From positions 124,001 through 188,000 of the IMG/VR virus record IMGVR_UViG_3300028536_000014: a DNA stretch of 64,000 bases, one strand, 5' to 3'. The notes beneath the pieces were generated by a model. The model was given only the letters and a program-made list of their open reading frames with translations. It was not told the origin of the DNA and made no database searches. This document shows, in pieces, positions 1 to 64,000 of this stretch (its first letter is position 1; each line of letters opens with the position of its first letter). The translations under genes and the position numbers were made by a program.

Positions 1-243
1 GAATTGAGGAATATAGTCTGTTGTATTATCTTTACTTAAATGTTCTATTGCCTCAGCTGGAGGAAGATTAAGCATTCTGATAAGATCGCTCATAACAACA
101 CGATATACAATGTCAGCAACTGAATCAAAATTGACTTTTTCATCAGTAATCTTACGAACATAGTCACCAATGCTATCGTAAAATCGAATAGATTCAACTC
201 CCAAGTCAAGGACAATTATTAATCCACCTTCTTGAAGTTCCAT
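1..243 (-). CDS. hypothetical protein, runs off the window edge
   Basis: ATG at 243 preceded by GGAG; 81 open codons (MELQEGGLIIVLDLG...) to position 1; not in the ORF track. Confidence 0.75.
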   Translation of the reverse strand, partial: MELQEGGLIIVLDLGVESIRFYDSIGDYVRKITDEKVNFDSVADIVYRVVMSDLIRMLNLPPAEAIEHLSKDNTTDYIPQF

Positions 244-244
244 T

Positions 245-763
245 TTAATTATCTCCCAAAATAAAGGTTTTACCCATTGGAAGAATGTCTTTTTCAAGAC
301 ATAGACAAATTGAAATAGGATCAACCCATTTATAGAAAACATAATGACCAGAGCAAAAATAGTCTGGTGACTTACGTGCGATCTCGAGTTCCAATTCTTG
401 TGTGAGACCTTCAAAGAAGATGAAAAGGCTATCAATATCGATTTTTTCCATCATCGATCCCATTCGCTCTTCGACATAAAACAATAAGCGATCAGTAAGT
501 CCTGGAATTTCTGCATTCTTAATACTGACTGATAACAACATTTCTATCATGTCGTGTAACGGAAACACCTGATAAAGTCTTACCATGTTATTGAAACGCA
601 TATATCGACCTATCGTACTCGATACATCCGTAATCATAAATGGTTGAATAATCGATGGTGTATCTGGAAATGGTGGGGTACTATAATCTATATACTCAAT
701 GAAATTGGTTCGTTCAGTTGGAGGGTATAGATGCTTATAGATTGCAGAACGTTCTTGTACCAT
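245..763 (-). CDS. hypothetical protein
   Basis: 172-aa ORF tightly packed in the minus-strand run downstream of phuZ. Confidence 0.75.
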   Translation of the reverse strand: MVQERSAIYKHLYPPTERTNFIEYIDYSTPPFPDTPSIIQPFMITDVSSTIGRYMRFNNMVRLYQVFPLHDMIEMLLSVSIKNAEIPGLTDRLLFYVEERMGSMMEKIDIDSLFIFFEGLTQELELEIARKSPDYFCSGHYVFYKWVDPISICLCLEKDILPMGKTFILGDN

Positions 764-772
764 AATGGCTCA

Positions 773-1501
773 TCAGCGTTTTAATTCAATAGGAATGAAA
801 CTTTCCGAGATACCTCCAAGGTCATGATCATAACCATCTGAATTCTTGATCTGACTCATATGCCAATCTACGATTCTGAAATCAAGACCTTTTTCAATTA
901 TAAGTGTAGTTCCCAGTACCCTATAAAAATATAAGTTCCAGGAATCACGTCCTACGAAATCTCTAACTTCAAGGAAGAGTTCATCAAACGCTATTTCATA
1001 ACTCTCTTGATCGAGTAAGTAATGAGATTCTTCTTTAACCAATAAAGGAAGTTGATAGTTATAAGCAGCAACGTTTGTGTGTGGTGATAGTGTATTCAGA
1101 TACCCTACAACTGTTGCGATTGCAACTTCACACCCCTTAACTGGAATGTTTGGATTCGTAATGAAATATGGTTTAACCCGTTCATATTGAGAACGTCTTA
1201 ATCTAAATTTCATCTTCTCATGAAAGAAATCACCACCAGGAAGACGTTTGTCATTAATGAAATCTTTCATAATGTCATCAAATGTAATTTGAATAACACC
1301 TCTCTTTTGAATAAGTGTGTAAACCTCACCCTTTTCAAAAATCGGTTGAATTGAACCTGGCATATAAAGACCTGGTCGAGGATCATTTAAGGCGGCTAAT
1401 AAATTTGGAGCAATACCAACAGCATGAGGAATGAGATCGATAATCTTACATTCCACAATCTCATTATAAAGATCCATAATGCTGGTATATATTTTACTCA
1501 T
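773..1501 (-). CDS. hypothetical protein
   Basis: 242-aa ORF; ATGA overlap with the upstream gene. Confidence 0.8.
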   Translation of the reverse strand: MSKIYTSIMDLYNEIVECKIIDLIPHAVGIAPNLLAALNDPRPGLYMPGSIQPIFEKGEVYTLIQKRGVIQITFDDIMKDFINDKRLPGGDFFHEKMKFRLRRSQYERVKPYFITNPNIPVKGCEVAIATVVGYLNTLSPHTNVAAYNYQLPLLVKEESHYLLDQESYEIAFDELFLEVRDFVGRDSWNLYFYRVLGTTLIIEKGLDFRIVDWHMSQIKNSDGYDHDLGGISESFIPIELKR

Positions 1502-1938
1502 TTCTCATGATCCTGCTTTTGAATAACATCTGGACTGAAAACTAACGTTTCTCTCAAATTTCCATCACTGTCTATAAATGGTAAATCCAAATCAGACGAT
1601 GTAGTTTTTACTATCATTTTAAATCCCGGTTCATTTAAATTACCTATGAAGGAGATTTCATCTACTGGAGGTGGAGAAGTTAGTTTGGATATTGCATCAG
1701 TTGTTAAGGCATTATTTTCTTCTTCGAGAGTTTCTATCCATGAATGGATATCTTTCATTGCAAATGTTTGTATTTCGTATTTAGCTATATCGAAAGCAAC
1801 AAGAAACCATTGCGGTTTAGTATGATATTCCGTTGTTCCGTGGAAAATACTCATCGGTATAACAGAGCGTTTATGTCTTTCACTTTTATAGTCAGTATAG
1901 TCGATGACTATTTTTTTAATTACGTCTGTATTACTCAT
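1498..1938 (-). CDS. stand-alone WYL-domain protein
   Basis: IDYTDYKSERHKRSVIP...QWFLVAFD...QTFAMKDI matches the WYL pattern (Y..R.V.P..W.L.A.D..F); AAGGAG SD. Confidence 0.7.
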   Translation of the reverse strand: MSNTDVIKKIVIDYTDYKSERHKRSVIPMSIFHGTTEYHTKPQWFLVAFDIAKYEIQTFAMKDIHSWIETLEEENNALTTDAISKLTSPPPVDEISFIGNLNEPGFKMIVKTTSSDLDLPFIDSDGNLRETLVFSPDVIQKQDHEK

Positions 1939-1946
1939 ATAGCTCC

Positions 1947-2318
1947 TTAAAATTCGAACAACATTCCAACAACAAGAATATTTCCAACCGTCATCATCTT
2001 TAGATGACGTAATGATCTTGGACGTTTCTCCAATCTTAGCTGTTCAACCAATAAACCGATATAATGTTCAATATCAGGAAATTGAGTATATAAGAATTTC
2101 CCTATATCACTGTGAAAATGACTAATGACTGGACATCGTAAGATCCGACTAAAACCTTCTCTAACCATCCATTCAAATGCTGTCTCAATGTCTTCAGGCC
2201 AAGCAACATGGCTTTTATTCCACTCTAATAAGAAATTATTAATAAGAGGAACATATTGATTTCTAAGATATTGAAGTTCTATCAAACGAACTTCATAATC
2301 AGAAGTGGCTGTCAACAT
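1947..2318 (-). CDS. hypothetical protein
   Basis: 123-aa ORF in operon context. Confidence 0.7.
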   Translation of the reverse strand: MLTATSDYEVRLIELQYLRNQYVPLINNFLLEWNKSHVAWPEDIETAFEWMVREGFSRILRCPVISHFHSDIGKFLYTQFPDIEHYIGLLVEQLRLEKRPRSLRHLKMMTVGNILVVGMLFEF

Positions 2319-2384
2319 AAATTAGCTCGTATAACCATTTCTCAAACCTCAACTAATGAACGGGTACGAAATAATAAAACCAGA

Positions 2385-2418
2385 AGCTCCTATAGCCTTT
2401 GTAGGGGCTATAGGAGCT
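2385..2418 (-). terminator. stem-loop terminator after phuZ
   Basis: AGCTCCTATAGCC...GGCTATAGGAGCT followed on the minus strand by TCTGGTTTTATT. Confidence 0.75.
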
Positions 2419-2430
2419 ATCAGATATCTC

Positions 2431-3426
2431 TTACAGAATCAAACCATCATTGGTTTTCTTATCACTATTTACTGCGATTGTTTTCATTGAGATTTGACGA
2501 CCTTTTTCTTCATGAGCAGCAAGCTGTTTAGATAAACGAGCTACCACACTTGGAAAGAAACCAGACAGTGTGACAACATGAAGCGGAAGACGATCTTTTG
2601 TCATCTCGATAACTTCTGCATTGGTAACTCCAGTTACCTGGAAATCTACCAGGACATCACCGTGGTCCACTTCGATAGCTTGGTCAATCAATGTCACTGC
2701 ACTGATGGCCAACGTATCCGGATACAACTTGATCGTCTTGCTAAAGAAGTCGAGTGCTGTTAAACGAGGTTCGTAAGACGTAACGCGATTATAATGCAAG
2801 AAGTTCCGAAGATCTGCCGTATCCAATCCATGATTCTTTCCACCGAAGAATGCAGAAAGAAGGTAAATGTAATTTACCAGTTCCGAGTCAACATTTCCAC
2901 GAGGTGTGGTTGATGTGTTTTCACGATATAACACATTGATCGGAGTCTTCAGCATTTCTGAAAGACTTTCGTAAGTCCTCAGAGTGTTTAGTGTATTTTT
3001 GAGATCGATTTTAGAAGAACCGGATCCGATCAGAATAACAACTACGTTATGACCGGCTGCAATCAATTCCTTTGCGATCAGAGGACCCGCAACTGATCCA
3101 GTTCCTCCACCACCGCTATGAATTATGATATTCAGATCCGTCGGTTTGAATTGGTTCAAAATCCGATTGGTTGTTGAGTTTTCGGATAATACTGAATAAT
3201 TGGAACTTCTCAACTTTCCATTACCATCCAATAGTTCGCCGTTGTCGTCCTTATATAGGAACACTCTATCATCCGAAAGATCATCCGGAAGATTGCTTCT
3301 GGATGTATCGATGAAATAGGACTTGATAGAAGCAAACCCGCTTGGTCCATCGTTATGAAACTTAGCGAATTTTCCACCTATGTTTGCGCCAGTACCCCCC
3401 ACACAGTAAAGATTTACAGTATTCAA
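2431..3426 (-). CDS. phuZ: PhuZ phage tubulin
   Basis: CVGGTGANIG, IDTS, tubulin signature SGGGGTGS, LDTAD loop, C-terminal DGLIL; TTG start with AGGAG SD. Confidence 0.93.
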   Translation of the reverse strand: MNTVNLYCVGGTGANIGGKFAKFHNDGPSGFASIKSYFIDTSRSNLPDDLSDDRVFLYKDDNGELLDGNGKLRSSNYSVLSENSTTNRILNQFKPTDLNIIIHSGGGGTGSVAGPLIAKELIAAGHNVVVILIGSGSSKIDLKNTLNTLRTYESLSEMLKTPINVLYRENTSTTPRGNVDSELVNYIYLLSAFFGGKNHGLDTADLRNFLHYNRVTSYEPRLTALDFFSKTIKLYPDTLAISAVTLIDQAIEVDHGDVLVDFQVTGVTNAEVIEMTKDRLPLHVVTLSGFFPSVVARLSKQLAAHEEKGRQISMKTIAVNSDKKTNDGLIL

Positions 3427-3474
3427 AATTCACTCCTAGCTAAGAAAGGTAAAACATCCGAGAGGTCGACATCT

Positions 3475-3503
3475 CTCATATAGAGTATATCTGGTCAAAA
3501 AAT
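3475..3503 (-). promoter_or_regulatory. putative phage (early-type) promoter
   Basis: CAGATATACTCTATATGAG; 18/19 identical to the copy at 21504-21522. Confidence 0.65.
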
Positions 3504-3820
3504 CATTATAAATTGTTCTTACTTTAATTTCCTTATTATTGTAATAAGAATGATAGGAAGATATGATTCTTAGCGAATCATATCTGTAATGACTTTATAC
3601 ATTGCTCCGATAGGAAAATGTTATTTAATGTATATAAAATGGAGGAGGAGGGAAATATGACGTCCACCTATATTTTCCACCTTTATTGATAGGTGGAAAG
3701 TTAGGCAATACTCACACTATTATTGGTGATCAATTGAAAAATACTAGATATTATATTTTAAAACCTATATCACAATAGGGATTAGATGATACCACATCAA
3801 TCATTAATAGGATAATACCC

Positions 3821-4360
3821 ATGAGTATTTTCATGATCAGTCAGAAAGATGAACCGGTTGTAGAAAAACCAGTTACATCAAAAGAGACTCCTGATCTTGA
3901 AACACAGGAAAATAAAGAAGTTACTCCAGCTCCTGATATGGAATATCTTACCATGAAGGAGATTGATGAAAACACAATTGTGTTAGATGGACCTTTAAGT
4001 CAAGTCTATACTGATGCGCTAAATAAGGCATATGCTCGTGAGAGTTATATTACTGAAATAGCAGCCATAAAAGATTCTGCCGATGATCAAACAGAAAAAG
4101 AAGAAGAAAATCCTGCCATTGGTAATTATATTTACCTTGTTGATGGTAAATATTTAGAAGGTGATGAATACGTCAATGTTTTTAACAATCTTCAAGTTGC
4201 AACAGAAATGTGGGCAAATGTTTATGTTTGTATTGAACATCATGGTAACATTACAAATCGTGTTGCTGAATTCAGACAGATCTGTCGAGAGATGAAAGCG
4301 ATTGTTATGGATTCACGTGAAGAAGGTCTAGAGTTCATTCGTTCTAAAATGAAGGGGTAA
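3821..4360 (+). CDS. putative virion protein (phiKZ gp33-like)
   Basis: LDGPLSQVYTDALNKAYA motif recalled from phiKZ-like virion proteins; acidic N-terminus. Confidence 0.55.
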   Translation: MSIFMISQKDEPVVEKPVTSKETPDLETQENKEVTPAPDMEYLTMKEIDENTIVLDGPLSQVYTDALNKAYARESYITEIAAIKDSADDQTEKEEENPAIGNYIYLVDGKYLEGDEYVNVFNNLQVATEMWANVYVCIEHHGNITNRVAEFRQICREMKAIVMDSREEGLEFIRSKMKG

Positions 4361-4362
4361 TA

Positions 4363-5649
4363 ATGACTTCTGTTACCGCGTTAGTTCGAACGATTGAAGG
4401 TCCTCAGTTTGCTTTAGAAGCAAAAGCAGGACTTTCAGTTATTGAAGTATTAGATACCTTTTTCAAATCTATACCGATTACAAAAGCATTGGCTAAGAAA
4501 GTTTACCAATTTCAAATCGGTTATATTAACACATCTAGAGATTATGTTGAGTTTTTTGGTTCTAATCTTTTAGGTGTTCATGTCATTCGGTTTAGAGAAG
4601 TGGACGTTCTTCGTTTCTTTAATGAAGTTTTAGAAATCGAATATGACGATCTAGAAGCTCAGATTCGTGAAACTGACATTATCAATCATACATTCAAAAT
4701 TAGTGGTGATATCTTTAATCTAACTCTGATTTATCTCGTTCATCGTTTTCTTTCAGAAAAAACATTAGACGAACGAGATAAACATTGGGGTGCTTATAAC
4801 ACAGGGTTGGTCTTTTTCTATCGAGCGATGGCAGCGATGTTATCGGCTTGGTTTACCTATCCGGCAGATCCCAAAATTGCACAAGCTGCTTATGCTAACT
4901 TAAGTTATAAATTCCTAATTAAGAAATTAGGAAGTTGGCATAAGGTTATGGATTATCGTTCTAGTGAGCTTATTTCAAAATCTGGTGTTCAATATCAAAA
5001 GTTATTTAAAATGAATAACGATCTTGATTTAGTTGATGTCATTAATGATGGTGCAAACTCTATCAAGGATATGCTCAAGAACTATTATGCAGAATTTGCA
5101 AAAGTTCATGCTCAAGGTGATAAGATTGGTGTCACTAAAATCACCGGATTTGATTTAGAAGGTGAAGAAGTTGTCCGTGATAACATTCGCAATATTGATA
5201 GAAGTATTGCGCAGGGTAAAAAGTATTTATCGGATCCAACAGCATTTGTTCGAGACGATTTAATTCGAGTTATCTCAGATATTAATCGGAACACCTCTCC
5301 AAGACTTCTTAAAGAAACACTCGTTTGGATATCAGGTCATGCTAATGCAAAGGAATATAAACTAATTGATGAAGCTGTTACAAAAATAATTATCTATTCG
5401 TTTTTCCTTATTAATACTAGAATCGAATCATCACATCTTAACGATGTGGGGTATATCCTGGTTCAACTTAAGAATCTTTATTTAAGTTCTCGAAGTACAG
5501 ATGACGATTTAATCAAGATTCGTGATCTGACAGATCGTATCATTAATAAAGCCCATCAAGATTTATCCTCACCTCTTTTGTTGGCAACTCGTACAGCTAC
5601 GATTTTATACATTACCTTTAGAGTCTTAGTAGGACAAAGGAGTTCTTAA
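4363..5649 (+). CDS. conserved virion structural protein (phiKZ gp32-like)
   Basis: 428 aa; FFGSNLLGVH, KFLIKKLGSW and YLSSRS motifs; N-terminal ALE candidate processing site. Confidence 0.65.
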   Translation: MTSVTALVRTIEGPQFALEAKAGLSVIEVLDTFFKSIPITKALAKKVYQFQIGYINTSRDYVEFFGSNLLGVHVIRFREVDVLRFFNEVLEIEYDDLEAQIRETDIINHTFKISGDIFNLTLIYLVHRFLSEKTLDERDKHWGAYNTGLVFFYRAMAAMLSAWFTYPADPKIAQAAYANLSYKFLIKKLGSWHKVMDYRSSELISKSGVQYQKLFKMNNDLDLVDVINDGANSIKDMLKNYYAEFAKVHAQGDKIGVTKITGFDLEGEEVVRDNIRNIDRSIAQGKKYLSDPTAFVRDDLIRVISDINRNTSPRLLKETLVWISGHANAKEYKLIDEAVTKIIIYSFFLINTRIESSHLNDVGYILVQLKNLYLSSRSTDDDLIKIRDLTDRIINKAHQDLSSPLLLATRTATILYITFRVLVGQRSS

Positions 5650-6189
5650 ATGAAAATGATATTGAACCGAATCCTCTTTAAAATATATGTTTTTTTTATT
5701 GGGTTTCGATTCTATCACACATCTATAGATAATAGTAGTACGATCTATAACAATCTGACTATTAACTTTAATGAGGGGAAACCTTTAGTTTTTAACTTCT
5801 ATAGAACCATGGTAGATAGAAATTATTATCGATTTGGAAAAATGAAGATGAGTCAAGTTCCTTTATATGGAATTGGTACTCAATTTGCTAATCCAGACTT
5901 CCCTGAACTCACAGATAACTATAACAATAGAGTGATGTCATTTTACATTCCTTATTTCAAATTGTTGTCAGAAGACAGTTTATCTCGCTATATTCTTGAA
6001 CTTTATATCGATTATATTTCTAAACAGATTAAGAGTAGTGAACTTCCTATTGGTCGTAGACAAGGTACTAATGCCGATTATAAAGGACCTGAACGTCGAC
6101 GTTCAAATTCAAATAACGAACGTCATATCACCATTATAACAAGTGATAGTCATTCTAAAGAGTTTGACACGATCGAAAAAGAAACGTAA
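5650..6189 (+). CDS. hypothetical protein with a YxGPERR motif
   Basis: 179 aa; hydrophobic N-terminus; GRR...YKGPERRR near the C-terminus. Confidence 0.65.
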   Translation: MKMILNRILFKIYVFFIGFRFYHTSIDNSSTIYNNLTINFNEGKPLVFNFYRTMVDRNYYRFGKMKMSQVPLYGIGTQFANPDFPELTDNYNNRVMSFYIPYFKLLSEDSLSRYILELYIDYISKQIKSSELPIGRRQGTNADYKGPERRRSNSNNERHITIITSDSHSKEFDTIEKET

Positions 6190-6201
6190 CTCAACGTATT
6201 C

Positions 6202-6240
6202 ATAGATCACTACACTCGTACAACGAGTGTAGTGATCTAT
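6202..6240. terminator. long intergenic hairpin
   Basis: 18-bp perfect stem ATAGATCACTACACTCGT, loop ACA. Confidence 0.7.
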
Positions 6241-6302
6241 ATGTTTCTATATTTATCCTAGAGATTATTTAGGTATCTGAATACCAAACAGGAAATGAAT
6301 TC

Positions 6303-6629
6303 ATGTCGACCAAACCTTATGTGATTTCCCGTAGAAATGCTCCTGGGAAATATTTAGTAATCAATATTTCTAAGTTCGTTGTTGTTCCAACAACGATCGA
6401 AGAACTTATCGATAAACTAGTTCAGCATCCTGAAGCGGTTGAATTTGATTGTGGTATTGGACAACAAAATGAAGCCTTTGTTATAAAGCTTAAGGACATT
6501 CATTCTCGAGCTGCTTTAATGGGCTACGCAATCAGTGCTAAGGAAGATGAGCCTGGTTATGCACAACAAGTTAAGGAATTGGCTGAACGTTCTGGTATTT
6601 ATAGCCGTTATTGTAAGACGCCTGATTAA
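6303..6629 (+). CDS. hypothetical protein translationally coupled to terminase
   Basis: 108 aa; TAATG overlap with the terminase start. Confidence 0.75.
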   Translation: MSTKPYVISRRNAPGKYLVINISKFVVVPTTIEELIDKLVQHPEAVEFDCGIGQQNEAFVIKLKDIHSRAALMGYAISAKEDEPGYAQQVKELAERSGIYSRYCKTPD

Positions 6630-9196
6630 TGTTACTTTTTGAAAAAGATTGGAATGAACTTTATCCAACAGCGATAGTTCATTACGATTGTCCGAACAAA
6701 AGCTTTCTTCATTATGCCCAGTTACTTAAAGCGATGGGTATAAAGAACTGGGCATGGTGTCTTGCTTTAATTCATTCGGAATTAAGACATGTCGATCCGT
6801 TTAATCCAAATCTTACGTTGGATCAACAACTTCTGATTACTCTGGAGTGCAAACTAAATCCTTGGTATTATTTTCGCTCTGTAGCAAGAGCTATTGGAAG
6901 TACGTCAGATACACCTATTTATTTTAACGCTAATCGTTCTAACATGGCGTTGTATTGGTTATTTTTTAATCACATTACAGTTTGTTTACTTCAACCAAGA
7001 CAGACGGGTAAAACATTTGGTTCAACATCTTTAGATACTTATCTTTTAAATATCGCAAGTACGGGTGGTCGAACACTACTTCTAACTAAAGATGAACAAC
7101 TTAGAGCTAAGACATTAAGTGAAATTAAAACGATTGAAGAATTATTACCGTTTTATCTTCGTCAACATAATAAACACGACATAGGAAATCGTGAAGAAAT
7201 AAATGTTTCTTCATTAGACAACAATTATAAAGCGTTAATTGCTAGAAACGATCCTATTGCAGCAGATAAAACAGGTAAAGGTCATACTGTAGAAAACGTT
7301 CGAGTTGATGAATTCGCATTCCTGTTTTATATTAGCATTGCTTTATCGTCATTACTACCTGTAACAACAGCTGCACGTAAGACCGCTGAAATAGTAGGTA
7401 AACCCTACGGTAATATTTTCATGACAACGGCTGGTAAAAAAGACGATAGAGATGGCGCTTTTGCTTTTAATTATTTCAATTCTGGTGCGCCGTGGACAGA
7501 GTTTCTATTTGATTGTGCGAACATAGAAGAACTTAGAAATGTTATTAAAAGTTCATCTAGAGATGGTAATATTCATCGTGTTCATTGTGTTTTTAATCAC
7601 CGTCAATTAGGATATACTGATGAATGGCTTCGAAATGTTGCTGCTGAGAATAGCTCTTACGGAGAAGCATTCGAACGTGATTATCTTAATATCTGGACAT
7701 CAGGTAGTCAAAATAGTCCGTTGACTGTTGAGGAATCAAAGAAGGTTAGAGATTCTCAAACAGAAATTAAATACGCTGAGATATCTAAATACGGTCAAAT
7801 CGTTCTTCGTTGGTATATCAGAGAAGAAGAAATTAAACGTGTAATGTTAAACGAATATACCGTGGCTGCAGTAGATACAAGTGACGGTATGGGTAAGGAC
7901 GAGATCGCACTGAATATTCGTCACCTTAAGACAGGTGAAATTCTTGCAGTTTGTGGGATTAATGAAATCAATCTCATTACCGTTTCGAATTTCTTTGTTG
8001 AACTTCTAAAGATTTATCCTAAATTAACAATGATTATTGAGCGTCGTAATCAAGCAGCTAGTATTGTTGATTACATGCATAAACAACTAATTGCTGTTGG
8101 GATAGATCCATTTAGACGACTCTTCAATATGGTTGTTCAGGAGCATATGGAATATCCTGAACGTTATGCCGAAATACAAGAACGAAGAAATATCGGTAAT
8201 GAGAATTTCCTTGCTCAGTATAAAAAATATTTTGGGTTCACGACATCAGGAGGAGGTACTACTTCTCGTTCTGAACTCTACGGAACAACATTTCGTGCAG
8301 CAGTGAAATATACAGGCGATCTAATTAAAGATAAACCCACTATCGATCAGCTTCTTGCACTTATTATTAAGAATGGACGAGTAGATCATCCAACAGGTGG
8401 TCATGATGATCTTTGTTTCGTTGGTTCTACCCTAGTAAGAACTATAAAGGGTAATATACCGATTTCTGAATTAAAGATAGGAGATCTAGTATTAACTAGA
8501 GAAGGTTACAAACCTATACTCTACATTTATAATAGAGAAAAAGAAGTTATTAGTAAGTTTGGTTTAACAGGAACAGCCAACCATCCTTTCATTACCCCAA
8601 ACGGAGAAATACCGTTTGAAGATCTTACATTAGAGAGTGTTGTGTACACATGGCACGAGAATCTATCGAGTATAGCGGAAAAACGTATCATAGATATCTT
8701 GAATCATAAAGACTACACATCCAAAGATATTACTCAAGAAATAAAGCTGATGAAGTCAGAAGGAAGAAAAGAGAAAGTTTACAATCTATTAGTGGCTGAT
8801 TGTCATGAATATTTTGTTAATGATATTCTAGTTCATAACTGCGTTTCATGGTTATTGAGTTATTGGTTCATGTCTCAAGGAAAAAATCTCCAGTATTATG
8901 GAATTCCTTCTAACTATGTTTTGTCTCAAAATCAAGTTATTCATTCTCATGCTAATAGAGAAGAGATGTATCAGCTTGAACTTTCTCGTCGTGCAAAAGA
9001 ACACATCGAAAAACTTATAGAAGCTATTCGTAAAGAGCGAGATCCTAATGTATCTGAACGTCTTGTGTATGAAATAGAAAGTGTTAAAAGACTTTTAGGT
9101 GATCAACATGAGGTATCGCTATCAGTCGATGCAATGTTAAGTGAAATCAAGAAACAAAAGATACTAAAGTATTCGGTAAAACGATCACTCTATTGA
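6629..9196 (+). CDS. terL: terminase large subunit (phiKZ gp25-like), intein-containing
   Basis: Walker A QPRQTGKT, Walker B VRVDE, TTAG coupling motif, nuclease VDTSD/IIERR/HDD; 713 aa after intein removal. Confidence 0.93.
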   Translation: MLLFEKDWNELYPTAIVHYDCPNKSFLHYAQLLKAMGIKNWAWCLALIHSELRHVDPFNPNLTLDQQLLITLECKLNPWYYFRSVARAIGSTSDTPIYFNANRSNMALYWLFFNHITVCLLQPRQTGKTFGSTSLDTYLLNIASTGGRTLLLTKDEQLRAKTLSEIKTIEELLPFYLRQHNKHDIGNREEINVSSLDNNYKALIARNDPIAADKTGKGHTVENVRVDEFAFLFYISIALSSLLPVTTAARKTAEIVGKPYGNIFMTTAGKKDDRDGAFAFNYFNSGAPWTEFLFDCANIEELRNVIKSSSRDGNIHRVHCVFNHRQLGYTDEWLRNVAAENSSYGEAFERDYLNIWTSGSQNSPLTVEESKKVRDSQTEIKYAEISKYGQIVLRWYIREEEIKRVMLNEYTVAAVDTSDGMGKDEIALNIRHLKTGEILAVCGINEINLITVSNFFVELLKIYPKLTMIIERRNQAASIVDYMHKQLIAVGIDPFRRLFNMVVQEHMEYPERYAEIQERRNIGNENFLAQYKKYFGFTTSGGGTTSRSELYGTTFRAAVKYTGDLIKDKPTIDQLLALIIKNGRVDHPTGGHDDLCFVGSTLVRTIKGNIPISELKIGDLVLTREGYKPILYIYNREKEVISKFGLTGTANHPFITPNGEIPFEDLTLESVVYTWHENLSSIAEKRIIDILNHKDYTSKDITQEIKLMKSEGRKEKVYNLLVADCHEYFVNDILVHNCVSWLLSYWFMSQGKNLQYYGIPSNYVLSQNQVIHSHANREEMYQLELSRRAKEHIEKLIEAIRKERDPNVSERLVYEIESVKRLLGDQHEVSLSVDAMLSEIKKQKILKYSVKRSLY
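8414..8839 (+). mobile_element. mini-intein (142 aa) in terminase
   Basis: HDDL|CFVGSTLV...TANHPF...VYNLLVADCHEYFVNDILVHN|C: blocks A, B, F and G, with +1 Cys. Confidence 0.95.
8650..8799 (+). pseudogene. possible decayed out-of-frame endonuclease remnant inside the intein
   Basis: Alternative frame reads MARESIEYSGKTYHRYLES*RLHIQRYYSRNKADEVRRKKRESLQSISG*. Confidence 0.45.
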
Positions 9197-9204
9197 ACAA
9201 CAAA

Positions 9205-9236
9205 GATAACCAGTACCTTATCAGGTACTGGTTATC
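9205..9236. terminator. hairpin between convergent genes
   Basis: 14-bp stem GATAACCAGTACCT, loop TATC. Confidence 0.7.
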
Positions 9237-9511
9237 GATGTCTTTATTCTTTTTTTGAACAAACTCTTCTTGAAAAACATCAATATGATTAGTAAAATAA
9301 ACACAAGTGGGTAGACAAACATTAACTCACTTCGAACATAGTAAACTTTACTTAATTGATCTTTTGTAAAGCCACAACTTTTTAAAGTATACCAAGCAAA
9401 AAGAAAGTTGGGTTTGTACAACATGTAACCAATCGCAAGATATAAAAAGGTATAGGCAATTCCTTTTGCGTAGAACATTTCGATACAAAGATAGTGATTT
9501 TCTATTTTCAT
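9221..9511 (-). CDS. small membrane protein
   Basis: Start reassigned to ATG 9511 (AAGGA SD) because the track's 5' extension overlaps the 9606-9857 gene; two hydrophobic segments. Confidence 0.5.
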   Translation of the reverse strand: MKIENHYLCIEMFYAKGIAYTFLYLAIGYMLYKPNFLFAWYTLKSCGFTKDQLSKVYYVRSELMFVYPLVFILLIILMFFKKSLFKKRIKTSITST

Positions 9512-9605
9512 AACGTTGATTCCTTTTATAGATTCATAATATCTTTTATTTTTATATTTTGATAAAAAAAATACAGCCAAGATATTATTCTTGGCTGTAT
9601 GATAA

Positions 9606-9857
9606 TTACACAATCGGATGTGACCGGTGTTGACCGCCTCCTCCGGAAAGGATCTGAAACAGCTTGTAGAGGATGTAAAACCCAAGGATAGTAAGAGCAA
9701 ATTCGCCCCAGATCCCCCAGAGTAATGCAATGATGAAACAGCCGGATTCAACAGCCTGGCTGGTATAGCCGCGTTTGAACATCAGCTTGACAAGGATGTT
9801 GAAGAGAACGACTGTAACGAGAAGATAGAAAGCGATACCCATGATAGCGGAAAGCAT
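9606..9857 (-). CDS. small membrane protein
   Basis: 83 aa with 2-3 hydrophobic helices; CAGGAG SD. Confidence 0.7.
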   Translation of the reverse strand: MLSAIMGIAFYLLVTVVLFNILVKLMFKRGYTSQAVESGCFIIALLWGIWGEFALTILGFYILYKLFQILSGGGGQHRSHPIV

Positions 9858-9892
9858 GACGGTACTCCTGATGAAATTGATGAATGTTGTAA

Positions 9893-10774
9893 CTAGGCCG
9901 CCTGTGATTGAGGCAGATAGAACTTGGTTTTGCCGATGAAATGTTTCTCGTTGGTTTCGTAGAACATCCCATCACTGAAGACTCGCGGTACCTTCCAGAT
10001 CTGACCGCAAGTAGAAATCAGTCGTTTGATGATGTACCAACGATGATCGGTGTTATTGACGAGACGGGTTGTGACGATACGACCTTCAGTCAAAACCCAA
10101 TTCGGATTGATGCCGCTGGCGAGTAGATTCTTGGTTTCATTCACTGCACGAAGATAGCGAAGTTGGACCGCTGTCTCGTCAACCTTGAGGTCCCATGGGT
10201 GCTGGTAATACAGATACTCGAAGGCCATCTTGATGACAGCAAAGGCCATTGCAAGAGACTGCAGAGTCGTTGTCGATTTGTTCTGGAAAGTATTGATGAG
10301 GTAGCCATACCCCATGATGGTTTCAACATCGATGAGTTTTTCCTCGTTTTTCTCATCATCGATAGACATGATCTGTTCGATCACTTGATGGACCAGTGAT
10401 TCGTACGCACCCGTACGAATTTCGATGCTGGTTTGAACAGGCAGTTCTGTGGTGTTGGGGATATACGCGATATGCTTGACGTGAATCTTGCGTGCTACGA
10501 TTTCAGCCGGCTGGAAACCCAACCAGTACAGAATCGCATCTTTGCTGAAATCTATTTTGTCGATCTGTTCGTATTCAAAAACACGAACTTCAGAGTAAAA
10601 TTTCAGTACTGCCGCTGCAAACAGACTGTTCTCGTCGAATCGATCGTAGATGAAAATCTGCTCTTCAGGTTTGACGCTTTGATTCAGAACTGAAGCATTG
10701 GTGATTGCTTCGAATCGTTCTTGGTTGATCACCGCAACAACCGATACGGGATCGTATTCGATGAGGTCATTCAT
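9893..10774 (-). CDS. hypothetical protein, possibly a degenerate DHH-like phosphoesterase
   Basis: 293 aa; IFIYDRFDENSLFAAAVL loosely resembles DHH motifs I/II but no DHH triad is visible; GC-richer codons. Confidence 0.6.
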   Translation of the reverse strand: MNDLIEYDPVSVVAVINQERFEAITNASVLNQSVKPEEQIFIYDRFDENSLFAAAVLKFYSEVRVFEYEQIDKIDFSKDAILYWLGFQPAEIVARKIHVKHIAYIPNTTELPVQTSIEIRTGAYESLVHQVIEQIMSIDDEKNEEKLIDVETIMGYGYLINTFQNKSTTTLQSLAMAFAVIKMAFEYLYYQHPWDLKVDETAVQLRYLRAVNETKNLLASGINPNWVLTEGRIVTTRLVNNTDHRWYIIKRLISTCGQIWKVPRVFSDGMFYETNEKHFIGKTKFYLPQSQAA

Positions 10775-11073
10775 TCCTGTACTCTCCTAGTGAGTTGAAT
10801 TGAACTTGAATCATTACATCGTGGGTGAAAACGAATTCGTGTATGACACGTTACATCTGTATGGGTTTATTACTCTTTCTGACACACTATCAATTTGTGG
10901 GTTACTGCTGAGTCAGTGGTACACTAACAATCAATGGATGAATTTTTTCTCTTGATGCACGATAAGTCATTGTTGACTAGATTGAAACACTGCTCGATTT
11001 TGGATGAATTGGTATCGATGATACAGTAATCACCTCCGGGTTTATTTATGAGAAAGGTAAATAAAACTCTCAT

Positions 11074-11100
11074 TCACAATTAAAGTATATGTGATTGAAA
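11074..11100 (-). promoter_or_regulatory. putative phage promoter
   Basis: TTTCAATCACATATACTTTAATTGTGA; same ATATACT(C/T)TA core. Confidence 0.55.
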
Positions 11101-11110
11101 TTGGTTAAGA

Positions 11111-11157
11111 ATACTTCCATACACACTCTGGGATTAACCAGGTGTGTATGGAAGTAT
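11111..11157. terminator. long hairpin after the 11162-13777 gene
   Basis: 16-bp stem ATACTTCCATACACAC/GTGTGTATGGAAGTAT plus CTGG/CCAG. Confidence 0.7.
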
Positions 11158-11161
11158 ATGA

Positions 11162-13777
11162 TTAAATGTAATAATAATTGCCAACATCATCGATAGCACC
11201 AGGAGCTGCTAATGCTGATGATCGAACAATGAAGTTAATTTGATTAGCACTACTTAAATGGATCGCAGCACTACGAGGTGTTGGAACGATTGTAAAACTA
11301 CTATTTCCAACATAACCAAAACTAGTGTTACACGGGCTTACATTCAATAAATACATGTAAGGTGCTAGAATGGTTTCAACTTCTGAATCCGTTAATGTTG
11401 GATCAACATCAGCGGTGGTAATAACACCACTCAAGATATCATCAGTAATTTTAGAATGGAACGGACAAATCAACTTATACGGTGAAGCTATTGTTGTTTC
11501 AGTAGCACGCGTTGGGAAAATAAAGTTTGCGTTCATAAATGTTTTCAAGTTACTATCGAGCGTATTAGCAATTTCTCGAAGTGATTCTTGGGAGTCATTA
11601 AGGTATTCCGATACAGGAACAACGTAATGTTGAACCTGATAGGGAAGACCATTCAAACTATTAGTAGGATTATTTCCTGTTGGGTAATCCTGAGAGAATT
11701 TTAATGTGCTAGCAATTTTGATATAACCATCAATAGAGATACGAATAGGTTTGTCGTTCTTAGGAACGTATTTACCACTTGTACCAACATATCCGTTATT
11801 CACAACACCGCTATCTAGCACGTATTCAAACTGAAGACTTCCATTACCAAGACCTGTTACACGATAGTGAAAAAACTGATCTTGAGTGGCAACGTCTTGA
11901 TTTAGATAGTTAAAGTTCGTAATATAAACGTTTGGAAAATCAATGAAATAATCCATATTACGAACTAAAGAACGTGTGTTCATAAATAACGTGATATCAG
12001 ATCCAGGAACAGCAATTGGATATTGTAGTATACCATCACCCTGACCTCGATCCATATATTCCGTTAATTGGAATGTCATCAAGTTATTATTGAATAATTG
12101 TGTAAAGGTATTGGTAGTAAACTTTGAATCATCACGAATCATCATGTATCGTGTATCACTAGGATTAGTCCACGATACGATATTTGCTGTTGTATCAATC
12201 GTATAATCACTTGTATCTGTGATATCAGTCCAATTATATTGCGGTACATCACTGATTTGATCACAAGCAAAAACACGATAAGCATGATTTGGAATATAAA
12301 TAAGATCATTATTTCCACAAGACGATGAAGGTCCGAAGTCAGCTAAACCTTTCATCAATTCAATCATGTTACAATTAAGGTTAGTTGCGGTATATATACT
12401 TCCGCTACTTGAAGTATGATTCTCAAGATACTGACCCGTAACATTATATTCATAACCAGTACAACCGGACTGATAACCAATAGGAATGGGTGTGGATTTC
12501 ACAGAACCAGCAACGGTTGCTTTGATATTCTCAACACCATAATAAAAAGAAATGAAATTATAACCCAAAACAGTTTCAGAAAATTCTTGTGTGATACTCG
12601 TTTGGTCATCTTTCATTGCTTGAATATAAGGTGAATTCTCCATTGTTGGAGCTGAGAAAGTTGCGAAAGTGACAGGATCCTGAATCAACGCATTCAAAAT
12701 AGATGCATTCGGTAATGTATAAAGATCCTTTACTAAAGAAGTATTAGGATAAATAGGTCGATCATAACCTGATTTACGAAACTTGACTTCAACTGAAATT
12801 GTGACAGGTTGCGTTGAAGGATTCAAAGTTGTAATGGAATTGATTACTGCAGTTAAGATTGATGAGCTTAATGCATAATCACGATGTGTTAACATACGGA
12901 TTGATCTATCACTAGAAATAGGATAATGCGCACCGTACGAAACACTACTTGAAAGACTCATAAACAAATCGACTTCTAGATCGTCTTGGTATTCGATCGT
13001 AGTAAAATAACTTGTAGAAGAAGAGTGAAGAATAGATTTACTTTCACTATCTAAACTACTTGTGTAAGTTGGAGCTGATGATAACAAATAAGTTTCAACA
13101 TGTTCTACAGTTGGATCATAGATCCATTCAACATAGTCGCCAGCTGAAACAAATGTTGTATCAGGAGTCTTATACCGTTGACCATTAATGGTCAACGTAC
13201 AATAACCTCTGGTTGTAATCAATGTTTGAATTTGAGTATTGATGGCAGTAATATCCGACGCAGCAGTCAAAATAGAACCACCTGTTTGTAAATTATAATC
13301 TGTTCCAGATGAACGACTTGAGTTATAAAACGCATTCACATAGAAGCGTAAATATAAATCCTCTGTGCTCAAATTAGCCGGAATGATATTGTTATGTTCT
13401 ACTGCAATCAGTAAAGCTTTTTCTTTTGTAAAGAGATAATAACTTCTAAACAAAGGAAATACAATTCCTTTCGATGTATATAAGGTTGTTAAAACATTAC
13501 TTTCTATTAAAGGTTGTGTTAATAAACGCCATTGTTCCATTTCCCAAACATGTTGGTATAAAGGAAGTTGGTCTTGAGATTCATAATAAGTTCCGACCTG
13601 ATAAATAAACCAACCACTCGACTGAGTTGGAAGTTTAATTTCTCGACCTAAAAAATTAAGACTATTAAATATCGGATTAGAAGAATGGAGCCTACCTGGT
13701 TTCATGATCAGTTCTTGATCTTGCCCAGGAGTACACCAAATATTATCGAGAACGAATTGTTCAAGAACGTTTGTCAT
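11162..13777 (-). CDS. virion structural protein (phiKZ gp27-like, probably baseplate)
   Basis: 871 aa; NIWCTPGQD, YQDD, IRMLTHRDYAL and LGYN motifs; lies next to the sheath gene. Confidence 0.75.
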   Translation of the reverse strand: MTNVLEQFVLDNIWCTPGQDQELIMKPGRLHSSNPIFNSLNFLGREIKLPTQSSGWFIYQVGTYYESQDQLPLYQHVWEMEQWRLLTQPLIESNVLTTLYTSKGIVFPLFRSYYLFTKEKALLIAVEHNNIIPANLSTEDLYLRFYVNAFYNSSRSSGTDYNLQTGGSILTAASDITAINTQIQTLITTRGYCTLTINGQRYKTPDTTFVSAGDYVEWIYDPTVEHVETYLLSSAPTYTSSLDSESKSILHSSSTSYFTTIEYQDDLEVDLFMSLSSSVSYGAHYPISSDRSIRMLTHRDYALSSSILTAVINSITTLNPSTQPVTISVEVKFRKSGYDRPIYPNTSLVKDLYTLPNASILNALIQDPVTFATFSAPTMENSPYIQAMKDDQTSITQEFSETVLGYNFISFYYGVENIKATVAGSVKSTPIPIGYQSGCTGYEYNVTGQYLENHTSSSGSIYTATNLNCNMIELMKGLADFGPSSSCGNNDLIYIPNHAYRVFACDQISDVPQYNWTDITDTSDYTIDTTANIVSWTNPSDTRYMMIRDDSKFTTNTFTQLFNNNLMTFQLTEYMDRGQGDGILQYPIAVPGSDITLFMNTRSLVRNMDYFIDFPNVYITNFNYLNQDVATQDQFFHYRVTGLGNGSLQFEYVLDSGVVNNGYVGTSGKYVPKNDKPIRISIDGYIKIASTLKFSQDYPTGNNPTNSLNGLPYQVQHYVVPVSEYLNDSQESLREIANTLDSNLKTFMNANFIFPTRATETTIASPYKLICPFHSKITDDILSGVITTADVDPTLTDSEVETILAPYMYLLNVSPCNTSFGYVGNSSFTIVPTPRSAAIHLSSANQINFIVRSSALAAPGAIDDVGNYYYI

Positions 13778-13786
13778 ACAGAATTC

Positions 13787-14776
13787 TTAAGCAAGACCTT
13801 CGACTGCCAGAGTCGAATGTGTACTCGTGATGTTATAGTCAGATAGAATCTTGTGATACTGCTTGACATAGTCGTCAGCAATTCCTCGTTTACCGACACG
13901 TTCTGCAATTTTATAGATAAGACTCTGACGATAACTACGTTCTTCTAAGGCCGCATGGATGATAGCCATCCAAGTAGGAGGGTGTTCGGTTGCAACCGCA
14001 ATGATATCTTTGCTGTTGGTACCATACCAACTATTCTTCAGAAGTGTTAAAAGTGTTAAAACATTCAAGTCTTTCAAACGAATGTTATCTGTCGTAGCTT
14101 TAACACCCTCGACAAATGTATCAACACCTTTCATCATCGGCATCTTCTCAAAGACTTTATTAACAGTCTTGGCATCAGCTGCAGTGACTTTGCTGGTGTG
14201 AATCTGCCATTTCTGTAATGTTTCTTCATCGTAATCGGTTTCGTCTGTGAAGAGCGATTGATAATAGTAGGATGCTGTGATAGCAATGATTAACTGATCC
14301 ATTGGGTTCAACGCATAAGCTCTAGCCAAAATATCAGCCATCCAACGACCAAACATCATCGTTGAGAAATACAAATTGATTTTCAATGCTTCTACATCTC
14401 CTTCTAACCACTCTATGTTAAGAATGGCGCGAGAACGTGCAAAGTTATATTCAACCTGACTACTGATCGCTGCTGACAATGATGTCAATGTACCGTCAAA
14501 GATCCTTTTCCTCAAATATAAACGCATATCCGTTACCATTAACCGATTTCCATCTCGGGTCCTATAAGCATACGGATGAGCAAATAAGGGGATCTTTTCT
14601 TCAGAATCTTGTAGTGATGTGATAAAAACTGGATATATCGGACCCAGTTTTTTTACATCCAATGAGGACGTCAACAAATTGTCCCGAATCAAGGACTCAC
14701 TTATTGCTTCGGAAAGCCGTGTTGTATTAAACCTGGATCCGAGAGTCGTTTGATACCCATCAGTGAATTTTGACAT
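13787..14776 (-). CDS. virion structural protein (phiKZ gp28-like)
   Basis: IPLFAHP, TDMR, SWYG and VATEHPPTW motifs; divergent from the sheath gene. Confidence 0.75.
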   Translation of the reverse strand: MSKFTDGYQTTLGSRFNTTRLSEAISESLIRDNLLTSSLDVKKLGPIYPVFITSLQDSEEKIPLFAHPYAYRTRDGNRLMVTDMRLYLRKRIFDGTLTSLSAAISSQVEYNFARSRAILNIEWLEGDVEALKINLYFSTMMFGRWMADILARAYALNPMDQLIIAITASYYYQSLFTDETDYDEETLQKWQIHTSKVTAADAKTVNKVFEKMPMMKGVDTFVEGVKATTDNIRLKDLNVLTLLTLLKNSWYGTNSKDIIAVATEHPPTWMAIIHAALEERSYRQSLIYKIAERVGKRGIADDYVKQYHKILSDYNITSTHSTLAVEGLA

Positions 14777-14816
14777 TTCGTTTTATCCAAAAACAGTTTA
14801 AGGAAAGGTTAACCAT

Positions 14817-17348
14817 ATGACGCAGCAAACCATTGTCAATGGTGCAGGTATGACGATCAATCTGGGTACGGACGACCTTTCTAAGAAAGTCGTTCCTATT
14901 ACCCCAGAGCAGATACCACAGCATCTGCCCATGTTTTTCTTATTTGCTCAGAGGGGGAATGGTAAATTTCTCGTCGATGGCAATACGTCTCAACTGATCT
15001 TTGGTAGTTCAACGTTTGATCCGCGTAGCGACTACTTCAATCACGCCACATTGTTTGCCAACGAATCAATCGCACAAGCCAATAGCATTATGGTCAAGCG
15101 TTTGATTCCGACCGATGCTGGACCGATGTCTAACGTTGTCGTTTGGCTTGATGTACTGGTCACAATGGTCGATCTGTACCAGCGTAATCCGGATGGATCA
15201 ATCACGCTGGACTCGATGGGTGATCCAACAATTGTAGGATCGGCTCCTGGTCTGAAAGCCAAATTTGTCAAAACCTATCGTACGACAGTTGTCGAACAAG
15301 AAACGATTGGTGATAAGACAGAAGTCGTTGGTGATCAAACCGATGCTGGTACTGTTGGTACAGTAGCGGTTGCTCAGACAGCAGTTGGAACTACACTGGT
15401 TATGAATAGCGGTGTCGGTATTATTCCGACTCAAGCTGTGACTGGTACCGGTATCGCATCTAACACAACAGTGTCGGCAGTAGCTGGTACAGCCACTACC
15501 ACGACTGCTGCTAATGGTGCTGCATCTTCGGCACAAGCAGTCATTACAGTTGATGCTACTACCGGTCTTGCAGTGGGTATGGTGGTGCGTGATACCACAA
15601 CCAGTGGTGCCATTCCGGTTGGTGCAAAGATTCTATCCATTGGAACTGGCACCATTACACTGAATGTCAATCTAACATCTGGTATTCTGGATAACGATGT
15701 GATCGTTGCTTATCCGACTGTCACATTGTCTGCAGCCACTACTTCTGCTCTTTCGTCTAGTGCCTCTGTCAGTTTTGGTGCTAATGCTACTTCGACGCGC
15801 TATCCGCTCTTCGAATTGCAGAATAGCTATTATGGTGCTGATGGTAACAATACTGGTTTCCGTCTTTGGGCTCCGACAACAGCTGGTGGCAATAGCATGC
15901 CTACAGCCATGATGGCTCAATATAAGGTCTATCCGTATATGTTCTCTGTTATCGAACGTGCGGATGTTAATAGTAATCCTACGTATGACAAGACCATTTC
16001 GGGTGAAACCCAAGTCATGTTTACGTTTGCAGAAGGTGTGATCAATCCGACAACTGATCAGCAGATCGGTTGGGATCAGATCATTCTTCAATCTTACAAT
16101 ATGATCGATAATCCCGGTTATCCGGATGTGATTGGTCGTATCAGCAATATGTATGTCTACGAAGCTAATATCACAACGGTTACAAACCTGATGTGGGAAT
16201 TTGAATCAGTCTATATCGATTCCAACAGTGATATCACTTCGGATTCGACATCGGCTGGTCTGATGAACTTCGTGACGGGTGTGTCTTCTGATAACGTTCC
16301 ATATCAAACCTATCAGTTCGTGGATTCGAGCACTTCTGTTCGCATGTCTCAATATAGCAACGTTTTCCTGTCTGGTGGTGCTGATGGCACGATGGACAGT
16401 ACGATGTATGAAACGTTGGTGTCTGCTGAGATGGATAAGTATGCCGATCCAACAGATGAAGTTCAGGATATTGCGTATAATGTCGAATCGATTATCTACG
16501 ATTCTGGCTTCTCGCTTGATACTAAGTTCAAGCTGGCTGAATTCATTTCTGTTCGTAAAGATACTGTTTGCATTCTCGGCACACATACCGTTGGTGATGA
16601 TACACTAACTGAGTCCGAAGAGCATTCGGTTGCTGTTTCACTTCGTACCCGCCTGCAGATGTATCCGGAATCCGATTACTTCGGAACACCTGTTATGCGT
16701 GGTATGATCATGGGACGCAGTGGTCTTGTTCGCAATAGCGAATATACTCAACGTGTTCCGGCAACATTCGAGATTCTTAGCAAGTTTGCTAAATACATGG
16801 GTGCTGGTAATGGTAACTGGAAATCAGGATCTTCTCCGGAAGGTTCTCCCGGTAACAACATCACTCGGATGAAAGATATCAACATTACCTGGGTTTCTGA
16901 TACCGTTCGTAACTTGAATTGGGATACGGGTCTGAACTGGGTTCTGAGATTTGATCGTTCCAGGTATTTCATTCCGGCTTACAAAACCGTGTATGACGAT
17001 GATACCTCCGTGCTGAACAGCATCGTGGTAGCACTTGCGATTGCTCAGCTGAACAAGATCGCGAACTCGGTCTGGCGAACATTGACGGGCCGTACTGATC
17101 TGACTCCAGCACAACTTTGTGATCGTAGTAATGGTCTTGTTAACGATCGTGTCAAGGGTATCTTTGACAATCGTTATGTGATCATTCCTGCTGCAACGAT
17201 TAGCGATCTGGATAATCTGCGTGGCTTTAGCTGGTCGATGCCGATCAAGATCGGAGCCGATAACATGCGGACTGTGATGACGACTTGGGTTGAATCTTAT
17301 CGTCAAGCAGATCTTGTCCCCAACAACAATGCCCCGACGGGAGGTTAA
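14817..17348 (+). CDS. contractile tail sheath protein (phiKZ gp29-like) with a ~150-aa insertion
   Basis: PQHLP, YFNHAT, LSGGADG, IYDSGF, YPESDYFGTPVMR, KTVYDDDTSVLNS. Confidence 0.9.
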   Translation: MTQQTIVNGAGMTINLGTDDLSKKVVPITPEQIPQHLPMFFLFAQRGNGKFLVDGNTSQLIFGSSTFDPRSDYFNHATLFANESIAQANSIMVKRLIPTDAGPMSNVVVWLDVLVTMVDLYQRNPDGSITLDSMGDPTIVGSAPGLKAKFVKTYRTTVVEQETIGDKTEVVGDQTDAGTVGTVAVAQTAVGTTLVMNSGVGIIPTQAVTGTGIASNTTVSAVAGTATTTTAANGAASSAQAVITVDATTGLAVGMVVRDTTTSGAIPVGAKILSIGTGTITLNVNLTSGILDNDVIVAYPTVTLSAATTSALSSSASVSFGANATSTRYPLFELQNSYYGADGNNTGFRLWAPTTAGGNSMPTAMMAQYKVYPYMFSVIERADVNSNPTYDKTISGETQVMFTFAEGVINPTTDQQIGWDQIILQSYNMIDNPGYPDVIGRISNMYVYEANITTVTNLMWEFESVYIDSNSDITSDSTSAGLMNFVTGVSSDNVPYQTYQFVDSSTSVRMSQYSNVFLSGGADGTMDSTMYETLVSAEMDKYADPTDEVQDIAYNVESIIYDSGFSLDTKFKLAEFISVRKDTVCILGTHTVGDDTLTESEEHSVAVSLRTRLQMYPESDYFGTPVMRGMIMGRSGLVRNSEYTQRVPATFEILSKFAKYMGAGNGNWKSGSSPEGSPGNNITRMKDINITWVSDTVRNLNWDTGLNWVLRFDRSRYFIPAYKTVYDDDTSVLNSIVVALAIAQLNKIANSVWRTLTGRTDLTPAQLCDRSNGLVNDRVKGIFDNRYVIIPAATISDLDNLRGFSWSMPIKIGADNMRTVMTTWVESYRQADLVPNNNAPTGG

Positions 17349-17354
17349 TAGATC

Positions 17355-18230
17355 ATGGCTCGCTCAAGTGCTACATTACTGGGTTCACAAGCTTTTGGTG
17401 AACAACTTACACAATTTGCTACCGATCCCACTTATGGTGGTCAAGGCGGTTGGGCTAACGATCTGACACAATGGCTGAATAACCAGGCTTATGTCAGCAA
17501 ACAAGTCTTTGCGATTGTCATGGAAGCACCAGGTTTCTTCAACTTGATGTCTGATCCCAATAAGTGGGTCGAGATCCTACGTGCATTCTTCGAAACACAC
17601 GTTCGAACAATTGAAGGACTTCACTCGGGTGTCGAATATGAATTCGAAGAACATCCTGTTGGTGGTGCTGGTGAAGTTCAACATGAAGTTGTCAACGCTC
17701 GCCGTACTCCGTCTGCACCTGTCGTCAGTGTGATAGACAAGGTTGGTCTTCCGTTCCAGAACTTCTTCCGTAGCTGGGGTCAGTACGGTATGATGGATCC
17801 GGATACGAAATACGCGTTGGCTTCCAATCTGGACAATACGCCCAGTGAACCATGGACAGCTGATCAATATACGGCAACGGTTCTCTTTATTGAACCCGAT
17901 GCTTCTCACAACCGCGTGGTGAAGGCTTGGTTGTGTACAAACATGATGCCACATAGCAATGGTGAAGAAGATGGTCGTCGTGATATGACAGCTGCTGGTG
18001 AGCTTCTGACGTTATCGATCGAATTCACTGCATTGACTCAGACTGGAGTGGGTGTCCGTACTTTGGCGCAATCCATGCTGGACAATCTGAATCAGACTAA
18101 TGCCAATCCTTATCTGCGTGAATCGTTTATCTCTGATCAGGACAGTGATGTTGCTGTTGCGCAAGATGACTATGCCAACACTATGGCTGAAGTAGCGGAT
18201 ACTGCAGTAAGTCTCCCTGTAAATCCGTAA
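17355..18230 (+). CDS. tail tube protein (phiKZ gp30-like)
   Basis: Directly after the sheath; MMDPDTK, VLFIEPD and AWLCTNMMP motifs. Confidence 0.85.
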   Translation: MARSSATLLGSQAFGEQLTQFATDPTYGGQGGWANDLTQWLNNQAYVSKQVFAIVMEAPGFFNLMSDPNKWVEILRAFFETHVRTIEGLHSGVEYEFEEHPVGGAGEVQHEVVNARRTPSAPVVSVIDKVGLPFQNFFRSWGQYGMMDPDTKYALASNLDNTPSEPWTADQYTATVLFIEPDASHNRVVKAWLCTNMMPHSNGEEDGRRDMTAAGELLTLSIEFTALTQTGVGVRTLAQSMLDNLNQTNANPYLRESFISDQDSDVAVAQDDYANTMAEVADTAVSLPVNP

Positions 18231-18256
18231 TAGTAGAATTGAAGTAAAAAAAATAG

Positions 18257-18286
18257 AGAGGATACAGGCATTAGCCTGTATCCTCT
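18257..18286. terminator. bidirectional intrinsic terminator
   Basis: 13-bp stem AGAGGATACAGGC with an A-run upstream and a T-rich tract downstream; between convergent genes. Confidence 0.8.
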
Positions 18287-18296
18287 TCTTTGTTTA

Positions 18297-19025
18297 TTAC
18301 AACGTGGTAATGTTGATATCGAAATCAAAAGGTCCAAAAGTGTGAGATCGTCCTAGTTTTATTGCTCGAGCAATTTTCTTATCTTCTTCACTTAGACCAG
18401 CTTTCTTTTTATCAAGGAAAGAAAGCATGTTATCAAGATTTCCATTACCACCTTCGACAAACTGTCCTGAGAAATCATGAATTGAAACATTATGAATTTC
18501 GTTTTCAGTATGCTCAACCCTGATTACGAATGGCGAGATAAATTCAGATGTAATTGTATCGAGAACGACGACTGCTAAAGTGGTGTCATCGTTGTTGACA
18601 GTTTCCAGACTGGTAAGAAAATCTTCTTGACTTTCGATATTACCACGATCAAACCGAACCTGATAAGTTGTTTTAGGTATGAGGGTTTTGATGAAATCTT
18701 CTTCAGTACCTTCGTTACCAGCTTGTAACCATTGTTGATAACTAGTTTTGTCATCAGTATTTAAAATATTTTCAGAAGAACTTACATCTTCTTCATTAAC
18801 GTTTGTATCTGGAATAAAGTTTGAAATTGGAAGTTCAATAATTTCACCAACTTCCATTTTATCGATTTGTGCTTGTATTTCTTCATCAATTTCAAAACCA
18901 CTTGATCCCGAGATTTTTATTACATCTTTAATATCTTTTCCATTACAGACAACAACATTAGGTTCATCACTATCCGTCACTTCGCACAAATAACCTGAAT
19001 CTTCCCTACTGATTTTCAATGTCAT
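18297..19025 (-). CDS. acidic hypothetical protein with two 'YxxWxxxGNxGTEEDFLxSL'-type repeats
   Basis: Start reassigned to ATG 19025 (AAGGA SD). Confidence 0.7.
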   Translation of the reverse strand: MTLKISREDSGYLCEVTDSDEPNVVVCNGKDIKDVIKISGSSGFEIDEEIQAQIDKMEVGEIIELPISNFIPDTNVNEEDVSSSENILNTDDKTSYQQWLQAGNEGTEEDFIKTLIPKTTYQVRFDRGNIESQEDFLTSLETVNNDDTTLAVVVLDTITSEFISPFVIRVEHTENEIHNVSIHDFSGQFVEGGNGNLDNMLSFLDKKKAGLSEEDKKIARAIKLGRSHTFGPFDFDINITTL

Positions 19026-19057
19026 GATAAAATCCTTCTGGTAAAACAAGCGAGAAT

Positions 19058-19080
19058 TCCACTAGAGTATATAAAGCTAA
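19058..19080 (-). promoter_or_regulatory. putative phage promoter
   Basis: TTATATACTCTAGTG; core shared with five other sites. Confidence 0.5.
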
Positions 19081-19134
19081 GAATACTTAAGAGCTCATTT
19101 TATATAATAGAATGGAAGATTAAAGGAGAAAACG

Positions 19135-19299
19135 ATGGATCTCATAATTGTGGTTCTGATTCTACTCCTCTTGTTTGGAGGCGGTGGTGGTTTATATTTA
19201 AATCATCATACTCTTGACTTGGGAGGAAACAACATTCTTTATGTTTTATTAGTAGTGGTTATAATCATTATCCTTTTTAGAATGATTGGTCGTCGATGA
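19135..19299 (+). CDS. 54-aa two-helix membrane protein (DUF3309-like)
   Basis: AAAGGAG SD; MDLIIVVLILLLLFGGGGG...ILYVLLVVVIIIILFRMIGRR; below the ORF-track cutoff; followed by a hairpin. Confidence 0.8.
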   Translation: MDLIIVVLILLLLFGGGGGLYLNHHTLDLGGNNILYVLLVVVIIIILFRMIGRR

Positions 19300-19319
19300 T
19301 GTTTTAATGTGAGAACTAA

Positions 19320-19350
19320 CTCTACTACAACTATGAAAGTTGTAGTAGAG
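19320..19350 (+). terminator. hairpin after the small membrane gene
   Basis: 13-bp stem CTCTACTACAACT, loop ATGAA. Confidence 0.65.
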
Positions 19351-19362
19351 CGTGTGTTTATG

Positions 19363-19406
19363 CAAAAAAAAAACCACTCCGGCGGCAAACACACGCCAGG
19401 AGTGGT
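19363..19406 (-). terminator. intrinsic terminator
   Basis: ACCACTCC/GGAGTGGT plus GGCG/CGCC stem followed by a run of about 10 T on the minus strand. Confidence 0.7.
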
Positions 19407-19438
19407 GTCGCAAATGGGCGACATGTACATCAACAGTG

Positions 19439-19897
19439 TTAACCGACTTCAGTGATATGGCGTAAAAAGCTTTTCCAATAACACTCCATGTTTCTCTTCC
19501 CAACTGGATTTTGAGTATGAAAATACAATTGTGGTTCTTTTAATAGCGGGTTATCCAACCAACCATTACAGAGTTTCTTTAAGAGATCATAACCGGTTTG
19601 GTTCGTTTGTTTTCCCAAATCATGATCAAAGGAGTAAACGTCAAATGTTTTACGATTGGTTTGATGAATAAAATCATCAGGTGTTCTTACCGTAGTCCAT
19701 TTAATTTTTCCACGATAACGACACCAAGTTACATCTATCCAATTCCTTTCATCATCTAGAAAGAGACCTTCAAGTATTTTGTCATCTCTCCTGTTCTTCT
19801 TTAAGATTACAATCCAATAATAAATAATAAGGATTACAGGAAATAAGACGTAGAAAATATTGAATAATAGTGATTCTAAGTTATTGTTACTATTCAT
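19439..19897 (-). CDS. membrane-anchored cyclic-phosphate-processing receiver-like (cREC) protein
   Basis: N-terminal TM; LFLDDER, SFDHDLG, TGYD and HTQNPVG motifs. Confidence 0.75.
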   Translation of the reverse strand: MNSNNNLESLLFNIFYVLFPVILIIYYWIVILKKNRRDDKILEGLFLDDERNWIDVTWCRYRGKIKWTTVRTPDDFIHQTNRKTFDVYSFDHDLGKQTNQTGYDLLKKLCNGWLDNPLLKEPQLYFHTQNPVGKRNMECYWKSFLRHITEVG

Positions 19898-19934
19898 TGC
19901 TGTTTTCCTTTAACGGTGTATATGACATATATGT

Positions 19935-20183
19935 TTAATGACGTAATGATTTTATTTTTTCTCTTAATGTTGTTAATTCTTTATTAGCAGACGTTAACTC
20001 ATTTCGTATAGATCTTAAACGATTATTTATAGAAATAGTCGTAAAAATTATCATCCCTATATAAATGACGGTAATACTAAAAATGATAACAATTGTGCAT
20101 GTTAAATAATCGATGTTAGTAAAATCAATATTATTCACGGTACATTCTCCTTTAAGAATCTTTCTTTGGTGTTTTTCGATCAT
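19935..20183 (-). CDS. small protein with one TM helix and a coiled coil
   Basis: Hydrophobic segment then heptad-like tail; true start may be the internal GTG after AAAGGAG. Confidence 0.55.
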   Translation of the reverse strand: MIEKHQRKILKGECTVNNIDFTNIDYLTCTIVIIFSITVIYIGMIIFTTISINNRLRSIRNELTSANKELTTLREKIKSLRH

Positions 20184-20607
20184 TTAATTCATCCTCAAAT
20201 TCATACCACATAGCTGACATTTTAGCAACCATTGTGTTATCTTGAGAATGAAATCTTACGATAGGAAGATCTGTTATTTTATCTTCTTCCAATGAACCTA
20301 TGAATTCTGCTAAGAGAACCTGGCCAGTAATACTACCAGCACTGAGATAATAATCAAAGGAATAGATGTCAAACTTCTTTTCCTTGATAATAGCCATGAA
20401 TTCTTTTGGCGTTCTAACAATCGTCCACTTAACGTTATCGGGATAATGTACGCCATGGACATCTTGAGGATTTCGTTCGTCATCGAGAAAGAGACCAGAT
20501 AATATCTTCTCATCGAAATCATGTATGACTCGTGTTCGTCTTGATTGGTATATTGGTAAGTCTTTCTTTTTCTTATTGATAACTTTACCAAATCTTACTT
20601 CATACAT
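20152..20607 (-). CDS. second, divergent receiver-like (cREC) paralogue
   Basis: KILSGLFLDDERNP, KWTIVRTP, YSFDYYL, FHSQD. Confidence 0.7.
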   Translation of the reverse strand: MYEVRFGKVINKKKKDLPIYQSRRTRVIHDFDEKILSGLFLDDERNPQDVHGVHYPDNVKWTIVRTPKEFMAIIKEKKFDIYSFDYYLSAGSITGQVLLAEFIGSLEEDKITDLPIVRFHSQDNTMVAKMSAMWYEFEDELNDRKTPKKDS

Positions 20608-20619
20608 GTTGTTTATCTC

Positions 20620-20844
20620 TCATTGACAAACAGTAATTGGAGAAAAGAGATTGATGATGTGTCCAACCGTCAGATACCAATCGTACGGTGGGAACACAAT
20701 TGCAAACAACGTCATCCAGAAACCATATGTCGTTACTACACCATTAATCCAAGATAATAATAACACCAAAGCTAAGGTGTATCCTAATACTAAATTGATG
20801 ATATATCCGGTATCGGTTTTAAACTCACGTTTGAATGTATCCAT
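20620..20844 (-). CDS. small membrane protein
   Basis: ATG 20844 with CAGGAG SD; hydrophobic, WINGVV...FPPY motif. Confidence 0.65.
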   Translation of the reverse strand: MDTFKREFKTDTGYIINLVLGYTLALVLLLSWINGVVTTYGFWMTLFAIVFPPYDWYLTVGHIINLFSPITVCQ

Positions 20845-20863
20845 TATTTTCTCCTGTTTGAAG

Positions 20864-20893
20864 ATCACTGACTCCTTTTAGAGAGTCAGTGAT
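20864..20893. terminator. intergenic hairpin
   Basis: 11-bp stem ATCACTGACTC. Confidence 0.6.
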
Positions 20894-20911
20894 AGAGTTG
20901 ACAGTGTTGGA

Positions 20912-21430
20912 CTACTTCTTTTTCTTCAACACCTCAGCTGCCAGTTCGGCAACTGCATTGCGAACAACCTTCAACTGACCTGTTGTGTGTTCGCCTTTGA
21001 TATCGACCTCGCTGGAAAGAACACCGTCTTTTTCGGATGTTCTGCGATCTGCGCCGCTGCCATAGCTATATTCACGATGACGTTCGACAGAATGACGTGT
21101 AATATCGGATTTGCCCATACGCAATTCTGCAGTGACAACATCGAGCTTCTTATTGTCACGCAAAGTATTGATGGCAATGGTGCCGACGGCTAACGCAGAT
21201 GCTGCGACGAAACGCTGACGATAATCAGTGATCGCATCATCGATTTCCGGTGTAACTTCAGGCGGAAGATTTTCACGATAGTTATCCCTAATTTCAGAGA
21301 TGACACCATCGGATTTACTGACATCGAGACCACCCACGATGATTTCACTCAACGTCTTGATTTCGGGTTTGATCTTGCTGGCTGCTGAGACAGCCACAAC
21401 GGGCTTTTCTGCTTCTGCGACTTTTGACAC
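20912..21430 (-). CDS. conserved jumbo-phage hypothetical protein, probably highly expressed
   Basis: GTG start with AAGGAG SD; own promoter motif; GC-richer codons. Confidence 0.75.
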   Translation of the reverse strand: MSKVAEAEKPVVAVSAASKIKPEIKTLSEIIVGGLDVSKSDGVISEIRDNYRENLPPEVTPEIDDAITDYRQRFVAASALAVGTIAINTLRDNKKLDVVTAELRMGKSDITRHSVERHREYSYGSGADRRTSEKDGVLSSEVDIKGEHTTGQLKVVRNAVAELAAEVLKKKK

Positions 21431-21503
21431 TGTGAACTCCTTATAACGTTATAACGAATGTAAGAAACCCAGAAGACTACCTTGGCCAAGATTTCCTGGC
21501 TTC

Positions 21504-21532
21504 CTCACATAGAGTATATCTGTTTAAATAAA
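21504..21532 (-). promoter_or_regulatory. putative phage promoter
   Basis: TTTAAACAGATATACTCTATGTGAG. Confidence 0.65.
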
Positions 21533-21544
21533 GTTTAGAAAGGG

Positions 21545-23671
21545 TTAATATCCTTGTTGACTAAGATTTAAGTCTTGTTTCGCAAAGAAACCAATTGATT
21601 CTAACACAAGCCTATGGGCTTTAAGATGGTCGATTACTAGACTTTCAACGTCAATAATTGCTTCTATTTCCTTAGGAATACCATAACCAAATACATGGTC
21701 TTGTGAAACATAAATGGTATTCATATCCTTACGTTGTGTTCGTTCAAAATATTGAATTAATCGACTACGAAGTTCTTCATCTTGAATTTGATTAAACCAT
21801 ATCGATAAAACACGTTTTGATGAAAGTGTTGTTGGGAATTTAACAGTGGTGTAAGTTGGATTTGGTGCCATTCCATATTTTGGTCCAAACACTTCATTCC
21901 AGAAAAGATGATTACGATAATTACTTTGTTCTGGGCCACCACTATAAGCATCGGCTGGTTTGATATTTAAACGACCTAAATAAGTTGTATCACCAGCTAA
22001 CACAGATAATTTAATCCGTCGCTCAAGATTTGCAACATGTTCAACCCAATGTGAAAGACTAATCTTTTCACCTCTCAATGGCGTACTCAAGATTTCTTCC
22101 ATCATCACCTTCACATCGTCTGTAATGATCTTAGGAGATGCAGAACTTTTGAGATGAACACCTTTAATTTCAGTTTCCATTTTCTTATAAACAGAACCTT
22201 CTTTGATATTCACGTAAGTAAAATAATGCTTACCTGCAGAAGTCAATGCGAAGATACTGAACACGAATTCCGGCTTCATAGCAGCCATGAAAAGTTTCTT
22301 GCGATCAACATTTAAATTTGCTGAATAGATCGCAAGATTATGAGCGATACATTGTGTTGCCATAAACATAACTGCACCGGCAACTGCAAAGGCATCTTCA
22401 GTAAAACGGATATCACCAAAATACCATTGTACCCACTCATCACAACTGAACATTGTACTATCAGTATCAGACAACACTACAGTACGACGGATACTATCAC
22501 GTATGTAGGCAACTGAACAAGGAAGATTTGATGTTAAAAAGAATGTTTTCACAAACTCTTCATATTCAATAATTGTTGCTGTAATGTTAGAACATGTAGC
22601 AGCAACCGTATTAACTTTCTCTGGAGTTAAGAGAGAATAATCTTTTCCAATACCTTTGACTTCTTCTAAACATATTTGATGTGCATAATTAACGTACATC
22701 TCGTCTGTTGCTTTAATTGTTTTAACCGGATCTTCAAAAACTTGATCGGTAATCTTCTGACTTAGTTTTGTGATGAACTGATGAATAACATCTTGATTAA
22801 GTCGACGAAGTTGATAAAGGTCACCTGTATAAACAATTGTTGCTCGTTCTTCATCTGTTAACTTTTCAATAAAATCTCTAATTTTCTGAAGTTGTTTTTG
22901 ATCAACCCAATACAAGCTTGTTGAGAACTCAATGCAATCCATCGTTTCTTCAACCGTTGGAATTTTCAAATGAAATTGTTTTATTGCATTATTGATCTGT
23001 GTTGTATCAACTGTTTGAGCTAATACCACGATGTTATTCAATGTAATTTCTGGATTACGATAATGACGGTTTCCAGAAATTAGTCGTTCATTACTTGCAT
23101 TTCCGATTGATGTCATCGTTCGAGTTGTTGAAGTTAATGAACTATGTGCTGTTGGATTCCTGATAACAGAACCTCCAGAACTGTAAGCACCAGACATGGC
23201 ATTATTAGACAACTTCTTATTTTCTTGTTGTCCGTTAAAATGCATGAATTTATCGTTGTCACCTAATGCTTTCCATTTCGCTGCTTCTTTTCTCGAAATA
23301 TTACGTATCTTTACATTCTCATCTGTAAATTCAGAATGTAGAGAAAGTCGTTCTTTACTATTGACATAACACGTCAGACTCGGTGCCATCGTCAAGTTTT
23401 CAGTATTAATGGTTTTTAAGAAATAACTTAATGAACGAACAGTCAATTCACGATCTTCATAATTATGACGTTCATAGAACTGAACAGTTGGATCTCGAAT
23501 ATCAGGAAAAGATTTTGTTTTCATCTTCTCCATGATTTTACTTTTAGCCTCTTCAATCGTTATTCCTTTCATTTTTGATAAATAAAAGGAAGACTGTTCA
23601 ACATATTGCTTAAGAGGATTTAAGTCTCTTTGATAAAAAGATTCGTCATGAAGAAACGCATTCTTACTCAT
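21545..23671 (-). CDS. divergent family-B DNA polymerase, polymerase subunit (phiKZ gp50-like)
   Basis: KxxNNAMSG (motif B), SDTDST (motif C), KHY, EIKGVHL; no exonuclease domain visible. Confidence 0.85.
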   Translation of the reverse strand: MSKNAFLHDESFYQRDLNPLKQYVEQSSFYLSKMKGITIEEAKSKIMEKMKTKSFPDIRDPTVQFYERHNYEDRELTVRSLSYFLKTINTENLTMAPSLTCYVNSKERLSLHSEFTDENVKIRNISRKEAAKWKALGDNDKFMHFNGQQENKKLSNNAMSGAYSSGGSVIRNPTAHSSLTSTTRTMTSIGNASNERLISGNRHYRNPEITLNNIVVLAQTVDTTQINNAIKQFHLKIPTVEETMDCIEFSTSLYWVDQKQLQKIRDFIEKLTDEERATIVYTGDLYQLRRLNQDVIHQFITKLSQKITDQVFEDPVKTIKATDEMYVNYAHQICLEEVKGIGKDYSLLTPEKVNTVAATCSNITATIIEYEEFVKTFFLTSNLPCSVAYIRDSIRRTVVLSDTDSTMFSCDEWVQWYFGDIRFTEDAFAVAGAVMFMATQCIAHNLAIYSANLNVDRKKLFMAAMKPEFVFSIFALTSAGKHYFTYVNIKEGSVYKKMETEIKGVHLKSSASPKIITDDVKVMMEEILSTPLRGEKISLSHWVEHVANLERRIKLSVLAGDTTYLGRLNIKPADAYSGGPEQSNYRNHLFWNEVFGPKYGMAPNPTYTTVKFPTTLSSKRVLSIWFNQIQDEELRSRLIQYFERTQRKDMNTIYVSQDHVFGYGIPKEIEAIIDVESLVIDHLKAHRLVLESIGFFAKQDLNLSQQGY

Positions 23672-23674
23672 TGG

Positions 23675-24178
23675 TTACAAATTTGTCCAACGATTACTTG
23701 GATTGTTTAACCATTCTTGCGCCATAGGAACAAGATAAGGAACATTCCAAACGAGATCATCCATGTGTTTAATTCGATGACGTCTAACACTACTCACAGC
23801 TGTTGGAATAATATAATCACCATCGTTCGTTTTTAATCGTTGAATCGCTTTATGATAAGCTTCAGGTTCGTTAGTAACAAAATAGTGAACCTCAACTCCA
23901 TCTTGATAGATTTCTTTTCTGAAACATTGAAGATATTGACGATCAAGTTTTATATCAAATTCTTCTATAACTTCACGAATAGCAGTATTGTAGTAGGTTT
24001 CTTCTGGATGCAAATTGTCTTCATCAATTTCCTCTACTTTACCACCAGCTCCGTTCAGTTTATTTTTCTGACCATTTGGATTGCTCGGTGTTGGACCTTT
24101 ACCTTTCTGCACTAATATAACACTTGTATGCGGTTTACTAAACATAAACACACAAGCAAATCTCTTCTGGATTGTCAT
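23675..24178 (-). CDS. Nudix hydrolase
   Basis: GGKVE...REVIEEFDI Nudix box; start reassigned to ATG 24178 (GAGG SD) because the track's extension crosses a promoter motif and a hairpin. Confidence 0.8.
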   Translation of the reverse strand: MTIQKRFACVFMFSKPHTSVILVQKGKGPTPSNPNGQKNKLNGAGGKVEEIDEDNLHPEETYYNTAIREVIEEFDIKLDRQYLQCFRKEIYQDGVEVHYFVTNEPEAYHKAIQRLKTNDGDYIIPTAVSSVRRHRIKHMDDLVWNVPYLVPMAQEWLNNPSNRWTNL

Positions 24179-24209
24179 ATCGAACCTCATTCCTAAGCAA
24201 GTAATAACG

Positions 24210-24236
24210 AGTAAAGTATATATATTTATAGAATAA
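24210..24236 (-). promoter_or_regulatory. putative phage promoter
   Basis: ATATATACTTTAC upstream of the Nudix and DNA polymerase genes. Confidence 0.45.
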
Positions 24237-24243
24237 TACAAAT

Positions 24244-24282
24244 AAAGATAGGTACTCTGCATTTAGCAGAGTACCTATCTTT
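24244..24282. terminator. long hairpin
   Basis: 17-bp perfect stem AAAGATAGGTACTCTGC, loop ATTTA. Confidence 0.75.
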
Positions 24283-24292
24283 TTAATAAAAA

Positions 24293-25417
24293 CTAATCGG
24301 TTTTGGTTTCATTCACTGTAGTACTTGTACCAGTACTAGGCGTCACTACAACGCCGCTGGTAGACGTATCTGTTACTGGAGTACTAACGGGTGTCTCACT
24401 TGTTGCAGTAGCATCTGTGCTAGCTGCAGGAGCTTGAGTTGACATATCAGACGTCACAGTTTCTGTTGTACTTGACGTGGTGTCTGTAGACGTCGTTGTA
24501 GTCGTATCAGCTGTTGTCGAAGAAGAAGTAGAAGCGTCTGTTACAACAGAAGATTTCACTGCAGTGGTAACTGCAACAGATGAATCAGTTTCAGCAACAG
24601 CAGGTAATACTGTAGCACCAGAAACACCCTTCGGATATAGATAGATAAAAGGAGTAACATCCAGATCCACTGTGCGAGCCACAGTGTAACTTGTACCAGC
24701 GATTGATTTCTCAATCAACTCACTTAAAGTTGGAGGAATACCACCAAAATTAGTTACTGTTGTTTGAAGATCCGTATAAGCAGCTTCCATTGTTACATCT
24801 TCTGCTAATGCAGCAGAAAGATTGAAAGTCATCATACCGGATTCTGTCCAGCGATCCTTACCTGTACGACGATTTGCAACGATGGCATCACCAACCAATT
24901 TGGTCAGTTCAGTAACCAACGTATTAGTTTTCGTATTGATAACTTGACGATTGGTAACCGTTGTTAGATATTTAGTACCGATCTGCAACTTGTCCTTGTC
25001 TGTTGACGTGATAATATATTTAGCAAGATCCACTTGTTCAAGTTTGTTTGCAGCTTTCGGATTATACCAATATAGACAGACAATGAATTTCGGATGTACA
25101 GTTTCGATACCAGCCAATGCTTCTGCAGAAATATTAGCGATCTTGAAATTATTCGCTACAATACCAGCGAAGAACTGATTAATTGTGCCGCCCATGAAGA
25201 GTTTCAACGGACCTTTAGCAGTCTGTGAAATAATACCATCTTCATTAAGTTGGTATTCGGTATAGTTGTAAAAACCAGAACGTGCAGTCTGTGCATAACT
25301 TCCGATATCACCACCTTGGAATTCGACGAAATAACCCGCTTTAGTATTGTCAAATGTGATCTTACCTGTTGAGGCCAGATTACCGTTGATCAAATTATCG
25401 ATGATTTTGCTGGTCAC
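24293..25417 (-). CDS. hypothetical protein with a ~100-aa Thr/Ser-rich low-complexity tail
   Basis: GTG start with AGGAG SD; C-terminus ...STSSSTTADTTTTTSTDTTSSTTET... Confidence 0.8.
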   Translation of the reverse strand: MTSKIIDNLINGNLASTGKITFDNTKAGYFVEFQGGDIGSYAQTARSGFYNYTEYQLNEDGIISQTAKGPLKLFMGGTINQFFAGIVANNFKIANISAEALAGIETVHPKFIVCLYWYNPKAANKLEQVDLAKYIITSTDKDKLQIGTKYLTTVTNRQVINTKTNTLVTELTKLVGDAIVANRRTGKDRWTESGMMTFNLSAALAEDVTMEAAYTDLQTTVTNFGGIPPTLSELIEKSIAGTSYTVARTVDLDVTPFIYLYPKGVSGATVLPAVAETDSSVAVTTAVKSSVVTDASTSSSTTADTTTTTSTDTTSSTTETVTSDMSTQAPAASTDATATSETPVSTPVTDTSTSGVVVTPSTGTSTTVNETKTD

Positions 25418-25500
25418 AATAAACTCCTAAAAGGATTTGGGATGGTTCATTAGAACCGAGCATCTCTTTGTGATATTCGGTAAGAACTCATAAGATCATA

Positions 25501-25536
25501 GATAGCGACTATCCAGGTAACTGGATAGTCGCTATC
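25501..25536. terminator. long hairpin
   Basis: 16-bp perfect stem GATAGCGACTATCCAG, loop GTAA. Confidence 0.7.
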
Positions 25537-25657
25537 GTTTTGTGTAAGCAACAATACAAGTGTTGAGGGTCGTAACTCCTATAATGCGGTTTCCGTTCGG
25601 ATGCTGAATTCGCCCATATTACCTGCATTGCTCCAAACTATATAGATGTAAAGTAAA

Positions 25658-27352
25658 TTAATAATTTACATCACTTTTAAGTGGAATATCTAGATAACCG
25701 ACTTGAGCTTCTTTACCAAGATCGCATTTGTTCTTAGGATAAGCTAAAGTACCGATAATCATTGTATTAAGACGACCTTTGCTTTCATGGGTTATTTGAT
25801 GAAGCAGTTGTTGTGAGATTCCTAGTCTTTGGAAGATTCCATGAATACTCCATCCGACTTGAGAATTCTTTAACCCAGGTTCTTTTCCTAAGAGCCCACG
25901 ATAAATTGCGTTAAATTCTAGTTCAGTTAAAGGTTTGGTTCTATTTAATTTAACCATCTCAGGGTTTTCACGGAAAGCTCGATTAATAGCTTTCACGACT
26001 TTGTAAATAACTTTTGGATATTTTCGTAATCTTGCTATTGCATCTTGAGTAATAAAATCAATATCCGTTACAACTGAGAAGCGAATGTGATATTGATTAC
26101 GAAGCGTCATCATAGCTGTTGATGAAATATTTAAACTACTATCTACAGTAATATGACTATAATTTTGTATGATATTGTTTTGATATAAATCCACATGAAA
26201 AATGGATTTATATGGTTGATTAAGATAAGGGTATTCTGATTCGATAAGGAATTGAAGAACATCATCATCTAGTACGACATCTCCCAATTCTTGGAGAGAA
26301 AGAATACTTGATTGATCAGTTTCAGTAATTTGTCCTAGTGCTTGAATAATACCTGCTGTAAAACGCATATAGCTTGCAGGTTTAAAATCATCGAATATTG
26401 GAATTTTAATAACTCCATCTTCTGCTTTGATGCGATCCATATCGGTATCAGCTCTGAAGATTCTTAAAGCGCGCTGAGTTCTACTTGAATCAACTGTTGA
26501 TCTTGCAATAGCGCGTGTCTCATCAGACGTAAAGCTGACAAATTCAAGAGGCATCTCTTGATTATGAACCATGATTGGATATCGAAGATGTGATCCAATT
26601 GGTTTATCATAATTAAAACGATATGTAAATCCAATTGACCACATTCCACCTTCTTTCTCTTTGACAGGTTTTGTTGGAAGACCTTCAAACTCATAAATAC
26701 CATAGATTTCAGTTTGAGTTTCAGCAACTGCAAAAACAGAATCTTGACCTACAATATCACCCACAACTGTTAAACGAGGAGTGGTGTGAGTTTTAATATA
26801 TTGATCAAATGTCTGACCATAAGGTGCTTGTGTTTCCCGTAAGGTATAGACTTGTTTGATAATGTCATAAAATTTCTTATGTAGATTATAGTGATATTGA
26901 ACAGTATGTACATTGATATCACGAAGACGTGCAACATTCATTCGAATCTCTTGAAGCCAGCGAGTGGCTTCTGTTTGACTCGGACAACTATAATTAAAAG
27001 TGACTGTCACGTTATGTTTAGCATAAACAGGTGATAGTATAAGTCCTAAAAGACGATCTTCTAAGATTGGAGTATATTCATTTCCATTGAAGAATGTTGG
27101 AGATATTTCTTCTCTATCGATTTCTTCCTCAACGGTAATTTCGTTCATTCGTTTACTGGTTGTGGCAACATAACGATCATCTTTACTATCAATCGTTCCA
27201 CTAGACGTTGCAACTTTCTTATCATCATCAGGAAAGTAGATGATCGCATCCTTCATCTTAGTGATGTCTTGGACTTGTTTCACGACCGCTATTACAACCG
27301 GACGAAAAATACTTTGTTGCGTTTCGGGCAATGCGGTATGTATATTCGGCAT
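25658..27352 (-). CDS. virion structural protein (phiKZ gp26-like)
   Basis: 564 aa; LPETQQSIFRPV, YDKP..YPIMVHNQ, IP.FDDF and LRNQYHIR motifs. Confidence 0.65.
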   Translation of the reverse strand: MPNIHTALPETQQSIFRPVVIAVVKQVQDITKMKDAIIYFPDDDKKVATSSGTIDSKDDRYVATTSKRMNEITVEEEIDREEISPTFFNGNEYTPILEDRLLGLILSPVYAKHNVTVTFNYSCPSQTEATRWLQEIRMNVARLRDINVHTVQYHYNLHKKFYDIIKQVYTLRETQAPYGQTFDQYIKTHTTPRLTVVGDIVGQDSVFAVAETQTEIYGIYEFEGLPTKPVKEKEGGMWSIGFTYRFNYDKPIGSHLRYPIMVHNQEMPLEFVSFTSDETRAIARSTVDSSRTQRALRIFRADTDMDRIKAEDGVIKIPIFDDFKPASYMRFTAGIIQALGQITETDQSSILSLQELGDVVLDDDVLQFLIESEYPYLNQPYKSIFHVDLYQNNIIQNYSHITVDSSLNISSTAMMTLRNQYHIRFSVVTDIDFITQDAIARLRKYPKVIYKVVKAINRAFRENPEMVKLNRTKPLTELEFNAIYRGLLGKEPGLKNSQVGWSIHGIFQRLGISQQLLHQITHESKGRLNTMIIGTLAYPKNKCDLGKEAQVGYLDIPLKSDVNY

Positions 27353-27399
27353 GGTTTAGTTATCTCGTTGGTACCACAGAATCCCTCTTAGGAGTTAAG

Positions 27400-30300
27400 A
27401 TGCCTTCGCTTGTTGTTCCTCAAATCGAGTTGGATCGCCTGATTCAGTTAATATTGGATCATTACAAATTTCAATACGGAATCACCGTAACAGCCGACAC
27501 GATTACTGCTTCATTCATTCAACCTCGTGTCGGTTGGATAACAGGTTTTGAAATCGTCAGTAATAGTGATTCAGATAATTTTAGTTGTCGTTTTTATATT
27601 AACTATACTTCTGATTATAAATCAAATCTAGATCCTTTTCAGATTGAAGAAATCATTAACACATCTTATACATCCGGATTAGCGAATAATCGATATGTTT
27701 GCTATGCAGTTCTTCCCAGGACTCAGTTTCCAACACTATCTAAATATGTTTTTGTACCCGTAGACGACGGGGGTGGTGGAAGTCCAAGTACTTATACTGT
27801 AGGATTTCTACAAACAACCGGTAGTGTTGTTTCTGGTCAATCTCTTGACATCAATATTGGAATTGATAGCGCACCTTCTGCAATTGTTACAGCTCACTAC
27901 GCTTCTGCTAACGGAACCGCTGTAGCATCAGTAGACTATGTCGCTCTTGATGGAACTACAACGTGGGATGTTAATGATGGCGTTCAGAAAACAATTACAC
28001 TTTATACTGGTGAACCCTATTATTATCATTGGGTAGCCGGATATGATACATCGCAATTCACACTTGTTGACAGTGCCGATGGTCTTATTTATAATGCGAC
28101 GAATAACGATACCCAAAATACTTACTATCCAAGTATTCGCACTTTCAATCTCGCACTACCATCAGTAGATCAAAACTATTATCACGAGTTCTTATTTGGG
28201 CCTAATGGATTCCAACAGCATATAACTATTGAAATCGATATCAATACGGTCGATGGTAGCGGAAATACGAGTAGCTCATTTTACGCAGCGTATTTACAAT
28301 ACAATACAGGCACTAATGTATTTGATGCTCAAATCTATTCTACTTTTAATGGTCAAAATTTAACACCACCAAATCCAATTACGATGCCAGTTACCATTGG
28401 GTTCGAAATAAATCATGATTCGGCAATTAAGTTCTTTATTAATGATACTTGGTATAATGTCGATGACTTCAGTTTCAATTCTGATGCTTCTCAGATCGCT
28501 TTCTCTGATATGAGTTATCTATCTGGTTTGACAATTACGAGTGTTAATTTATTGATTACTTTTGATCTAACAACGAACGGTGGTGGATCAAATATCTTTG
28601 ATATGACTGCAAAGGTATCACCAAATCAAATCCATGTACCGTCAGATGCGATTAGTCCACCAGCTGGTTATATCGGAACGTCGGGTGGTACGCTAAGTCT
28701 CACGTTGAGTAATCCTAGCAGTAATGCTACAATTGGTACTACTACAGATAACATAACGATTTTAGATGCGAATGTTTGTTATCAGAAACTTATTGTGAAT
28801 GATGATGAAACCGGATTTGATAATTCAACTGGTTCCATCATAACAGGTTATGGTGGTATTCATTATCTCTATACGAATGTGAATTGGAGTAATACTACAT
28901 CAAGTTGTGGTGTTATTGCTGATCTTCGTTTAACTGCAACAAATGATCCAACTCAACTTGGTGTTACTGATTTTAGTCAGACGCCATTAACAGCAGCAGG
29001 AATTACTAACTTCCCAGTATTTCCAAACATCATGATCGATGATGTTCGAGAAGTTACTACGTTCTCATGGCCTAATGGTAAATTTCCAGTTTCTGGAAAT
29101 TTTAGTTTTAATACAACCGATAATGATCTTCCTTATAATCTTACCCTTAATTCAGATGGTAGTTATGAGGTAAAATTCAGATTCAGATCTTTCCCAATCT
29201 CTGGTCAAAGTAACTTGATGTATAAGTTAATGGATTATAATAATACAGATACGAAGGGTTCACTTCCTAAACTTAATAAACCCAGTCTATTAATCCAGTC
29301 TTATGACGGAACTAGTGCATACATCTTGATTTATTCAAACGATGTTTTATATGATCATACCGGTTCTGTAATTAACCAAGGTTATACTTTCACATATACA
29401 CTAGACGGCTCTGATCCTAATAGTGGTGGGTCAACCATTTCTTCAGGTAGTCAATTCCAGACTGCAGCTACTCCTGGAACGATTGTAAAATTTAAAGCAT
29501 CAGCTACAGGGTTCACTGATAGTGACGTATCAACCTGTACTTTGAACTACTTTACTCGTGATCTTACTTTCCCTTATTTGACAAATAGTATTTCTGGGAA
29601 TACAAATAACATTTTCTATTTCAATGCAGATGGACCATTTACTGGGTATGAAAGTATTCTGATTACACTTACTGATCAGAATTCTAGTCCTGGATCTGAC
29701 ACAATGGTATATTCTTTTGATGGAGAAACATGGCATGATTATACAGCACCATTTAGTTTCCCTGTAGGATGGAAAACTCCAATTGGTAAGGCTGGTTTTC
29801 CATCCGTATTTTACTATACCAAACAAGCAAATACACATACATCGAGTATTGCAAATCTTAATATCTTTATTGAATACCCCAGTCGTAATCTAACATTTGT
29901 TCCAAATCAAAATGATACAAGTGTTAGTGTTGCCAACAAAACAGTAACACTTGTCAATACAATTCACAACAATACTGAATTAGTTCCTGTTGCATATTTC
30001 CAAACACATGCAACATGTACGGATGATTTTCGTTATATCGAAATGAAATGTACCAATCTTGTTGATCAAGATGGAATTCTTCAGATTCATTTTAATTCTG
30101 TTGGATTTGGTCAAGACGGACATGTTTATCCGACCAATTATAGTCCTGTTAGTGTTCCAGCTCTTGCTTGGACTGTGGGTGATACACTTTGTTTCTGGTA
30201 TAATTATCTTAATGGATCGTTCCAAGTAAGAGTTAATAATGGTGCTTGGCAGAACACATCACAAGAATTGTTTTACACAACGTATTCTGAATTCAATATG

Positions 30301-30429
30301 GGAATTCAATATTTTGAGTCCAACGGTCATTCGTTGAATGGAAGTGCTTTCCAGCTTCATTCATTAGCGTCTGAATTTGAATTCGCTATTCCCTCTAACA
30401 CTCTTCCTACGGAAACTCTCACGCCATGA
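27400..30429 (+). CDS. modular adhesin / tail-fibre-like protein (Calx-beta, chitobiase-type Ig-like, SPRY/ConA-like domains)
   Basis: ATG 27400 with AGGAG SD; NGTAVASVDY (Calx-beta), YTLDGSDP (CHB_HEX_C_1-like), VGDTLCFWY...VRVNNGAW (SPRY-like). Confidence 0.7.
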   Translation: MPSLVVPQIELDRLIQLILDHYKFQYGITVTADTITASFIQPRVGWITGFEIVSNSDSDNFSCRFYINYTSDYKSNLDPFQIEEIINTSYTSGLANNRYVCYAVLPRTQFPTLSKYVFVPVDDGGGGSPSTYTVGFLQTTGSVVSGQSLDINIGIDSAPSAIVTAHYASANGTAVASVDYVALDGTTTWDVNDGVQKTITLYTGEPYYYHWVAGYDTSQFTLVDSADGLIYNATNNDTQNTYYPSIRTFNLALPSVDQNYYHEFLFGPNGFQQHITIEIDINTVDGSGNTSSSFYAAYLQYNTGTNVFDAQIYSTFNGQNLTPPNPITMPVTIGFEINHDSAIKFFINDTWYNVDDFSFNSDASQIAFSDMSYLSGLTITSVNLLITFDLTTNGGGSNIFDMTAKVSPNQIHVPSDAISPPAGYIGTSGGTLSLTLSNPSSNATIGTTTDNITILDANVCYQKLIVNDDETGFDNSTGSIITGYGGIHYLYTNVNWSNTTSSCGVIADLRLTATNDPTQLGVTDFSQTPLTAAGITNFPVFPNIMIDDVREVTTFSWPNGKFPVSGNFSFNTTDNDLPYNLTLNSDGSYEVKFRFRSFPISGQSNLMYKLMDYNNTDTKGSLPKLNKPSLLIQSYDGTSAYILIYSNDVLYDHTGSVINQGYTFTYTLDGSDPNSGGSTISSGSQFQTAATPGTIVKFKASATGFTDSDVSTCTLNYFTRDLTFPYLTNSISGNTNNIFYFNADGPFTGYESILITLTDQNSSPGSDTMVYSFDGETWHDYTAPFSFPVGWKTPIGKAGFPSVFYYTKQANTHTSSIANLNIFIEYPSRNLTFVPNQNDTSVSVANKTVTLVNTIHNNTELVPVAYFQTHATCTDDFRYIEMKCTNLVDQDGILQIHFNSVGFGQDGHVYPTNYSPVSVPALAWTVGDTLCFWYNYLNGSFQVRVNNGAWQNTSQELFYTTYSEFNMGIQYFESNGHSLNGSAFQLHSLASEFEFAIPSNTLPTETLTP

Positions 30430-31067
30430 TCGAAGTTCAAGTAATCACCTCTAGTCAAGACAATCAAGACTGGTACCAGAAATGTCTAACTGGACTTCAA
30501 TCTCCTGTCGTGAATATCCATTATGGAGAGCTGGTTGAAGGAAATACAAGTGCAGCACGTATGGCGGTCTGGGATGCTTGTGGTGGCGATCTGTTAAGTT
30601 TTGCAGATCCTGATGACATTCCGGTAGCGAATGCCTGGCAGAAGCTTCAGGATGCGTTAGACGCGAATCCTAAGGCCATGGGGGCATATACACTTGAACA
30701 AATCATCGGTGATGATGGATCACCACGAGGTAAGCCGATTAACAACCAGTATTTGGATGCTACACATTCCGTTCTGGTAGTTCATCATCTCCTGGTTGTT
30801 CGTCGTCCACTCTACGAATTAATTCGTCCTTATCTTCAAACGATCAATAGCGGATGCGAATGGTTCTTAGCTATTGCTGCATTAAAGAAAGGCGGTCTTA
30901 TAAAGATTCCAGAAGTGGGTTACTATTGGCGTCGACATGACGTACCAGGAATGTTTGCGGGGCCTGATCCAAATGGAAAGATTCGTAACTTAGCATCTAA
31001 GCTTGATACCACTATGAAACAACGAGATGATTTCATTAAGTGGCTTGACGCTCAATCTTCTCTTTAA
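30426..31067 (+). CDS. GT-A fold family 2 glycosyltransferase
   Basis: SAAR, FADPDD (DxD), HHL and YYWRRH motifs; ATGA overlap with the adhesin gene. Confidence 0.8.
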   Translation: MIEVQVITSSQDNQDWYQKCLTGLQSPVVNIHYGELVEGNTSAARMAVWDACGGDLLSFADPDDIPVANAWQKLQDALDANPKAMGAYTLEQIIGDDGSPRGKPINNQYLDATHSVLVVHHLLVVRRPLYELIRPYLQTINSGCEWFLAIAALKKGGLIKIPEVGYYWRRHDVPGMFAGPDPNGKIRNLASKLDTTMKQRDDFIKWLDAQSSL

Positions 31068-31075
31068 GACATAAT

Positions 31076-31114
31076 GACTATACACTCACTGGTTATTCCA
31101 GTGAGTGTATAGTC
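31076..31114. terminator. hairpin between convergent genes
   Basis: 17-bp perfect stem GACTATACACTCACTGG. Confidence 0.75.
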
Positions 31115-31122
31115 TATGTTGT

Positions 31123-32412
31123 TTATGCTGTTTCAGATGTCTTGATATTATTAATAGACATTTCAATGTAACGTGTCATCGCACGAAGCCCACGGAAGGA
31201 ATAGTACGGAATTTCGAAATAGATTTCGTGGGTCAGTTGAATAATCGATGTAATAAAACGATTGATTAACCTGACATACTGTTTATTCTGAGGATCCTTC
31301 TTCATCATACTCTGGATTGTTCTGGTGATCTGTGGAAGTATTTCATACAACTTTGCCATCACCTTGAAAACAGCAACGTCTTTGGACATGATGGATAATG
31401 ATGTTTTGGCGAATGTTTTGGTTTCTTTGATCATCATAGCAATCTCACTAGGTTGAATTGCTGAGACCATACTAACAATTGATTTACCACGTTCGATATT
31501 CACCATATCGAATTCGTATGCCGAACCATCGATAACAATCGTCACGTTACCAACATCCATGAAGTTATAACCAATAGTCGGACCAAATTTCCGAGTTTTA
31601 TCAAAAACACTATGTCCTTCATTGGTTTGAGGAAGTGATTTTAGTAGTTCTTCTTCAAACTTCATTAGTTCTTTGAAGATGGGTTCGAAATTATATTTTT
31701 CAGCTGTCAATTCTTTCAGAACCTTACTTGTCAAATCGATGGTTTTTTCAACCACAGTAAATGCTTTGGTTGAAAGTTTATTCGTGTTATCCATCAACTT
31801 CGAAGCACTTTCTGCATTAGCGGTTGTTCCATCATACGTTAATTGACGTGCAATAGTGGAATCGTTAAATTCCGATTTCTTCATTGTACCTTTTGATTTA
31901 CCTTCCAGCTTAATCTCAAGCTCATCCAGCATCTTGAGATACTTTTTGTAGACAGATACGTACGAATGGAAGAAATCGCTTATGTTATTCCAGATTCGTG
32001 TCAGGTGATTGGCAATTCCTGTCCAGATTCTGGAAATACTATCCAAGATATTAGATTCCAGAGCCGCTTCTGTCATCGTCAAACGAGTGTCTGGATTTGC
32101 AAATCCTTCCATTGCCAATTTCTTGGCTGGCATGCCGAGACGAATTTGGATTGATTCCAACGTTACTCGAACAGCTTCTGCAGAATATTGATCAAGACCA
32201 ACCTTGTCATCGATCGCACCCTGAACCACACCGGACAGATCACATAGTGTATCAATCGATTCTAGCGCAGCTTCGACGTTCAGATGGTCCTGAATCACTT
32301 CTTCAGCCAGGTGTTCAATTTGACCGATTGTTGTTTCCACTTCGACAAATGCATTTGGATCATCAGGCACATCAGCGATGATGGGTTCGTTCTCAAGAGC
32401 AAAAAGTTTCAT
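31123..32412 (-). CDS. internal head / ejection protein (phiKZ gp93/gp162-type family)
   Basis: Acidic propeptide with ALE/AME/TLE sites followed by an amphipathic helix (ISRIWTGIANHLTRIWNNISDFF). Confidence 0.75.
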   Translation of the reverse strand: MKLFALENEPIIADVPDDPNAFVEVETTIGQIEHLAEEVIQDHLNVEAALESIDTLCDLSGVVQGAIDDKVGLDQYSAEAVRVTLESIQIRLGMPAKKLAMEGFANPDTRLTMTEAALESNILDSISRIWTGIANHLTRIWNNISDFFHSYVSVYKKYLKMLDELEIKLEGKSKGTMKKSEFNDSTIARQLTYDGTTANAESASKLMDNTNKLSTKAFTVVEKTIDLTSKVLKELTAEKYNFEPIFKELMKFEEELLKSLPQTNEGHSVFDKTRKFGPTIGYNFMDVGNVTIVIDGSAYEFDMVNIERGKSIVSMVSAIQPSEIAMMIKETKTFAKTSLSIMSKDVAVFKVMAKLYEILPQITRTIQSMMKKDPQNKQYVRLINRFITSIIQLTHEIYFEIPYYSFRGLRAMTRYIEMSINNIKTSETA

Positions 32413-32449
32413 TGTTTAATCCTGGATTGGAATTGTTTTTTGATACAAC

Positions 32450-32483
32450 ACTCTTCATCTCTTTTGAATGAGAGATGAAGAGT
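32450..32483. terminator. intergenic hairpin
   Basis: 13-bp stem ACTCTTCATCTCT. Confidence 0.65.
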
Positions 32484-32495
32484 AGATATAACAGA

Positions 32496-33251
32496 TTACC
32501 ATCTAGTATAAAGAGGAATGATAGGAAGCTCAGAAACTGAAACTTTCCTGAGAGCATCGAGTGCAAGTTCACGTGTACTTTCCATCGCAACCAGTTCACG
32601 AGAGTCCACGATACGACGGAGTTGTTTTTCTGTTACTTTTGTTTCAGAAACCGATTCAAGTGAAGGCGAATCCCATTTATTTGCCATGGTAATACCTTGC
32701 TCATTAACTTGATCAAACGTTACGATCGTTGTTAGAACACGATAACACTGACCACGTTCATAATAATTATTGGTTAAACCACGAATTGAGAATCCAACAT
32801 TTTCAGATGGATTCAATAAAGATGCGGCAAGTGATGCACCGTGAGGACCAGACGGCTTGATTCGTGCCATAATAGCAACGAGTTTAGGATTCTTGAACTG
32901 TGGATTACGACCACCAAATTCATAATCCAGACGAAGTTCCCGAATATGACAACAAACATTGGTTTCCTCAATCGTTAGAATACGTTCCAAATAAGAATCT
33001 TCTGATTGACCAGGTTGCTTTTTGGGATGACCCAATTCCGATTTAAGAACACCTTTATTAATGCGCCGCATCAGAATTGAAGAACTCTTAAAAAGATCTT
33101 CAGCGCCCTGCAGGGTGTAATACTCACCTGCGCTATTGAACGCATTCAAACCACCTACAGGGAACTCGTAATAACCATCTGAATCAGGTGTCAGAATTCC
33201 TTTCTTCCCTTGGGGGAGAAGACGAGTCGATGTAAAGCGAATCGATTTCAT
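32496..33251 (-). CDS. prohead protease (phiKZ gp175-like)
   Basis: ELGHP (His), GFSIRG (Ser), TFDQVNEQG (Asp); C-terminal SLE/AME candidate autocleavage sites. Confidence 0.9.
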   Translation of the reverse strand: MKSIRFTSTRLLPQGKKGILTPDSDGYYEFPVGGLNAFNSAGEYYTLQGAEDLFKSSSILMRRINKGVLKSELGHPKKQPGQSEDSYLERILTIEETNVCCHIRELRLDYEFGGRNPQFKNPKLVAIMARIKPSGPHGASLAASLLNPSENVGFSIRGLTNNYYERGQCYRVLTTIVTFDQVNEQGITMANKWDSPSLESVSETKVTEKQLRRIVDSRELVAMESTRELALDALRKVSVSELPIIPLYTRW

Positions 33252-33253
33252 AA

Positions 33254-33973
33254 TTAGGCTCGTAAGATCTTTTCGATCTTTCCTGTTTTAGTTGAAGGAT
33301 TTACAATCGCTGAAACGATACCGTCGTGAAAATAAGCACCGGACAATTTACTGACCGTATTATTCACGGCGTATAAGACAGACTTCAACGAAATGAATTC
33401 GATCTTATCCAAACCATAGTCATTAATATCTTTAGCAGTTTGTCTCAAAGACTTTGAACGCTCTTCAATCCGACGGGCGATAACGCCTACTAAGAACTCA
33501 ATAGTCTGTGGAACTTTAGCGATTTTAGATCCAGCATGTTTATCGGCTGTATCAAAAATTGAACATAAGTCATCGACATTTGCCCACCAAGGAACCTTTC
33601 CTTTCATAATAAATTCGTCTAATACGTTAAACGTCAACGTATCTTGACGTATCAATTTTAATGAACGAATAATAGGCGTATCGATATCAAAATGGAATTC
33701 ATAATACGATTCTTCTTCAATAGTCGCCATCGTTGTACGAGAAGGAGTTAAATCCATCAGTGAACAAACGTTCATTACAGTATAAACATCATCTTCGAAG
33801 AGTATTGGAAAGAATCCATAAACAGACGTGACATCTGTAATACTCCCCAGTCCAACATTCATCCATCGCTCAGGAACCTGTATACGGCAAGGTACTCGTG
33901 TGAGTACCTTGCCGTCTTCTAATACAGTTAAACGATCGAGACAAATATTTTTGTCACGTTTGAATAAGGTCAT
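33254..33973 (-). CDS. conserved protein (phiKZ gp176-like)
   Basis: Synteny; GKVPWW and SKLSGAYF motifs. Confidence 0.7.
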   Translation of the reverse strand: MTLFKRDKNICLDRLTVLEDGKVLTRVPCRIQVPERWMNVGLGSITDVTSVYGFFPILFEDDVYTVMNVCSLMDLTPSRTTMATIEEESYYEFHFDIDTPIIRSLKLIRQDTLTFNVLDEFIMKGKVPWWANVDDLCSIFDTADKHAGSKIAKVPQTIEFLVGVIARRIEERSKSLRQTAKDINDYGLDKIEFISLKSVLYAVNNTVSKLSGAYFHDGIVSAIVNPSTKTGKIEKILRA

Positions 33974-35448
33974 TAAATCCTGACGATTTGAATCTGACCT
34001 TGGAGATAATCGACGATATAATTGATCGTCGCAATGAACGCTGCTTCTTCGGGTGAGGTATTTTCACTCAATGTTCCGATCTCCTGCATGTCGTTCACAA
34101 ACTTTTCGGCATAAGTAAAGTGATATTTATAACCAGCGATCAGTTTCTTTGCCATTGTCTGTACATCACAAAGTGTTTCTTTCCTCAGACCGTGGAGATA
34201 TTTCTCCACTTCTTTCTTGATATTATCATGACAAGAAGGATTCCTCAATAGGAACGATTGTTCCAGATCTTCTTGATAATCAGCTGTCATATATCGGCAG
34301 AACAGATCATAATAGAACTTACGCAGACTTGCTGCTTTAGTGTATTCAAGACTTTCAAGATAAACCTGAACGTACTTCTTCCAGGTGTCTTGAAGCACGA
34401 TAGCGTTCTTATCGATCTCACTAACCGAATAGAAACGCTTGGAACCCACCAGGATACCCATGATGATATCAGCATTACCACCAGCGGTTAACCAACGATC
34501 ATACACTTCTGACGAAACTGTGATTTTCTTGTGGAACGTATCCACATAAGTAACCAGGATATCAGATTTGTTATTGTTACTGATACGACCCAGAGTATTA
34601 ATTAACACTGTTCCTGCATAAAACATATGTTCGAACAAACGATTCTTCACTGAAGCAGTTGATTCGTTCGTGATCATATCGGGCAGATGATTCGTGTAAT
34701 AGTTAGCAATCAGAAAATAAGCTAACGACACATTAAGTCGAACATACATATCAGGAGAATTCATATCGTCTTGACTGACGAAAGAACCTTTATAGTTCCT
34801 ATTCACGTTAGAGCTAGCAAAGAAACTATACCAGACAGAATCCAGATATTTGAACTGGTTGGTAACATACCAACTCGCTACTAAATTATCCAAAGCCGTA
34901 TTGCTGGTCGAAGCGACTGTCAAGAAATCATCCGGAATACCCATGTCGAAATTTAACGTTGAGGTATTCGGATTAACTGTTTTCTTGTATTTGAATGTTT
35001 CCAGAAGACTTAAGAAACCAGCTTCCTGAACAATATCGGGGATGCTAGTACGACAGATCTCGAGTTCAGAAGCTGCATTGGATCCACCCAGCATTTCCAT
35101 GAAAGCTTGGGAATCTTTAGCAAATTCTATTGTACGAGGGACTACCGTGTTATGAATATAACTGATGTGAGCTTTGATACACCCCGTCAATTTCTCCACA
35201 CTGGAGTCGAATGATGCCCCCCATATCACACCAAAATCACCAGCGCTATGGAATTCCAACATATCGCTGTAGAAGTTGAGGTTGTCATCATAATCGATAG
35301 GAGCTGGCACCGGTCGATCATTTTCAATCGGTGTCGAAAGTCCGACGAGTTCAGAAAGCACACTCGACATAGAAGGCTGAAGTAGGATACCCTTCTTCGC
35401 CAGATCTTCTGCAAATGCAGCAGCAGTATTAAACGAACGTCCAAGCAT
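33973..35448 (-). CDS. conserved protein (phiKZ gp177-like)
   Basis: 491 aa; synteny between the protease and RNAP genes. Confidence 0.65.
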   Translation of the reverse strand: MLGRSFNTAAAFAEDLAKKGILLQPSMSSVLSELVGLSTPIENDRPVPAPIDYDDNLNFYSDMLEFHSAGDFGVIWGASFDSSVEKLTGCIKAHISYIHNTVVPRTIEFAKDSQAFMEMLGGSNAASELEICRTSIPDIVQEAGFLSLLETFKYKKTVNPNTSTLNFDMGIPDDFLTVASTSNTALDNLVASWYVTNQFKYLDSVWYSFFASSNVNRNYKGSFVSQDDMNSPDMYVRLNVSLAYFLIANYYTNHLPDMITNESTASVKNRLFEHMFYAGTVLINTLGRISNNNKSDILVTYVDTFHKKITVSSEVYDRWLTAGGNADIIMGILVGSKRFYSVSEIDKNAIVLQDTWKKYVQVYLESLEYTKAASLRKFYYDLFCRYMTADYQEDLEQSFLLRNPSCHDNIKKEVEKYLHGLRKETLCDVQTMAKKLIAGYKYHFTYAEKFVNDMQEIGTLSENTSPEEAAFIATINYIVDYLQGQIQIVRI

Positions 35449-35459
35449 GTCAAATGTCC

Positions 35460-35657
35460 TTAAATAGAATCGATGATGTTGCTGGTGAGTTTGGACACAA
35501 CAAGATGTTCAATCTTATCGCGAGTCAAAGATTCGTCATTCAGAGTCTTCGAAATATGTTGTTCGCTGATACCTGCAATGATGGCATGAGCGAGAGCGGT
35601 AGCATTTGACAACACGGTACCGTTTTGTTTGATAGCAGCGGCATTTGGGTTTTGCAT
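35460..35657 (-). CDS. small hypothetical protein
   Basis: ATG 35657 with GAGG SD; fills the gap after the RNAP gene. Confidence 0.65.
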   Translation of the reverse strand: MQNPNAAAIKQNGTVLSNATALAHAIIAGISEQHISKTLNDESLTRDKIEHLVVSKLTSNIIDSI

Positions 35658-35670
35658 TTGAACCTCGTGT

Positions 35671-36789
35671 TTATTCGTTATACAACTTGACCGCATTCTG
35701 AGCAAACAATTTCAGAAGCGTAATGGTAGTACCCAGGATATAAGGAGACATCACATTACGAGCTGCGATGGACCGACATCCAAAAACCGCATCGATTTCT
35801 TCACCTGCTTCTGTATAAAGTTTGTAATCCATGACTTCTGAGTTAACACTTTTCATTTGATTCGCGAAAACCACCTTATCAGCAATTCCCATATTCATGT
35901 TAACAGTGATATAGAAACGAATCTCGGCTTTATTCAAACCAAGCGGCGTTCCTTCAACACGATAATCGTCAGTCACTTCCCCAGTAAACTTGGGTTTATG
36001 GGTGCTTTTAGCTTGTTCAGAAATGAATTGATCGCTAAGATCAGCTAATTTACGGAGAGAAGAACTCATCTGTTCCTTATCACCGTGATAGAAGACCTCT
36101 ATACGATCCACAATTCCGAAATAATTGGAACGAGGAGATTGCTTAGAAAGACCTTTCAGTGTCTCAATAGCGTTCTCACCAAACGTTCCGATTTGAGATG
36201 TTATTTCATCTTCGACACTCATTAAAATGTCTTGTGGTTTAACAGTTTGAGAAGGTTTTACAACATGATGAATATTCTGTTCGAATGTCACCACAAAACT
36301 TCTCAAGTAAGTAACCCTAGTCTCAAGCTTCTCTGATAACTTTTTCGAAATAGAAGAAGCATCTTCATGAGTTTGTTTGGTTTCCCATAATACAGTTTTA
36401 GCTGTCAATGAGTTTTTCATCACAAGTTGACCAGGATTCCAAACATCATATTCGAAATAAGAAATGTTATAAGCAATGGGATCTCCCTTCTTAAAGGACT
36501 CCCCTTCCTTAACAGATGCTTCGATATCAAACGGAAAGATCGATCCTTCAGATCGACCAAACTGACGTCCTAATTCAACACCGATCATTTTACCACTTTT
36601 GTATTGAACAACAACACCTTTATCAGTTACCTTAGTAACAACACCATCCTCTTTTGCACAGTAAGCAAAAAGAGGATTTGTCCGTTGTGCAATAATCGAT
36701 TCAAATCCAGTTCTTACAAAAGGTGGGTGATATCCTTTTGCTGGAATGCCGTGACTATTCTGAATTGAGATGAAATTGATACGATTCAT
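35671..36789 (-). CDS. virion RNA polymerase beta subunit (gp178-like), exon 2
   Basis: NRINFISIQ, VRTGFE, HEDAS, ADKVVFANQMKS, IDAVF...SIAAR. Confidence 0.9.
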   Translation of the reverse strand: MNRINFISIQNSHGIPAKGYHPPFVRTGFESIIAQRTNPLFAYCAKEDGVVTKVTDKGVVVQYKSGKMIGVELGRQFGRSEGSIFPFDIEASVKEGESFKKGDPIAYNISYFEYDVWNPGQLVMKNSLTAKTVLWETKQTHEDASSISKKLSEKLETRVTYLRSFVVTFEQNIHHVVKPSQTVKPQDILMSVEDEITSQIGTFGENAIETLKGLSKQSPRSNYFGIVDRIEVFYHGDKEQMSSSLRKLADLSDQFISEQAKSTHKPKFTGEVTDDYRVEGTPLGLNKAEIRFYITVNMNMGIADKVVFANQMKSVNSEVMDYKLYTEAGEEIDAVFGCRSIAARNVMSPYILGTTITLLKLFAQNAVKLYNE

Positions 36790-37243
36790 CGAGAATATTC
36801 AAACAAACTCGCTAGGTCTGTTTCGCGCCATTACGCGCAGCTTTAGGTCTCCCTAAAGTCTAGGTCATATCTTCACCCACAGCTTAACCTGGTTGGGTGC
36901 TTCCCATTTCGGATCGCTTGATCCTACAGGCTGACAAAGCCCTGACCGTCGAACCTTCTCCATATCCGAAGACGTAGGAGCTTGGCTGCTGATTGTCTCT
37001 ACTCCGGGCTTTTCCAACCCTGGCTTTGTCTTTCGACTCGCAGTGGTGACCGGATTTGACGAGATGTTCCAGCAATTAAAGAAGATTCAACTGTAGATTT
37101 CTCTACAGTCGGACTATAGTACGAATAGATGTATCCATCGGGATAAACACCTTTGTTATTGTTGGTTCTAAACCCCATGTTAAGTGTGGTTTTCTTGATA
37201 TTGAATCAAGAAAAAATCAACAATAACAATTTACGTACGTTCA
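36790..37243 (-). mobile_element. group I intron (IA-like), 454 nt, no homing endonuclease
   Basis: Exon ends in U (GAT), intron ends in G. P AATTGCTGGAA 37067-77, Q AATCAGCAG 36986-94, R GTTCGACGGTCA 36943-54, S AAGATATGACC 36863-73; GNRA loops in P2 and P9; splicing restores HDD|MNR. Confidence 0.92.
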
Positions 37244-40200
37244 ATCGTCGTGCATTGCACCCGCTGCTAAAAGAACAGCCGAACAGTGTCGATTAGCATT
37301 TTGGACTTCCGCATCATGATTCTTAAGACCACGATGATTACGAAGATGAGGATCTGAAGAGGTATAGATATTAACACCCACATCAGAACTATCTACAGTT
37401 CCTTCAGAGATTACACCGACATCTTGAACATGAAAAGATCGAGAAGCTTTATTCATTCCATCAGAAGAACGACCGCCTTCTCCAACATAGGTTACACTTT
37501 CATCATTCTTAATGTCTTGAATCGGATTGATTTCAGGAACTAACATTACAGTTGGATCACTGTTGATAGCTGACCAGACCTTATAAGGACTGATATCAAT
37601 CTTACTTCGACCTGCTATGTTCTTACTCCGGAACTGACGAATAGCTGCCGTCATTTCTTTATAGACAGCACCAGAGAAACGTTCATATCCTCGAATACGT
37701 GTATAGGAACCATCGTATTCTTTTGGATGTTGATATGACATTAACATTTCAGTAGCTTTCAAAAGTAATCCATCGAAAGTCACTGGTTCATTCATGTCTT
37801 TTAATATTTCTTCAGTGATAGGATCGATGAAATAATCAAACAACATATCAATCTCACGAAGATAGATTGCACCTAGACCTTTACTGGTTAAGAGATTCAT
37901 GTAGATATCTTGATGTTCAAAATCCTTAACACTTGCCGATTTCGTCATCTTGGCATAATCTAAGAATCCAGCCAGTATCATTGTTGCAAAGTGATTTTTA
38001 CGAGAGAAGATATAAACACCGTCATTAAACGGAATGGGATATTCATCTGGCGTAAGATTCAATCGTTTCTTTGGTTCAACAAAACGTGGTTTGACTTCCA
38101 ATAAAGCTAGAAGTTTAGACCACCCCAATCGGTAACCTAAAATCACACCTACTGGCACATTTTTGCGAAAGATTGCTAATTCACTAAAACGAATAGGTGA
38201 GTTATGAGGATCCAAATTAAGAACTTTAAAGATATCCCCAAAAAGTTCTAATTTTCCTTCTTTTAAAATATAAAAGTCATTATTCATATCAACCCAAAGA
38301 AGTCCGTTATCCGGAGCATGTCCACACCACCGCATACCTTCTCTAGGAGATGACATCCTAATATTCTTACCGTTATCGCACATCAAAGAAAAGCCTCCTG
38401 CTTTAAAGGAGACGAAGCTTGTTGAAAGTAAACCGAAGATATAAGGTATCTTGGCATAAGAATCAAAGGTATTACCAGGTACTACATCTTTGATCCATTC
38501 ACTACCTTCAAAAGAAGCCTTATTGATTTGCTTTAAGATCCAATCAGAAGTGCTATTTGCAATTTTACTTTCCGAAGAAACAAATGCTTTTCCATAGTAG
38601 CTATTCAGAGAGACTTCGTTCGGACTGATCTTACGAATCGGTAAGTCTGCACGATTCTTTCTAAGCATATAACGGTTACCCGCTACCTTAAACGAACCGT
38701 CATGTTCAACGACTGGAAGTTTAAACCAAATTGAAGAAGCAGTACCATTGATAGGTTTCAATTGTAGATTATGAATTTCTACATTTCCCATCACGGTATG
38801 TTCTTGAGTGATCTCATGTTTTTGAATAATGACACCACCCTTCTGAAGACCACCCACCATTTTAATAACATCATTCTTCATGTGTTCATCGATGTAATCA
38901 CGAGTATAACTCTGAAGTGTACTTTGAGTCATGCTCTTATCAATGATAGTTGGATGATCGGCTAACTGTGTCTCACTTGAATGAATGATCAGTTGTTCTG
39001 GATGGATTTCAGTCTTTTGAGCTGTTAAATTACCACTACCATAAGGGTCTAACATCTTAATATAAGCATCGGCATCTTGAAGCGCTTTCTTATAAGAAGC
39101 AGCATTCAATGTTCCATCTTCTAATGCTTCGACCATTTTCTTCTTTAAGGCATTATTAGGTATTAATGCTGTATGAACTTCTTCATGAATATCTTCGTGG
39201 TTATAAACTGTCGTAGGATGAACTTCTACAACTTCGTTATCTTTTAATGAAATACCACGCTTATGAAGATCAAAACGATTCTTTTGTTCCAGAATCTCCA
39301 TATCGTCATTCAGATTCTGGATGATATTATCGCTAAGTTCATCGATTGCATCGATAGATTTCAAAGGTTCTTGAAACTTCTTTTCTATAGGGGGGGTTAT
39401 ATTCTTTTGTTGAAAACTTTCGATCGGACCTTCGTCGATGTAATCGTGTTCATCATTATGATCTTCAATCTCTTCAACAGTTTCTTCTGTCTGAGGAATA
39501 GTTTCAGCTGCATCTTCAGGAATCGCAGAAGAAATAACCAATAGGTATTTAAGTAAAGCTCTAACCATGATCTTACGATCACGTTGTAAAGATACTTTAA
39601 TCGTAGAGACGTTTTCATCACCTTTGATCCAACTATAAAAGTACGAAAGGTTCAAAGTGCTACAACGTCCATCTGCTAACATGAAAACCATGTTAATCTT
39701 CTTCAGTGCTTCAATAGGAATCAAATTGAAAACACTACGATCTCTCAACTCGTCTTTGATAAAATTAGACAAATGAAGAATCAAACGTTTCTCATGAGTA
39801 TTAAATAAACGAGCTAACGTCATACCTTCTTTATCAGAATAATTCAACAACATGTTATAACTGGGGATATTAATGATTGGATCCAAAAGAACAAAATGTT
39901 GACGATTAGATTTTAATGCCAATGCACCAATATGTGACCAGAATGTTTTCTGATAACTCTCCCATTTCTGATATTCGGAAATGGGAGTATGAACATATCG
40001 ATATGTGAATTTCAATGGATTGTAATCCACCACAATCATCGTACGTTCATCAATTTGTATGTCAGATGCTCGAGGAATATAACGAAACAGATTATGTTTC
40101 TTGATGAATGGTAGAATAAAACGTTGTGGAACAAACGGAAGTGTTCTTGGATGCCCTTCCATTAAGTCACTGTGATAAACCAGTTCTAAAGGAAGACGTT

Positions 40201-40378
40201 TGCTATATCCTTGAAAATAAGGTTTTGATGCATCTGGAAACATTTCATCATCTTGAGTGAAATGATGCAACATTGAATTACGAGGAAATCCTTTAAAGAT
40301 TTGAAGACGTGGAGATATCAGTTCGTTAAAACGACGTACTCCTGTCTCACGGTAAAATTGCGTATAAAGTTGTAACAT
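37244..40378 (-). CDS. virion RNA polymerase beta subunit (gp178-like), exon 1
   Basis: DLPIRKI, LNSYYGK, RIRGYER, GEGGRS, GVISEGTVDSSDVG; ends MHDD; spliced product 1417 aa. Confidence 0.9.
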
Positions 40379-40401
40379 GCTATTCCTTAGGTAAATACGA
40401 T

Positions 40402-42042
40402 TTAAGAAAAGTTACCTAATACAAGATCGATGACGTCATTGCTAGAACTGAACGCAATTGATCCATCAACCGCAACGTAATAATCACGACTATTCAGGAG
40501 TTTCTTAAACTCCGCTTTTGAATCATCAATCATGTAACATGTTAATGAAGTTGTATCGCCATCATAATCACCACCAAGACGACCTAGGTGCTGACTAGCT
40601 GGACTTAACGCATCAAAGAAGTAATCTTCCATCTTTGGATATTCTGGTGCGATCACACCTGTTCTCTTCCATTCGTCATCGAGTTCGTATTTAACGAGTC
40701 CTGTAACTGTACTTTTTAAATAGTTGTAACTAGGATAAATACTTCCAAATCCAGTTACAGGATATCGAGTGATTGTACCGGGTGTTTCAGGTGCTATTTG
40801 AAAGACAGATAAATAGAAGAGTTCGGCATAAGTGATTGGATGAACATGTTCTTTCTTAAGGTTAACAGGAAGTTCATCGATGTTTGTAAGAAACCGATAA
40901 GTGTTATCTGGTCCATTATAAATCAAACCTAGATAATAACCACTAATCATAATTGATTCATGACGTAGATCTTTGACTTTAAAACGATGGAACTGTTTTT
41001 CCAGTCCATCATTCGTCATCCAGTCATCATAGAAACTTGGATCGATATTGACATTCACTGACTTAAGAGTTTTAGTAGAAATTAAGTTTGCTGGTGCATT
41101 TGGCCCTACAAAGATCTTTGATAGATATCCATCACGAACGAGCTGAACTGCTTTCGGAAAGATTGATCGAAGAAATTGATACAGACCTACAACATGTTGA
41201 GTCGCTGATACAAACTGCGGATCATCTCGATGTTTGACATTCTGAATATAAGGAGTGATGACATTTCGAGTTGAATTATCGATATGTCGAGCAACCCACT
41301 TTCCTTGGATCAGTTTACCTTTACCTTCCAGGATGTTAGTAATGTAATCGTAAATCTGATTCACAGCGATTTGAAGATTATATCGCATGTTATTCAAATA
41401 TTCTTCATTACTAGTAATAGAGACATTCTCGATCACATTGGAGAGTCCAATTACTTTTCGATAAAGATTATTAATCTCATCTTCAGTAGGCTTTCCATTG
41501 TCATCAATTGTGTAATCTCGAAGACCTGCAGGAAGTACTAGCAATTTATCAAATAAAGGATTCTTGCGGTACTTCTCTACCAGTTTAATATTAAACGATC
41601 GTTTTGCAGAATCACGTTCAGTAAATTTCAAAACTGGAAAGTGATCTAAGAAGAATTTATAACCTGTTTCTCCATTGATCGGATCAGACTTTATAAAATC
41701 TTTAATTTGATGATCAAAGGTTGCGTATTCACGGCCAGAAATGATCTGGCCGTATAGTTCTTTAAGATCAGTAATTGCTTTGAAATAGACTGGATGAAAG
41801 ATTGGAATTTGAAGATTAACATATCCAAAGTTTCTTGAACGACGAGCATCTCCTACTTTACCAAAAGTTTCAGTAGAGTAAAGACCGTCTGGATGAAAGT
41901 TTTTGGTCATACCGGACGTAATGTCCATAACCGATATTCGTCTTAAATTCTTAACGCTTTCATTACCTGATAACAAAAGAAGCTCGATGTTAAAGGGTGG
42001 AAAGTTCTCTAGCATGTTTGTGATCCTTTGATGGTTGTTCAC
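40402..42042 (-). CDS. virion RNA polymerase beta' subunit (gp180-like)
   Basis: DGLYSTETFG, VLPAGLRD, TRNVIT, TRYP and catalytic DYDGD; true start may be ATG 42015. Confidence 0.92.
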   Translation of the reverse strand: MNNHQRITNMLENFPPFNIELLLLSGNESVKNLRRISVMDITSGMTKNFHPDGLYSTETFGKVGDARRSRNFGYVNLQIPIFHPVYFKAITDLKELYGQIISGREYATFDHQIKDFIKSDPINGETGYKFFLDHFPVLKFTERDSAKRSFNIKLVEKYRKNPLFDKLLVLPAGLRDYTIDDNGKPTEDEINNLYRKVIGLSNVIENVSITSNEEYLNNMRYNLQIAVNQIYDYITNILEGKGKLIQGKWVARHIDNSTRNVITPYIQNVKHRDDPQFVSATQHVVGLYQFLRSIFPKAVQLVRDGYLSKIFVGPNAPANLISTKTLKSVNVNIDPSFYDDWMTNDGLEKQFHRFKVKDLRHESIMISGYYLGLIYNGPDNTYRFLTNIDELPVNLKKEHVHPITYAELFYLSVFQIAPETPGTITRYPVTGFGSIYPSYNYLKSTVTGLVKYELDDEWKRTGVIAPEYPKMEDYFFDALSPASQHLGRLGGDYDGDTTSLTCYMIDDSKAEFKKLLNSRDYYVAVDGSIAFSSSNDVIDLVLGNFS

Positions 42043-42064
42043 CCTTTACTAGGGATAAATTTTA

Positions 42065-45000
42065 ATGGCTAAACAAAAGAAGAGTCGTATTGATAATGGA
42101 GATTTCAGGTTTGATAGTGAACTTGACTTCAATTTTGATGGTGGTTTCGATACTTTCGATACTAAGAAAGCAAGTAAGAAACGCAAACCTGTTCATGATG
42201 TTATACGTGGTACTGCTGATGCTACAAAGAGCAAACTAAAGTCAGGATCTTTCTGGAACGACTTTGCCAAGAAGGCATTACCAAAGTCTTATAGCATTAT
42301 CACTGATGAACTTAAGAAGTCAAGTGAAATTCTTTCGGAAACATATCGAGAATCAGCTCGTCTCTTAAAACCCGACTTAGCTCGTATTGGTCGGCAAGTT
42401 GATTCATTGGTTCCTGAAGAATCTCGTCGAATCAAGAAATGGACCAATAAACTCAAATCGCATCAGGAACAGAATATTTCTGCATCTGCAGAAGCATTTC
42501 AAAATCAGGCTATTACTCAAGCTCAGACAGAAATCTTTGGTCGTATGCAAGATCATACCGATGCTAAGGAAGCTAGAGATCGTGCAGAACAGCGTGTCAA
42601 AGATAAGTTAGATGCCAAACGATTCTCTGCTAATGCAAATATTCTCGGTAATATTAACGAAGGTATTCAGAGATTGGCTTCGTATACAATGTCAGTGAAC
42701 TCTTCTTATCAGAAGAAATCATTAGAACTTCAGTATCGTTCTTATTTCGTTCAAGCTGAACTTTTAAAAACTACAACGAAATATAACGAACTCTTTAAAG
42801 CCTATTTTGAGGCCATCAAGGATAATACTGCACTTCCTGACTTTGTGAAGATTACAAAATCTGAACGTTTTAGAGAAATTGCTAGAACTAATATTTATTC
42901 AGGTATTCAGCAAGGTATCTCTGGAGGTTTTAAACGAGCAACAAAACGACTGGGTGGTTATGTTAGAGGAGCTGCTGGTCGTTTAGGTGATATAACAATG
43001 GGTCTGGACTCTGTTGATATGTTAAGAGACCAGATGAAAACTGCAAAAGAAATGGGCATAGACGAGTCTATGCTTTATCATAGTTCAAATGGAATAGGTG
43101 GTGCTCTAATAGATTTCATTGCAAGCAAAGCAGGTAAGAAATTAGGGCGCTTTTTTCCACAAGGTGGGTTTGTCTCTCGTAATCTAGCACGAGGTGCAAG
43201 GTTTGTTAAAAACCCAACCCAAGGAATTGATAAACTTCAAAAATCAAAAGGCTATCAGAAATTCATAAATCAGAAAGGACCTATGGGTGACTTTGCTCGT
43301 TTTATGAATATGTTTGTTAATGATTTTAAAACTCCTAAAGAAAATGCTAACTTAACCAAGGGTGGAGATTCTGCTGGACATATGACACCACACTTCTTCA
43401 GTCAAAAAGCTCATAAGTCTTTGACTGAAGTGATTCCTGGTTATTTGGCTCGTATTCTTCAAGAAACATCAGCGATCCGAATGGGCAGTCGTAATTTAGG
43501 ACAATTGCCTACTTATGATTGGAGACGGGGTAGGTTTACAACATCAAGTAAACTTCAATCAAAAATTCGTACTGGACTTCTTGGAGTATCTTCAACAGGA
43601 GCAATGGATTATAAACTGGACCAGGTTTCAAAAGCTTTTACTGGTAATGAATTAACAGGTGATCAATCTGTTCGTGTTAAACAGTTTATACACACGATCT
43701 CAGGCAATCCTGAAATGGATTATAACTCCAATAAAGTATTTCGGAGTAAAGCATTTCTAACACTTCCTCGTGAAGATCGTCGAATGATTATTACACAGAT
43801 GAAAAAGCATCGTGGTAGTCAAGAAGCCAAAAGTGTTATTACCAACGTAATGCGTGATGTTGGTGAAACACATAGTAATCAGATAGCTGCTGCTAAGAAT
43901 ATGATGCAACAGTTAATTCAAGAAGGTCATCAAGAAGAATTAATTCGTGCTAAATTAATTAGACCCAATAAACAAGGTGGGTATGATATTAATCTTCAGA
44001 AATATAATCAACTTATTCAGTCTCGTGGAATTACAGCTAAAGGTATTGCTCCTAAGAAAGCAAGTGGTTGGATTATTCCAACGAATGAGAAAGGCGAGCA
44101 TGAGAATATCGGAGATATAGAAGGTAAAATCTACGATACAAGTAAGAAACGTTATATGCATGATCCGAATTATACACCTGATCCGGACAAGAAACCGTTC
44201 ATGACGTTTTCTGATCGTAATGCTAAAACTAATATCGGTAAAAACCGTCGTCGTGGAGTGTTAAGTCGACTGGCTCGATTGGCAACTTATAAATATCGTT
44301 ACCGTGGTGGTAACGATAAGAATCAACACCAAGGATTTATGGCTCAGGAAGTCAATAAAACTTTTGGTGATAATGCTGCTCCTGGCGGGACTGCAGTTGA
44401 CATGAGTTATATGACATCGATGAATACTGAAGGTATACAGGAACTTCATCGTGATCAACAGAAACAGATGAAAGATCCAACATCGATCGATCTGTTACGA
44501 GACATTAGTAAACGTCTTGGTGAATTAGGAGCTATCAGTAAGGTTGGTATGGGTATTGAACCTACTGGTGATTCAAAGAGTTTATTTGGCGATACCGCTA
44601 ATCTTGCAAGTCGTTATATTCGTATTTTAGCAAGTAGAGGTGCAGCTGGAACTGGACGTGCTGGTCGTTTACTATTTGGAACTGCTGGTGCTATCGGTCG
44701 TCTTGTTCGTCGTCATGGTGGAGGATTACTCTCTAATGTCGGTGATCTTGCAGGAGAATATGGTCCGTCAGTAGCACATCAAGGCATATCTGGATTAGGT
44801 CGTGGTGGTCGATTCTTACTTGGAGCGACAGGCGGTCTTTTCGGTGCAGCTGGTGGTGTTGGACGTTTAACCAGAAGAGCACTTGGCCGTTATGCTAGAC
44901 CAGCAATATCAAGTACTGCTGGGTTTATAGGTAATCATCTCTTTGACGGTTTAGGTCGAATGGGGGATTTCTTAACGGGTAGTGCTAAATTAGGAGGGCG

Positions 45001-48000
45001 TGCTCTTGGTGGTTTAGGAGGCGGTCTTCGTTCCATATTAGGAGGGTTCGGTTCAGGTAAAACGAACAAAACTCTTGAAAAGATACTTGGAATATTGAAG
45101 AAATGGGATAAGCGAGGAATGGGTGGTGGTATGAGTGGAGCATCTCCCACAACAGCTGCCGCAGCTGCGATGGATAGTGACGATACATCATCAGTAGGAG
45201 GATCTGGACAAGGTTTTGCTGCTATGGGAGCAGTTAGTTCCGGACTTCGCGGACTGCGTAATATTATCGGTGGTCCTAAAGCACAAGCTCTATTTGGACG
45301 GTTTAAAGGTCTGAAAGGTATTAAACGTTTAGGTGGTTTAGGAGGCGGACGTCTAGGCCGTTGGGGTGGTGGATTGATGAGTGGGCTAGGTTCCTTATTT
45401 GGAGCTGGAGCGTCCGATGAATCTCACGACCCATCGGACCCACAACAAGCTGCTACCAAATCACCCGGACTATTTTCTCGTCTTATGAATTCCGTTAAAC
45501 GAGTCTCTACAGGTCCGGCCGCTGAACTTAATCCAGAGGGTGAAAAAGGACGTCGTGGAGGTGATTGGCGTACTCGTCTGGAAAATATGAAAGGTGGTTT
45601 AAATAATCAAGGTCCTGCTATTATTGCGGGTCCAAGATACCAAGAAAATACTGGAGGTGGTATCTTCGGTTTACTTAAAGGTTTTACCAGTTTCTTAACA
45701 GGTAACTTAGGCAGTATCTTCAGTTTCGCTAGAGGAACGTTAGGTAAACTAGGCGGGGTTGGTGGACGACTTGCAGGTATGTTGGGTAAAACTCGTCTAG
45801 GAGCTGCTGCTGGTAATTTACTTGGAAAAGTAGGAGCCCCTGTTCGTTCAGTATTAGGACGAGTAGGCGCTAGATTAGGTCTTAGTGCGGCTGCTGATGC
45901 GGTAGGTGCTACAGCTGCAGAAGGTGCTGTTGCAGCAGGTGCTGAAGCAGTTGTAGGAGCGGGTGTAGCCGAAGCAGGTATTGGAATCGTGGGTGCTGGT
46001 TTAACAGCCTTAGGTGCGATCTTTGCTTCTCCTTTTGTCCTCGGTGCCTTAGCTGTTGGTGTAGTTGCTTATGGAGGTTATAAACTCTTTAAGTATTTAA
46101 CTCGCGACAATCTTGACGAGTTCCAGAAATTCCGGTTTATGCAATACGGCTTTGGAACTTCATCAACGGAAAGCTATAATCATAAACTAGCAAATTTGGA
46201 AAACTATCTGTTAGATGGTAAAGTCGCTTATCAACCAGCGCCTGGTTCTACAGATAAAAAGGCTTATATCTTAGGTAAAAGTGTGGTTGCTGAAGAACTC
46301 TATAAAGTCTTTGATGTTGATCCTACTAATCGAGATCAAGTCTATCCATTCCAGATCTGGCTCAAAGGACGGTTCCTTCCGTTCTTCTTAAATACCATGA
46401 CTGCATTGTATAATACAAATCAGAAAGTCAAATTAGATAAATTAGATAAATTGACTCCGGATGAGAAACTTAAATTCTTGAAGGCAGCACAGTTCGATGG
46501 TGGTCCTTATAACCTTCTTGATAGTCCTGTTCCGACAGAAGTCATTTCTCTCTCTTCTAATAAAGAGGCGGTGAATAAACAAGTTGAATTCTTAATCGGC
46601 TCGGCTTCGTATGACAAAAAGAAACAACATGCACAAGCAACGAATTTAACTAAGCAAGATAAAGCCATTCTTGCTAACAAAATGGCTGCTGAAACAGCAG
46701 CACAAACTAAGAAAGTAACTCAAGACACGCTAAACGCAGCTAAAGACAAAGTCTATCAGACACGTTTAGATACCGTTACTCAAAACGGTAATCAGGTTTC
46801 CAATAATGGTAAACTACCTAGTGTTGTTAATACTGAAGCTGAAGGTTCAGTATTAGGTAAAGGTTCTGGTGGTACCGCTCTTGATCCTAGTGCTGTAGGT
46901 GGCACAAAGGGTGGTACGTCTAACCTAACATTGGCAGCAGGTGCTATCTTAGATGGCAATGGTGCAATGAAGTATATCAAACTGAAAGATCAGTCAGTGA
47001 CTTTCGATGGCGTCAATCCATCTGTTCTTAAGAACTTTATGGGAATGGTTCAAGAGTATGGTGATGCCACAGGTAATAGTGTTCAAGTCAATTCTGCTTA
47101 TCGTAGTCTTCAAGAACAGATTGCCGAATATCAAAAGAATCCAGGTAAAGCTGCAAGACCCGGTGGAAGCATGCATGGGTTTGGTTTAGCTTTAGATGTG
47201 AATTCTAAAGATGTCGATGCATTGGAAAAGATGGGTCTTATGCGCAAGTATGGATTTACTCGTCCAGTAGGAGGAGAAACTTGGCATATAGAACCAGCTG
47301 GTGTTCAAGAAAATATTGCATTAGCAAAATCAAATCCGAATATGGCAACTCAGATGACAGACGCTTCTTTACTTAAAGGTGGTGGTGGACTTGGCTCTAT
47401 AGCTGGTAGTCCTATGGGTAAACGAGATCGTGATCTTCAAGTTGCTATTTTGAATGCGGATTCACAACCAGCGAATAATACAACTGCAGGTTCTGCAGCA
47501 GGTAAGTTATCAAATTTAACAACACCCGCTACTGTTCCTACTGCTGCTAATGATAAGACGTACAATGCGTCTTCAGCAGTTGCTAAATTAGGAAATCAAA
47601 ACCTTGCTCCAATGACTAATACGACAGGTAATAAGTCATTGAACGTAGTCAAGAATAATCAATACACCATGGATGTTTCACCGAAAACTTCTTTCGATAC
47701 TGAGAAAGGTTCTCCCAGTACTCAAGCGGGTGGAATGGGAAGTGATAATGCTGATGGTAGTAACTTTACCATGGATCGTGATGGTATCTTAAAAGCCATT
47801 GATGTTAATGCTAAGAAAGCGGGTGTGGATGGTAAACATATGCAAGTAATTGCAGCAGTTGAATCAGGTCTTGATCCTCAAGCGCGTGCTTCTTCTACAG
47901 GAGCATCAGGATTATTCCAATTCGAAGCAAGTACTTGGAATGAATCCATGCGCAAGTATGGAAGTAAATACGGTTTATCAGGTAACGAGTCTCCTAGCAA

Positions 48001-48766
48001 TATTGGAGCGAGTACCGTTCTGGCAGGCGAATATATGAAGTCGAACCTGCAAGCTGTTAAACAAGCTAATCCTCAAGCTGGAGTTGTTGATGCTTACCTT
48101 GCACATTTCTTAGGTGCAAGTGGAGCACGAACATTTCTACATTCAAATCCACAAGCGATCGGAGCACAAGTTTTCCCAGGACCTGCTAAACGTAATCCTG
48201 GCATCTTCTTTGAAGGTGGACGTGCTTTAACGATCGCAGAAATTTATACGAAGATTGGTAATCGTCTTGATACTGCCGCTAAGTCTTTTGGAATTAGTGG
48301 TGTAACGATTTCTAAATCATTCCCTAATTTACCATCAGGTCGAACCGGAATGATACCCGCTGTAGCGATGAATCAAAGCGTTGTGGGAACTTCAGCTGCT
48401 GTGTTTAGAGCACCAGCTTCTCCTGCAACTGGCGATTACCAATCTTCTCAAGGAATGACACCTGTTTATCAGCCACCGAAACAGATCGCTGCATCTTCAC
48501 CGGTTTATACTTCTAATCGGAGAGATAGTGATCGTATTGAATCGGGTCCAACACCGTTGGATAACATGGTTATCATTGCAGGAAGTACTTTAAATATTCA
48601 ACAGAAGTCGCTCGATACTATGATCGAGATCCGTGATTTAATTAAGACTTTCGTAAGTATGAAGTCTGGCTCATCAACATCACCGGTTATAGCTGCTCAA
48701 CAACCGAGTAATGCTGACGTTATTCAGCCAATGATTAATACTTCTCGTACACGAAATGTAACTTAA
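42065..48766 (+). CDS. tape-measure / tail-associated lysin (gp181-like) with internal S74-like, M15 peptidase and lytic transglycosylase domains
   Basis: YQKKSLELQ, IPGYLARIL, Gly/Ala-rich region with TM; SDRNAK...GFMAQEV; SAYRS...SMHGFGLALD...WH; AVES...ASGLFQF...YLAHFLG. Confidence 0.88.
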   Translation: MAKQKKSRIDNGDFRFDSELDFNFDGGFDTFDTKKASKKRKPVHDVIRGTADATKSKLKSGSFWNDFAKKALPKSYSIITDELKKSSEILSETYRESARLLKPDLARIGRQVDSLVPEESRRIKKWTNKLKSHQEQNISASAEAFQNQAITQAQTEIFGRMQDHTDAKEARDRAEQRVKDKLDAKRFSANANILGNINEGIQRLASYTMSVNSSYQKKSLELQYRSYFVQAELLKTTTKYNELFKAYFEAIKDNTALPDFVKITKSERFREIARTNIYSGIQQGISGGFKRATKRLGGYVRGAAGRLGDITMGLDSVDMLRDQMKTAKEMGIDESMLYHSSNGIGGALIDFIASKAGKKLGRFFPQGGFVSRNLARGARFVKNPTQGIDKLQKSKGYQKFINQKGPMGDFARFMNMFVNDFKTPKENANLTKGGDSAGHMTPHFFSQKAHKSLTEVIPGYLARILQETSAIRMGSRNLGQLPTYDWRRGRFTTSSKLQSKIRTGLLGVSSTGAMDYKLDQVSKAFTGNELTGDQSVRVKQFIHTISGNPEMDYNSNKVFRSKAFLTLPREDRRMIITQMKKHRGSQEAKSVITNVMRDVGETHSNQIAAAKNMMQQLIQEGHQEELIRAKLIRPNKQGGYDINLQKYNQLIQSRGITAKGIAPKKASGWIIPTNEKGEHENIGDIEGKIYDTSKKRYMHDPNYTPDPDKKPFMTFSDRNAKTNIGKNRRRGVLSRLARLATYKYRYRGGNDKNQHQGFMAQEVNKTFGDNAAPGGTAVDMSYMTSMNTEGIQELHRDQQKQMKDPTSIDLLRDISKRLGELGAISKVGMGIEPTGDSKSLFGDTANLASRYIRILASRGAAGTGRAGRLLFGTAGAIGRLVRRHGGGLLSNVGDLAGEYGPSVAHQGISGLGRGGRFLLGATGGLFGAAGGVGRLTRRALGRYARPAISSTAGFIGNHLFDGLGRMGDFLTGSAKLGGRALGGLGGGLRSILGGFGSGKTNKTLEKILGILKKWDKRGMGGGMSGASPTTAAAAAMDSDDTSSVGGSGQGFAAMGAVSSGLRGLRNIIGGPKAQALFGRFKGLKGIKRLGGLGGGRLGRWGGGLMSGLGSLFGAGASDESHDPSDPQQAATKSPGLFSRLMNSVKRVSTGPAAELNPEGEKGRRGGDWRTRLENMKGGLNNQGPAIIAGPRYQENTGGGIFGLLKGFTSFLTGNLGSIFSFARGTLGKLGGVGGRLAGMLGKTRLGAAAGNLLGKVGAPVRSVLGRVGARLGLSAAADAVGATAAEGAVAAGAEAVVGAGVAEAGIGIVGAGLTALGAIFASPFVLGALAVGVVAYGGYKLFKYLTRDNLDEFQKFRFMQYGFGTSSTESYNHKLANLENYLLDGKVAYQPAPGSTDKKAYILGKSVVAEELYKVFDVDPTNRDQVYPFQIWLKGRFLPFFLNTMTALYNTNQKVKLDKLDKLTPDEKLKFLKAAQFDGGPYNLLDSPVPTEVISLSSNKEAVNKQVEFLIGSASYDKKKQHAQATNLTKQDKAILANKMAAETAAQTKKVTQDTLNAAKDKVYQTRLDTVTQNGNQVSNNGKLPSVVNTEAEGSVLGKGSGGTALDPSAVGGTKGGTSNLTLAAGAILDGNGAMKYIKLKDQSVTFDGVNPSVLKNFMGMVQEYGDATGNSVQVNSAYRSLQEQIAEYQKNPGKAARPGGSMHGFGLALDVNSKDVDALEKMGLMRKYGFTRPVGGETWHIEPAGVQENIALAKSNPNMATQMTDASLLKGGGGLGSIAGSPMGKRDRDLQVAILNADSQPANNTTAGSAAGKLSNLTTPATVPTAANDKTYNASSAVAKLGNQNLAPMTNTTGNKSLNVVKNNQYTMDVSPKTSFDTEKGSPSTQAGGMGSDNADGSNFTMDRDGILKAIDVNAKKAGVDGKHMQVIAAVESGLDPQARASSTGASGLFQFEASTWNESMRKYGSKYGLSGNESPSNIGASTVLAGEYMKSNLQAVKQANPQAGVVDAYLAHFLGASGARTFLHSNPQAIGAQVFPGPAKRNPGIFFEGGRALTIAEIYTKIGNRLDTAAKSFGISGVTISKSFPNLPSGRTGMIPAVAMNQSVVGTSAAVFRAPASPATGDYQSSQGMTPVYQPPKQIAASSPVYTSNRRDSDRIESGPTPLDNMVIIAGSTLNIQQKSLDTMIEIRDLIKTFVSMKSGSSTSPVIAAQQPSNADVIQPMINTSRTRNVT

Positions 48767-48781
48767 TTGAATAATTAACAG

Positions 48782-48821
48782 AGATCGATCGCTCTTAGTG
48801 GGCGATCGATCTTTTTTTTTT
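48782..48821 (+). terminator. intrinsic terminator
   Basis: AGATCGATCGCTC/GGGCGATCGATCT stem followed by a run of about 10 T. Confidence 0.8.
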
Positions 48822-48837
48822 ATTAAGGAGATACCTT

Positions 48838-51060
48838 TTGGCCGATACTTCTAGTAGCTCAGCAGCACCGCGTATCATTACAAATGAACAAGGGCAAATT
48901 GCACCAACACAATCTCAGTATGCGTCTGGCATTGATCCTCTTTCTAATATCTTAGATAAGTCTTGGGTGCAAAATGCATTCATGATTTCTAATGCCGGAT
49001 TTACTGATCCTAACGATGTTGAAAATCGTTACTATAGTACAGCTAACATGAAATTCACAGATACGAGATTGGGAGGTAGTATAGGAATTAATCCACGTCC
49101 ACAATTTTGTCAATACTCAGATATTCCAGTTGGTGGACGCTTAAAAGATGCTCGTAATACACCATCAATTCTTGATTTTAATGGTAATTACGGTATGGGT
49201 CGTCAATATAGTGAATTTATTGACGACGCTGCACAGCGAGTTTATATGACTTTCGGTGTTCCGCAATTCAATTCTCTCTTTCAATTCTTCTCAGCTGCTT
49301 ATGAATCCAACCAAATGACACTGGCTCGTACTGGTCGAGCTAGTTCTATATTTTATACAGCAGGTCAGTTCGTAGGTGCTGGGGCATTGCTTTATGCATT
49401 TCCTCTAATCTCAGTTGGGTTATTCTTAGGTAAACTTTATAACTTTTTTATAAGTAAACCTAAATCTAAATACTACAGTATGAAACCCACCATGTTCATG
49501 TATTGGAGTGCTGTTAATCAACTTGTTCAAGCCATGGCTATCAATCGTGGTATTCTTCCACGTATTTTAGCATCTGACGAAAAACAAAATATTGGCAGAG
49601 CTTATGTCTTAGATAATGACTTTCTTGCAGCACTTTCTGATCTTATGCCTGATGTATTTCGTGATGCTGGTTTAGGCAATTCCGATGATAAAGGAAGAGC
49701 TCCGTCATTTGACGTATATGCTATTGCTACTAGAGCACAACGAGTAGCAAACCAATTACTTACCGAAGAATACAACAAACTAGACACGAGTGACGATATT
49801 CAACACGATTTCTTAGGTTATGTTAAACAGACCATGACAGGAAATGGTGGACATTCAACAGCTATTACTAATAGTGATGGTAGTACCAGAATAGGTGCTA
49901 CTCTTGATAATTTTTCAAAGACAACTGTCTTACTTGAAAAGTTTTTTGAAACAATCACTAACATCGAAGCTTCTGTCAATACTTTTATGACTAATGATCT
50001 TGGCATAGGTATTGAAATTGATCCTCGTTCTGATACTGTTGCTAGTAAAAATAGTATTGGAGGTGATATAACAACTCCAAAACCAGGAGGTCAAGCAGAG
50101 GCTGTTGCAAACGGTCTTTTCTCTCAGATCGATGCACTTCAGCGAGATGGTGGATTATTTGCTACTTTCATTGTGGATTATACTGGCGCACAACAAGAAA
50201 GCTGGTCTAACTCAGCAACTGAATCTGAACTTCAACAGAAACTAAATGGAGCAGTATCTGGTTTCTCTGAAGCCCGATTTAGTCTTATGGAAGGAAATGT
50301 ATTAGGAAGTGCTGTAGGAAGCGTTGTAGGTGCTGCCGCAAGCGCTGTAACAGACGCTCTATCTGGTGTAGCTTCTAAGATCACTGGTGGTCTCTCAGAC
50401 ACAATACAAGGTCTTGCAGGTGCTGGCTATATAGATGTTCCTAAACACTGGAGTAGTTCATCTTTCCAGGGAACTCGTGCTAACTACACTATGCAATTAA
50501 TCTCTCCTTATGGAAACCCTATTTCACAGTTGATGGCGATGGATATTCCACTTGCTATGCTAATGGTAGCAGCACTTCCACGCTCAACAGGTAAAGCTTC
50601 TTATACTGCACCATTTCTTTGTCAGTTATACGACAGAGGTCGGTGTCAGATTCGTTTAGGTATGATTGAAAGTCTTTCCTTTACACGAGGAACTTCGCAT
50701 TTAGGGTTCTCCGATAATGGAAACGCAATGTGTATTGATGTTAACTTCAGTGTATTGGATCTTTCAAGCATTATGCACATGCCTATTTCATCAGGTTCTT
50801 TTGGTGGAATTGATATGACTATGGATGACGATAATATTTTGCAAGATTATCTTGCAGTAATTGCTGGTCAAAGTATTGAAAATCAAATCTATGCAATTCC
50901 GAAATTAAAGCTTAAAGCAGCTAAATTGATTATGAATGCATCTCGTCTAACTTCTCCAGCTTATTGGGGATTTGCTATGACTAATAATCCAGTTGCTCAT
51001 CTCATGCAGGCATTTACTCGTCAAACTGCTGTACTTGATTTCTCTGGAGCGACACAGTAA
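48838..51060 (+). CDS. virion structural protein (phiKZ gp182-like)
   Basis: TTG start with AAGGAG SD; KFTDTRLGG, GMGRQYSE, FGVPQFNS and PKHW..S motifs; synteny. Confidence 0.75.
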   Translation: MADTSSSSAAPRIITNEQGQIAPTQSQYASGIDPLSNILDKSWVQNAFMISNAGFTDPNDVENRYYSTANMKFTDTRLGGSIGINPRPQFCQYSDIPVGGRLKDARNTPSILDFNGNYGMGRQYSEFIDDAAQRVYMTFGVPQFNSLFQFFSAAYESNQMTLARTGRASSIFYTAGQFVGAGALLYAFPLISVGLFLGKLYNFFISKPKSKYYSMKPTMFMYWSAVNQLVQAMAINRGILPRILASDEKQNIGRAYVLDNDFLAALSDLMPDVFRDAGLGNSDDKGRAPSFDVYAIATRAQRVANQLLTEEYNKLDTSDDIQHDFLGYVKQTMTGNGGHSTAITNSDGSTRIGATLDNFSKTTVLLEKFFETITNIEASVNTFMTNDLGIGIEIDPRSDTVASKNSIGGDITTPKPGGQAEAVANGLFSQIDALQRDGGLFATFIVDYTGAQQESWSNSATESELQQKLNGAVSGFSEARFSLMEGNVLGSAVGSVVGAAASAVTDALSGVASKITGGLSDTIQGLAGAGYIDVPKHWSSSSFQGTRANYTMQLISPYGNPISQLMAMDIPLAMLMVAALPRSTGKASYTAPFLCQLYDRGRCQIRLGMIESLSFTRGTSHLGFSDNGNAMCIDVNFSVLDLSSIMHMPISSGSFGGIDMTMDDDNILQDYLAVIAGQSIENQIYAIPKLKLKAAKLIMNASRLTSPAYWGFAMTNNPVAHLMQAFTRQTAVLDFSGATQ

Positions 51061-51067
51061 GACAACA

Positions 51068-51102
51068 CTACACACGACCTGAAATAATCAGGTCGTGTGT
51101 AG
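51068..51102. terminator. hairpin between convergent genes
   Basis: 15-bp perfect stem CTACACACGACCTGA. Confidence 0.75.
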
Positions 51103-51109
51103 AATTATG

Positions 51110-52309
51110 TCAACAATTGAATTTAATACAACAGCTAGTTTGATTGGCCAACTGACGTAGATAACTAACCCCATTTGGATCATTCGCTATCATTGCTGCA
51201 ATAACACAATCTTCAGTTGTTCCAAAGGTGATAGTAAGATCACTTTCACTAAACGTATTATCAGCCACCATAGCAGATAATACTTCAGTAACATCAGACG
51301 AGACTGTTTGAATATGTTGAGTACTTGGAATTGCATCATAATCGCTAATATTCCAATTCGGATCTAACGCTATAATACTGTTGACTAATGCTGTACCTAA
51401 AGCTCCCATGTTTTGTTCAGTAGAACCTGGCGGTAATGTAAACTGCGCCATAGTGTCTGTGATGATAGAAGGAGCGAAACTAATAGGGCTGTTGTCTGTT
51501 GTAATTACAGCAGTAGCACCTATTGACATATCAATCACTGCAGTCGCATTGCCTTTCGTTGATTGTTCTGTCATGACGATACTGATAGCCCGTGCTAAAA
51601 CATCAGGTGTCATATTTGGCGTATTACTTAATGCTTTCATTACACCCGTCATATTAGCATCATATCCTAAATTACCTAGAATAACAGTTTGACGAAGTAG
51701 CGCATTGTTATCAACAGATGTATGTGGATAATTACTATTCGATACTTTATCTATAGCTTTAACTAAAGTATCGTAATCATAAATAGGATTACCTACTGAA
51801 ACGGGTTGTGAACATCCAGGAGGATTAGCAGCACCACTTGGAAGATGAACTGTAGGTCTATAGGGTTTACCTGTAGTAACATCTCCAAATAAATTCTTTC
51901 CATTATTAAGAACCCTCATATATCCTTGTACAACAGGATCATTCTTGAAGATTCCAGTTAATAAATTATTGATATCTTTAGATGAAAAACTATCGGTATT
52001 GAGAGTTGATTTTAAGATCCCTCTAACCTTACGAATAGCACTTTCAACTTTCAGAATCGTTGAAAGTGCTTTAGTTAATCCTAATGCTGATTCAACGCTA
52101 TTTTTTGTTTTAACAACATCACTTATTAATGTACCAGCACTCATAGTTCTCGACATACTACTAATCGAGCTCAGTATTGATTTCGTAATTGCAGCAACGC
52201 TATTTGATGCGCTATTTAAAATAACAGAGGGGTCACTCTGTTTGATTGACGTCATTGCGACGTTGAATTCTGTATCTAACGAATTAAATCGTACTGCCGG
52301 AATGGCCAT
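51110..52309 (-). CDS. hypothetical, probably virion-associated protein
   Basis: 399 aa; AGGAG SD; Ser/Thr/Asn-rich. Confidence 0.7.
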   Translation of the reverse strand: MAIPAVRFNSLDTEFNVAMTSIKQSDPSVILNSASNSVAAITKSILSSISSMSRTMSAGTLISDVVKTKNSVESALGLTKALSTILKVESAIRKVRGILKSTLNTDSFSSKDINNLLTGIFKNDPVVQGYMRVLNNGKNLFGDVTTGKPYRPTVHLPSGAANPPGCSQPVSVGNPIYDYDTLVKAIDKVSNSNYPHTSVDNNALLRQTVILGNLGYDANMTGVMKALSNTPNMTPDVLARAISIVMTEQSTKGNATAVIDMSIGATAVITTDNSPISFAPSIITDTMAQFTLPPGSTEQNMGALGTALVNSIIALDPNWNISDYDAIPSTQHIQTVSSDVTEVLSAMVADNTFSESDLTITFGTTEDCVIAAMIANDPNGVSYLRQLANQTSCCIKFNC

Positions 52310-52346
52310 TAAAATCTCCTATAACCATAGAATTCAATTAGAGACA

Positions 52347-52387
52347 TAAAAAAAAAAGAAGAGACCGGTGTTATCCGGTCTCTTCTT
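52347..52387 (-). terminator. intrinsic terminator
   Basis: 13-bp stem AAGAAGAGACCGG followed by a T-run and ATGTC on the minus strand. Confidence 0.8.
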
Positions 52388-52405
52388 ATAAACAACAGAG
52401 TGAAG

Positions 52406-54244
52406 TTATCCTTCGATCAATTCACTCTCATTGACTACTGATACTTCCGTTGACATCGTGGTTGTGCCACTATCTTCCTGGAAGTTGGTATCGACTTCAT
52501 CCTCATGGAGGAGACTGCTGTCCACGAGCGTTGCACCCGTGGTACCATCAACAACATCGACGAAGACGTTATCAGCACTACCTTCGACAAAGGTATTGCT
52601 ATCGACCAAAACACCTTCCGTCGATTTGTCAGAAACGCCCTCGGTCTGCTTGTCGACATTCAGAGCGTAGCTGTGATCATCGGCAGACAGCTGTTGGGTG
52701 GGTTCAGGAATGATCTGACCACGGAACAACGTGAATGTATAGCCCTTGATATCGTACACCGGGTTCGCATTCAGCTCTTCCTCGTCAAACATCACACGTT
52801 CCTTGTTATCGTCGTCGTGCGAACCTGTGCTGATACCAAAACACTTGACATTACCACTTAGGAACAACCCCGGCTGTTCATTCATCAGCATGATAAGGTT
52901 GAACGACACACCAAGCACAATGTACTTGTATTTGTCCGAATCCATCTGGTTACGAACAAGATCTTCTGCATCAACAACGAAAGGCGGCTTGACTCCGGTC
53001 TCGGTCAGAAGACTGTCGATCGGCTTGTACAACAGCACATCACGCTTCAGCTTAATGGTGTCACCACCTTCTGAATTTTCCATCACCACCTGTTTGTCAC
53101 CTTCCCGATCAATGTTCCGATCCATCAGCTTGAGCCACAGCGGAATGCTGTAGACTTCTATTTCACCGAGTACGCCTACCACAAACGTGTCCAACTTGAT
53201 CAGGTTGTTTGTTTCGAAGCCATCGACAAAGGTCCGTTCGATAATCGGTGCTGCACGAATGACGTCATCACTTGTGATCAGACCCGCACGAAAAAGTTCC
53301 TGATGATCGCTGATCTGCAATAGCGGAAGACTGACGTCGGCGACGACCGGACCAGTCTGAACCGCGATATCGTTGATCTTGACCGTACGACGGAACTGTT
53401 TGAGGAACAGAATGTCGGTCGATTCGTTGATGCTGGGAACGAGGATCGTGTACTTCTGATCAGGCTTGAAGATGAAGATATCACGATCGCGCTTCGATGT
53501 CTTCGGAGTTTTCGATTCGTGAACCGGCTTCGACGTCGTTGGCTTCTTGCTTTCTTCACGAGTCTGCAGACGCCGCTTGGTGGATTCCGGAATCACCGGA
53601 CGAATGGTTTCGTAGATGTCGGTCGGAGGATTGTTCGGATCATCGCACAGGAAACTGAAGTTCGGTTCCCTGCCTTCCTGAATGGCCTTCTGGATCTCCA
53701 TGTAACCATTCACAACCCAATCGTGATGCGCCGGACGAATCCGAACGCCCGTTTCGCCAGCACGATACATGTCGAACGGAAGTTCGTTCTCGTACATCTG
53801 CTGATTCAATTGCGTGCTGCAACGGATACGCTGATAAGCCGCATCCATGACGATCGCTTTGAGATGGGGAATCTTGCGCTGAGTCAACTGCTTGGTGAGA
53901 CTCTGCAGTTCACGACCTACCGCAAAACGCAGACGATCCGAACGTTCTTCAGAACGGATGTAAGCCCAGAAGCCGCTGATCGTTGCGAAGTTCAGGAAGA
54001 TGGGATGTTTGAAGTTCAACCGGTAGCTGAAGTCGAGCATTTTGCCGAGATTGGTCTCTGCGTAAAAGTCGATGTTGATGTGATCTTCACCATCACCCTT
54101 CCAGCTGTCAGCAGCTTTCCATACGCCTGTCTTCCCGTTGGTCTTGCGGACGACGAGATTATTGTTCCTCAGAGCGCCTGAAACGGCATCACCCATCGCG
54201 CTGTTGTGCTGACGGTCATAATTCTTGTTGTACTTCTTGGACAT
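52406..54244 (-). CDS. conserved jumbo-phage protein with a possible divergent NADAR-like N-terminal domain
   Basis: DGEDHINI...LGKML...F.HP..F.T..GFW; markedly GC-richer; acidic tail. Confidence 0.7.
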   Translation of the reverse strand: MSKKYNKNYDRQHNSAMGDAVSGALRNNNLVVRKTNGKTGVWKAADSWKGDGEDHINIDFYAETNLGKMLDFSYRLNFKHPIFLNFATISGFWAYIRSEERSDRLRFAVGRELQSLTKQLTQRKIPHLKAIVMDAAYQRIRCSTQLNQQMYENELPFDMYRAGETGVRIRPAHHDWVVNGYMEIQKAIQEGREPNFSFLCDDPNNPPTDIYETIRPVIPESTKRRLQTREESKKPTTSKPVHESKTPKTSKRDRDIFIFKPDQKYTILVPSINESTDILFLKQFRRTVKINDIAVQTGPVVADVSLPLLQISDHQELFRAGLITSDDVIRAAPIIERTFVDGFETNNLIKLDTFVVGVLGEIEVYSIPLWLKLMDRNIDREGDKQVVMENSEGGDTIKLKRDVLLYKPIDSLLTETGVKPPFVVDAEDLVRNQMDSDKYKYIVLGVSFNLIMLMNEQPGLFLSGNVKCFGISTGSHDDDNKERVMFDEEELNANPVYDIKGYTFTLFRGQIIPEPTQQLSADDHSYALNVDKQTEGVSDKSTEGVLVDSNTFVEGSADNVFVDVVDGTTGATLVDSSLLHEDEVDTNFQEDSGTTTMSTEVSVVNESELIEG

Positions 54245-54283
54245 GATAGAATCCTTGAATTGTTAAAGAGAGAGAGAGAAAGA

Positions 54284-54823
54284 CTACCTGAGATCAGTCA
54301 GAGGTTTCTGACCTAAAACGGTTGCTCGAAACACCATGTTAAGCATAGACAAACTAACCAACCATGGGTTCTGCAAATAAACGGAACGAACATCTTCGAA
54401 ACTTTGTGCGATGCTAGTCAAAACAGCTTCTATACCGGTATCCTGTCTATTTTTGGATGGCTCGGCTTTGCTAGTGAATGATGATTTGGCTAAGGTATTA
54501 ATTAACCTTATAAAAACATCTTCACCGATTGGTGTGATTTCCAAAACAACACGTTCCAGTAATTCGAGATGGAAATCTCTTATGAAAGCATTACTAAAGA
54601 TAACTTGATTATTTCTCTCCACTGATTGAGGTAATGAAATTTGATACAAACGAAACGAGGTATAAAAGTCTCCTATGTATTTGCTTAGTTCTTCAACATC
54701 TCCTTCAAGAACGAAGGAACTGGTGATAGCATCAAAGATGTTAACGTAAACAGATTTAATCCGTTCATATTCTTCTAAATTTAATAAATTGATACTCGGT
54801 TGTTTTGTAGGTTCAATTGCCAT
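54284..54823 (-). CDS. hypothetical protein
   Basis: 179-aa ORF in operon. Confidence 0.75.
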   Translation of the reverse strand: MAIEPTKQPSINLLNLEEYERIKSVYVNIFDAITSSFVLEGDVEELSKYIGDFYTSFRLYQISLPQSVERNNQVIFSNAFIRDFHLELLERVVLEITPIGEDVFIRLINTLAKSSFTSKAEPSKNRQDTGIEAVLTSIAQSFEDVRSVYLQNPWLVSLSMLNMVFRATVLGQKPLTDLR

Positions 54824-54831
54824 GAAAGAGA

Positions 54832-55521
54832 TTACCGGAATACCAACGTTTTCTGATGAGTGGAAATCAGTTTGTTTTCATACAACAAGTTCAGGTGGAA
54901 AATCATTTTATAAGTCCTCAAGAAAAGGATACCTTTTATAAAGATTTTCCAACTAATGTAATCTTTCAGAATTTCCCTCCTTAACGAACACTTCGTGGTA
55001 TACTGGTCAACAGGTGTACTACCCGGTTTTGAAATCTTGACATAATGATCAAGATAGTCAGAGAATTGTTCATCATTAATTTTAAGCTCATCCAAGATCT
55101 GTCTTAGAAAAAGCTCCAACACGTTAGCATCCTTAGAATTAGCTGACTCATCTTTAACTAACTCATCAGAAATAGCGAACTCGTATTCATGGATTGTGGT
55201 TTTACTATCATCCCTGAACATTGTCACTGACATGATAATATTAGTGACTTTTAAGAACTTTAACCCTTTGAGAAAAACTTTCCAGGTCATTGTTGGGTTT
55301 AATAATTCCCTACGAAATGCAGAACGTGATGTAGAAATTTCGGCAGTATTACTTGCTAATCCTTCTCTGATGATATATTTATCTAGCAGAGCTAAGAAAC
55401 GGTTAGTATCGATATGAAGATCTTTGAGGATGTCTCTAAAGTAACTTGATAAAATCGCGTCACTTCCACCACTACCGATCCTTTCACCATACTGAATTTC
55501 TGCGGACTTCATATCAGACAT
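54832..55521 (-). CDS. protein made of two tandem homologous domains
   Basis: RRELLNPTMTWKVFLKGLKFL versus RREILKDYISWKIFIKGILFL. Confidence 0.8.
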   Translation of the reverse strand: MSDMKSAEIQYGERIGSGGSDAILSSYFRDILKDLHIDTNRFLALLDKYIIREGLASNTAEISTSRSAFRRELLNPTMTWKVFLKGLKFLKVTNIIMSVTMFRDDSKTTIHEYEFAISDELVKDESANSKDANVLELFLRQILDELKINDEQFSDYLDHYVKISKPGSTPVDQYTTKCSLRREILKDYISWKIFIKGILFLRTYKMIFHLNLLYENKLISTHQKTLVFR

Positions 55522-55551
55522 TCGTATCGTCCCGTTTTAAACGTAGGTGTT

Positions 55552-55585
55552 CTCAAATAGAGTATGTAGGGTTATTATTTTTTAC
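55552..55585 (-). promoter_or_regulatory. putative phage promoter
   Basis: CTACATACTCTATTTGAG, close to ATATACTCTATATGAG upstream of phuZ. Confidence 0.55.
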
Positions 55586-55592
55586 GAATGCT

Positions 55593-56123
55593 TTAACGGA
55601 GCTCAGAATTTTTGATCGCATTCGTATTCGAATGATTAACATCGTATTGCGTTGCGATAATTAAACAATTAACGATGTCTTTTATTTGATTCAATACTGG
55701 ACCTACATGAAAAAGTGTTTTTCCTTGTAAGTTAGAATTATCAGCTTCAAATTTAATGTAGTTCTGAACGAGTTTTGTACTTCGTTCTTTGAAGACTTCT
55801 AATTCTGATTTCAGATTCAAATAGTTATTATTGGAATCTACAAACCAATCTCTTAATTCAATTTCTATTAATGGATTGGAAAATAGTTGTGGATTGATTT
55901 CTTTTGAAATACTCAACCGATCATTGATTCTTCTCAAGAATTGGTTATACTCCTGAATTGATTGGAAAGGAGTTCTAATCCTTATTATATCTAAATTAGG
56001 TGAGAAGACTCTAATCGCTCGCTCACTCCGAATCAATCCGATTCGTGTCAATAAAGTTTCATGAGAACTTTCAACTTTTATTACTCTCTTCTTTTGAAGG
56101 AAGCGAAACATTTCAACCTCCAT
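55593..56123 (-). CDS. hypothetical protein
   Basis: 176-aa ORF. Confidence 0.65.
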   Translation of the reverse strand: MEVEMFRFLQKKRVIKVESSHETLLTRIGLIRSERAIRVFSPNLDIIRIRTPFQSIQEYNQFLRRINDRLSISKEINPQLFSNPLIEIELRDWFVDSNNNYLNLKSELEVFKERSTKLVQNYIKFEADNSNLQGKTLFHVGPVLNQIKDIVNCLIIATQYDVNHSNTNAIKNSELR

Positions 56124-56177
56124 CGTACCTGCTCAAAGAAAGTATGTATGATTGAAAATATCTGAAAAGGAATATGT

Positions 56178-56567
56178 ATGACCGACGCTAATGTTTTTAC
56201 TCCGGAGGAAACGACGGAAGTTTTGGATGTCCAGAACGTTCGTAAAGCTCTGATCCGAGAGTTAACAGTGGACGGTAAACCACCAGCCCATACTTCTGAC
56301 AAAGTGTTACTCCTTGGTTTACTTGATGGAGCTGATCGTTCTGTTTTCACTCGTGCTAAATTGAAAGCTGATCGAATGAAAGATGAGAATACTCAAAGTG
56401 TTCTCAAAGTAACTGCTGAATTGCTTCGCAGTATCAATACTCGAACCTATCGTCCAAATGCAAATATGGGTGATCGTATTCTGCCTGAATCAGTTGTTGA
56501 AAGAGAGTTCGTGCCTGGTGAATTGGATATCGGAATTGAACCTATCTCATTAGAGCAACAAATATAG
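56178..56567 (+). CDS. conserved hypothetical protein
   Basis: AAGGA SD; FVPGELDIG C-terminal motif. Confidence 0.75.
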   Translation: MTDANVFTPEETTEVLDVQNVRKALIRELTVDGKPPAHTSDKVLLLGLLDGADRSVFTRAKLKADRMKDENTQSVLKVTAELLRSINTRTYRPNANMGDRILPESVVEREFVPGELDIGIEPISLEQQI

Positions 56568-56588
56568 ATTTAATGAAGAAAAAATACC

Positions 56589-56628
56589 ACTACATACCTA
56601 TCCCTGATAGTAGGGATAGGTATGTAGT
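56589..56628. terminator. hairpin between convergent genes
   Basis: 17-bp perfect stem ACTACATACCTATCCCT. Confidence 0.75.
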
Positions 56629-56641
56629 AACGTTTATGTAT

Positions 56642-57355
56642 TTATTTTTTAATAGGTTTATTAACAGAAACGTTGGCTGAAAATAGTTTTGAAACCATAA
56701 GTTCCAAATCAATAAAAGGTTTAGCTAACATTTCCATATAACGTTGTAATTCAAGCGCATTAATGGTTAGATCGTTTATATTCCTAATCAACAAAGGCCC
56801 GATCATTGTAACCATAGGACAAGAATTTTTCCGTAAATTATTATTTTTACTATGAGTTTCTAGCCATTCATAAGGATCATAAATTGCAATAACAGAAGTT
56901 TCTTGTTTTAAATATCCAGGACTTATATCTTCATATTTCATATATACGAATTCGATCTTTGTGATTTTTCCAGTTCGAATTTGAAGTCCTTTCTTCAATA
57001 ACTCTTTTTCATCTTCTGTTAATTGATAAGGATAAAGATTAACAACAATACGAGGTTCTCGTAAGAAGGGTGTTTTGATATTTCCTTCATACGTACGTTG
57101 ACAAAAATCTCGTATGTAATTCACAATCGGTGTCATCATAGAAGCTTGAAGTGTGAGTTTATCACGATTCTTATAAAGCTCCTGGAATTTATTTTGATCA
57201 ACACCTTTAAACACATCACGATCTCGAGTAAAATAACCACCTTTGATATAATCTTCAAGACGGTTTGGATCGATCCTCATTAATGTACCCATACGGGTAT
57301 CGATGATAGCATCAAGTTCTGTAAAGAAAACAGAAGGAAGTACTTTTTCAGCCAC
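56642..57355 (-). CDS. conserved hypothetical protein (HAD-like start ELDAIIDTR)
   Basis: 237 aa; adjacent to the gp149-like RNAP gene. Confidence 0.7.
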   Translation of the reverse strand: MAEKVLPSVFFTELDAIIDTRMGTLMRIDPNRLEDYIKGGYFTRDRDVFKGVDQNKFQELYKNRDKLTLQASMMTPIVNYIRDFCQRTYEGNIKTPFLREPRIVVNLYPYQLTEDEKELLKKGLQIRTGKITKIEFVYMKYEDISPGYLKQETSVIAIYDPYEWLETHSKNNNLRKNSCPMVTMIGPLLIRNINDLTINALELQRYMEMLAKPFIDLELMVSKLFSANVSVNKPIKK

Positions 57356-57370
57356 AACGTTCTAGTTTGA

Positions 57371-58045
57371 TCATAGATTATTACGAAGCATAGCTGCACT
57401 TAAAAAGGTACGAAGTGATGCTGTAGATTCTACTCCACCCTGATATTTATCCAAGGTAGCAAGATTCACCGAACCGTATCGTGACATCAACCCATTAAAC
57501 GCAATACGACTCTGAATATCACCTCCACGATGTTTCATCGCTTCAATCAAAGGCGCTTCCAGATTCATAGCAGATAAAACTTGAATTTCAGGTCCTGAAA
57601 GTGCAGCACCTTTGGATTCACCTGTTACTTGACCTGTTAAAGAATCAACAACACGAGTGCTCTTAGGAACCTTGATTTTCTTATCAGAGGTTTGAGATAA
57701 ACGACGAACAGGTAAATCGATGACCATATATTCAATTGGAGTAAGATGGTCGGGAAGACCTTCTTTACCGATAACCATAATCTTTGTAAAGAAACTATGA
57801 CCTATCTTATCACCTACTTCTAAATTGTTATCAAGACTGAGACCATCGTCAGTATGATTAGGAGAAATGATCATTAAAATCTCTTCTCCACTACTGAGTC
57901 TGTTCATGAAACGATTAAACTCATCATCAGACATCGCTTTGAATCGTTTTTCATAAAGCTCACGATTCTGCTTGGACTTCGGAGTCAGACTCTCGATGCT
58001 ATCGAGAATAAACATTTCAACCTGTTTCCGTTTGTTAGCAGCCAT
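57371..58045 (-). CDS. virion RNA polymerase beta subunit, C-terminal polypeptide (gp149-like)
   Basis: LPVRRLSQ, LTGQVTGESKG..SGPE (equivalent to RpoB QP..GGQRFGEME), RGGD. Confidence 0.85.
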   Translation of the reverse strand: MAANKRKQVEMFILDSIESLTPKSKQNRELYEKRFKAMSDDEFNRFMNRLSSGEEILMIISPNHTDDGLSLDNNLEVGDKIGHSFFTKIMVIGKEGLPDHLTPIEYMVIDLPVRRLSQTSDKKIKVPKSTRVVDSLTGQVTGESKGAALSGPEIQVLSAMNLEAPLIEAMKHRGGDIQSRIAFNGLMSRYGSVNLATLDKYQGGVESTASLRTFLSAAMLRNNL

Positions 58046-58061
58046 GATTGTCTCTCACTAA

Positions 58062-58433
58062 TTAAGGAATATAAATAGGAAGTTGATGTTGAAATACAAA
58101 CGGAAGAACGGTGTTAGTAAATAAACGCATCCAGTCTTCTTCCGAACCATTTGCAATCAAATGCAATCGAATTTCAATGGTGTCTATATTCAACATCATT
58201 AACTGTCGTGTCCAATAACGATTCAGCAGAAATCGCTGAATATGCGATTGTTTATCAACAGCCTCCATAATGATCGGGTCGTTATCAAACCCATTGATAG
58301 ATTGGCCATTAAACATACCACTTGCGACAAGTTGGTTTCGAACCAGTGTAACCAGATCAATATCTCCATCTTGACGAGGAGCACTGAAACGTTCGAATCC
58401 TTCTTTTAATAGTCCAACGTTAAGATCTTGCAT
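58062..58433 (-). CDS. conserved hypothetical protein
   Basis: 123 aa; GAGG SD. Confidence 0.75.
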   Translation of the reverse strand: MQDLNVGLLKEGFERFSAPRQDGDIDLVTLVRNQLVASGMFNGQSINGFDNDPIIMEAVDKQSHIQRFLLNRYWTRQLMMLNIDTIEIRLHLIANGSEEDWMRLFTNTVLPFVFQHQLPIYIP

Positions 58434-58499
58434 GAGAATTCCTCAATATGCTCCAATGTTGATGTTTTACGTTTTCTAAATATTTAATATTCGTATTCA

Positions 58500-59174
58500 T
58501 TAACACGAACACGGAGCTGGATATGTACCTAACACCCACCCAGTATAAGTATTGATAACGCGATCGAAACAACCTTGTGGTGTTTGAATACGTTGTCGAA
58601 GAATACCATCGCCAATGAAAACTTGACACATGACGATACCACTACCGAATTGAATTGGAATCAAACGAGGTTGTTCGTGATGTGTGTCACTAACCCATAA
58701 AGCATTTGTAGTATGTGGTTGTAATGCATTTTCAGAATCATGAAATGCATTACTTCCAATATCTGTTTTGCCGGATGTTAATACTGCAACATCTGACCAT
58801 GCTACCCAACGATATTGAAATTGTTGCCAACCTGGACGTTTACCTCGAAGTAAAACATCTCCGGTATTGCAAACAGCCGATGAAATCTGAACACCTTCTT
58901 CCGTTGTGACAGAAGTGAAAATAGTTTTCTGTACACAATCGAAATTGATTTGCCATAATGAAGCTTGTACTTTGGCATCATCTACTCGACTGATAGGAAC
59001 CCCCAGTTGCCACGACTCTATCGCTTTAATGACAGTAGGAATGGCTCCCATAAGAGAAATAGCGAGGGTTGGATAGATTAGAAACCATTGCCACCATCGA
59101 TTGATCTTAGGTGTTGGGGCTGGACTCTCGGGAACAGGTGTCTCGGATACCACTTCAGTAACTGAATCGTTCAT
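58500..59174 (-). CDS. single-TM, Cys-containing exported protein
   Basis: RWWQWFLIYPTLAISLMGAIP segment; six Cys; ATGA overlap with uvsX. Confidence 0.7.
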   Translation of the reverse strand: MNDSVTEVVSETPVPESPAPTPKINRWWQWFLIYPTLAISLMGAIPTVIKAIESWQLGVPISRVDDAKVQASLWQINFDCVQKTIFTSVTTEEGVQISSAVCNTGDVLLRGKRPGWQQFQYRWVAWSDVAVLTSGKTDIGSNAFHDSENALQPHTTNALWVSDTHHEQPRLIPIQFGSGIVMCQVFIGDGILRQRIQTPQGCFDRVINTYTGWVLGTYPAPCSC

Positions 59175-60640
59175 TTCCCTTTCCTCAAAAATTGCTTCTT
59201 AACGGTTTTGTGGTCGTCTTCCATCCAGTATGGACAATAGTTACCAGCTGACATTTCAAGCAAGTCTAATGAACTGAGATAGTAATCTCCAACACTTTCA
59301 TTACTATATGTCCACCACCCTCGTGTGTTTTCAAGAATAAAATCAACGTCATAACCCTGTGCTTTAAGTCCAGTATAAAGTGCATCAGCTGTCATCAATT
59401 TCTCACCGATATAAGGTTTCTGAAACTGATACATCTGAGCCAGTTCTGAAGTGATATTCAAAGCACGACGTAGTTTTCTTGATTCATCGATCTTCTGTCG
59501 AACTGTTGTTCTTTGAAGTGTTTCTTCAGGAAATAGAAATAATCGATAGGTTCGATCGTTTCCATCAAATCCAAAAGATTCATAATCCTTCAGTAAGTTG
59601 AATTCAGTGAGAGAGGGCAGAACACCTTCCGACTGAGATACCACGATATCCAATTTGAACCCATTCGGACCCGCGTTACCACGGATGTGTTGGAGAGAAA
59701 CAAGATTAAGGTCAGTATCACCAACCACTGCCTGACCTTGTAACTTAGGGAATTTTGGTGTTTTGTCATCTTTATTCCAAAGCAAACCACAATTTGTAAC
59801 AAGCCATAAATTGTGTTGTTGATAGAGAAACTGTCCAGTAACACCTTTAATCTTGGTGTCGGTATTCAGGAATTGAAGTTGCTTCTTAGGAGGGGCTTGA
59901 CCTGGACCTGATGACATGGTGTTATTAGCACCAATATGAGCTGTTGCCAGAATATAATGTTTAGAAGCTGCTCCTAGAGAAGGAAGTTCATGAAGCATTT
60001 GGGCTTTACCTAAACCTTCTCTCATAAATAAATGAGAACCAGATGAATCACCGATATTGTTTTTATCCATTATATCAGCAGCTGCATTAATATGCATGGC
60101 AGAGATACTATCTAACTCGCTGAAAGTTGGAACCAATTCTGTAGCACGTTTACCTTCTTTGTTATTGAAAGGTAAATTAACTTGGAACTGTTTAGCATTC
60201 TTTCGTTTGTCATGCATGAATTCGCGAAGCTTTGAGTACCACTCATCGGCTAAATAAGCAGATGAATCTGAAATAACCCAAGATCCTTCATCAATAAGAT
60301 CGATATTACTGAATTGAGGAAATTGACACATAAATTTCTTTAACCACTGAGTATGAATATTCGTTTCACTATCATACGTCGAACAAGAGGTTTCAGTAGC
60401 AGTCCAAATTTTAGCCATCGCACTCAGGAGCTGATAATGTAAGATAGTAGACTTGTACATCTTACCAGGCCCAACAATGGCCGTTAATGGACCCAAACCA
60501 CCCATCAGAACCCATTCACCGTAAATGCCACGAACCCAATATCCTGTTGGAATATCAAGTGTAGCGCCAATGTTAATCAACGTCTTATGCTGATCAATTG
60601 GTTTAAACCCTGGCTTCAGAATCATTTTTATTTTTCTCAT
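59171..60640 (-). CDS. uvsX: UvsX/RecA-like recombinase (phiKZ gp152-like)
   Basis: INIGATLDIPTG, P-loop GPGKMYKST, YDSE, ELDSIS, SQSEG. Confidence 0.85.
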   Translation of the reverse strand: MRKIKMILKPGFKPIDQHKTLINIGATLDIPTGYWVRGIYGEWVLMGGLGPLTAIVGPGKMYKSTILHYQLLSAMAKIWTATETSCSTYDSETNIHTQWLKKFMCQFPQFSNIDLIDEGSWVISDSSAYLADEWYSKLREFMHDKRKNAKQFQVNLPFNNKEGKRATELVPTFSELDSISAMHINAAADIMDKNNIGDSSGSHLFMREGLGKAQMLHELPSLGAASKHYILATAHIGANNTMSSGPGQAPPKKQLQFLNTDTKIKGVTGQFLYQQHNLWLVTNCGLLWNKDDKTPKFPKLQGQAVVGDTDLNLVSLQHIRGNAGPNGFKLDIVVSQSEGVLPSLTEFNLLKDYESFGFDGNDRTYRLFLFPEETLQRTTVRQKIDESRKLRRALNITSELAQMYQFQKPYIGEKLMTADALYTGLKAQGYDVDFILENTRGWWTYSNESVGDYYLSSLDLLEMSAGNYCPYWMEDDHKTVKKQFLRKGK

Positions 60641-60723
60641 ATAAGCGAACCATGCGCTATTTGATGAGTAGCGTTATAGGTTTTTTAAACCTATTCATAA
60701 ATTAAAAACCAGGAATTATATCC

Positions 60724-61581
60724 ATGAAATTTTATAAGCTTGCTTTAGAGAATAGCGCAACTTGTTTTACGGAAGCGCAGTTCATGAATGAGCTAGCTCT
60801 TGAATCGACGATGGCTACCAATGTCATTGACTTCTTTCGTAGAAGTCTTCCCATTATGACGAACGAGTTGAAAGACTACGTTAGTCATTTCAGAACACCG
60901 GATCAAGAGATCGATCTCACTGCAATCGATTCAAATTACGCAACATCCGAAAGACATAAACTTGAACGTTACTATACGAGTTGGAGGGAGGTTCTCGTTC
61001 AAGTTCCAGAAGGCTTTAAGAAGGGAGAGTTTCTTCCTTACGTTATGGCTCTCAACAGTATTGGTTCCAATCTGTTTGAACAAACTAACAAACTGATCTC
61101 GGAGTATCGATTTGCTCTCTCGTCTATTATCAGCAATAAAGAACAGCGTACATCTCTTAAAGATCTTTCTTACAATTATGAAGGGATTACCTCCGCTCGA
61201 TCCGAATTGGAAGAAAGAATCGCTTCCTTCTTTGAGTCAACAACGACTTCTCGCTACAGACTTATCGACGTCCTCCCTCGATATTCCGATAGCAAAAGAC
61301 TCATCGGAGAAACCAAACAACTCGCCAGACTCGTTAGCATCAAACAGTTAACGCAAATTAAAACACTTGTTAATGAGACTGTTAGTGTCTTGATGGTTTT
61401 AGAAAATCAAATTACCAAAGGTGATATGAGTGATATTTCTCCACAAGTCGTGAAGAATATAGCTCAAGGCGCTTATGAACTGGCCAAATATATCGACAGT
61501 ATAGCAGTCTTCTATTATGCAGGTGTTAGTATTATCACTTGCGTGAATCTTCTTTTTGATAAAATAAAAGATTTTGAATAA
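60724..61581 (+). CDS. virion/head protein (phiKZ gp153-like)
   Basis: Two N-terminal ALE sites; VPEGF motif; divergent from uvsX. Confidence 0.65.
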   Translation: MKFYKLALENSATCFTEAQFMNELALESTMATNVIDFFRRSLPIMTNELKDYVSHFRTPDQEIDLTAIDSNYATSERHKLERYYTSWREVLVQVPEGFKKGEFLPYVMALNSIGSNLFEQTNKLISEYRFALSSIISNKEQRTSLKDLSYNYEGITSARSELEERIASFFESTTTSRYRLIDVLPRYSDSKRLIGETKQLARLVSIKQLTQIKTLVNETVSVLMVLENQITKGDMSDISPQVVKNIAQGAYELAKYIDSIAVFYYAGVSIITCVNLLFDKIKDFE

Positions 61582-61590
61582 TTACACATC

Positions 61591-61628
61591 ACACTCCATA
61601 CTCCTGGATATCCAGGAGTATGGAGTGT
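61591..61628. repeat. perfect 38-bp palindrome, probably a terminator between convergent genes
   Basis: ACACTCCATACTCCTGGAT|ATCCAGGAGTATGGAGTGT. Confidence 0.85.
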
Positions 61629-61634
61629 TATTAT

Positions 61635-62183
61635 TCAGATCAAACAGGAATTGAAACGTTTATTAAACAATTCAGTTAAACATTGCATCAAATCATTTTT
61701 GATGAAAGAAGTTGGTGCATATACAATCCATTCTGGTGTTTTACGAATGAAGAAGTTGCATATTTGTTCCAATTCTTTTTCATTGATTTCACAAACATCA
61801 AGATTAGTGACATCAATAACTTTGTCATCTAAAATGATTTGTTCTTTCAAGATGGATTTCCAAATCATATTTCGCATGAACTTAGGAATCCAATAACTTT
61901 GACCTTTATAGGTCATTTTCAAAAGATTGTTAATCTTCTCGAACAAGATGAAATCAGGCTTATCTGTGAAACTAGTAAGCGCGATGATACTTGCAATATA
62001 CAGAACCCGTTTCCACTTCCTTGGCATGTTAGGTGCAAATTCCGTTTTAAACCAATACGCAAGCCAACGCGTGATTGGATTCTGGATCGGTTCATTTAAG
62101 TACCGATAAGCTCCAGAAATTTTTTCGGGAAATGTAGTCATTACGACAACTCCAAATTTGTAAAAGGAGGAAGAAGTACTCAT
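61635..62183 (-). CDS. hypothetical protein
   Basis: 182-aa ORF downstream of the RNase H gene. Confidence 0.65.
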   Translation of the reverse strand: MSTSSSFYKFGVVVMTTFPEKISGAYRYLNEPIQNPITRWLAYWFKTEFAPNMPRKWKRVLYIASIIALTSFTDKPDFILFEKINNLLKMTYKGQSYWIPKFMRNMIWKSILKEQIILDDKVIDVTNLDVCEINEKELEQICNFFIRKTPEWIVYAPTSFIKNDLMQCLTELFNKRFNSCLI

Positions 62184-62204
62184 TTAATATTAGGATTTTT
62201 TTTT

Positions 62205-63695
62205 CTAGGAAGGAAGAACGATCTGATTGGCAAAGTAGTTAGACCATATTCCAACTCCGAAGTTTGATTGGATAATAGTCGAATATTTCATAATTCCTCC
62301 ATCTATCCAGGTTAGAAGATAAATCATTGGAATTGCATCTTCCAAATATTTAAGATTGTTTCGTGGAAGACAATCAAATCCCAACATGTAAGGGACACGA
62401 ACAGGTATCATCTTTTCACGATGTTCAATTTCGATGTCTAACGAAAGGTTTTTAAATCCTACGATAAAATCAGGAAGTAGTTCATGTTTGATTTTACCTT
62501 TCTTATCTGTTGTGATATTGAAGAATTTGTCTGTAATATCGTGGACTGTGATCTTCATTGCACCAACTAACCAATGAAGATCAACGTCACGTTCTTTAAA
62601 CCCTATTAACATTTCTTCAAGAAATGCAAAATGTTCCAACGCACGAAGTGAAAGCCCTGCAGGGTTCATTTCCAATGTCAGTGGTTTCTTATCCACTAAG
62701 TAAAGTGAAGCATCTCGCTTCTGACCATACATAGCGTAAGGACCGTATTTATATAGCCACGGATAGACCTGTTTGCTATAAACAGAATCCAGTTTCATTA
62801 ACGCAATAACGTTAATGCCGTTAGAATGTTGATATTGTTTCTTTTTGATTTCCTCAATAACTTGATCAGGTTCGTTAAGATAAATAACTGAATACCCCAT
62901 TGAAGCAGAAGGTTTACCGATAATAAAATCAGTATCTGAGGAAATTGCGAGATGATAAATACCGGCTTGGTTATATTCTGGTAGTGAATTAAAATAAAGT
63001 CTAGAGAAAGCGATATAAGGATTACGATCTGGCTCAGATTTCCAATAACCTTTTGCTACAGATGTTTCGATTGAAGTAATGATTTTTCGTTCTTGACTAT
63101 GGTTCATACCGATGCCTGCTAAGATATCGGCACGTTCATTACCCAAATGACCATCATGGCTTCTGATCCAATAAATTTGGATATCAACTCCAGTTTGACG
63201 GAGTGTTTTGAGAAGATTATAAGTCTTCTCTAACAATTCACGATTACCTACAGGTGAACCATCTGCTTTTAACCAATTGTTCTTTTCCCACCGTTTACAC
63301 CATTCTGTCATTGAAGTTCTTAAATATTCGCTATCTGTATAAACACGAACAACTTGAAGTTTGTAATCTTCGAGAAACTTTAGAAGGTGATAAAGTCCTT
63401 GGATCTCAGCAACGTTATTCGTCATCAATTCAGAATGAGAACCAAAACCGTCTACGTATTCGGTTGGTATAACACATTGAGCATGTTGTGGAAGTTCGTG
63501 TGCGATATTGACATAACCATGAGTGGTATGCTTAAATGATTCAACAACCACAGCTTTGCTGACCACCTCCTGATAAAAATAACCATGAATACCCCAGCCG
63601 ATATAACCAGGATTATGGGGTCTGCATGATCCATCTACGTAGAAGACACCCGATTGAGTTACAAGTTTGCTATGACTCTCTGTTGATTTACTCAT
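62205..63695 (-). CDS. rnhA: ribonuclease HI with a C-terminal extension (phiKZ gp155-like)
   Basis: YVDGSC, TNNVAE, YTDSEY, HDGHLGNERADILA. Confidence 0.9.
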   Translation of the reverse strand: MSKSTESHSKLVTQSGVFYVDGSCRPHNPGYIGWGIHGYFYQEVVSKAVVVESFKHTTHGYVNIAHELPQHAQCVIPTEYVDGFGSHSELMTNNVAEIQGLYHLLKFLEDYKLQVVRVYTDSEYLRTSMTEWCKRWEKNNWLKADGSPVGNRELLEKTYNLLKTLRQTGVDIQIYWIRSHDGHLGNERADILAGIGMNHSQERKIITSIETSVAKGYWKSEPDRNPYIAFSRLYFNSLPEYNQAGIYHLAISSDTDFIIGKPSASMGYSVIYLNEPDQVIEEIKKKQYQHSNGINVIALMKLDSVYSKQVYPWLYKYGPYAMYGQKRDASLYLVDKKPLTLEMNPAGLSLRALEHFAFLEEMLIGFKERDVDLHWLVGAMKITVHDITDKFFNITTDKKGKIKHELLPDFIVGFKNLSLDIEIEHREKMIPVRVPYMLGFDCLPRNNLKYLEDAIPMIYLLTWIDGGIMKYSTIIQSNFGVGIWSNYFANQIVLPS

Positions 63696-64000
63696 TACTG
63701 AATCGGTTTTGATGGCGGATGGAGTTCATTCTGACTAATTCCTGTAGGTGTCTGTGGTACAGCAGGAGGAGTACAAGTTTTCAATTGTTTTTCTTGCGTG
63801 ATTATAATCACTTCTTGTTCTTTAACTTTCTTGTAAAGAAAAAGTGTTCGATTACTTAAAAAGGAACTTAAAGAAATCAAACATACGAATAATAGAAAGA
63901 TCGTAAACTTCCGAGTATTAAAAGAACTGTGTTTAAAATCTGATTCTTCTTTATTATCAAAAAACAGATCTTTAAAGAAATCAACAATGATCGCTAGACG
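63695..64000 (-). CDS. membrane protein, start lies beyond the window
   Basis: Frame is open to position 64000; one hydrophobic helix and a Pro-rich tail; TAATG overlap with the RNase H gene. Confidence 0.7.
   Translation of the reverse strand, partial: RLAIIVDFFKDLFFDNKEESDFKHSSFNTRKFTIFLLFVCLISLSSFLSNRTLFLYKKVKEQEVIIITQEKQLKTCTPPAVPQTPTGISQNELHPPSKPIQ

What the first reader, a model, noticed from the sequence alone, without database searches (positions are those of the whole stretch)
8650..8799. Remnant of an overprinted, out-of-frame endonuclease inside the terminase mini-intein
Seen: just after intein block B an ATG in another frame gives MARESIEYSGKTYHRYLES*RLHIQRYYSR...RRKKRESLQSISG*, with one internal TAA (8707) and a stop overlapping block F. 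The intein frame across this stretch looks like filler sequence. Recalled: some phage inteins encode an HNH endonuclease in an alternative frame, and such proteins often begin like 'I.(Y/F).G..(Y/F).RYP.S..R.YY'. Inference: an internal deletion removed the nuclease core and fused its two ends, capturing the step from overprinted homing element to mini-intein.
Basis: partly seen in the sequence, partly recalled or inferred. Interest (0 to 1): 0.68.

Follow-up and report, generated by a model that had tools for sequence, protein, structure and literature searches.

The report
Endonuclease relic inside terminase mini-intein
A jumbo-phage terminase gene carries a small self-splicing intein that still holds, in a shifted reading frame, the two broken ends of a homing-endonuclease gene that survives intact in related phages: a real fossil of how such selfish elements decay, though the kind of element was first described in 2025-26.

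Summary

**The feature.** Window 6629-9196 (+) encodes the large terminase of a phiKZ-like jumbo phage. It is interrupted at 8414-8839 by a 142-residue class-1 mini-intein. Two bases out of frame, an ATG at 8650 opens a reading that stops at TAA 8707 and ends at TGA 8797.

**Relatives.**
- Twenty-six related terminases carry a homologous intein at the same site: 6 mini (128-144 aa, 7 with the window's own) and 20 long (205-339 aa).
- Wherever I had DNA of a long allele, the same +2 frame holds an HNH_3, I-HmuI-like endonuclease ORF, intact in all but one allele. This covers 43 IMG/VR loci plus L002, L074 and L076, and three cultured phages.
- Across that overlap the intein frame stays open but its amino acids are no more conserved than those of an unused frame.

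**The match.** The window's off-frame reading matches HNH codons 1 to about 35 (profile E 1e-5, the only hit in all six frames of 64 kb). It also matches a free-standing HNH gene (E 7e-8). About 360 bp holding the catalytic core are missing.

**Recurrence.** Other mini alleles have different junctions. One is a clean 366-bp deletion between CCTGAG repeats.

**Correction.** The first 20 or so relic codons overlie a structured part of the intein, not filler.

**Novelty.** New member of a known kind.

The parts
6629..9196 (+). Terminase large subunit precursor ORF (855 aa including the intein)
   Evidence: ORF list. PHROG terminase large subunit, E 1e-42. tblastn gives about 37% identity to phiKZ-like TerL, with the intein region unmatched.
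8414..8839 (+). Mini-intein, 142 aa. It has Cys1, block B T-x-x-H, block F, a terminal His-Asn, and is followed by Cys+1 at 8840-8842.
   Evidence: Translation. Pfam Hint_2 and PT-HINT above cut-off. AlphaFold model has mean pLDDT 90. Foldseek best match is the gp41-1 intein, E 2.6e-9. Intein-less relatives align straight across this insertion.
8650..8709 (+). Relic, first piece: start codon plus HNH codons 1-19, ending in TAA (8707-8709). It is in the +2 frame and overlies intein residues 80-99, which are structured.
   Evidence: Translation. Profile hit starts at profile position 1. 54% identity over 28 residues to free-standing HNH P0146. The intein model shows strand 86-91 and helix 92-98 with pLDDT 81-92.
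8710..8757 (+). Relic, second piece: HNH codons about 21-35, upstream of the catalytic core, including the family's conserved R-x-Y-Y/F motif. In the intein frame this stretch is linker.
   Evidence: The profile match extends to 8754-8763 and 8757. In long alleles the HNH frame is 0.60 identical here, against 0.33 for the intein frame.
8733..8757 (.). Zone containing the deletion junction. About 360 bp (120 codons) are missing relative to the closest long allele: the whole HNH core and the helical DNA-binding tail.
   Evidence: Pairwise DNA alignment: window 8414-8732 is collinear with L002 3867-4185, and 8743-8839 with L002 4556-4652. Intein lengths are 142 and 262 aa. The exact base cannot be fixed at 74-76% identity.
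8758..8799 (+). Relic, last piece: the basic C-terminal tail of the HNH ORF and its TGA stop (8797-8799) inside block F.
   Evidence: Same tail and same stop position as in the long alleles L074 and L004. This is not independent evidence, because the intein frame is conserved here.
8714..8767 (+). Intein-frame linker (residues 101-118): the only true filler, made of HNH-derived DNA read in the wrong frame.
   Evidence: pLDDT is 53-68 here against 92-98 elsewhere. This part of the intein alignment is not conserved.

Best explanation
The stretch is a dead remnant of a homing-endonuclease gene that was once overprinted on the terminase intein.

In the ancestral long form, one piece of DNA was read in two frames.
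- The terminase frame ran open through 120-200 codons of unconserved loop. This kept the precursor translatable, so the intein could splice and release functional terminase.
- The +2 frame, starting from an internal ATG just after block B, encoded an I-HmuI-like HNH_3 endonuclease. By inference, this enzyme cuts intein-free terminase alleles of co-infecting phages, and repair then copies the intein in.

In the lineage of this phage, an in-frame deletion of about 360 bp removed HNH codons from about 36 to about 150. That took out the catalytic core and the helical DNA-binding tail. What remains is the start codon, about 35 N-terminal codons and about 13 C-terminal codons. A TAA has since arisen at codon 20. 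The purine-rich AGG stretch that sits 7 nt upstream of the ATG in four long alleles has changed here.

The relic has no function of its own. It survives because its first 20 codons double as a strand and helix of the intein, and the rest serves as the loop that joins the two halves of the splicing domain.

Shown: homology, frame-specific conservation, the missing core, and recurrent deletions. Inferred: that the HNH is translated and active, that homing occurs, and that this mini-intein splices.
For: Same site and homologous inteins:
- All 26 intein-bearing relatives have the insertion at one alignment position. Six are mini (128-144 aa) and 20 are long (205-339 aa).

Intact overprinted HNH in relatives:
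- The closest long allele, L002 (80% identical splicing domain), has a 164-aa +2-frame ORF that matches Pfam HNH_3 at E 5e-13.
- Forty-three IMG/VR loci with long inteins hold a homologue in the same relative frame. The mini alleles hold none.
- A profile of these ORFs hits I-HmuI in the PDB at E 7.8e-5. The AlphaFold model has pLDDT 93.

Which frame is selected:
- Over 114 ungapped codons, amino-acid identity is 0.53 in the HNH frame, 0.32 in the intein frame and 0.31 in the unused frame. Nucleotide differences peak at HNH codon position 3.
- Over 6683 overlapped codons in 35 non-redundant alleles, there are 0 stops in the HNH frame, 0 in the intein frame and 761 in the third frame.

The relic itself:
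- The profile hit at 8650-8754 is the only one in the window.
- It matches the free-standing HNH P0146 at E 7e-8.

Deletion as the mechanism:
- L073 and L074 terminase genes are 97.7% identical. They differ by a 366-bp deletion flanked by an 8-nt imperfect direct repeat (CCTGAG exact).
- The mini alleles are scattered on the extein and intein trees, needing 6-7 changes for 7 minis.
- L005 shows an earlier decay stage: a full-length intein with a stop codon in the HNH ORF.
Against: - No experiment shows that any of these HNH ORFs is translated or cuts DNA.
- Shine-Dalgarno-like signals upstream of the internal ATG are heterogeneous and only modestly enriched.
- Short-fragment family scans of the 49-residue relic alone found nothing.
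- The trees are unrooted, so polarity (loss rather than gain) rests on the relic's content and on the near-identical L073/L074 pair, not on the topology.
- The junction cannot be placed to the base.
- The similarity of the 3' end is forced by the conserved intein frame.
Confidence: 0.9

Rival explanations
1. Chance open frame. An AT-rich gene throws up short off-frame ORFs, and the resemblance to HNH termini is coincidental.
For: Off-frame openness of this size is common in the same gene. The relic alone hits nothing in Pfam or PHROGs.
Against: The profile gives a single significant hit in six frames of 64 kb, starting exactly at the ATG. The relic matches a free-standing HNH at E 7e-8. The DNA is collinear with long alleles on both sides of the gap.
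Confidence: 0.01
2. The mini-intein is the ancestral, never-invaded state. Under this reading the long alleles arose when a free-standing HNH gene inserted into its loop, and the off-frame resemblance in the window is only the pre-existing intein sequence onto which the HNH start was later overprinted.
For: The 2025 and 2026 preprints propose that out-of-frame nucleases entered mini-inteins secondarily. A free-standing HNH of this family lies next to a terminase gene in L078. Relic codons 1-20 overlie a conserved, structured intein segment.
Against: The free-standing HNH already has the same N-terminal signature, so that signature was not created by overprinting on the intein. The window also keeps HNH codons 21-35 inside its unconserved linker. 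Mini alleles have different junctions and are nested among long ones. The L073/L074 pair shows deletion directly. Independent gains in the same frame at the same point would have to be assumed many times.
Confidence: 0.04
3. The remnant still makes a product with a role. Candidates are the 19-residue hairpin peptide, or a stop-readthrough fusion of the two ends acting as a DNA-binding or regulatory peptide.
For: The ATG is retained. In L073 the fused remnant is still an open 47-codon ORF. The N-terminal hairpin is confidently modelled in the full protein.
Against: There is an in-frame TAA in the window. The upstream purine-rich motif present in four long alleles has changed. The remnant of the related mini allele L003 is riddled with stops. 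The ATG and first codons are explained by constraint from the intein frame.
Confidence: 0.03
4. Assembly artefact. A full-length intein was collapsed during metagenome assembly.
For: The genome comes from a single soil metagenome sample.
Against: A second assembler gives the identical sequence in one 62-kb contig at depth about 13 with no alternative joint. The gap keeps the terminase frame. The linker has diverged and acquired a stop. Six other mini alleles from other samples exist.
Confidence: 0.01

Closest known systems
[quoted passage not shown]
   Same: The nuclease is encoded on the same strand in reading frame 3 (offset +2) inside the intein. The in-frame reading is unstructured filler. 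Terminase large subunit is among the hosts. The ORF is missed by annotation. The authors predict decay to mini-inteins.
   Different: The nuclease family differs: HNH_3, I-HmuI-like here, against endonuclease VII-like there. tblastn with P0122 found no Mycobacterium, Gordonia or similar phage at E 1e-6. The hosts here are phiKZ-like jumbo phages and many uncultured phages. The preprint explicitly leaves relics of decay unsurveyed, and the window is such a relic.
[quoted passage not shown]
   Same: Full, mini and intein-free alleles are interspersed among close relatives. Frame-specific selection acts in the overlap. The nuclease has been lost and gained repeatedly.
   Different: That element is in a cellular replication gene, not a phage terminase. 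The nuclease type is not called HNH in that text. No end-remnants or deletion junctions are described in the passages I read.
ShiLan insertion: hidden out-of-frame HNH in a phage DNA methylase (Arsenault et al., Genes 2025, PMC11855218)
   Same: An HNH endonuclease is overprinted in another frame on an in-frame-open insertion in a phage gene.
   Different: ShiLan has no splicing domain. Here the carrier is a bona fide HINT intein.
I-HmuI (PDB 1U3E) and I-TevIII-type HNH homing endonucleases of phage introns
   Same: These are the best solved-structure and sequence relatives of the intact alternative-frame proteins. They share an N-terminal beta-hairpin region, a beta-beta-alpha metal core and a separate DNA-binding tail.
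   Different: Those enzymes are intron-encoded or free-standing and are read in their own frame. The window keeps only the hairpin region and the last few residues, with no catalytic core.
Natural mini-inteins such as gp41-1, Npu DnaB and Spl DnaX
   Same: About 130-145 residues, a HINT fold without a nuclease domain, and a short loop where the nuclease would sit.
   Different: In this one, the loop can be read as the two ends of a nuclease gene in a different frame, which documents its origin.

Membership tests
Class 1 intein (HINT splicing domain) | Cys/Ser at position 1, block B T-x-x-H, terminal His-Asn, and Cys/Ser/Thr at +1 | tested here: met
   Cys1, T54-x-x-H57, H141-N142 and Cys+1 are read directly from the translation. 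All are invariant in the 27-sequence alignment.
Class 1 intein (HINT splicing domain) | HINT fold | tested here: met
   Pfam Hint_2 scores 35.7 bits against a cut-off of 28.4, and PT-HINT 30.6 against 27.7. The model has pLDDT 90. Foldseek finds 56 hits at E 0.001 or better; those listed are inteins and related Hint domains, and the best is gp41-1.
Class 1 intein (HINT splicing domain) | Insertion in a conserved host-protein site, with intein-free homologues that align across it | tested here: met
   Relatives of about 710 aa lack exactly these residues. The site follows a conserved G-G-H-D-D motif. More distant inteins of the family sit at the D-H / D-A-x-R-Y motif of other terminases.
Class 1 intein (HINT splicing domain) | Protein splicing activity | not testable with these tools
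   Inferred only, from intact catalytic residues and the fact that terminase is essential.
Mini-intein | No homing-endonuclease domain in any frame, and a length near the minimal HINT size | tested here: met
   142 aa. No HNH core is found in any frame of the intein. This is the only Hint domain in the genome.
HNH_3 / I-HmuI-like homing endonuclease (the relic as a gene) | Beta-beta-alpha metal catalytic core (H-H ... N ... N ... H) | tested here: not met
   The profile match covers positions 1-35 only. Pfam HNH_3 finds nothing in the relic. The core region, codons 40-84 of P0122, is absent.
HNH_3 / I-HmuI-like homing endonuclease (the relic as a gene) | Uninterrupted ORF | tested here: not met
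   TAA at 8707-8709.
HNH_3 / I-HmuI-like homing endonuclease (the relic as a gene) | Homology of the retained part to family members outside inteins | tested here: met
   15 of 28 residues are identical to the free-standing P0146, E 7e-8. P0146 is a separate gene next to a terminase gene.
[quoted passage not shown] | Intact nuclease ORF in another frame inside the intein, with the intein frame kept open | tested here: not met
   Not met by the window, which holds a remnant only. Met by its relatives L002, L004, L074, L076 and 40 or so further loci, and by the cultured phages TJE1 and Highwayman.

The most novel reading that the evidence does not exclude
The HNH cassette may be a selfish element in its own right that cycles in and out of a resident terminase intein. 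Under this reading, the two retained ends in mini alleles such as this one act as homology arms. These would let an intact cassette from a co-infecting phage be copied back in. The first 20 codons would be truly dual-coding, with both frames structured and both under selection. The family would then show nested homing (nuclease into intein, intein into terminase) rather than one-way decay. Three observations are compatible with cassette exchange but do not demonstrate it: DNA-binding tails (helical repeats versus zinc ribbons) are mixed among related inteins, free-standing copies sit beside terminase genes, and all three allele states occur in one narrow clade.
Probability: 0.15. Interest if true: 0.75.

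Novelty: new member of a known kind. Interest (0 to 1): 0.55.

Why it matters
Inteins whose homing endonuclease is hidden in another reading frame were first reported in 2025-26. The authors noted that decay relics of such elements had still to be looked for.

This window supplies one. Its relatives supply the rest of the series:
- intact overprinted HNH;
- HNH with a single stop codon;
- a fresh clean deletion between short repeats;
- an older relic with a stop (this window);
- a scrambled relic;
- the empty site.

That series makes the decay half of the homing cycle directly readable for an overprinted element. It also shows the architecture is common. It occurs in most long terminase-site inteins retrieved here, in jumbo phages and small phages alike, and in at least three cultured phages whose records annotate only a terminase.

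In practice, gene callers miss these nucleases, and long inteins of this kind risk being filed as decaying or as carrying unknown inserts. The cultured phages offer systems in which internal initiation, splicing with a 120-200 residue unstructured loop, and homing could be tested.

Tried and rejected
- Pfam and PHROG scans of the 49-residue relic, with X at the stop, found nothing. The piece is too short and lacks the core. A family-specific profile was needed.
- A single-sequence pattern scan of IMG/VR with the whole terminase found nothing. The intein alignment worked.
- Shine-Dalgarno analysis was inconclusive. Mean duplex energy was -4.3 against -2.4 kcal/mol for background, and 29% against 10% of sites were at or below -6. 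Hosts are heterogeneous and my choice of start codon was mechanical. The AGG motif 7 nt upstream is seen in only four close long alleles.
- Foldseek of the HNH model against the PDB gave I-HmuI on top, but at E 0.12 (probability 0.98). The long helical tail lowers the score, so I rely on the profile hit instead.
- The read search found one soil metagenome, probably the source. It is held only as contigs, with no second allele and no RNA, so it says nothing about expression or polymorphism.
- I looked for an intact nuclease of this family elsewhere in the genome that could mobilise the mini-intein in trans. There is only a distant free-standing HNH_3-like gene, below the Pfam cut-off.
- An alternative genetic code to read through the TAA was considered and rejected. 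The terminase and its neighbours read normally in table 11.
- The large representative-protein search, complex prediction and RNA tools were not needed.
Full report
**What is in the window**

The window is part of a 244,725-bp IMG/VR virus record with direct terminal repeats. ORF 6629-9196 (+) is its large terminase. PHROG terminase large subunit scores E 1e-42. It is about 37% identical to phiKZ-like jumbo-phage terminases, which match in two pieces and skip a middle part.

The skipped part, 8414-8839, is a 142-residue intein. It has Cys1, block B T-x-x-H, block F, a terminal His-Asn and Cys+1. Pfam Hint_2 and PT-HINT score above cut-off. The AlphaFold model has mean pLDDT 90, and its best fold match is the gp41-1 intein at E 2.6e-9.

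An open stretch of this size is not unusual in this AT-rich gene, so the case rests on content.

**Relatives settle the question**

A word search with the terminase returned three kinds of relative:
- intein-free, about 710 aa;
- intein-bearing, 813-894 aa;
- intein-bearing, 937-1088 aa.

All 26 intein-bearing relatives carry a homologous intein at one alignment position. Six are mini alleles of 128-144 aa and 20 are long alleles of 205-339 aa. In the long alleles, the extra in-frame sequence is poorly conserved and looks like filler.

The contig of the closest long allele is L002, whose splicing domain is 80% identical to the window's. Inside its intein, in the +2 frame, it has an intact 164-codon ORF at L002:4103-4597. 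That ORF matches Pfam HNH_3 at E 5e-13 and several PHROG HNH families. Its first 30 or so residues and its last dozen align with the window's off-frame reading.

**The architecture is widespread**

A scan of IMG/VR with the intein alignment gave 69 loci.
- Forty-three loci with inteins of 239-346 aa have a homologue of that HNH in the same relative frame.
- The loci with inteins of 124-155 aa have none.

These inteins sit in the same nuclease-domain motif of very different terminases.

A profile of 34 such ORFs hits I-HmuI (1U3E) at E 7.8e-5. The model (pLDDT 93) shows N-terminal hairpins, a beta-beta-alpha core and three long helices. Foldseek puts I-HmuI first, but weakly.

Three cultured phages have the same arrangement under a plain terminase annotation: Tetrasphaera TJE1, Acinetobacter Highwayman and Clostridium phiCDHM19. 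For TJE1 and Highwayman I read the intact ORF directly.

**Which frame is under selection**

| Measure (long alleles) | HNH frame | Intein frame | Unused frame |
|---|---|---|---|
| Mean pairwise amino-acid identity, 114 ungapped codons, 13 alleles | 0.53 | 0.32 | 0.31 |
| Stop codons, 6683 overlapped codons, 35 non-redundant alleles | 0 | 0 | 761 |

Nucleotide differences are highest at the third position of HNH codons. So the nuclease frame is conserved as protein, and the terminase frame is conserved only as an open frame. This is what splicing of an essential protein requires.

**The relic**

The HNH profile was scanned over all six frames of the 64-kb window with stops masked. It gives a single significant match, at 8650-8754, covering profile positions 1-34 (E 1.3e-5). 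It still matches when the five closest rows are left out of the profile (E 2.9e-4). The whole-genome scan agrees and reports the TAA.

This similarity could in principle be a by-product of the shared intein frame, so I looked for a member of the nuclease family outside any intein. P0146 is a separate gene lying just after a terminase gene in L078. The relic matches its N-terminus at 15 of 28 residues, E 7e-8. The N-terminal signature therefore belongs to the nuclease, and the window inherited it.

DNA alignment places the window's 8414-8732 against L002 3867-4185, and 8743-8839 against L002 4556-4652. The junction lies within 8733-8757, and about 360 bp are missing. The lost part is the whole catalytic core and the helical tail.

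In the intein model only residues 101-118 (8714-8767) are of low confidence. Residues 76-98 form two strands and a short helix. These are encoded by the same bases as relic codons 1-20. In long alleles this segment is more conserved in the intein frame (0.45) than the rest of the overlap (0.32-0.33).

The start of the nuclease gene thus overlaps a working part of the splicing domain. This explains why it is the best-preserved piece of the relic.

The 3' piece overlies block F, so its similarity is forced. Its TGA is at the same place as the stop of the long alleles L074 and L004.

**Deletion is recurrent**

- L073 (mini) and L074 (long) terminase genes are 97.7% identical. They differ by a 366-bp gap flanked by an 8-nt imperfect direct repeat (CCTGAG exact), and the fused remnant is still an open 47-codon ORF.
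- L075 keeps about 22 N-terminal codons.
- L003 is scrambled.
- L005 is a full-length intein whose nuclease ORF has a stop after about 30 codons.
- On the extein tree the window sits in a small clade with a mini, a long and an intein-free allele. The seven minis need seven changes.
- On the splicing-domain tree they need six, and the window's nearest neighbour is the long allele of L002.

**What is not shown**

- Nothing here demonstrates translation or activity of the nuclease, homing, or splicing.
- Upstream ribosome-binding signals are uneven.
- The only sequencing run holding the window is the probable source and is kept as contigs. It confirms the sequence but shows no second allele and no RNA.
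- The genome holds no other Hint domain. Its only other HNH-like gene is a distant one.

**Comparison with the literature**

- Out-of-frame nucleases inside inteins were reported for actinophages: endonuclease VII-like, frame 3, terminase among the hosts. That report explicitly says relics of decay remain to be surveyed.
- They were also reported for the cyanobacterial dnaX intein, where full, mini and empty alleles coexist.
- An out-of-frame HNH without an intein is known from a phage methylase.

I found no paper describing this HNH_3-bearing terminase intein family or its relics. The library is not exhaustive. tblastn with the HNH found no SEA-PHAGES-type actinophage, so the nuclease family appears distinct from the one in the actinophage preprint.

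**Verdict**

The feature is a new member of a recently described kind. It is of moderate interest in itself, and more as the entry point to a large, mostly unannotated family.

Noticed in passing
L073:2301-2720 versus L074:2301-3086: Two terminase genes from different samples are 97.7% identical. They differ by a clean 366-bp deletion of the nuclease core, between an ATCCTGAG and an ACCCTGAG repeat. The fused remnant is still an open 47-codon ORF. This is the freshest example of the event inferred for the window.
   Followed up: yes
L005:2501-3286: A full-length (262 aa) intein whose alternative-frame HNH has an in-frame TAG after about 30 codons, while the terminase frame stays open. This looks like point-mutation decay before any deletion.
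   Followed up: partly
L081 (Tetrasphaera phage TJE1, HQ225832 13379-15565); L082 (Acinetobacter phage Highwayman, OZ038341); Clostridium phage phiCDHM19 gp2: Cultured phages whose terminase CDS contains an intein of this family with a +2-frame HNH match. The ORF was read as intact in TJE1 and Highwayman; for phiCDHM19 I have only the tblastn match. The TJE1 and Highwayman records annotate only the terminase there.
   Followed up: partly
L078:3001-3585: A free-standing HNH of the same family, with the same N-terminal signature, lies as a separate gene directly downstream of an intein-free terminase gene. It is a candidate source, or an escapee, of the overprinted cassette.
   Followed up: partly
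Alternative-frame ORFs of L002, L004, L074, L076, L077 versus L007-L016 and others (alignment A3): The DNA-binding tails differ. Some ORFs have tandem helical W-x-x-N-P-E/D repeats with variable copy number, which accounts for intein lengths of 258-339 aa. Others have Cys-rich zinc-ribbon-like modules. L077 combines a helical-repeat tail with an intein of the clade that otherwise has zinc ribbons, which hints at module exchange.
   Followed up: no
G000:C1 about 77.8-78.7 kb, minus strand (L080:1045-1908), outside the window: A 287-aa free-standing protein with a weak HNH_3 match (20.6 bits in the Pfam scan and 23.5 bits in the genome search, both below the 24.8 cut-off). It is only distantly related to the intein nuclease family.
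   Followed up: partly
window 9208-9257: Directly after the terminase stop codon there is a GC-rich inverted repeat followed by a run of T. It looks like an intrinsic terminator. The next genes, from about 9221, run on the opposite strand.
   Followed up: no
window 14001-18000, 44001-46000, 52001-54000: Islands of 44-47% G+C in a genome that is otherwise 34-40% G+C. No tRNA genes occur anywhere in the 64 kb.
   Followed up: no

What the first reader, a model, noticed from the sequence alone, without database searches (positions are those of the whole stretch)
36790..37243. ORF-less group I intron with a compensated non-canonical P7 splits the virion RNAP beta gene
Seen: the two 'ORFs' are out of frame and are joined only by removing 454 nt, which gives HDD-MNR (RpoB has HDDANR). 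Core helices are readable: P2 with GAAA loop, P3 CUUCUU/GGGAAG, P7 GGUCA/UGACC in place of the usual GACUA/UAGUC with the G-binding pair kept, two extra hairpins between P7 and P3 (IA-like), P8 CACCCA/UGGGUG, and P9 with GAGA loop. Introns in jumbo-phage RNAP genes are known and often carry homing nucleases; this one has none.
Basis: partly seen in the sequence, partly recalled or inferred. Interest (0 to 1): 0.6.

Follow-up and report, generated by a model that had tools for sequence, protein, structure and literature searches.

The report
Self-splicing intron in phage polymerase gene
A 454-base self-splicing (group I) intron that has lost its own nuclease gene interrupts the virion RNA polymerase beta gene of an uncultured soil jumbo phage, at exactly the spot where Pseudomonas phage PhiPA3 carries a nuclease-bearing intron, so it is a new example of a known thing.

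Summary
On the minus strand, window 36790-37243 is a 454-nt group I intron (Rfam RF00028, 60.4 bits against a cut-off of 50). It splits the orthologue of phiKZ gp178, the virion RNA polymerase beta subunit, between ...HDD and MNR.... One phage family profile runs from position 1050 in exon 1 to 1051 in exon 2, and intron-less homologues are colinear to the codon.

Two points lower the novelty. First, this is the insertion site published for the PhiPA3 gp210 homing-endonuclease intron. Intron versions without an ORF also sit there in phage HPP-Temi and in one IMG/VR contig. Second, the GGUCA/UGACC P7 recurs at 54 places in IMG/VR, nearly all with the subgroup-IA layout.

One point is new. The enlarged P1 loop keeps about 28 codons that match only the C-terminus of gp210, with third-codon-position divergence. 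The intron therefore looks like a gp210-type mobile intron whose nuclease gene was deleted.

No RNA data exist for this phage, so splicing is inferred. Verdict: a new member of a known kind, of modest interest.

The parts
37244..40378 (-). Exon 1 of the virion RNA polymerase beta gene (1045 codons, ends ...AMHDD).
   Evidence: ORF list and translation. It matches PHROG 3148 positions 3-1050 of 1424, E 2.5e-249, and aligns to phiKZ gp178.
36790..37243 (-). Group I intron, 454 nt, subgroup IA-like, with no intact ORF.
   Evidence: RF00028 at 60.4 bits. All helices verified. Folding z-score -4.78. Removing it makes the family profile continuous.
35671..36789 (-). Exon 2 of the same gene (372 codons plus stop, starts MNRINF).
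   Evidence: Translation. It matches PHROG 3148 positions 1051-1422. In phiKZ gp178, FLC1-1B, FLC9 and PA7 it follows exon 1 directly.
37242..37246 (-). P1 5' strand: exon bases GAU plus intron bases UG. The 5' splice site lies between 37244 and 37243.
   Evidence: Pairs 5/5 with UAGUC at 37112-37116, including the U(-1).G wobble. The same GAU|N-N / N-N-GUC design is seen in the PhiPA3, HPP-Temi and L090 same-site introns.
37112..37125 (-). Internal guide sequence, the 3' strand of P1 and of the P1 extension.
   Evidence: Helix check. The MFE fold recovers the 5-bp extension 37234-37238 / 37119-37123.
37116..37199 (-). Remnant of the 3' end of a gp210-type HNH homing-endonuclease gene, lying inside the enlarged P1 loop.
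   Evidence: tblastn with PhiPA3 gp210 residues 291-317. Local alignment score 72 against shuffles 25.5 +/- 4.2, maximum 53. Identity by codon position is 17/20/10 of 27, and 9 of 15 identical residues use different codons. No other jumbo-phage intron endonuclease scores above background.
37153..37229 (-). P1a: a perfect 12-bp stem (37218-37229 / 37153-37164) that closes the P1-loop insertion. An inner 7-bp hairpin lies at 37193-37211.
   Evidence: Helix check 12/12 and 7/7. Present in the MFE and centroid folds.
37088..37111 (-). P2, 10 bp with a GAAA tetraloop.
36953..37084 (-). P3 5' strand (37079-37084) and the P4-P6 domain. The domain includes a P5 extension with a GUC-GAAA-GAC hairpin and a P6 arm with a UUCG loop.
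   Evidence: cmscan alignment and helix check. The P5 extension is shared almost letter for letter with the HPP-Temi intron and the phiKZ gp56-region intron.
36943..36949 (-). P7 5' strand A-(C bulge)-GGUCA. The G at 36947 and the C at 36863 form the guanosine-binding pair.
   Evidence: Pairs 6/6 with 36862-36867. Aligned to the consensus aAGACUA.
36911..36942 (-). P7.1 and P7.2, the two hairpins between P7 and P3' that mark subgroup IA.
   Evidence: Each pairs 5/5. cmscan shows them as an insertion. All nine related jumbo-phage introns have the same layout.
36862..36905 (-). P3 3' strand (36900-36905), P8 (36874-36899), J8/7 and the P7 3' strand UGACCU (36862-36867).
36790..36858 (-). P9 with a GAGA loop (36841-36858), P9.1 (36824-36837), P9.2 (36801-36823) and the terminal G at 36790. 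The 3' splice site lies between 36790 and 36789.
   Evidence: Only this G gives the two codons that all homologues have between DD and R.
40402..42042 (-). Upstream neighbour: the N-terminal part of virion RNAP beta' (phiKZ gp180 orthologue), given for context.
   Evidence: PHROG 2986 E 8e-185 and a Pfam Rpb1 domain 1 match below its cut-off. It aligns to gp180. Its GGDYDGD motif is uninterrupted.

Best explanation
Window 36790-37243 (minus strand) is a subgroup-IA group I intron in the virion RNA polymerase beta gene of an uncultured 245-kb soil jumbo phage.

Inferred mechanism. The pre-mRNA folds into the P1-P9.2 structure. The guide sequence UAGUC holds the exon 1 end GAU plus the first two intron bases, with a U.G wobble at the cleavage site. 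An external guanosine docks at the G-C pair of P7 and attacks after that U. The terminal G at 36790 then takes the same pocket, and the free exon 1 end attacks after it. This joins GACGAU to AUGAAU and gives one roughly 1417-residue beta subunit reading ...HDD-MNR..., in the conserved HDDANR-type segment of bacterial RpoB. Unspliced RNA stops at the UGA formed by the first three intron bases.

Origin. The intron occupies the same homing site as the PhiPA3 gp210 intron. Its P1 loop, which is where gp210 sits in PhiPA3, keeps the last ~28 codons of a gp210-like endonuclease gene. It is therefore most likely a former mobile intron that lost its nuclease by deletion, and it now persists because imprecise loss would destroy an essential gene.

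Shown here: sequence, structure, site identity and the remnant. Inferred: the catalysis itself and the order of evolutionary events.
For: - Family match: RF00028 at 60.4 bits, above the cut-off, full model.
- Structure: all core and peripheral helices fully paired, with U.G at the 5' splice site and a terminal G. Folding z-score is -4.78.
- Exon continuity: PHROG 3148 runs 3-1050 in exon 1 and 1051-1422 in exon 2.
- Colinear intron-less homologues: in phiKZ gp178, PA7, FLC1-1B, FLC9 and LucasX the two exon matches are separated by exactly the two unaligned codons.
- Synteny gp180-gp178-gp177 is kept.
[quoted passage not shown] HPP-Temi has NDD|PKRINF with a 348-nt intron. IMG/VR locus L090 has NED|AKRANF.
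- Relatedness: the ribozyme core is 62-67% identical to the PhiPA3, HPP-Temi and phiKZ introns.
- Endonuclease remnant.
- No independent start for exon 2: there is no Shine-Dalgarno-like motif before its ATG, whereas most real starts in the window have an AGGA-type motif.
Against: - There is no RNA evidence. The only public run holding this DNA is a soil DNA metagenome, so splicing has not been observed.
- Exon 2 begins with ATG where homologues have Pro or Ala, which leaves room for separate translation.
- P10 is weak, about 3 bp (read from the sequence).
- The RF00028 score is the lowest but two of the eleven above-cut-off jumbo-phage introns compared, partly because of the variant P7.
- The remnant is short (27-28 codons). 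A second reading frame of the same bases also gives an unexpectedly good match, to a different part of gp210. That is a warning about chance similarity in such short stretches.
Confidence: 0.9

Rival explanations
1. The gene is truly split. Exon 1 and exon 2 are translated as two polypeptides that assemble, as other jumbo-phage RNAP subunits do, and the intervening RNA no longer splices.
For: Exon 2 starts with ATG, and exon 1 is closed by a TGA right at the junction. Split beta and beta' subunits are usual in these phages (established knowledge). PHROG 38251 is a shorter beta family that ends about 70 residues before this point.
Against: A complete, uninterrupted ribozyme with every helix paired and correct splice-site bases sits exactly between the ORFs. 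There is no ribosome-binding motif before the ATG. All orthologues examined are single polypeptides across this point. The break falls inside the conserved HDD-xNR segment. The same site carries introns in three other phages.
Confidence: 0.04
2. The intron never carried an endonuclease. It is a primary ORF-less intron, and the similarity of its P1 loop to the gp210 C-terminus is chance or reflects shared RNA structure.
For: The match is only 27-28 codons. The last part of gp210 overlaps the guide sequence and P2, which are conserved as RNA. Another frame of the same bases also matches gp210 surprisingly well. The other two ORF-less same-site introns show no remnant. ORF-less introns that share a target with a free-standing nuclease are a known starting state (PMC3984707).
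Against: The tested stretch lies upstream of the guide sequence. Its score is about 11 SD above shuffles, with none of 5000 shuffles reaching it. Third codon positions are the least conserved, and 9 of 15 identical residues use different codons. The match is colinear with the position of gp210 in the same P1 loop of the same-site intron. Six other intron endonucleases give only background scores.
Confidence: 0.2
3. The element is a decayed, splicing-dead intron and the beta gene is a pseudogene.
For: The P7 sequence departs from the consensus, the Rfam score is only moderate, and P10 is weak.
Against: All three P7 changes are compensated and the G-binding G-C pair with its bulged neighbour is kept. 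The same P7 occurs in dozens of other phage introns. Both exons are long, open and match the family profile end to end. The record is a complete genome with terminal repeats, and vRNAP beta is needed for early transcription in this phage group (PMC11620839).
Confidence: 0.03

Closest known systems
PhiPA3 gp210 intron in the vRNAP beta gene (gp211/gp209); Birkholz et al., Science 2024, PMC11620839
   Same: It has the same host gene and the same insertion point, directly after the second Asp of the conserved DD. It uses the same P1 design, exon GAU paired to a guide ending GUC. It has the same IA layout with P7.1 and P7.2, and the core is 62% identical. The nuclease gene lies in the P1 loop, where this intron keeps a matching C-terminal remnant.
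   Different: PhiPA3 carries an intact 330-aa HNH nicking endonuclease in an intron of roughly 1.3 kb, whereas this one is 454 nt with no working ORF. PhiPA3 has the consensus P7 GACUA/UAGUC, and here it is GGUCA/UGACC. The host phages are distant: about 40% amino-acid identity in beta between this phage and Pseudomonas jumbo phages such as phiKZ, PA7 and HPP-Temi. PhiPA3's own beta was not aligned here.
ORF-less intron of Pseudomonas phage HPP-Temi (PP968062, 119664-120011), annotated only as two 'RNA polymerase beta subunit' CDSs
   Same: Same site (NDD|PKRINF) and also without an endonuclease. It starts with UGA and ends in G. The core is 66% identical, and it shares the P5 extension and the P9 sequence.
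   Different: It is 348 nt with a short P1 loop and no nuclease remnant, and it has the consensus P7. Its core is 76% identical to the PhiPA3 intron, which is closer than either is to the intron studied here.
phiKZ introns near gp56, gp72 and gp179 (predicted by Mesyanzhinov 2002, as cited in PMC10914365)
   Same: They belong to the same ribozyme lineage (55-67% identity), with an IA layout and an HNH gene in the 5' part. They also lie in RNAP genes at catalytic motifs; for example, gp180 ends ...LGAD at the intron.
   Different: They sit at other insertion sites. phiKZ gp178 is intron-less at the DD site. All carry intact nuclease ORFs. ONT-cappable-seq did not detect splicing for them under the conditions used (PMC10914365).
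Classical phage subgroup IA2 introns (T4 td, nrdB, sunY; SPO1; Twort)
   Same: They show self-splicing architecture with P7.1/P7.2 and P9.1/P9.2 and insert into conserved codons of essential nucleic-acid enzymes. Related introns come with and without nuclease ORFs (established knowledge; review PMC3984707).
   Different: They have different host genes and hosts. No direct sequence comparison was made here, so the IA2 label rests on architecture only.

Membership tests
Group I intron (Rfam RF00028) | Covariance-model score at or above the curated gathering score | tested here: met
   60.4 bits against 50, E 7.5e-13, model positions 1-253.
Group I intron (Rfam RF00028) | P1 formed by the exon end and an internal guide, with a U.G wobble at the 5' splice site | tested here: met
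   GAU+UG pairs with UAGUC, and U at 37244 faces G at 37114. Same-site introns show the same design, with a compensating change in L090 (AG / CU).
Group I intron (Rfam RF00028) | Terminal G at the 3' end of the intron | tested here: met
   G at 36790. It is the only position that restores the frame and the two-codon spacing seen in homologues.
Group I intron (Rfam RF00028) | Conserved core P3-P8 with the P3/P7 pseudoknot, and a guanosine-binding G-C pair in P7 next to a bulged base | tested here: met
   P3 6/6, P4 6/6, P5 4/4, P6 2/2, P7 6/6 and P8 6/6 pairs. G 36947 pairs with C 36863, preceded by bulged C 36948.
Group I intron (Rfam RF00028) | Removal restores a continuous host reading frame | tested here: met
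   PHROG 3148 profile runs 1050 to 1051 across the exons, with codon-exact colinearity with five intron-less homologues.
Group I intron (Rfam RF00028) | Guanosine-dependent self-splicing | not testable with these tools
   No RNA run holds this phage, and the laid run consists of DNA contigs.
Subgroup IA (IA2-like) | Extra helices P7.1 and P7.2 between P7 and P3' | tested here: met
   Two 5-bp hairpins at 36911-36942, shown as an insertion at that point by cmscan. Subgroup definitions are taken from PMC3984707. No subgroup-specific model was available.
Mobile (homing) group I intron | An intact homing-endonuclease gene inside the intron | tested here: not met
   The three ORFs of 50-63 aa have no Pfam or PHROG match. 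Only a remnant of ~28 codons of a gp210-like C-terminus survives, preceded by a stop.
gp210-type intron of the vRNAP beta DD site | Insertion directly after the second Asp of the conserved DD of vRNAP beta | tested here: met
   HDD| here, MNDD| in PhiPA3 and NDD| in HPP-Temi, plus the published description.
gp210-type intron of the vRNAP beta DD site | Common descent of the ribozyme with the PhiPA3 intron | tested here: inconclusive
   The core is 62% identical to PhiPA3 and 66% to HPP-Temi, but 65-67% to phiKZ introns at other sites. The same-site introns do not form a distinct group on this rough MAFFT measure. The gp210-specific remnant argues for shared descent.

The most novel reading that the evidence does not exclude
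The nuclease-less intron may be kept because it pays. By occupying and splitting the DD target, it would make this phage's essential vRNAP gene immune to gp210-type nicking endonucleases of co-infecting jumbo phages. It might still be moved in trans by the gp210 homologue encoded elsewhere in the same genome (G000:C1:77837-78742), which would be collaborative homing. On this reading the intron would be a defence or competition device rather than a decaying parasite.
Probability: 0.15. Interest if true: 0.5.

Novelty: new member of a known kind. Interest (0 to 1): 0.25.

Why it matters
It adds a fourth occupant to the one jumbo-phage homing site whose biology has been worked out, the DD site of vRNAP beta targeted by PhiPA3 gp210. 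It comes from a soil phage only about 40% identical in beta to the Pseudomonas jumbo phages. Together, the PhiPA3 intron (nuclease intact), this one (nuclease remnant), and the HPP-Temi and L090 introns (no trace) look like successive stages of the invasion, decay and loss cycle of homing elements at a single site. For annotation, it shows that the two 'RNA polymerase beta' ORFs should be joined, here and in HPP-Temi. It also shows that RF00028 under-scores introns with the GGUCA/UGACC P7 or with large insertions. None of this changes what is known about how group I introns work.

Tried and rejected
- Megablast of the whole gene region against 50,697 phage records found no match. The search for related loci with exon 2 in IMG/VR found none either. 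No close relative of this phage was therefore available to compare intron-plus and intron-minus alleles.
- A 16-base J8/7-P7 pattern gave 8 IMG/VR loci, none of which is an intron by RF00028. They were taken as chance matches.
- RF00028 reached its cut-off at only 2 of 20 places with the variant P7 and E<=0.01 at 1 of 13. The statement that those places are group I introns therefore rests on inspection: P4/P6 consensus strings, P7.1/P7.2 hairpins and a P9 hairpin. L079 looks like a chance match in coding DNA. Several others have a nuclease ORF just upstream of J6/7.
- No RNA sequencing run was found. Laying the one DNA run showed only that the assembly is reproducible and that no intron-less contig exists there.
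- The 110-nt P1-loop insert is not repeated elsewhere in the genome, so it is not a dispersed repeat.
- The idea that the same-site introns form their own clade was not supported by rough identities.
- A second-frame match of the P1 loop to gp210 residues 56-79 was set aside as probable chance. It overlaps the colinear C-terminal match, and the two gp210 regions are not alike.
- The spliced (joined) protein was not built, searched or folded.

Full report
**What is there.** The feature lies on the minus strand. An ORF of 1045 codons (37244..40378) ends ...AMHDD and runs straight into TGA. 454 nt further on, an ORF of 372 codons (35671..36789) begins ATG AAT CGT. The two ORFs are out of frame, since 454 is 1 mod 3. 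A scan of the whole window against Rfam gave one match above a gathering score: RF00028, group I intron, at 36841..37130(-), 60.4 bits against 50, over the full model. A permissive rescan of 33000-43000 found nothing else of note.

**The host gene.** Pfam does not recognise either exon, but PHROG 3148 ('RNA polymerase beta subunit', 1424 positions) matches exon 1 over positions 3-1050 and exon 2 over 1051-1422. The profile is therefore continuous to the residue once the 454 nt are removed.
- tblastn of each exon separately found about 310 jumbo-phage records.
- In FLC1-1B, FLC9, LucasX, PA7 and other phiKZ-like phages the two matches abut, leaving exactly the two codons that were not aligned.
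- Direct reading gives KDD-PKRVNF, KDD-AKRVNF and HDD-PKRINF, against HDD|MNRINF here.
- Both exons align to phiKZ gp178, and the upstream 546-codon ORF aligns to gp180. The order gp180-gp178-gp177 is kept.
- gp178 is the beta subunit of the virion-packaged polymerase (PMC11620839).

**Anatomy of the intron.** Intron base 1 is window 37243 and base 454 is window 36790. A script confirmed every proposed helix as fully paired.
- P1 is exon GAU plus intron UG, paired to UAGUC, with the exon's last U opposite G. A 5-bp extension follows.
- A 12-bp stem (P1a) closes a roughly 110-nt insertion in the P1 loop.
- P2 is 10 bp with a GAAA loop, P3 is CUUCUU/GGGAAG, and P4, P5 and P6 pair fully.
- The P5 extension has a GUC-GAAA-GAC hairpin, and the P6 arm ends in a UUCG loop.
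- P7 is A-(bulged C)-GGUCA paired to UGACCU.
- P7.1 and P7.2 lie between P7 and P3', and P8 is CACCCA/UGGGUG.
- P9 has a GAGA loop, followed by P9.1, P9.2 and a terminal G.
- The free-energy fold recovers most of these helices unaided, with z = -4.78.
- P10 is weak, about three pairs, as read from the sequence.
- The two hairpins after P7 are the hallmark of subgroup IA (PMC3984707).

**Is the P7 unusual?** It is unusual relative to the Rfam consensus and to nine related introns: three in phiKZ, four in PhiPA3 and two in HPP-Temi. All nine read GACUA/UAGUC. Here three consecutive pairs are changed on both sides, and the G-C pair that binds guanosine, with its bulged neighbour, is kept.

It is not rare, however. 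The paired pattern (GTTCRACGGTCA, 55-85 nt, GATATGACC) occurs at 54 places in 53 IMG/VR loci. These fall into 27 sequence clusters, and all but one (L079) show the IA layout: a hairpin, GUAG, a second hairpin, P3', P8 and a P9 hairpin. In most there are also P4/P6 consensus strings upstream.

RF00028 itself recognises few of these variant introns, so their assignment rests on inspection. The second intron of this same genome also has a compensated variant, GAACA/UGUUC.

**The site is already known.** Birkholz et al. [quoted passage not shown] They also showed that gp210 nicks the intron-less phiKZ gp178 at that point.

I confirmed this in PhiPA3: exon 1 ends ...MNDD, the gp210 ORF follows in the 5' part of the intron, and the ribozyme core lies behind it. 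The gp210 stop codon sits inside P2, and the guide sequence just before it reads CAGUC, so the nuclease gene occupies the P1 loop.

Two further occupants of the same site have no nuclease:
- Pseudomonas phage HPP-Temi has NDD|PKRINF with a 348-nt intron, annotated only as two beta CDSs. Its intron is unique in the phage collection and 76% identical to the PhiPA3 core.
- IMG/VR locus L090 has NED|AKRANF with a 444-nt intron.

All four introns use the same P1 design, with the Asp codon GAU paired to a guide ending GUC. In L090 the first two intron bases and their partners have changed together.

**A remnant of the nuclease.** tblastn of gp210 against this phage's whole genome gave two hits. One is a 302-codon HNH ORF far outside the window (24% identity, E 2e-11). 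The other lies inside the present intron.

In the intron, window 37199..37116 read in one frame aligns with gp210 residues 291-317 of 330; for example, VYPDGYIYSYY aligns with VYSDGYRYGYY.
- The tested stretch (window 37113-37205) was restricted to bases upstream of the guide sequence, to avoid RNA-level conservation. The local score is 72, against 25.5 +/- 4.2 for 5000 shuffles, with a maximum of 53.
- 15 of 27 residues are identical, and 9 of those 15 use different codons.
- Identity by codon position is 17, 20 and 10 of 27, which is the signature of divergence under protein-level selection.
- Six other jumbo-phage intron nucleases score only 24-34, and the HPP-Temi and L090 introns have no such match.
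- The remnant is colinear with gp210: it lies in the same loop and runs into the guide sequence and P2.
- A stop codon precedes it, and none of the small intron ORFs matches any family.

I conclude, with roughly 0.75 confidence, that this intron once carried a gp210-type gene of which about 870 nt were deleted. Part of the surviving coding sequence now forms one strand of the 12-bp P1a stem.

There is one caveat. Another frame of the same bases matches gp210 residues 56-79 better than shuffles do (score 53 against 23.6 +/- 3.6). Both matches cannot reflect descent, and gp210's two regions are not alike. I treat the second match as chance, but it shows the limits of such short comparisons.

**Separate translation of exon 2?** The ATG is peculiar, since homologues have Pro or Ala there. 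However, the 25 nt before it contain no AGGA-type motif, while most plausible starts in the window do. Orthologues are single chains. The break lies in the conserved HDD-xNR segment. An intact ribozyme fills the gap. I give this rival about 0.04.

**Expression data.** None exists. The only run holding the DNA is a soil metagenome, probably the source sample. Its Logan contig reproduces 35900-38100 exactly and shows no intron-less form.

**Context in the genome.** The window is bases 124001-188000 of a 244,725-bp IMG/VR record with terminal repeats. That record holds a second ORF-less group I intron (59.5 bits), which splits a beta'-like gene between SMNAD and FDGD. It also holds a weak RF00028 match next to the gp210 homologue and two tRNA genes.

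**Verdict.** The finding is real and was read correctly. It is a new member of a known kind: a nuclease-deleted, subgroup-IA group I intron at the published DD homing site of jumbo-phage vRNAP beta. Its P7 variant is compensated but common.

Noticed in passing
L002:1453-1792 (G000:C1:112493-112832, minus strand; outside the window): A second ORF-less group I intron of about 340 nt (RF00028, 59.5 bits) lies in the same genome. It splits a beta'-like RNAP gene (PHROG 2987; Pfam Rpb1 domain 2 truncated at 140/166) exactly inside the catalytic motif, SMNAD|FDGD. P1 again uses GAU|UA against UAGUC. Its P7 is another compensated variant, GAACA/UGUUC.
   Followed up: partly
L003:1501-2944 (G000:C1:77299-78742, minus strand; outside the window): A 302-codon HNH endonuclease ORF (PHROG 59, HNH_3 just under its cut-off) is 24% identical to PhiPA3 gp210. 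It is followed by tRNA-Leu(UAA) and then by a weak RF00028 match (24.5 bits). tRNA-Thr lies further on. I did not settle whether this is a third intron, a free-standing nuclease, or a candidate for trans-homing.
   Followed up: partly
window 37112-37183, minus strand: A second reading frame of the P1-loop bases is 10/24 identical to gp210 residues 56-79 (score 53 against shuffles 23.6 +/- 3.6). It overlaps the frame that matches the gp210 C-terminus, so both cannot be descent. This is unexplained and taken as chance.
   Followed up: yes
window 40402-42042, minus strand: The vRNAP beta' N-terminal gene (gp180 orthologue) carries its metal-binding motif as GGDYDGD, uninterrupted. phiKZ has the gp179 nuclease intron at this motif (gp180 ends ...LGAD). 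The two phages therefore have introns at opposite catalytic sites of the same enzyme.
   Followed up: partly
L004:3428-3775 (PP968062.1 119664-120011): Pseudomonas phage HPP-Temi has an unannotated ORF-less group I intron at the same DD site. The record lists two 'RNA polymerase beta subunit' CDSs and a 39-codon 'hypothetical protein' that is really read-through into the intron. Megablast found no other phage record holding 80% or more of this intron.
   Followed up: yes
L090:890-1419 (IMGVR_UViG_3300030004_000014, minus strand): Another uncultured jumbo phage has an ORF-less intron of about 444 nt at the same site (NED|AKRANF). It has the consensus P7 and a compensating change in P1: intron AG paired to guide CU.
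   Followed up: partly
window 37016-37041, minus strand (P5 extension): A 26-nt stretch of the P5 extension, with a GUC-GAAA-GAC hairpin, is nearly identical in this intron, the HPP-Temi intron and the phiKZ gp56-region intron, although the cores are only about 66% alike. It may be a tetraloop module under strong constraint.
   Followed up: no
window 36981-37000 and 37060-37077: A separate 151-nt contig from the soil run matches only the two P4 strands. It probably comes from a different group I intron of another organism in the sample.
   Followed up: no
L029, L043 (IMG/VR loci with the variant P7): In several variant-P7 introns the 220 nt upstream of J6/7 is coding sequence with an HNH-like motif. 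There the nuclease sits in the P6 region rather than in P1, and RF00028 does not detect these introns at all.
   Followed up: no

What the first reader, a model, noticed from the sequence alone, without database searches (positions are those of the whole stretch)
44210..44470. Self-cleaving intramolecular-chaperone (Peptidase_S74-like) module in the middle of the tape-measure/lysin protein
Seen: residues ~716-800 of the 2233-aa ORF read SDRNAKTNI...LARLATYKYRY...HQGFMAQEV...AVDMSYMTSMNTEGIQELH. Known: S74 chaperones of endosialidases and tail fibres have a Ser-x4-Lys dyad (SDxxxK), a YxY strand, G(F/L)IAQE(V/L) and a closing coiled coil; they drive trimerisation, then self-cleave at the Ser, and normally sit at the C-terminus. 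Inference: here ~1430 aa follow the module, a layout more like MYRF. Autocleavage would split a ~715-aa N-terminal fragment from a ~1500-aa fragment carrying the TM segment and both cell-wall hydrolases. That could be an assembly- or ejection-triggered processing switch. I do not recall this for phiKZ gp181.
Basis: partly seen in the sequence, partly recalled or inferred. Interest (0 to 1): 0.82.

Follow-up and report, generated by a model that had tools for sequence, protein, structure and literature searches.

The report
Self-cleaving S74 module inside phage tail lysin
A giant tail protein of an uncultured soil jumbo phage carries, one third of the way along, a genuine "intramolecular chaperone" domain with its self-cutting residues intact, so the protein is probably trimerised and cut in two during tail assembly, an arrangement shared by over 130 metagenomic relatives but absent from phiKZ and every cultured relative examined.

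Summary
Window 44210-44470 encodes aa 716-802 of a 2233-aa ORF (42065-48766, +). Pfam places Peptidase_S74 (PF13884) at aa 716-768, at 34 bits against a cut-off of 22.

A predicted structure of aa 640-860 has a core pLDDT above 90. Its best matches are solved or predicted S74/ICA domains (MyRF 7DC3, GA-1 3GUD, endoNF 3GW6). The Ser716/Lys721 dyad and the aromatic pair Y744/Y746, at +28 and +30 from the serine as in MyRF, are present. They are invariant or nearly so in every homologue that carries the module.

The host protein is the positional and sequence orthologue of phiKZ gp181, lying between virion-RNA-polymerase genes and a gp182-like gene. phiKZ gp181 and 14 other cultured chimallivirus orthologues lack the module. 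It is present in 46 of the 120 nearest metagenomic homologues and in 137 long proteins overall, always internal.

Best reading: trimerisation-dependent self-cleavage at F715|S716. This would give an 81-kDa helical N-fragment and a 158-kDa fragment with the Gly-rich region, hydrophobic hairpin, M15 peptidase and SLT lysin. Cleavage and its role are inferred, not shown. I class it as a new variant of a known kind, of moderate interest.

The parts
42065..48766 (+). Whole gene: 2233-aa gp181-type tail lysin / putative tape-measure protein (238 kDa)
   Evidence: ORF list. phrog_3201 matches aa 1-898 with E 2e-144. Colinear BLASTP to phiKZ gp181 in three blocks. Synteny with gp178/gp180-like virion RNA-polymerase genes and a gp182-like gene.
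42065..44209 (+). Predicted N-terminal cleavage product, aa 1-715 (80.8 kDa). All-helical, with very long helices at aa 42-420, then a well-predicted globular domain at aa ~447-660 and a short variable linker.
   Evidence: AF2 model with mean pLDDT 69, and 85-95 for aa 450-660. No solved-structure relative: Foldseek E > 0.7. This is the most conserved part of the family.
44210..44212 (+). Ser716 codon: predicted nucleophile. The scissile bond is F715|S716.
   Evidence: Ser in 133 of 133 non-gap rows of long homologues. An SDxxxK motif in 47 of 47. Equivalent to MyRF S587 and endoNF S911, where cleavage is N-terminal to the Ser (PMC8326128).
44225..44227 (+). Lys721 codon: predicted general base of the Ser-Lys dyad (Ser+5)
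   Evidence: Lys in 137 of 141 non-gap rows. Same spacing as MyRF S587/K592.
44294..44302 (+). Y744-R745-Y746: aromatic pair at +28 and +30 from the Ser, matching MyRF Y615/Y617 that line the 'cutting hole'
   Evidence: Sequence. W or Y in 139 of 141 rows at position 744, and Y in 138 of 139 at position 746. The role of the MyRF residues is from PMC8326128.
44210..44548 (+). S74 / intramolecular-chaperone auto-processing module, aa 716-~828. It comprises the SD..K strand, a beta core, the GFMAQEV helix, the AAPGG loop and C-terminal helices.
   Evidence: Pfam PF13884. AF2 core pLDDT above 90. Foldseek top hits are 7DC3, 3GUD and 3GW6, and BFVD top hits are S74 proteins. PDB profile hits.
44549..45946 (+). 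Gly/Ala/Arg-rich low-complexity region, aa ~829-1294 (19-30% Gly)
   Evidence: Composition in 100-aa bins. Not alignable to the S74-less sister protein P0006.
45947..46090 (+). Hydrophobic stretch, aa 1295-1342, long enough for a transmembrane hairpin
   Evidence: Kyte-Doolittle 19-residue window peaks at 2.2. The equivalent segment aligns with phiKZ gp181 aa 1292-1350.
47000..47299 (+). M15/VanY-type peptidoglycan peptidase domain, aa ~1646-1745
   Evidence: PF02557 at 22.8 bits, cut-off 25. Motifs SMHGFGLALD at aa 1702 and ETWH at aa 1738. Homologues P0006 and P0020 pass the cut-off.
47777..48268 (+). Lytic transglycosylase (SLT) domain, aa ~1905-2068, with the catalytic E-S motif at aa ~1934
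   Evidence: PF01464 at 31 bits, cut-off 21.3. 32% identity to phiKZ gp181 aa 1878-2047.

Best explanation
[quoted passage not shown] It sits between the conserved helical N-terminal domain and the Gly-rich, hydrophobic and lysin-bearing remainder of the gp181-type tail protein of an uncultured soil chimallivirus-like jumbo phage.

Most likely mechanism:
1. Three copies of the protein come together during tail assembly.
2. The ICA modules fold into the interlocked trimer.
3. Only then does the Ser716/Lys721 dyad cut the bond F715|S716.
4. This leaves an 81-kDa N-fragment (aa 1-715) and a 158-kDa C-fragment (aa 716-2233). The C-fragment starts with the ICA knob and carries the hydrophobic hairpin, the M15 peptidase and the SLT transglycosylase.

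The cut would let the lysin and membrane-inserting part leave the tail at infection without staying covalently tied to the N-terminal part.

Shown: domain identity, fold, catalytic residues, their conservation, position, and distribution among relatives.
Inferred: trimerisation, the cleavage itself, that both fragments stay in the virion, and the purpose of the cut.

My confidences: it is a true S74 domain, about 0.97; it self-cleaves in vivo, about 0.7; the cut uncouples the two halves for ejection, about 0.35.
For: - Pfam PF13884 above the gathering score.
- PDB profile hits to 8JOV, 3GUD and 7DC3.
- AF2 core pLDDT above 90, and the ten best PDB fold matches are all S74/ICA chains (7DC3, 3GUD, 3GW6).
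- The best BFVD matches are S74-type viral proteins (chaperones of endosialidase, tail fibres, neck appendages), all with probability 0.95-1.00.
- SDxxxK is present in 47 of 47 module-bearing homologues.
- In the larger set of long homologues, Ser is 133/133, Asp 133/133, Lys 137/141 and Y746 138/139. Such invariance of a dyad that only matters for catalysis argues that cleavage is under selection.
- The spacing of Ser, Lys and the aromatic pair equals that of MyRF S587/K592/Y615/Y617. There, S587A and K592A abolish cleavage, and cleavage needs the trimer (PMC8326128).
- The module is always at the same junction, aa ~650-900, with a median of 1641 aa after it, in 137 long proteins.
- The flanks are colinear with single-ORF phiKZ gp181.
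Against: - No protein-level data exist. The phage is uncultured and known from one soil metagenome run.
- Only monomer models could be made, so the trimeric 'cable through donut' geometry was not tested.
- Foldseek E-values are weak (1e-2 to 1e-3), although they are family-consistent.
- Canonical phage S74 modules act on a beta-helical or fibrous stalk directly upstream. Here the upstream part is mostly helical, and only two short, low-confidence strands (aa 688-699) precede the site.
- Related proteins manage without the module: phiKZ, 14 other cultured phages, and the sister P0006. Whatever it does is therefore dispensable or replaceable.
Confidence: 0.7

Rival explanations
1. Trimerisation or folding module only. 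The S74 domain nucleates the trimer of the tail-lumen protein but does not cut, or cuts inefficiently, and the protein works full-length.
For: - MyRF trimerisation is driven mainly by the C-terminal helices of the ICA domain, independently of cleavage (PMC8326128).
- S74-less orthologues such as phiKZ gp181 work as one chain.
- Some homologues have 16-90-aa insertions between the SD..K strand and the core (P0016, P0028, P0032, P0035), which might disturb the active site.
Against: Ser, Asp and Lys of the dyad motif are invariant or nearly so in all 133-141 informative rows. Even the insertion-bearing homologues keep an SDxNxK copy. A purely structural module would be expected to lose these residues in some lineages.
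Confidence: 0.2
2. MYRF-like membrane-tethered release. The hydrophobic hairpin anchors the trimer in a membrane, and ICA cleavage then frees the N-terminal trimer as a soluble factor that enters the cell with the DNA.
For: - The layout of N-domain, ICA, then hydrophobic segment parallels MYRF.
- The best fold match is the MyRF ICA domain.
- The N-fragment has a confidently predicted globular domain of unknown function at aa 447-660.
Against: - About 470 aa of Gly-rich spacer separate the ICA module from the hydrophobic stretch.
- No DNA-binding or other recognisable domain was found in the N-fragment.
- ICA cleavage in known cases follows folding immediately, so timing it to infection would need an extra control that nothing here indicates.
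Confidence: 0.08
3. Artefact: a canonical tail-fibre-like gene ending in S74 has been fused to a downstream lysin gene by misassembly, a sequencing error or a missed stop, or the match is a chance motif.
For: The closest S74 modules outside the family sit at the C-terminus of ~370-aa virion proteins, phrog_8003. A fusion event is therefore the likely evolutionary origin.
Against: - The frame is uninterrupted.
- 137 independent long proteins from many samples share the same architecture.
- Both flanks are homologous to one phiKZ gene.
- The Pfam E-value is 3.6e-8.
Confidence: 0.02

Closest known systems
C-terminal intramolecular chaperone domains of phage tail spikes and fibres (endosialidase endoNF 3GW6, GA-1 neck appendage 3GUD, T5 L-shaped fibre pb1; MEROPS/Pfam S74, PF13884)
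   Same: Same domain family by HMM and fold. It shares the Ser-x4-Lys dyad at the start of the module, the aromatic strand, the conserved MAQ-type helix (GFMAQEV here, GPMAQDV in most relatives) and the closing helices.
   Different: Those modules are at the extreme C-terminus, act on a beta-helical or fibrous stalk, and are discarded after cleavage. Here 1433 aa follow the module, including the functional lysins. The part upstream is mainly helical, and the module would stay attached to a functional fragment.
MYRF / MrfA ICA domain (7DC3)
   Same: Internal position, a hydrophobic segment downstream, identical Ser/Lys/aromatic spacing, and the best fold match. The predicted logic is the same: trimerise, then cut, then separate an N-terminal trimer.
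   Different: There is no Ndt80-type DNA-binding domain, and the host is bacterial-viral rather than eukaryotic. A 470-aa Gly-rich spacer precedes the hydrophobic stretch. The C-terminal fragment is enzymatic (M15 + SLT).
phiKZ gp181 / SPN3US gp239 / 201phi2-1 gp276 (chimallivirus tail-associated lysin, called tape measure in SPN3US)
   Same: Orthologous by N-domain, hydrophobic-region and SLT homology, by size (2233 vs 2237 aa) and by gene neighbourhood.
   Different: None of the 15 cultured orthologues examined has an S74 module, using a family HMM with all filters off at E up to 10. The window protein also has an M15 peptidase that Pfam did not detect in phiKZ gp181.
Processing of other tail-lumen or hub proteins (T4 gp5 cut into lysozyme and needle parts; lambda gpH and T5 pb2 tape-measure maturation). 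From my own knowledge, not tested here.
   Same: A trimeric tail protein carrying a cell-wall hydrolase is cut during assembly, and the pieces are released at infection.
   Different: As far as I recall, those cuts are not made by an S74 domain. Here the protease would be built into the substrate.
phrog_8003 virion structural proteins (~370-390 aa) of mid-sized phages
   Same: They carry the closest S74 modules outside the gp181 family, with profile E 1e-25 to 1e-30.
   Different: Their module is at the C-terminus (canonical layout), and the rest of the protein is unrelated.

Membership tests
Peptidase_S74 / ICA (CIMCD) domain | Profile match above the curated threshold | tested here: met
   PF13884 at 34 bits against a cut-off of 22, E 3.6e-8, aa 716-768, profile positions 1-54 of 58. 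The family profile hits 8JOV, 3GUD and 7DC3.
Peptidase_S74 / ICA (CIMCD) domain | Ser-x4-Lys catalytic dyad at the N-terminal edge of the module | tested here: met
   S716 and K721. Ser 133/133 and Lys 137/141 among long homologues, and SDxxxK in 47/47. Equivalent to MyRF S587/K592 and endoNF S911/K916.
Peptidase_S74 / ICA (CIMCD) domain | Aromatic residues around the scissile bond (MyRF Y615/Y617) | tested here: met
   Y744 and Y746 lie at +28 and +30 from the Ser, the same spacing as in MyRF. They are conserved as W/Y (139/141) and Y (138/139). The equivalence rests on spacing and alignment, not on a trimer structure.
Peptidase_S74 / ICA (CIMCD) domain | Characteristic fold: small beta core plus C-terminal helix or coiled coil | tested here: met
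   AF2 core pLDDT above 90. The ten best PDB matches are all S74/ICA chains, the best being 7DC3 at probability 1.00 and TM 0.51 on the target. BFVD matches are S74 proteins at probability 0.95-1.00. E-values are modest because a monomer was modelled.
Peptidase_S74 / ICA (CIMCD) domain | Homotrimerisation, required for activity | not testable with these tools
   Only monomer prediction is available.
Peptidase_S74 / ICA (CIMCD) domain | Autoproteolysis N-terminal to the Ser | not testable with these tools
   Needs protein expression or virion mass spectrometry.
Canonical phage C-terminal chaperone (released after cleavage) | Module at the extreme C-terminus, discarded after maturation | tested here: not met
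   1433 aa follow aa 800. In 137 relatives the median is 1641 aa after the module.
gp181-type chimallivirus tail lysin | Homology of the N-terminal domain, the hydrophobic region and the SLT domain to phiKZ gp181 | tested here: met
   phrog_3201 E 2e-144. BLASTP blocks 29-564, 1258-1505 and 1905-2068 against phiKZ gp181.
gp181-type chimallivirus tail lysin | Conserved neighbourhood: two virion-RNA-polymerase genes upstream on the opposite strand and a gp182-like gene downstream | tested here: met
   Window ORFs compared with phiKZ and 14 other cultured phages. The neighbourhood is conserved in the large majority; Halocynthia phage JM-2012 departs from it (no separate gp180-like CDS, gp182-like gene on the opposite strand).
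gp181-type chimallivirus tail lysin | Location in the tail and a length-measuring role | not testable with these tools
   SPN3US gp239 is called tape measure and is missing from tailless particles (PMC5105663). gp181 does not appear in the searched text of the phiKZ atlas.
MYRF-type membrane-bound transcription factor | Ndt80-like DNA-binding domain N-terminal to the ICA domain | tested here: not met
   No such Pfam hit and no fold match for aa 1-715. The resemblance is in layout and mechanism only.

The most novel reading that the evidence does not exclude
The internal S74 module is a built-in, trimerisation-gated switch. It converts one gene product into two separately acting virion components. 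One is a membrane-inserting lysin/channel fragment. The other is an N-terminal trimer, with an unknown globular domain at aa 447-660, that is delivered into the cell. This would be a phage counterpart of MYRF processing and possibly close to the source from which eukaryotes obtained that logic.
Probability: 0.12. Interest if true: 0.8.

Novelty: new variant of a known kind. Interest (0 to 1): 0.55.

Why it matters
S74 chaperone domains are known as disposable C-terminal caps of phage fibres and spikes, and as the internal self-cutting device of the eukaryotic factor MYRF.

Here the same device, with all catalytic residues conserved, sits inside the largest tail protein of a broad, so far uncultured branch of phiKZ-like jumbo phages. 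It lies between the most conserved domain and the part that must attack the cell wall and membrane.

If it cuts, it gives a concrete and testable answer to how this 240-kDa protein is trimerised and matured. That protein was not mentioned in the text I searched of the phiKZ and Goslar virion structure papers. It would also supply a phage example of the MYRF-type internal layout.

The presence/absence pattern, which needs at least 8-10 changes on the family tree, offers natural controls. The 137 homologues give many candidates for expression.

I found no paper describing this. The one comparative study that mentions S74 in jumbo phages assigns it to a different group (PMC7824862).

Tried and rejected
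1. Megablast of 2 kb around the site against 50,697 phage records found no match. The phage has no close cultured relative.
2. tblastn of two different S74 segments (the window's and P0017's) against the phage records found only mid-sized-phage virion proteins and no jumbo phage.
3. A relaxed HMM search for a degenerate S74 in the 74 module-less homologues, and in 15 cultured gp181 loci, found nothing above noise. Presence or absence is clean.
4. I looked for natural 'split genes' that would mimic the cleavage. P0148 and P0151 have the module near the N-terminus, but both lie at contig ends, so they are truncations and not evidence.
5. A fold search of the N-terminal fragment against the PDB gave no meaningful match: E > 0.7, probability <= 0.06.
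6. Literature searches gave no report on any of these: S74 with tape measure, intramolecular chaperone with tape measure or jumbo phage, gp181 cleavage, or the Goslar and phiKZ virion structure papers.
7. The chance-motif and assembly-artefact readings were rejected (see rivals).
8. Read laying was not used, because read depth cannot inform on protein cleavage. The one holder run is probably the source sample.
Full report
**Observation.** The window has one long ORF at 42065-48766 on the + strand, 2233 aa. This is aa 716-802. Pfam-A places Peptidase_S74 (PF13884, 'chaperone of endosialidase') on aa 716-768, covering profile positions 1-54 of 58, at 34 bits against a gathering score of 22 and E 3.6e-8. 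The same scan finds SLT (aa 1912-2000, 31 bits, cut-off 21.3) and VanY/M15 (aa 1651-1719, 22.8 bits, just under the cut-off of 25). The M15 signature motifs SxHxxGxAxD (aa 1702) and ExWH (aa 1738) are intact. A 19-residue hydropathy scan finds a single strongly hydrophobic stretch, aa 1295-1342. It is preceded by about 470 aa with 19-30% glycine.

**What the host protein is.** PHROGs assigns aa 1-898 to phrog_3201 (E 2e-144), a family labelled 'tail fiber protein'. tblastn of the first 962 aa finds 173 phage records, all at under 60% identity. By organism name they are phiKZ-like jumbo phages of Pseudomonas, Erwinia, Serratia, Ralstonia, Vibrio and others, and the matches end near aa 650.
- BLASTP against phiKZ gp181 (2237 aa) gives three colinear blocks: N-domain 29-564, hydrophobic region and its sequel 1258-1505, and SLT 1905-2068.
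- The neighbours match too. Upstream on the opposite strand are two virion-RNA-polymerase genes (phrog_3148 and phrog_2986, the gp178 and gp180 types). Downstream is a phrog_3181 gene in the position that gp182 occupies in phiKZ. The same order holds in phiKZ and in nearly all of the 14 other cultured phages examined; Halocynthia phage JM-2012 departs from it.
- The window also encodes PhuZ tubulin, a tail sheath, a DNA polymerase and a large terminase.
- The DNA is held by one soil-metagenome run and has no near relative among cultured phages.

So this is the gp181 orthologue of an uncultured soil chimallivirus-like phage. The 'tape measure' label comes from SPN3US gp239 (PMC5105663). Term searches of the phiKZ atlas (40 proteins, tail 2000 Å) and of the Goslar structure paper found no mention of this protein, so its place in the tail is still inferred.

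**Is the module a real S74 domain?** A profile of aa 640-860 with 43 homologues hits the solved chains 8JOV (tail fibre), 3GUD (GA-1 neck appendage chaperone) and 7DC3 (MyRF ICA). AlphaFold2 on that alignment gives a mean pLDDT of 77, with 88-97 over fragment residues 90-170 (protein aa ~729-809). The model shows two short strands, the helix at GFMAQEV, and two long closing helices. Foldseek against the PDB returns only S74/ICA chains in its first ten places: 7DC3 at probability 1.00, then 3GUD, then 3GW6. Against BFVD, the named top matches are chaperones of endosialidase, tail fibres, neck appendage proteins and similar, all at probability 0.95-1.00. E-values are modest (1e-2 to 1e-3). That is expected when a monomer model is compared with domain-swapped trimers.

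**Catalytic equipment.** In MyRF the cut is between P586 and S587. S587A and K592A abolish it, Y615 and Y617 line the site, and cleavage occurs only in the trimer. S587/K592 correspond to endoNF S911/K916 (PMC8326128). The window protein has S716, K721 (+5), Y744 (+28) and Y746 (+30), the identical spacing.

**Conservation.**
- Of the 120 nearest homologues in the 5.8-billion-protein collection, 40 carry a precomputed PF13884 tag.
- An iterated HMM finds the module in 46 of them, always at aa ~650-900 of 2000-3600 aa.
- The other 74 score at noise level even with all filters off.
- All 47 module-bearing proteins, counting the window, keep an S-D-x-x-x-K motif. Some have two or three copies of that strand, or a 16-90-aa insertion after it.
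- A profile search of 1.84 billion cluster representatives gives 18,126 S74 hits at E <= 1e-3. Of the best 150, about three quarters are proteins over 1900 aa with the module at aa ~650-900.
- Pooling all fetched proteins, 137 long proteins have more than 1000 aa after the module (median 1641), and 31 short ones have it at the C-terminus.
- In the long proteins Ser is 133/133, Asp 133/133, Lys 137/141, W/Y744 139/141 and Y746 138/139. The GPMAQ, AAPGG and D779 positions are nearly invariant.

Residues that matter only for catalysis have thus been held fixed across a family whose members are otherwise 20-55% identical. This is the main argument that the cut really happens.

**Distribution and history.** phiKZ gp181 shows only SLT in Pfam. 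A family HMM run with all filters off over six-frame translations of 15 cultured gp181 loci finds nothing. The 15 are phiKZ, FLC9, Totoro, Noxifer, Centimanus, FLC4-4C, LucasX, RP12, PCH45, Halocynthia JM-2012, pir03, PhiEaH1, Lh1B, Ea35-70 and 201phi2-1. The window scores 107 bits in the same search, and it holds no second S74 gene. tblastn with two different module sequences also finds no jumbo phage.

On a maximum-likelihood tree of the first 600 aa (121 rows), the module needs at least 8-10 gains or losses, against 37 for shuffled labels. Forty of the 47 bearers lie in one starred 53-row group. The tree is unrooted and was made with the quick method, so gain and loss cannot be told apart. 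In the module-less sister P0006 the alignment to the window protein stops at aa 685 and resumes at aa 1147. The whole segment of S74 plus the Gly-rich region was therefore exchanged, not neatly deleted.

The nearest modules outside the family sit at the C-terminus of ~370-390-aa proteins of phrog_8003 ('virion structural protein'). This fits an origin by fusion with, or capture from, a canonical C-terminal module.

**The two predicted fragments.** Cleavage at F715|S716 would give aa 1-715 (80.8 kDa) and aa 716-2233 (157.7 kDa). The N-fragment model is all-helical, with helices up to 68 residues long in aa 42-420 at low to moderate confidence. A confidently predicted globular domain follows at aa ~447-660 (pLDDT 85-95), and then a variable linker with two weak strands just before the site. 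It has no relative among solved structures. The upstream partner is therefore not the beta-helical stalk seen in endosialidases or MyRF. In several homologues only about 7-25 residues separate the last conserved helix from the Ser.

**Mechanism proposed.** Three chains associate, and the ICA modules fold and interlock. The dyad of each chain then cuts the bond before its Ser. The result is two trimeric pieces. The C-terminal piece begins with the ICA knob and carries everything needed to cross the envelope: the Gly-rich region, the hydrophobic hairpin, the M15 peptidase and the SLT.

From general knowledge of tape-measure proteins (T5 pb2, lambda gpH) and of T4 gp5, proteolytic maturation and release of a lysin-bearing tail protein at infection is a familiar theme. 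Here the protease would be built in. I put the probability that the module cuts in vivo at about 0.7. I am less sure (about 0.35) that the purpose is to uncouple the ejected C-terminal part from the N-terminal part.

**Rivals.**
- A trimerisation-only role (0.2) is weakened by the invariance of the dyad.
- A MYRF-like membrane-tethered release at infection (about 0.1) is not excluded and would be the most interesting outcome.
- Artefact or chance (0.02) is refuted by the open frame, the flanking homology and 137 independent examples.

**Comparison and novelty.** As a domain it is a member of S74/ICA: the profile, dyad, aromatic pair and fold tests are all met, while trimerisation and cleavage could not be tested here. 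It fails the 'C-terminal, discarded' feature of canonical phage chaperones. It works like MYRF in layout but is not a MYRF relative in any other domain.

I found no publication on an S74 domain in gp181-type or tape-measure proteins. The jumbo-phage survey of Iyer et al. mentions S74 only for 'group 2' phages and tail fibres (PMC7824862). Forty of the homologues do carry an automatic Pfam tag in the protein collection, so the architecture is visible to anyone who looks, but it is unnamed.

I class it as a new variant of a known kind. Interest is 0.55: a specialist would find it unexpected but not shocking, since S74 modules are promiscuous in phage tail proteins, and it makes the maturation of this large, structurally unresolved protein directly testable.

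Noticed in passing
window 36841-37130 (-), between ORFs 35671-36789 and 37241-40378: The gp178-type virion RNA-polymerase gene is split into two ORFs matching phrog_3148 positions 3-1050 and 1051-1422. The gap holds a full-length group I intron (Rfam RF00028, 60.4 bits, gathering score 50, E 2.9e-14). 201phi2-1 annotates a similar interruption of its orthologue.
   Followed up: partly
window 6629-9196 (+), about nt 8414-8839: The large-terminase ORF (855 aa) matches terminase profiles at aa 1-214 and 591-667. It contains a Hint domain (PF13403, 30.3 bits, cut-off 28.4) and a sub-threshold Intein_splicing hit at aa ~596-737. This is probably a mini-intein.
   Followed up: partly
window 2431-3426 (-), 14817-17348 (+), 21545-23671 (-), 59171-60640 (-): PhuZ tubulin, tail sheath, DNA polymerase and a UvsX-like recombinase. 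These support a nucleus-forming (chimallivirus-like) jumbo phage. The chimallin gene itself was not looked for.
   Followed up: no
window 27331-30429 (+) and 24293-25417 (-): A 1032-aa ORF and a 374-aa ORF have no PHROG match at E <= 1e-5.
   Followed up: no
homologues P0031, P0045 (three copies); P0009, P0026, P0081 (two copies); P0016, P0028, P0032, P0035 (insertion): The N-terminal S74 strand carrying SDxNxK is tandemly duplicated in some relatives, or separated from the core by 16-90 aa. If each copy were cut, these proteins would release small peptides. The meaning is unknown.
   Followed up: partly
proteins P0162, P0163, P0176, P0186, P0236 and about 25 others: The closest S74 modules outside the gp181 family belong to ~370-390-aa phrog_8003 'virion structural proteins', with the module at the C-terminus and a Q/N/G/A/S-rich middle part. 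tblastn with the S74 segment also hit CDSs in ~60-kb phages such as Erwinia phage Pavtok, Sinorhizobium PBC5 and Achromobacter CF418P1 (annotated 'virion structural protein' or 'hypothetical protein'); whether these belong to phrog_8003 was not tested.
   Followed up: partly
window 43403-44044 (aa 447-660 of the ORF): A confidently predicted globular alpha/beta domain (pLDDT 85-95) sits inside the otherwise helical N-terminal part. It contains the family's invariant IPGYL motif (aa 457-461) and has no solved-structure relative.
   Followed up: partly
window 47000-47299: An M15/VanY peptidase domain lies upstream of the SLT domain. Pfam did not detect it in phiKZ gp181, but it is present in many metagenomic homologues. 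Other relatives carry glycoside hydrolase 19, NlpC/P60 or amidase domains instead, so the lysin cargo is swapped freely.
   Followed up: no
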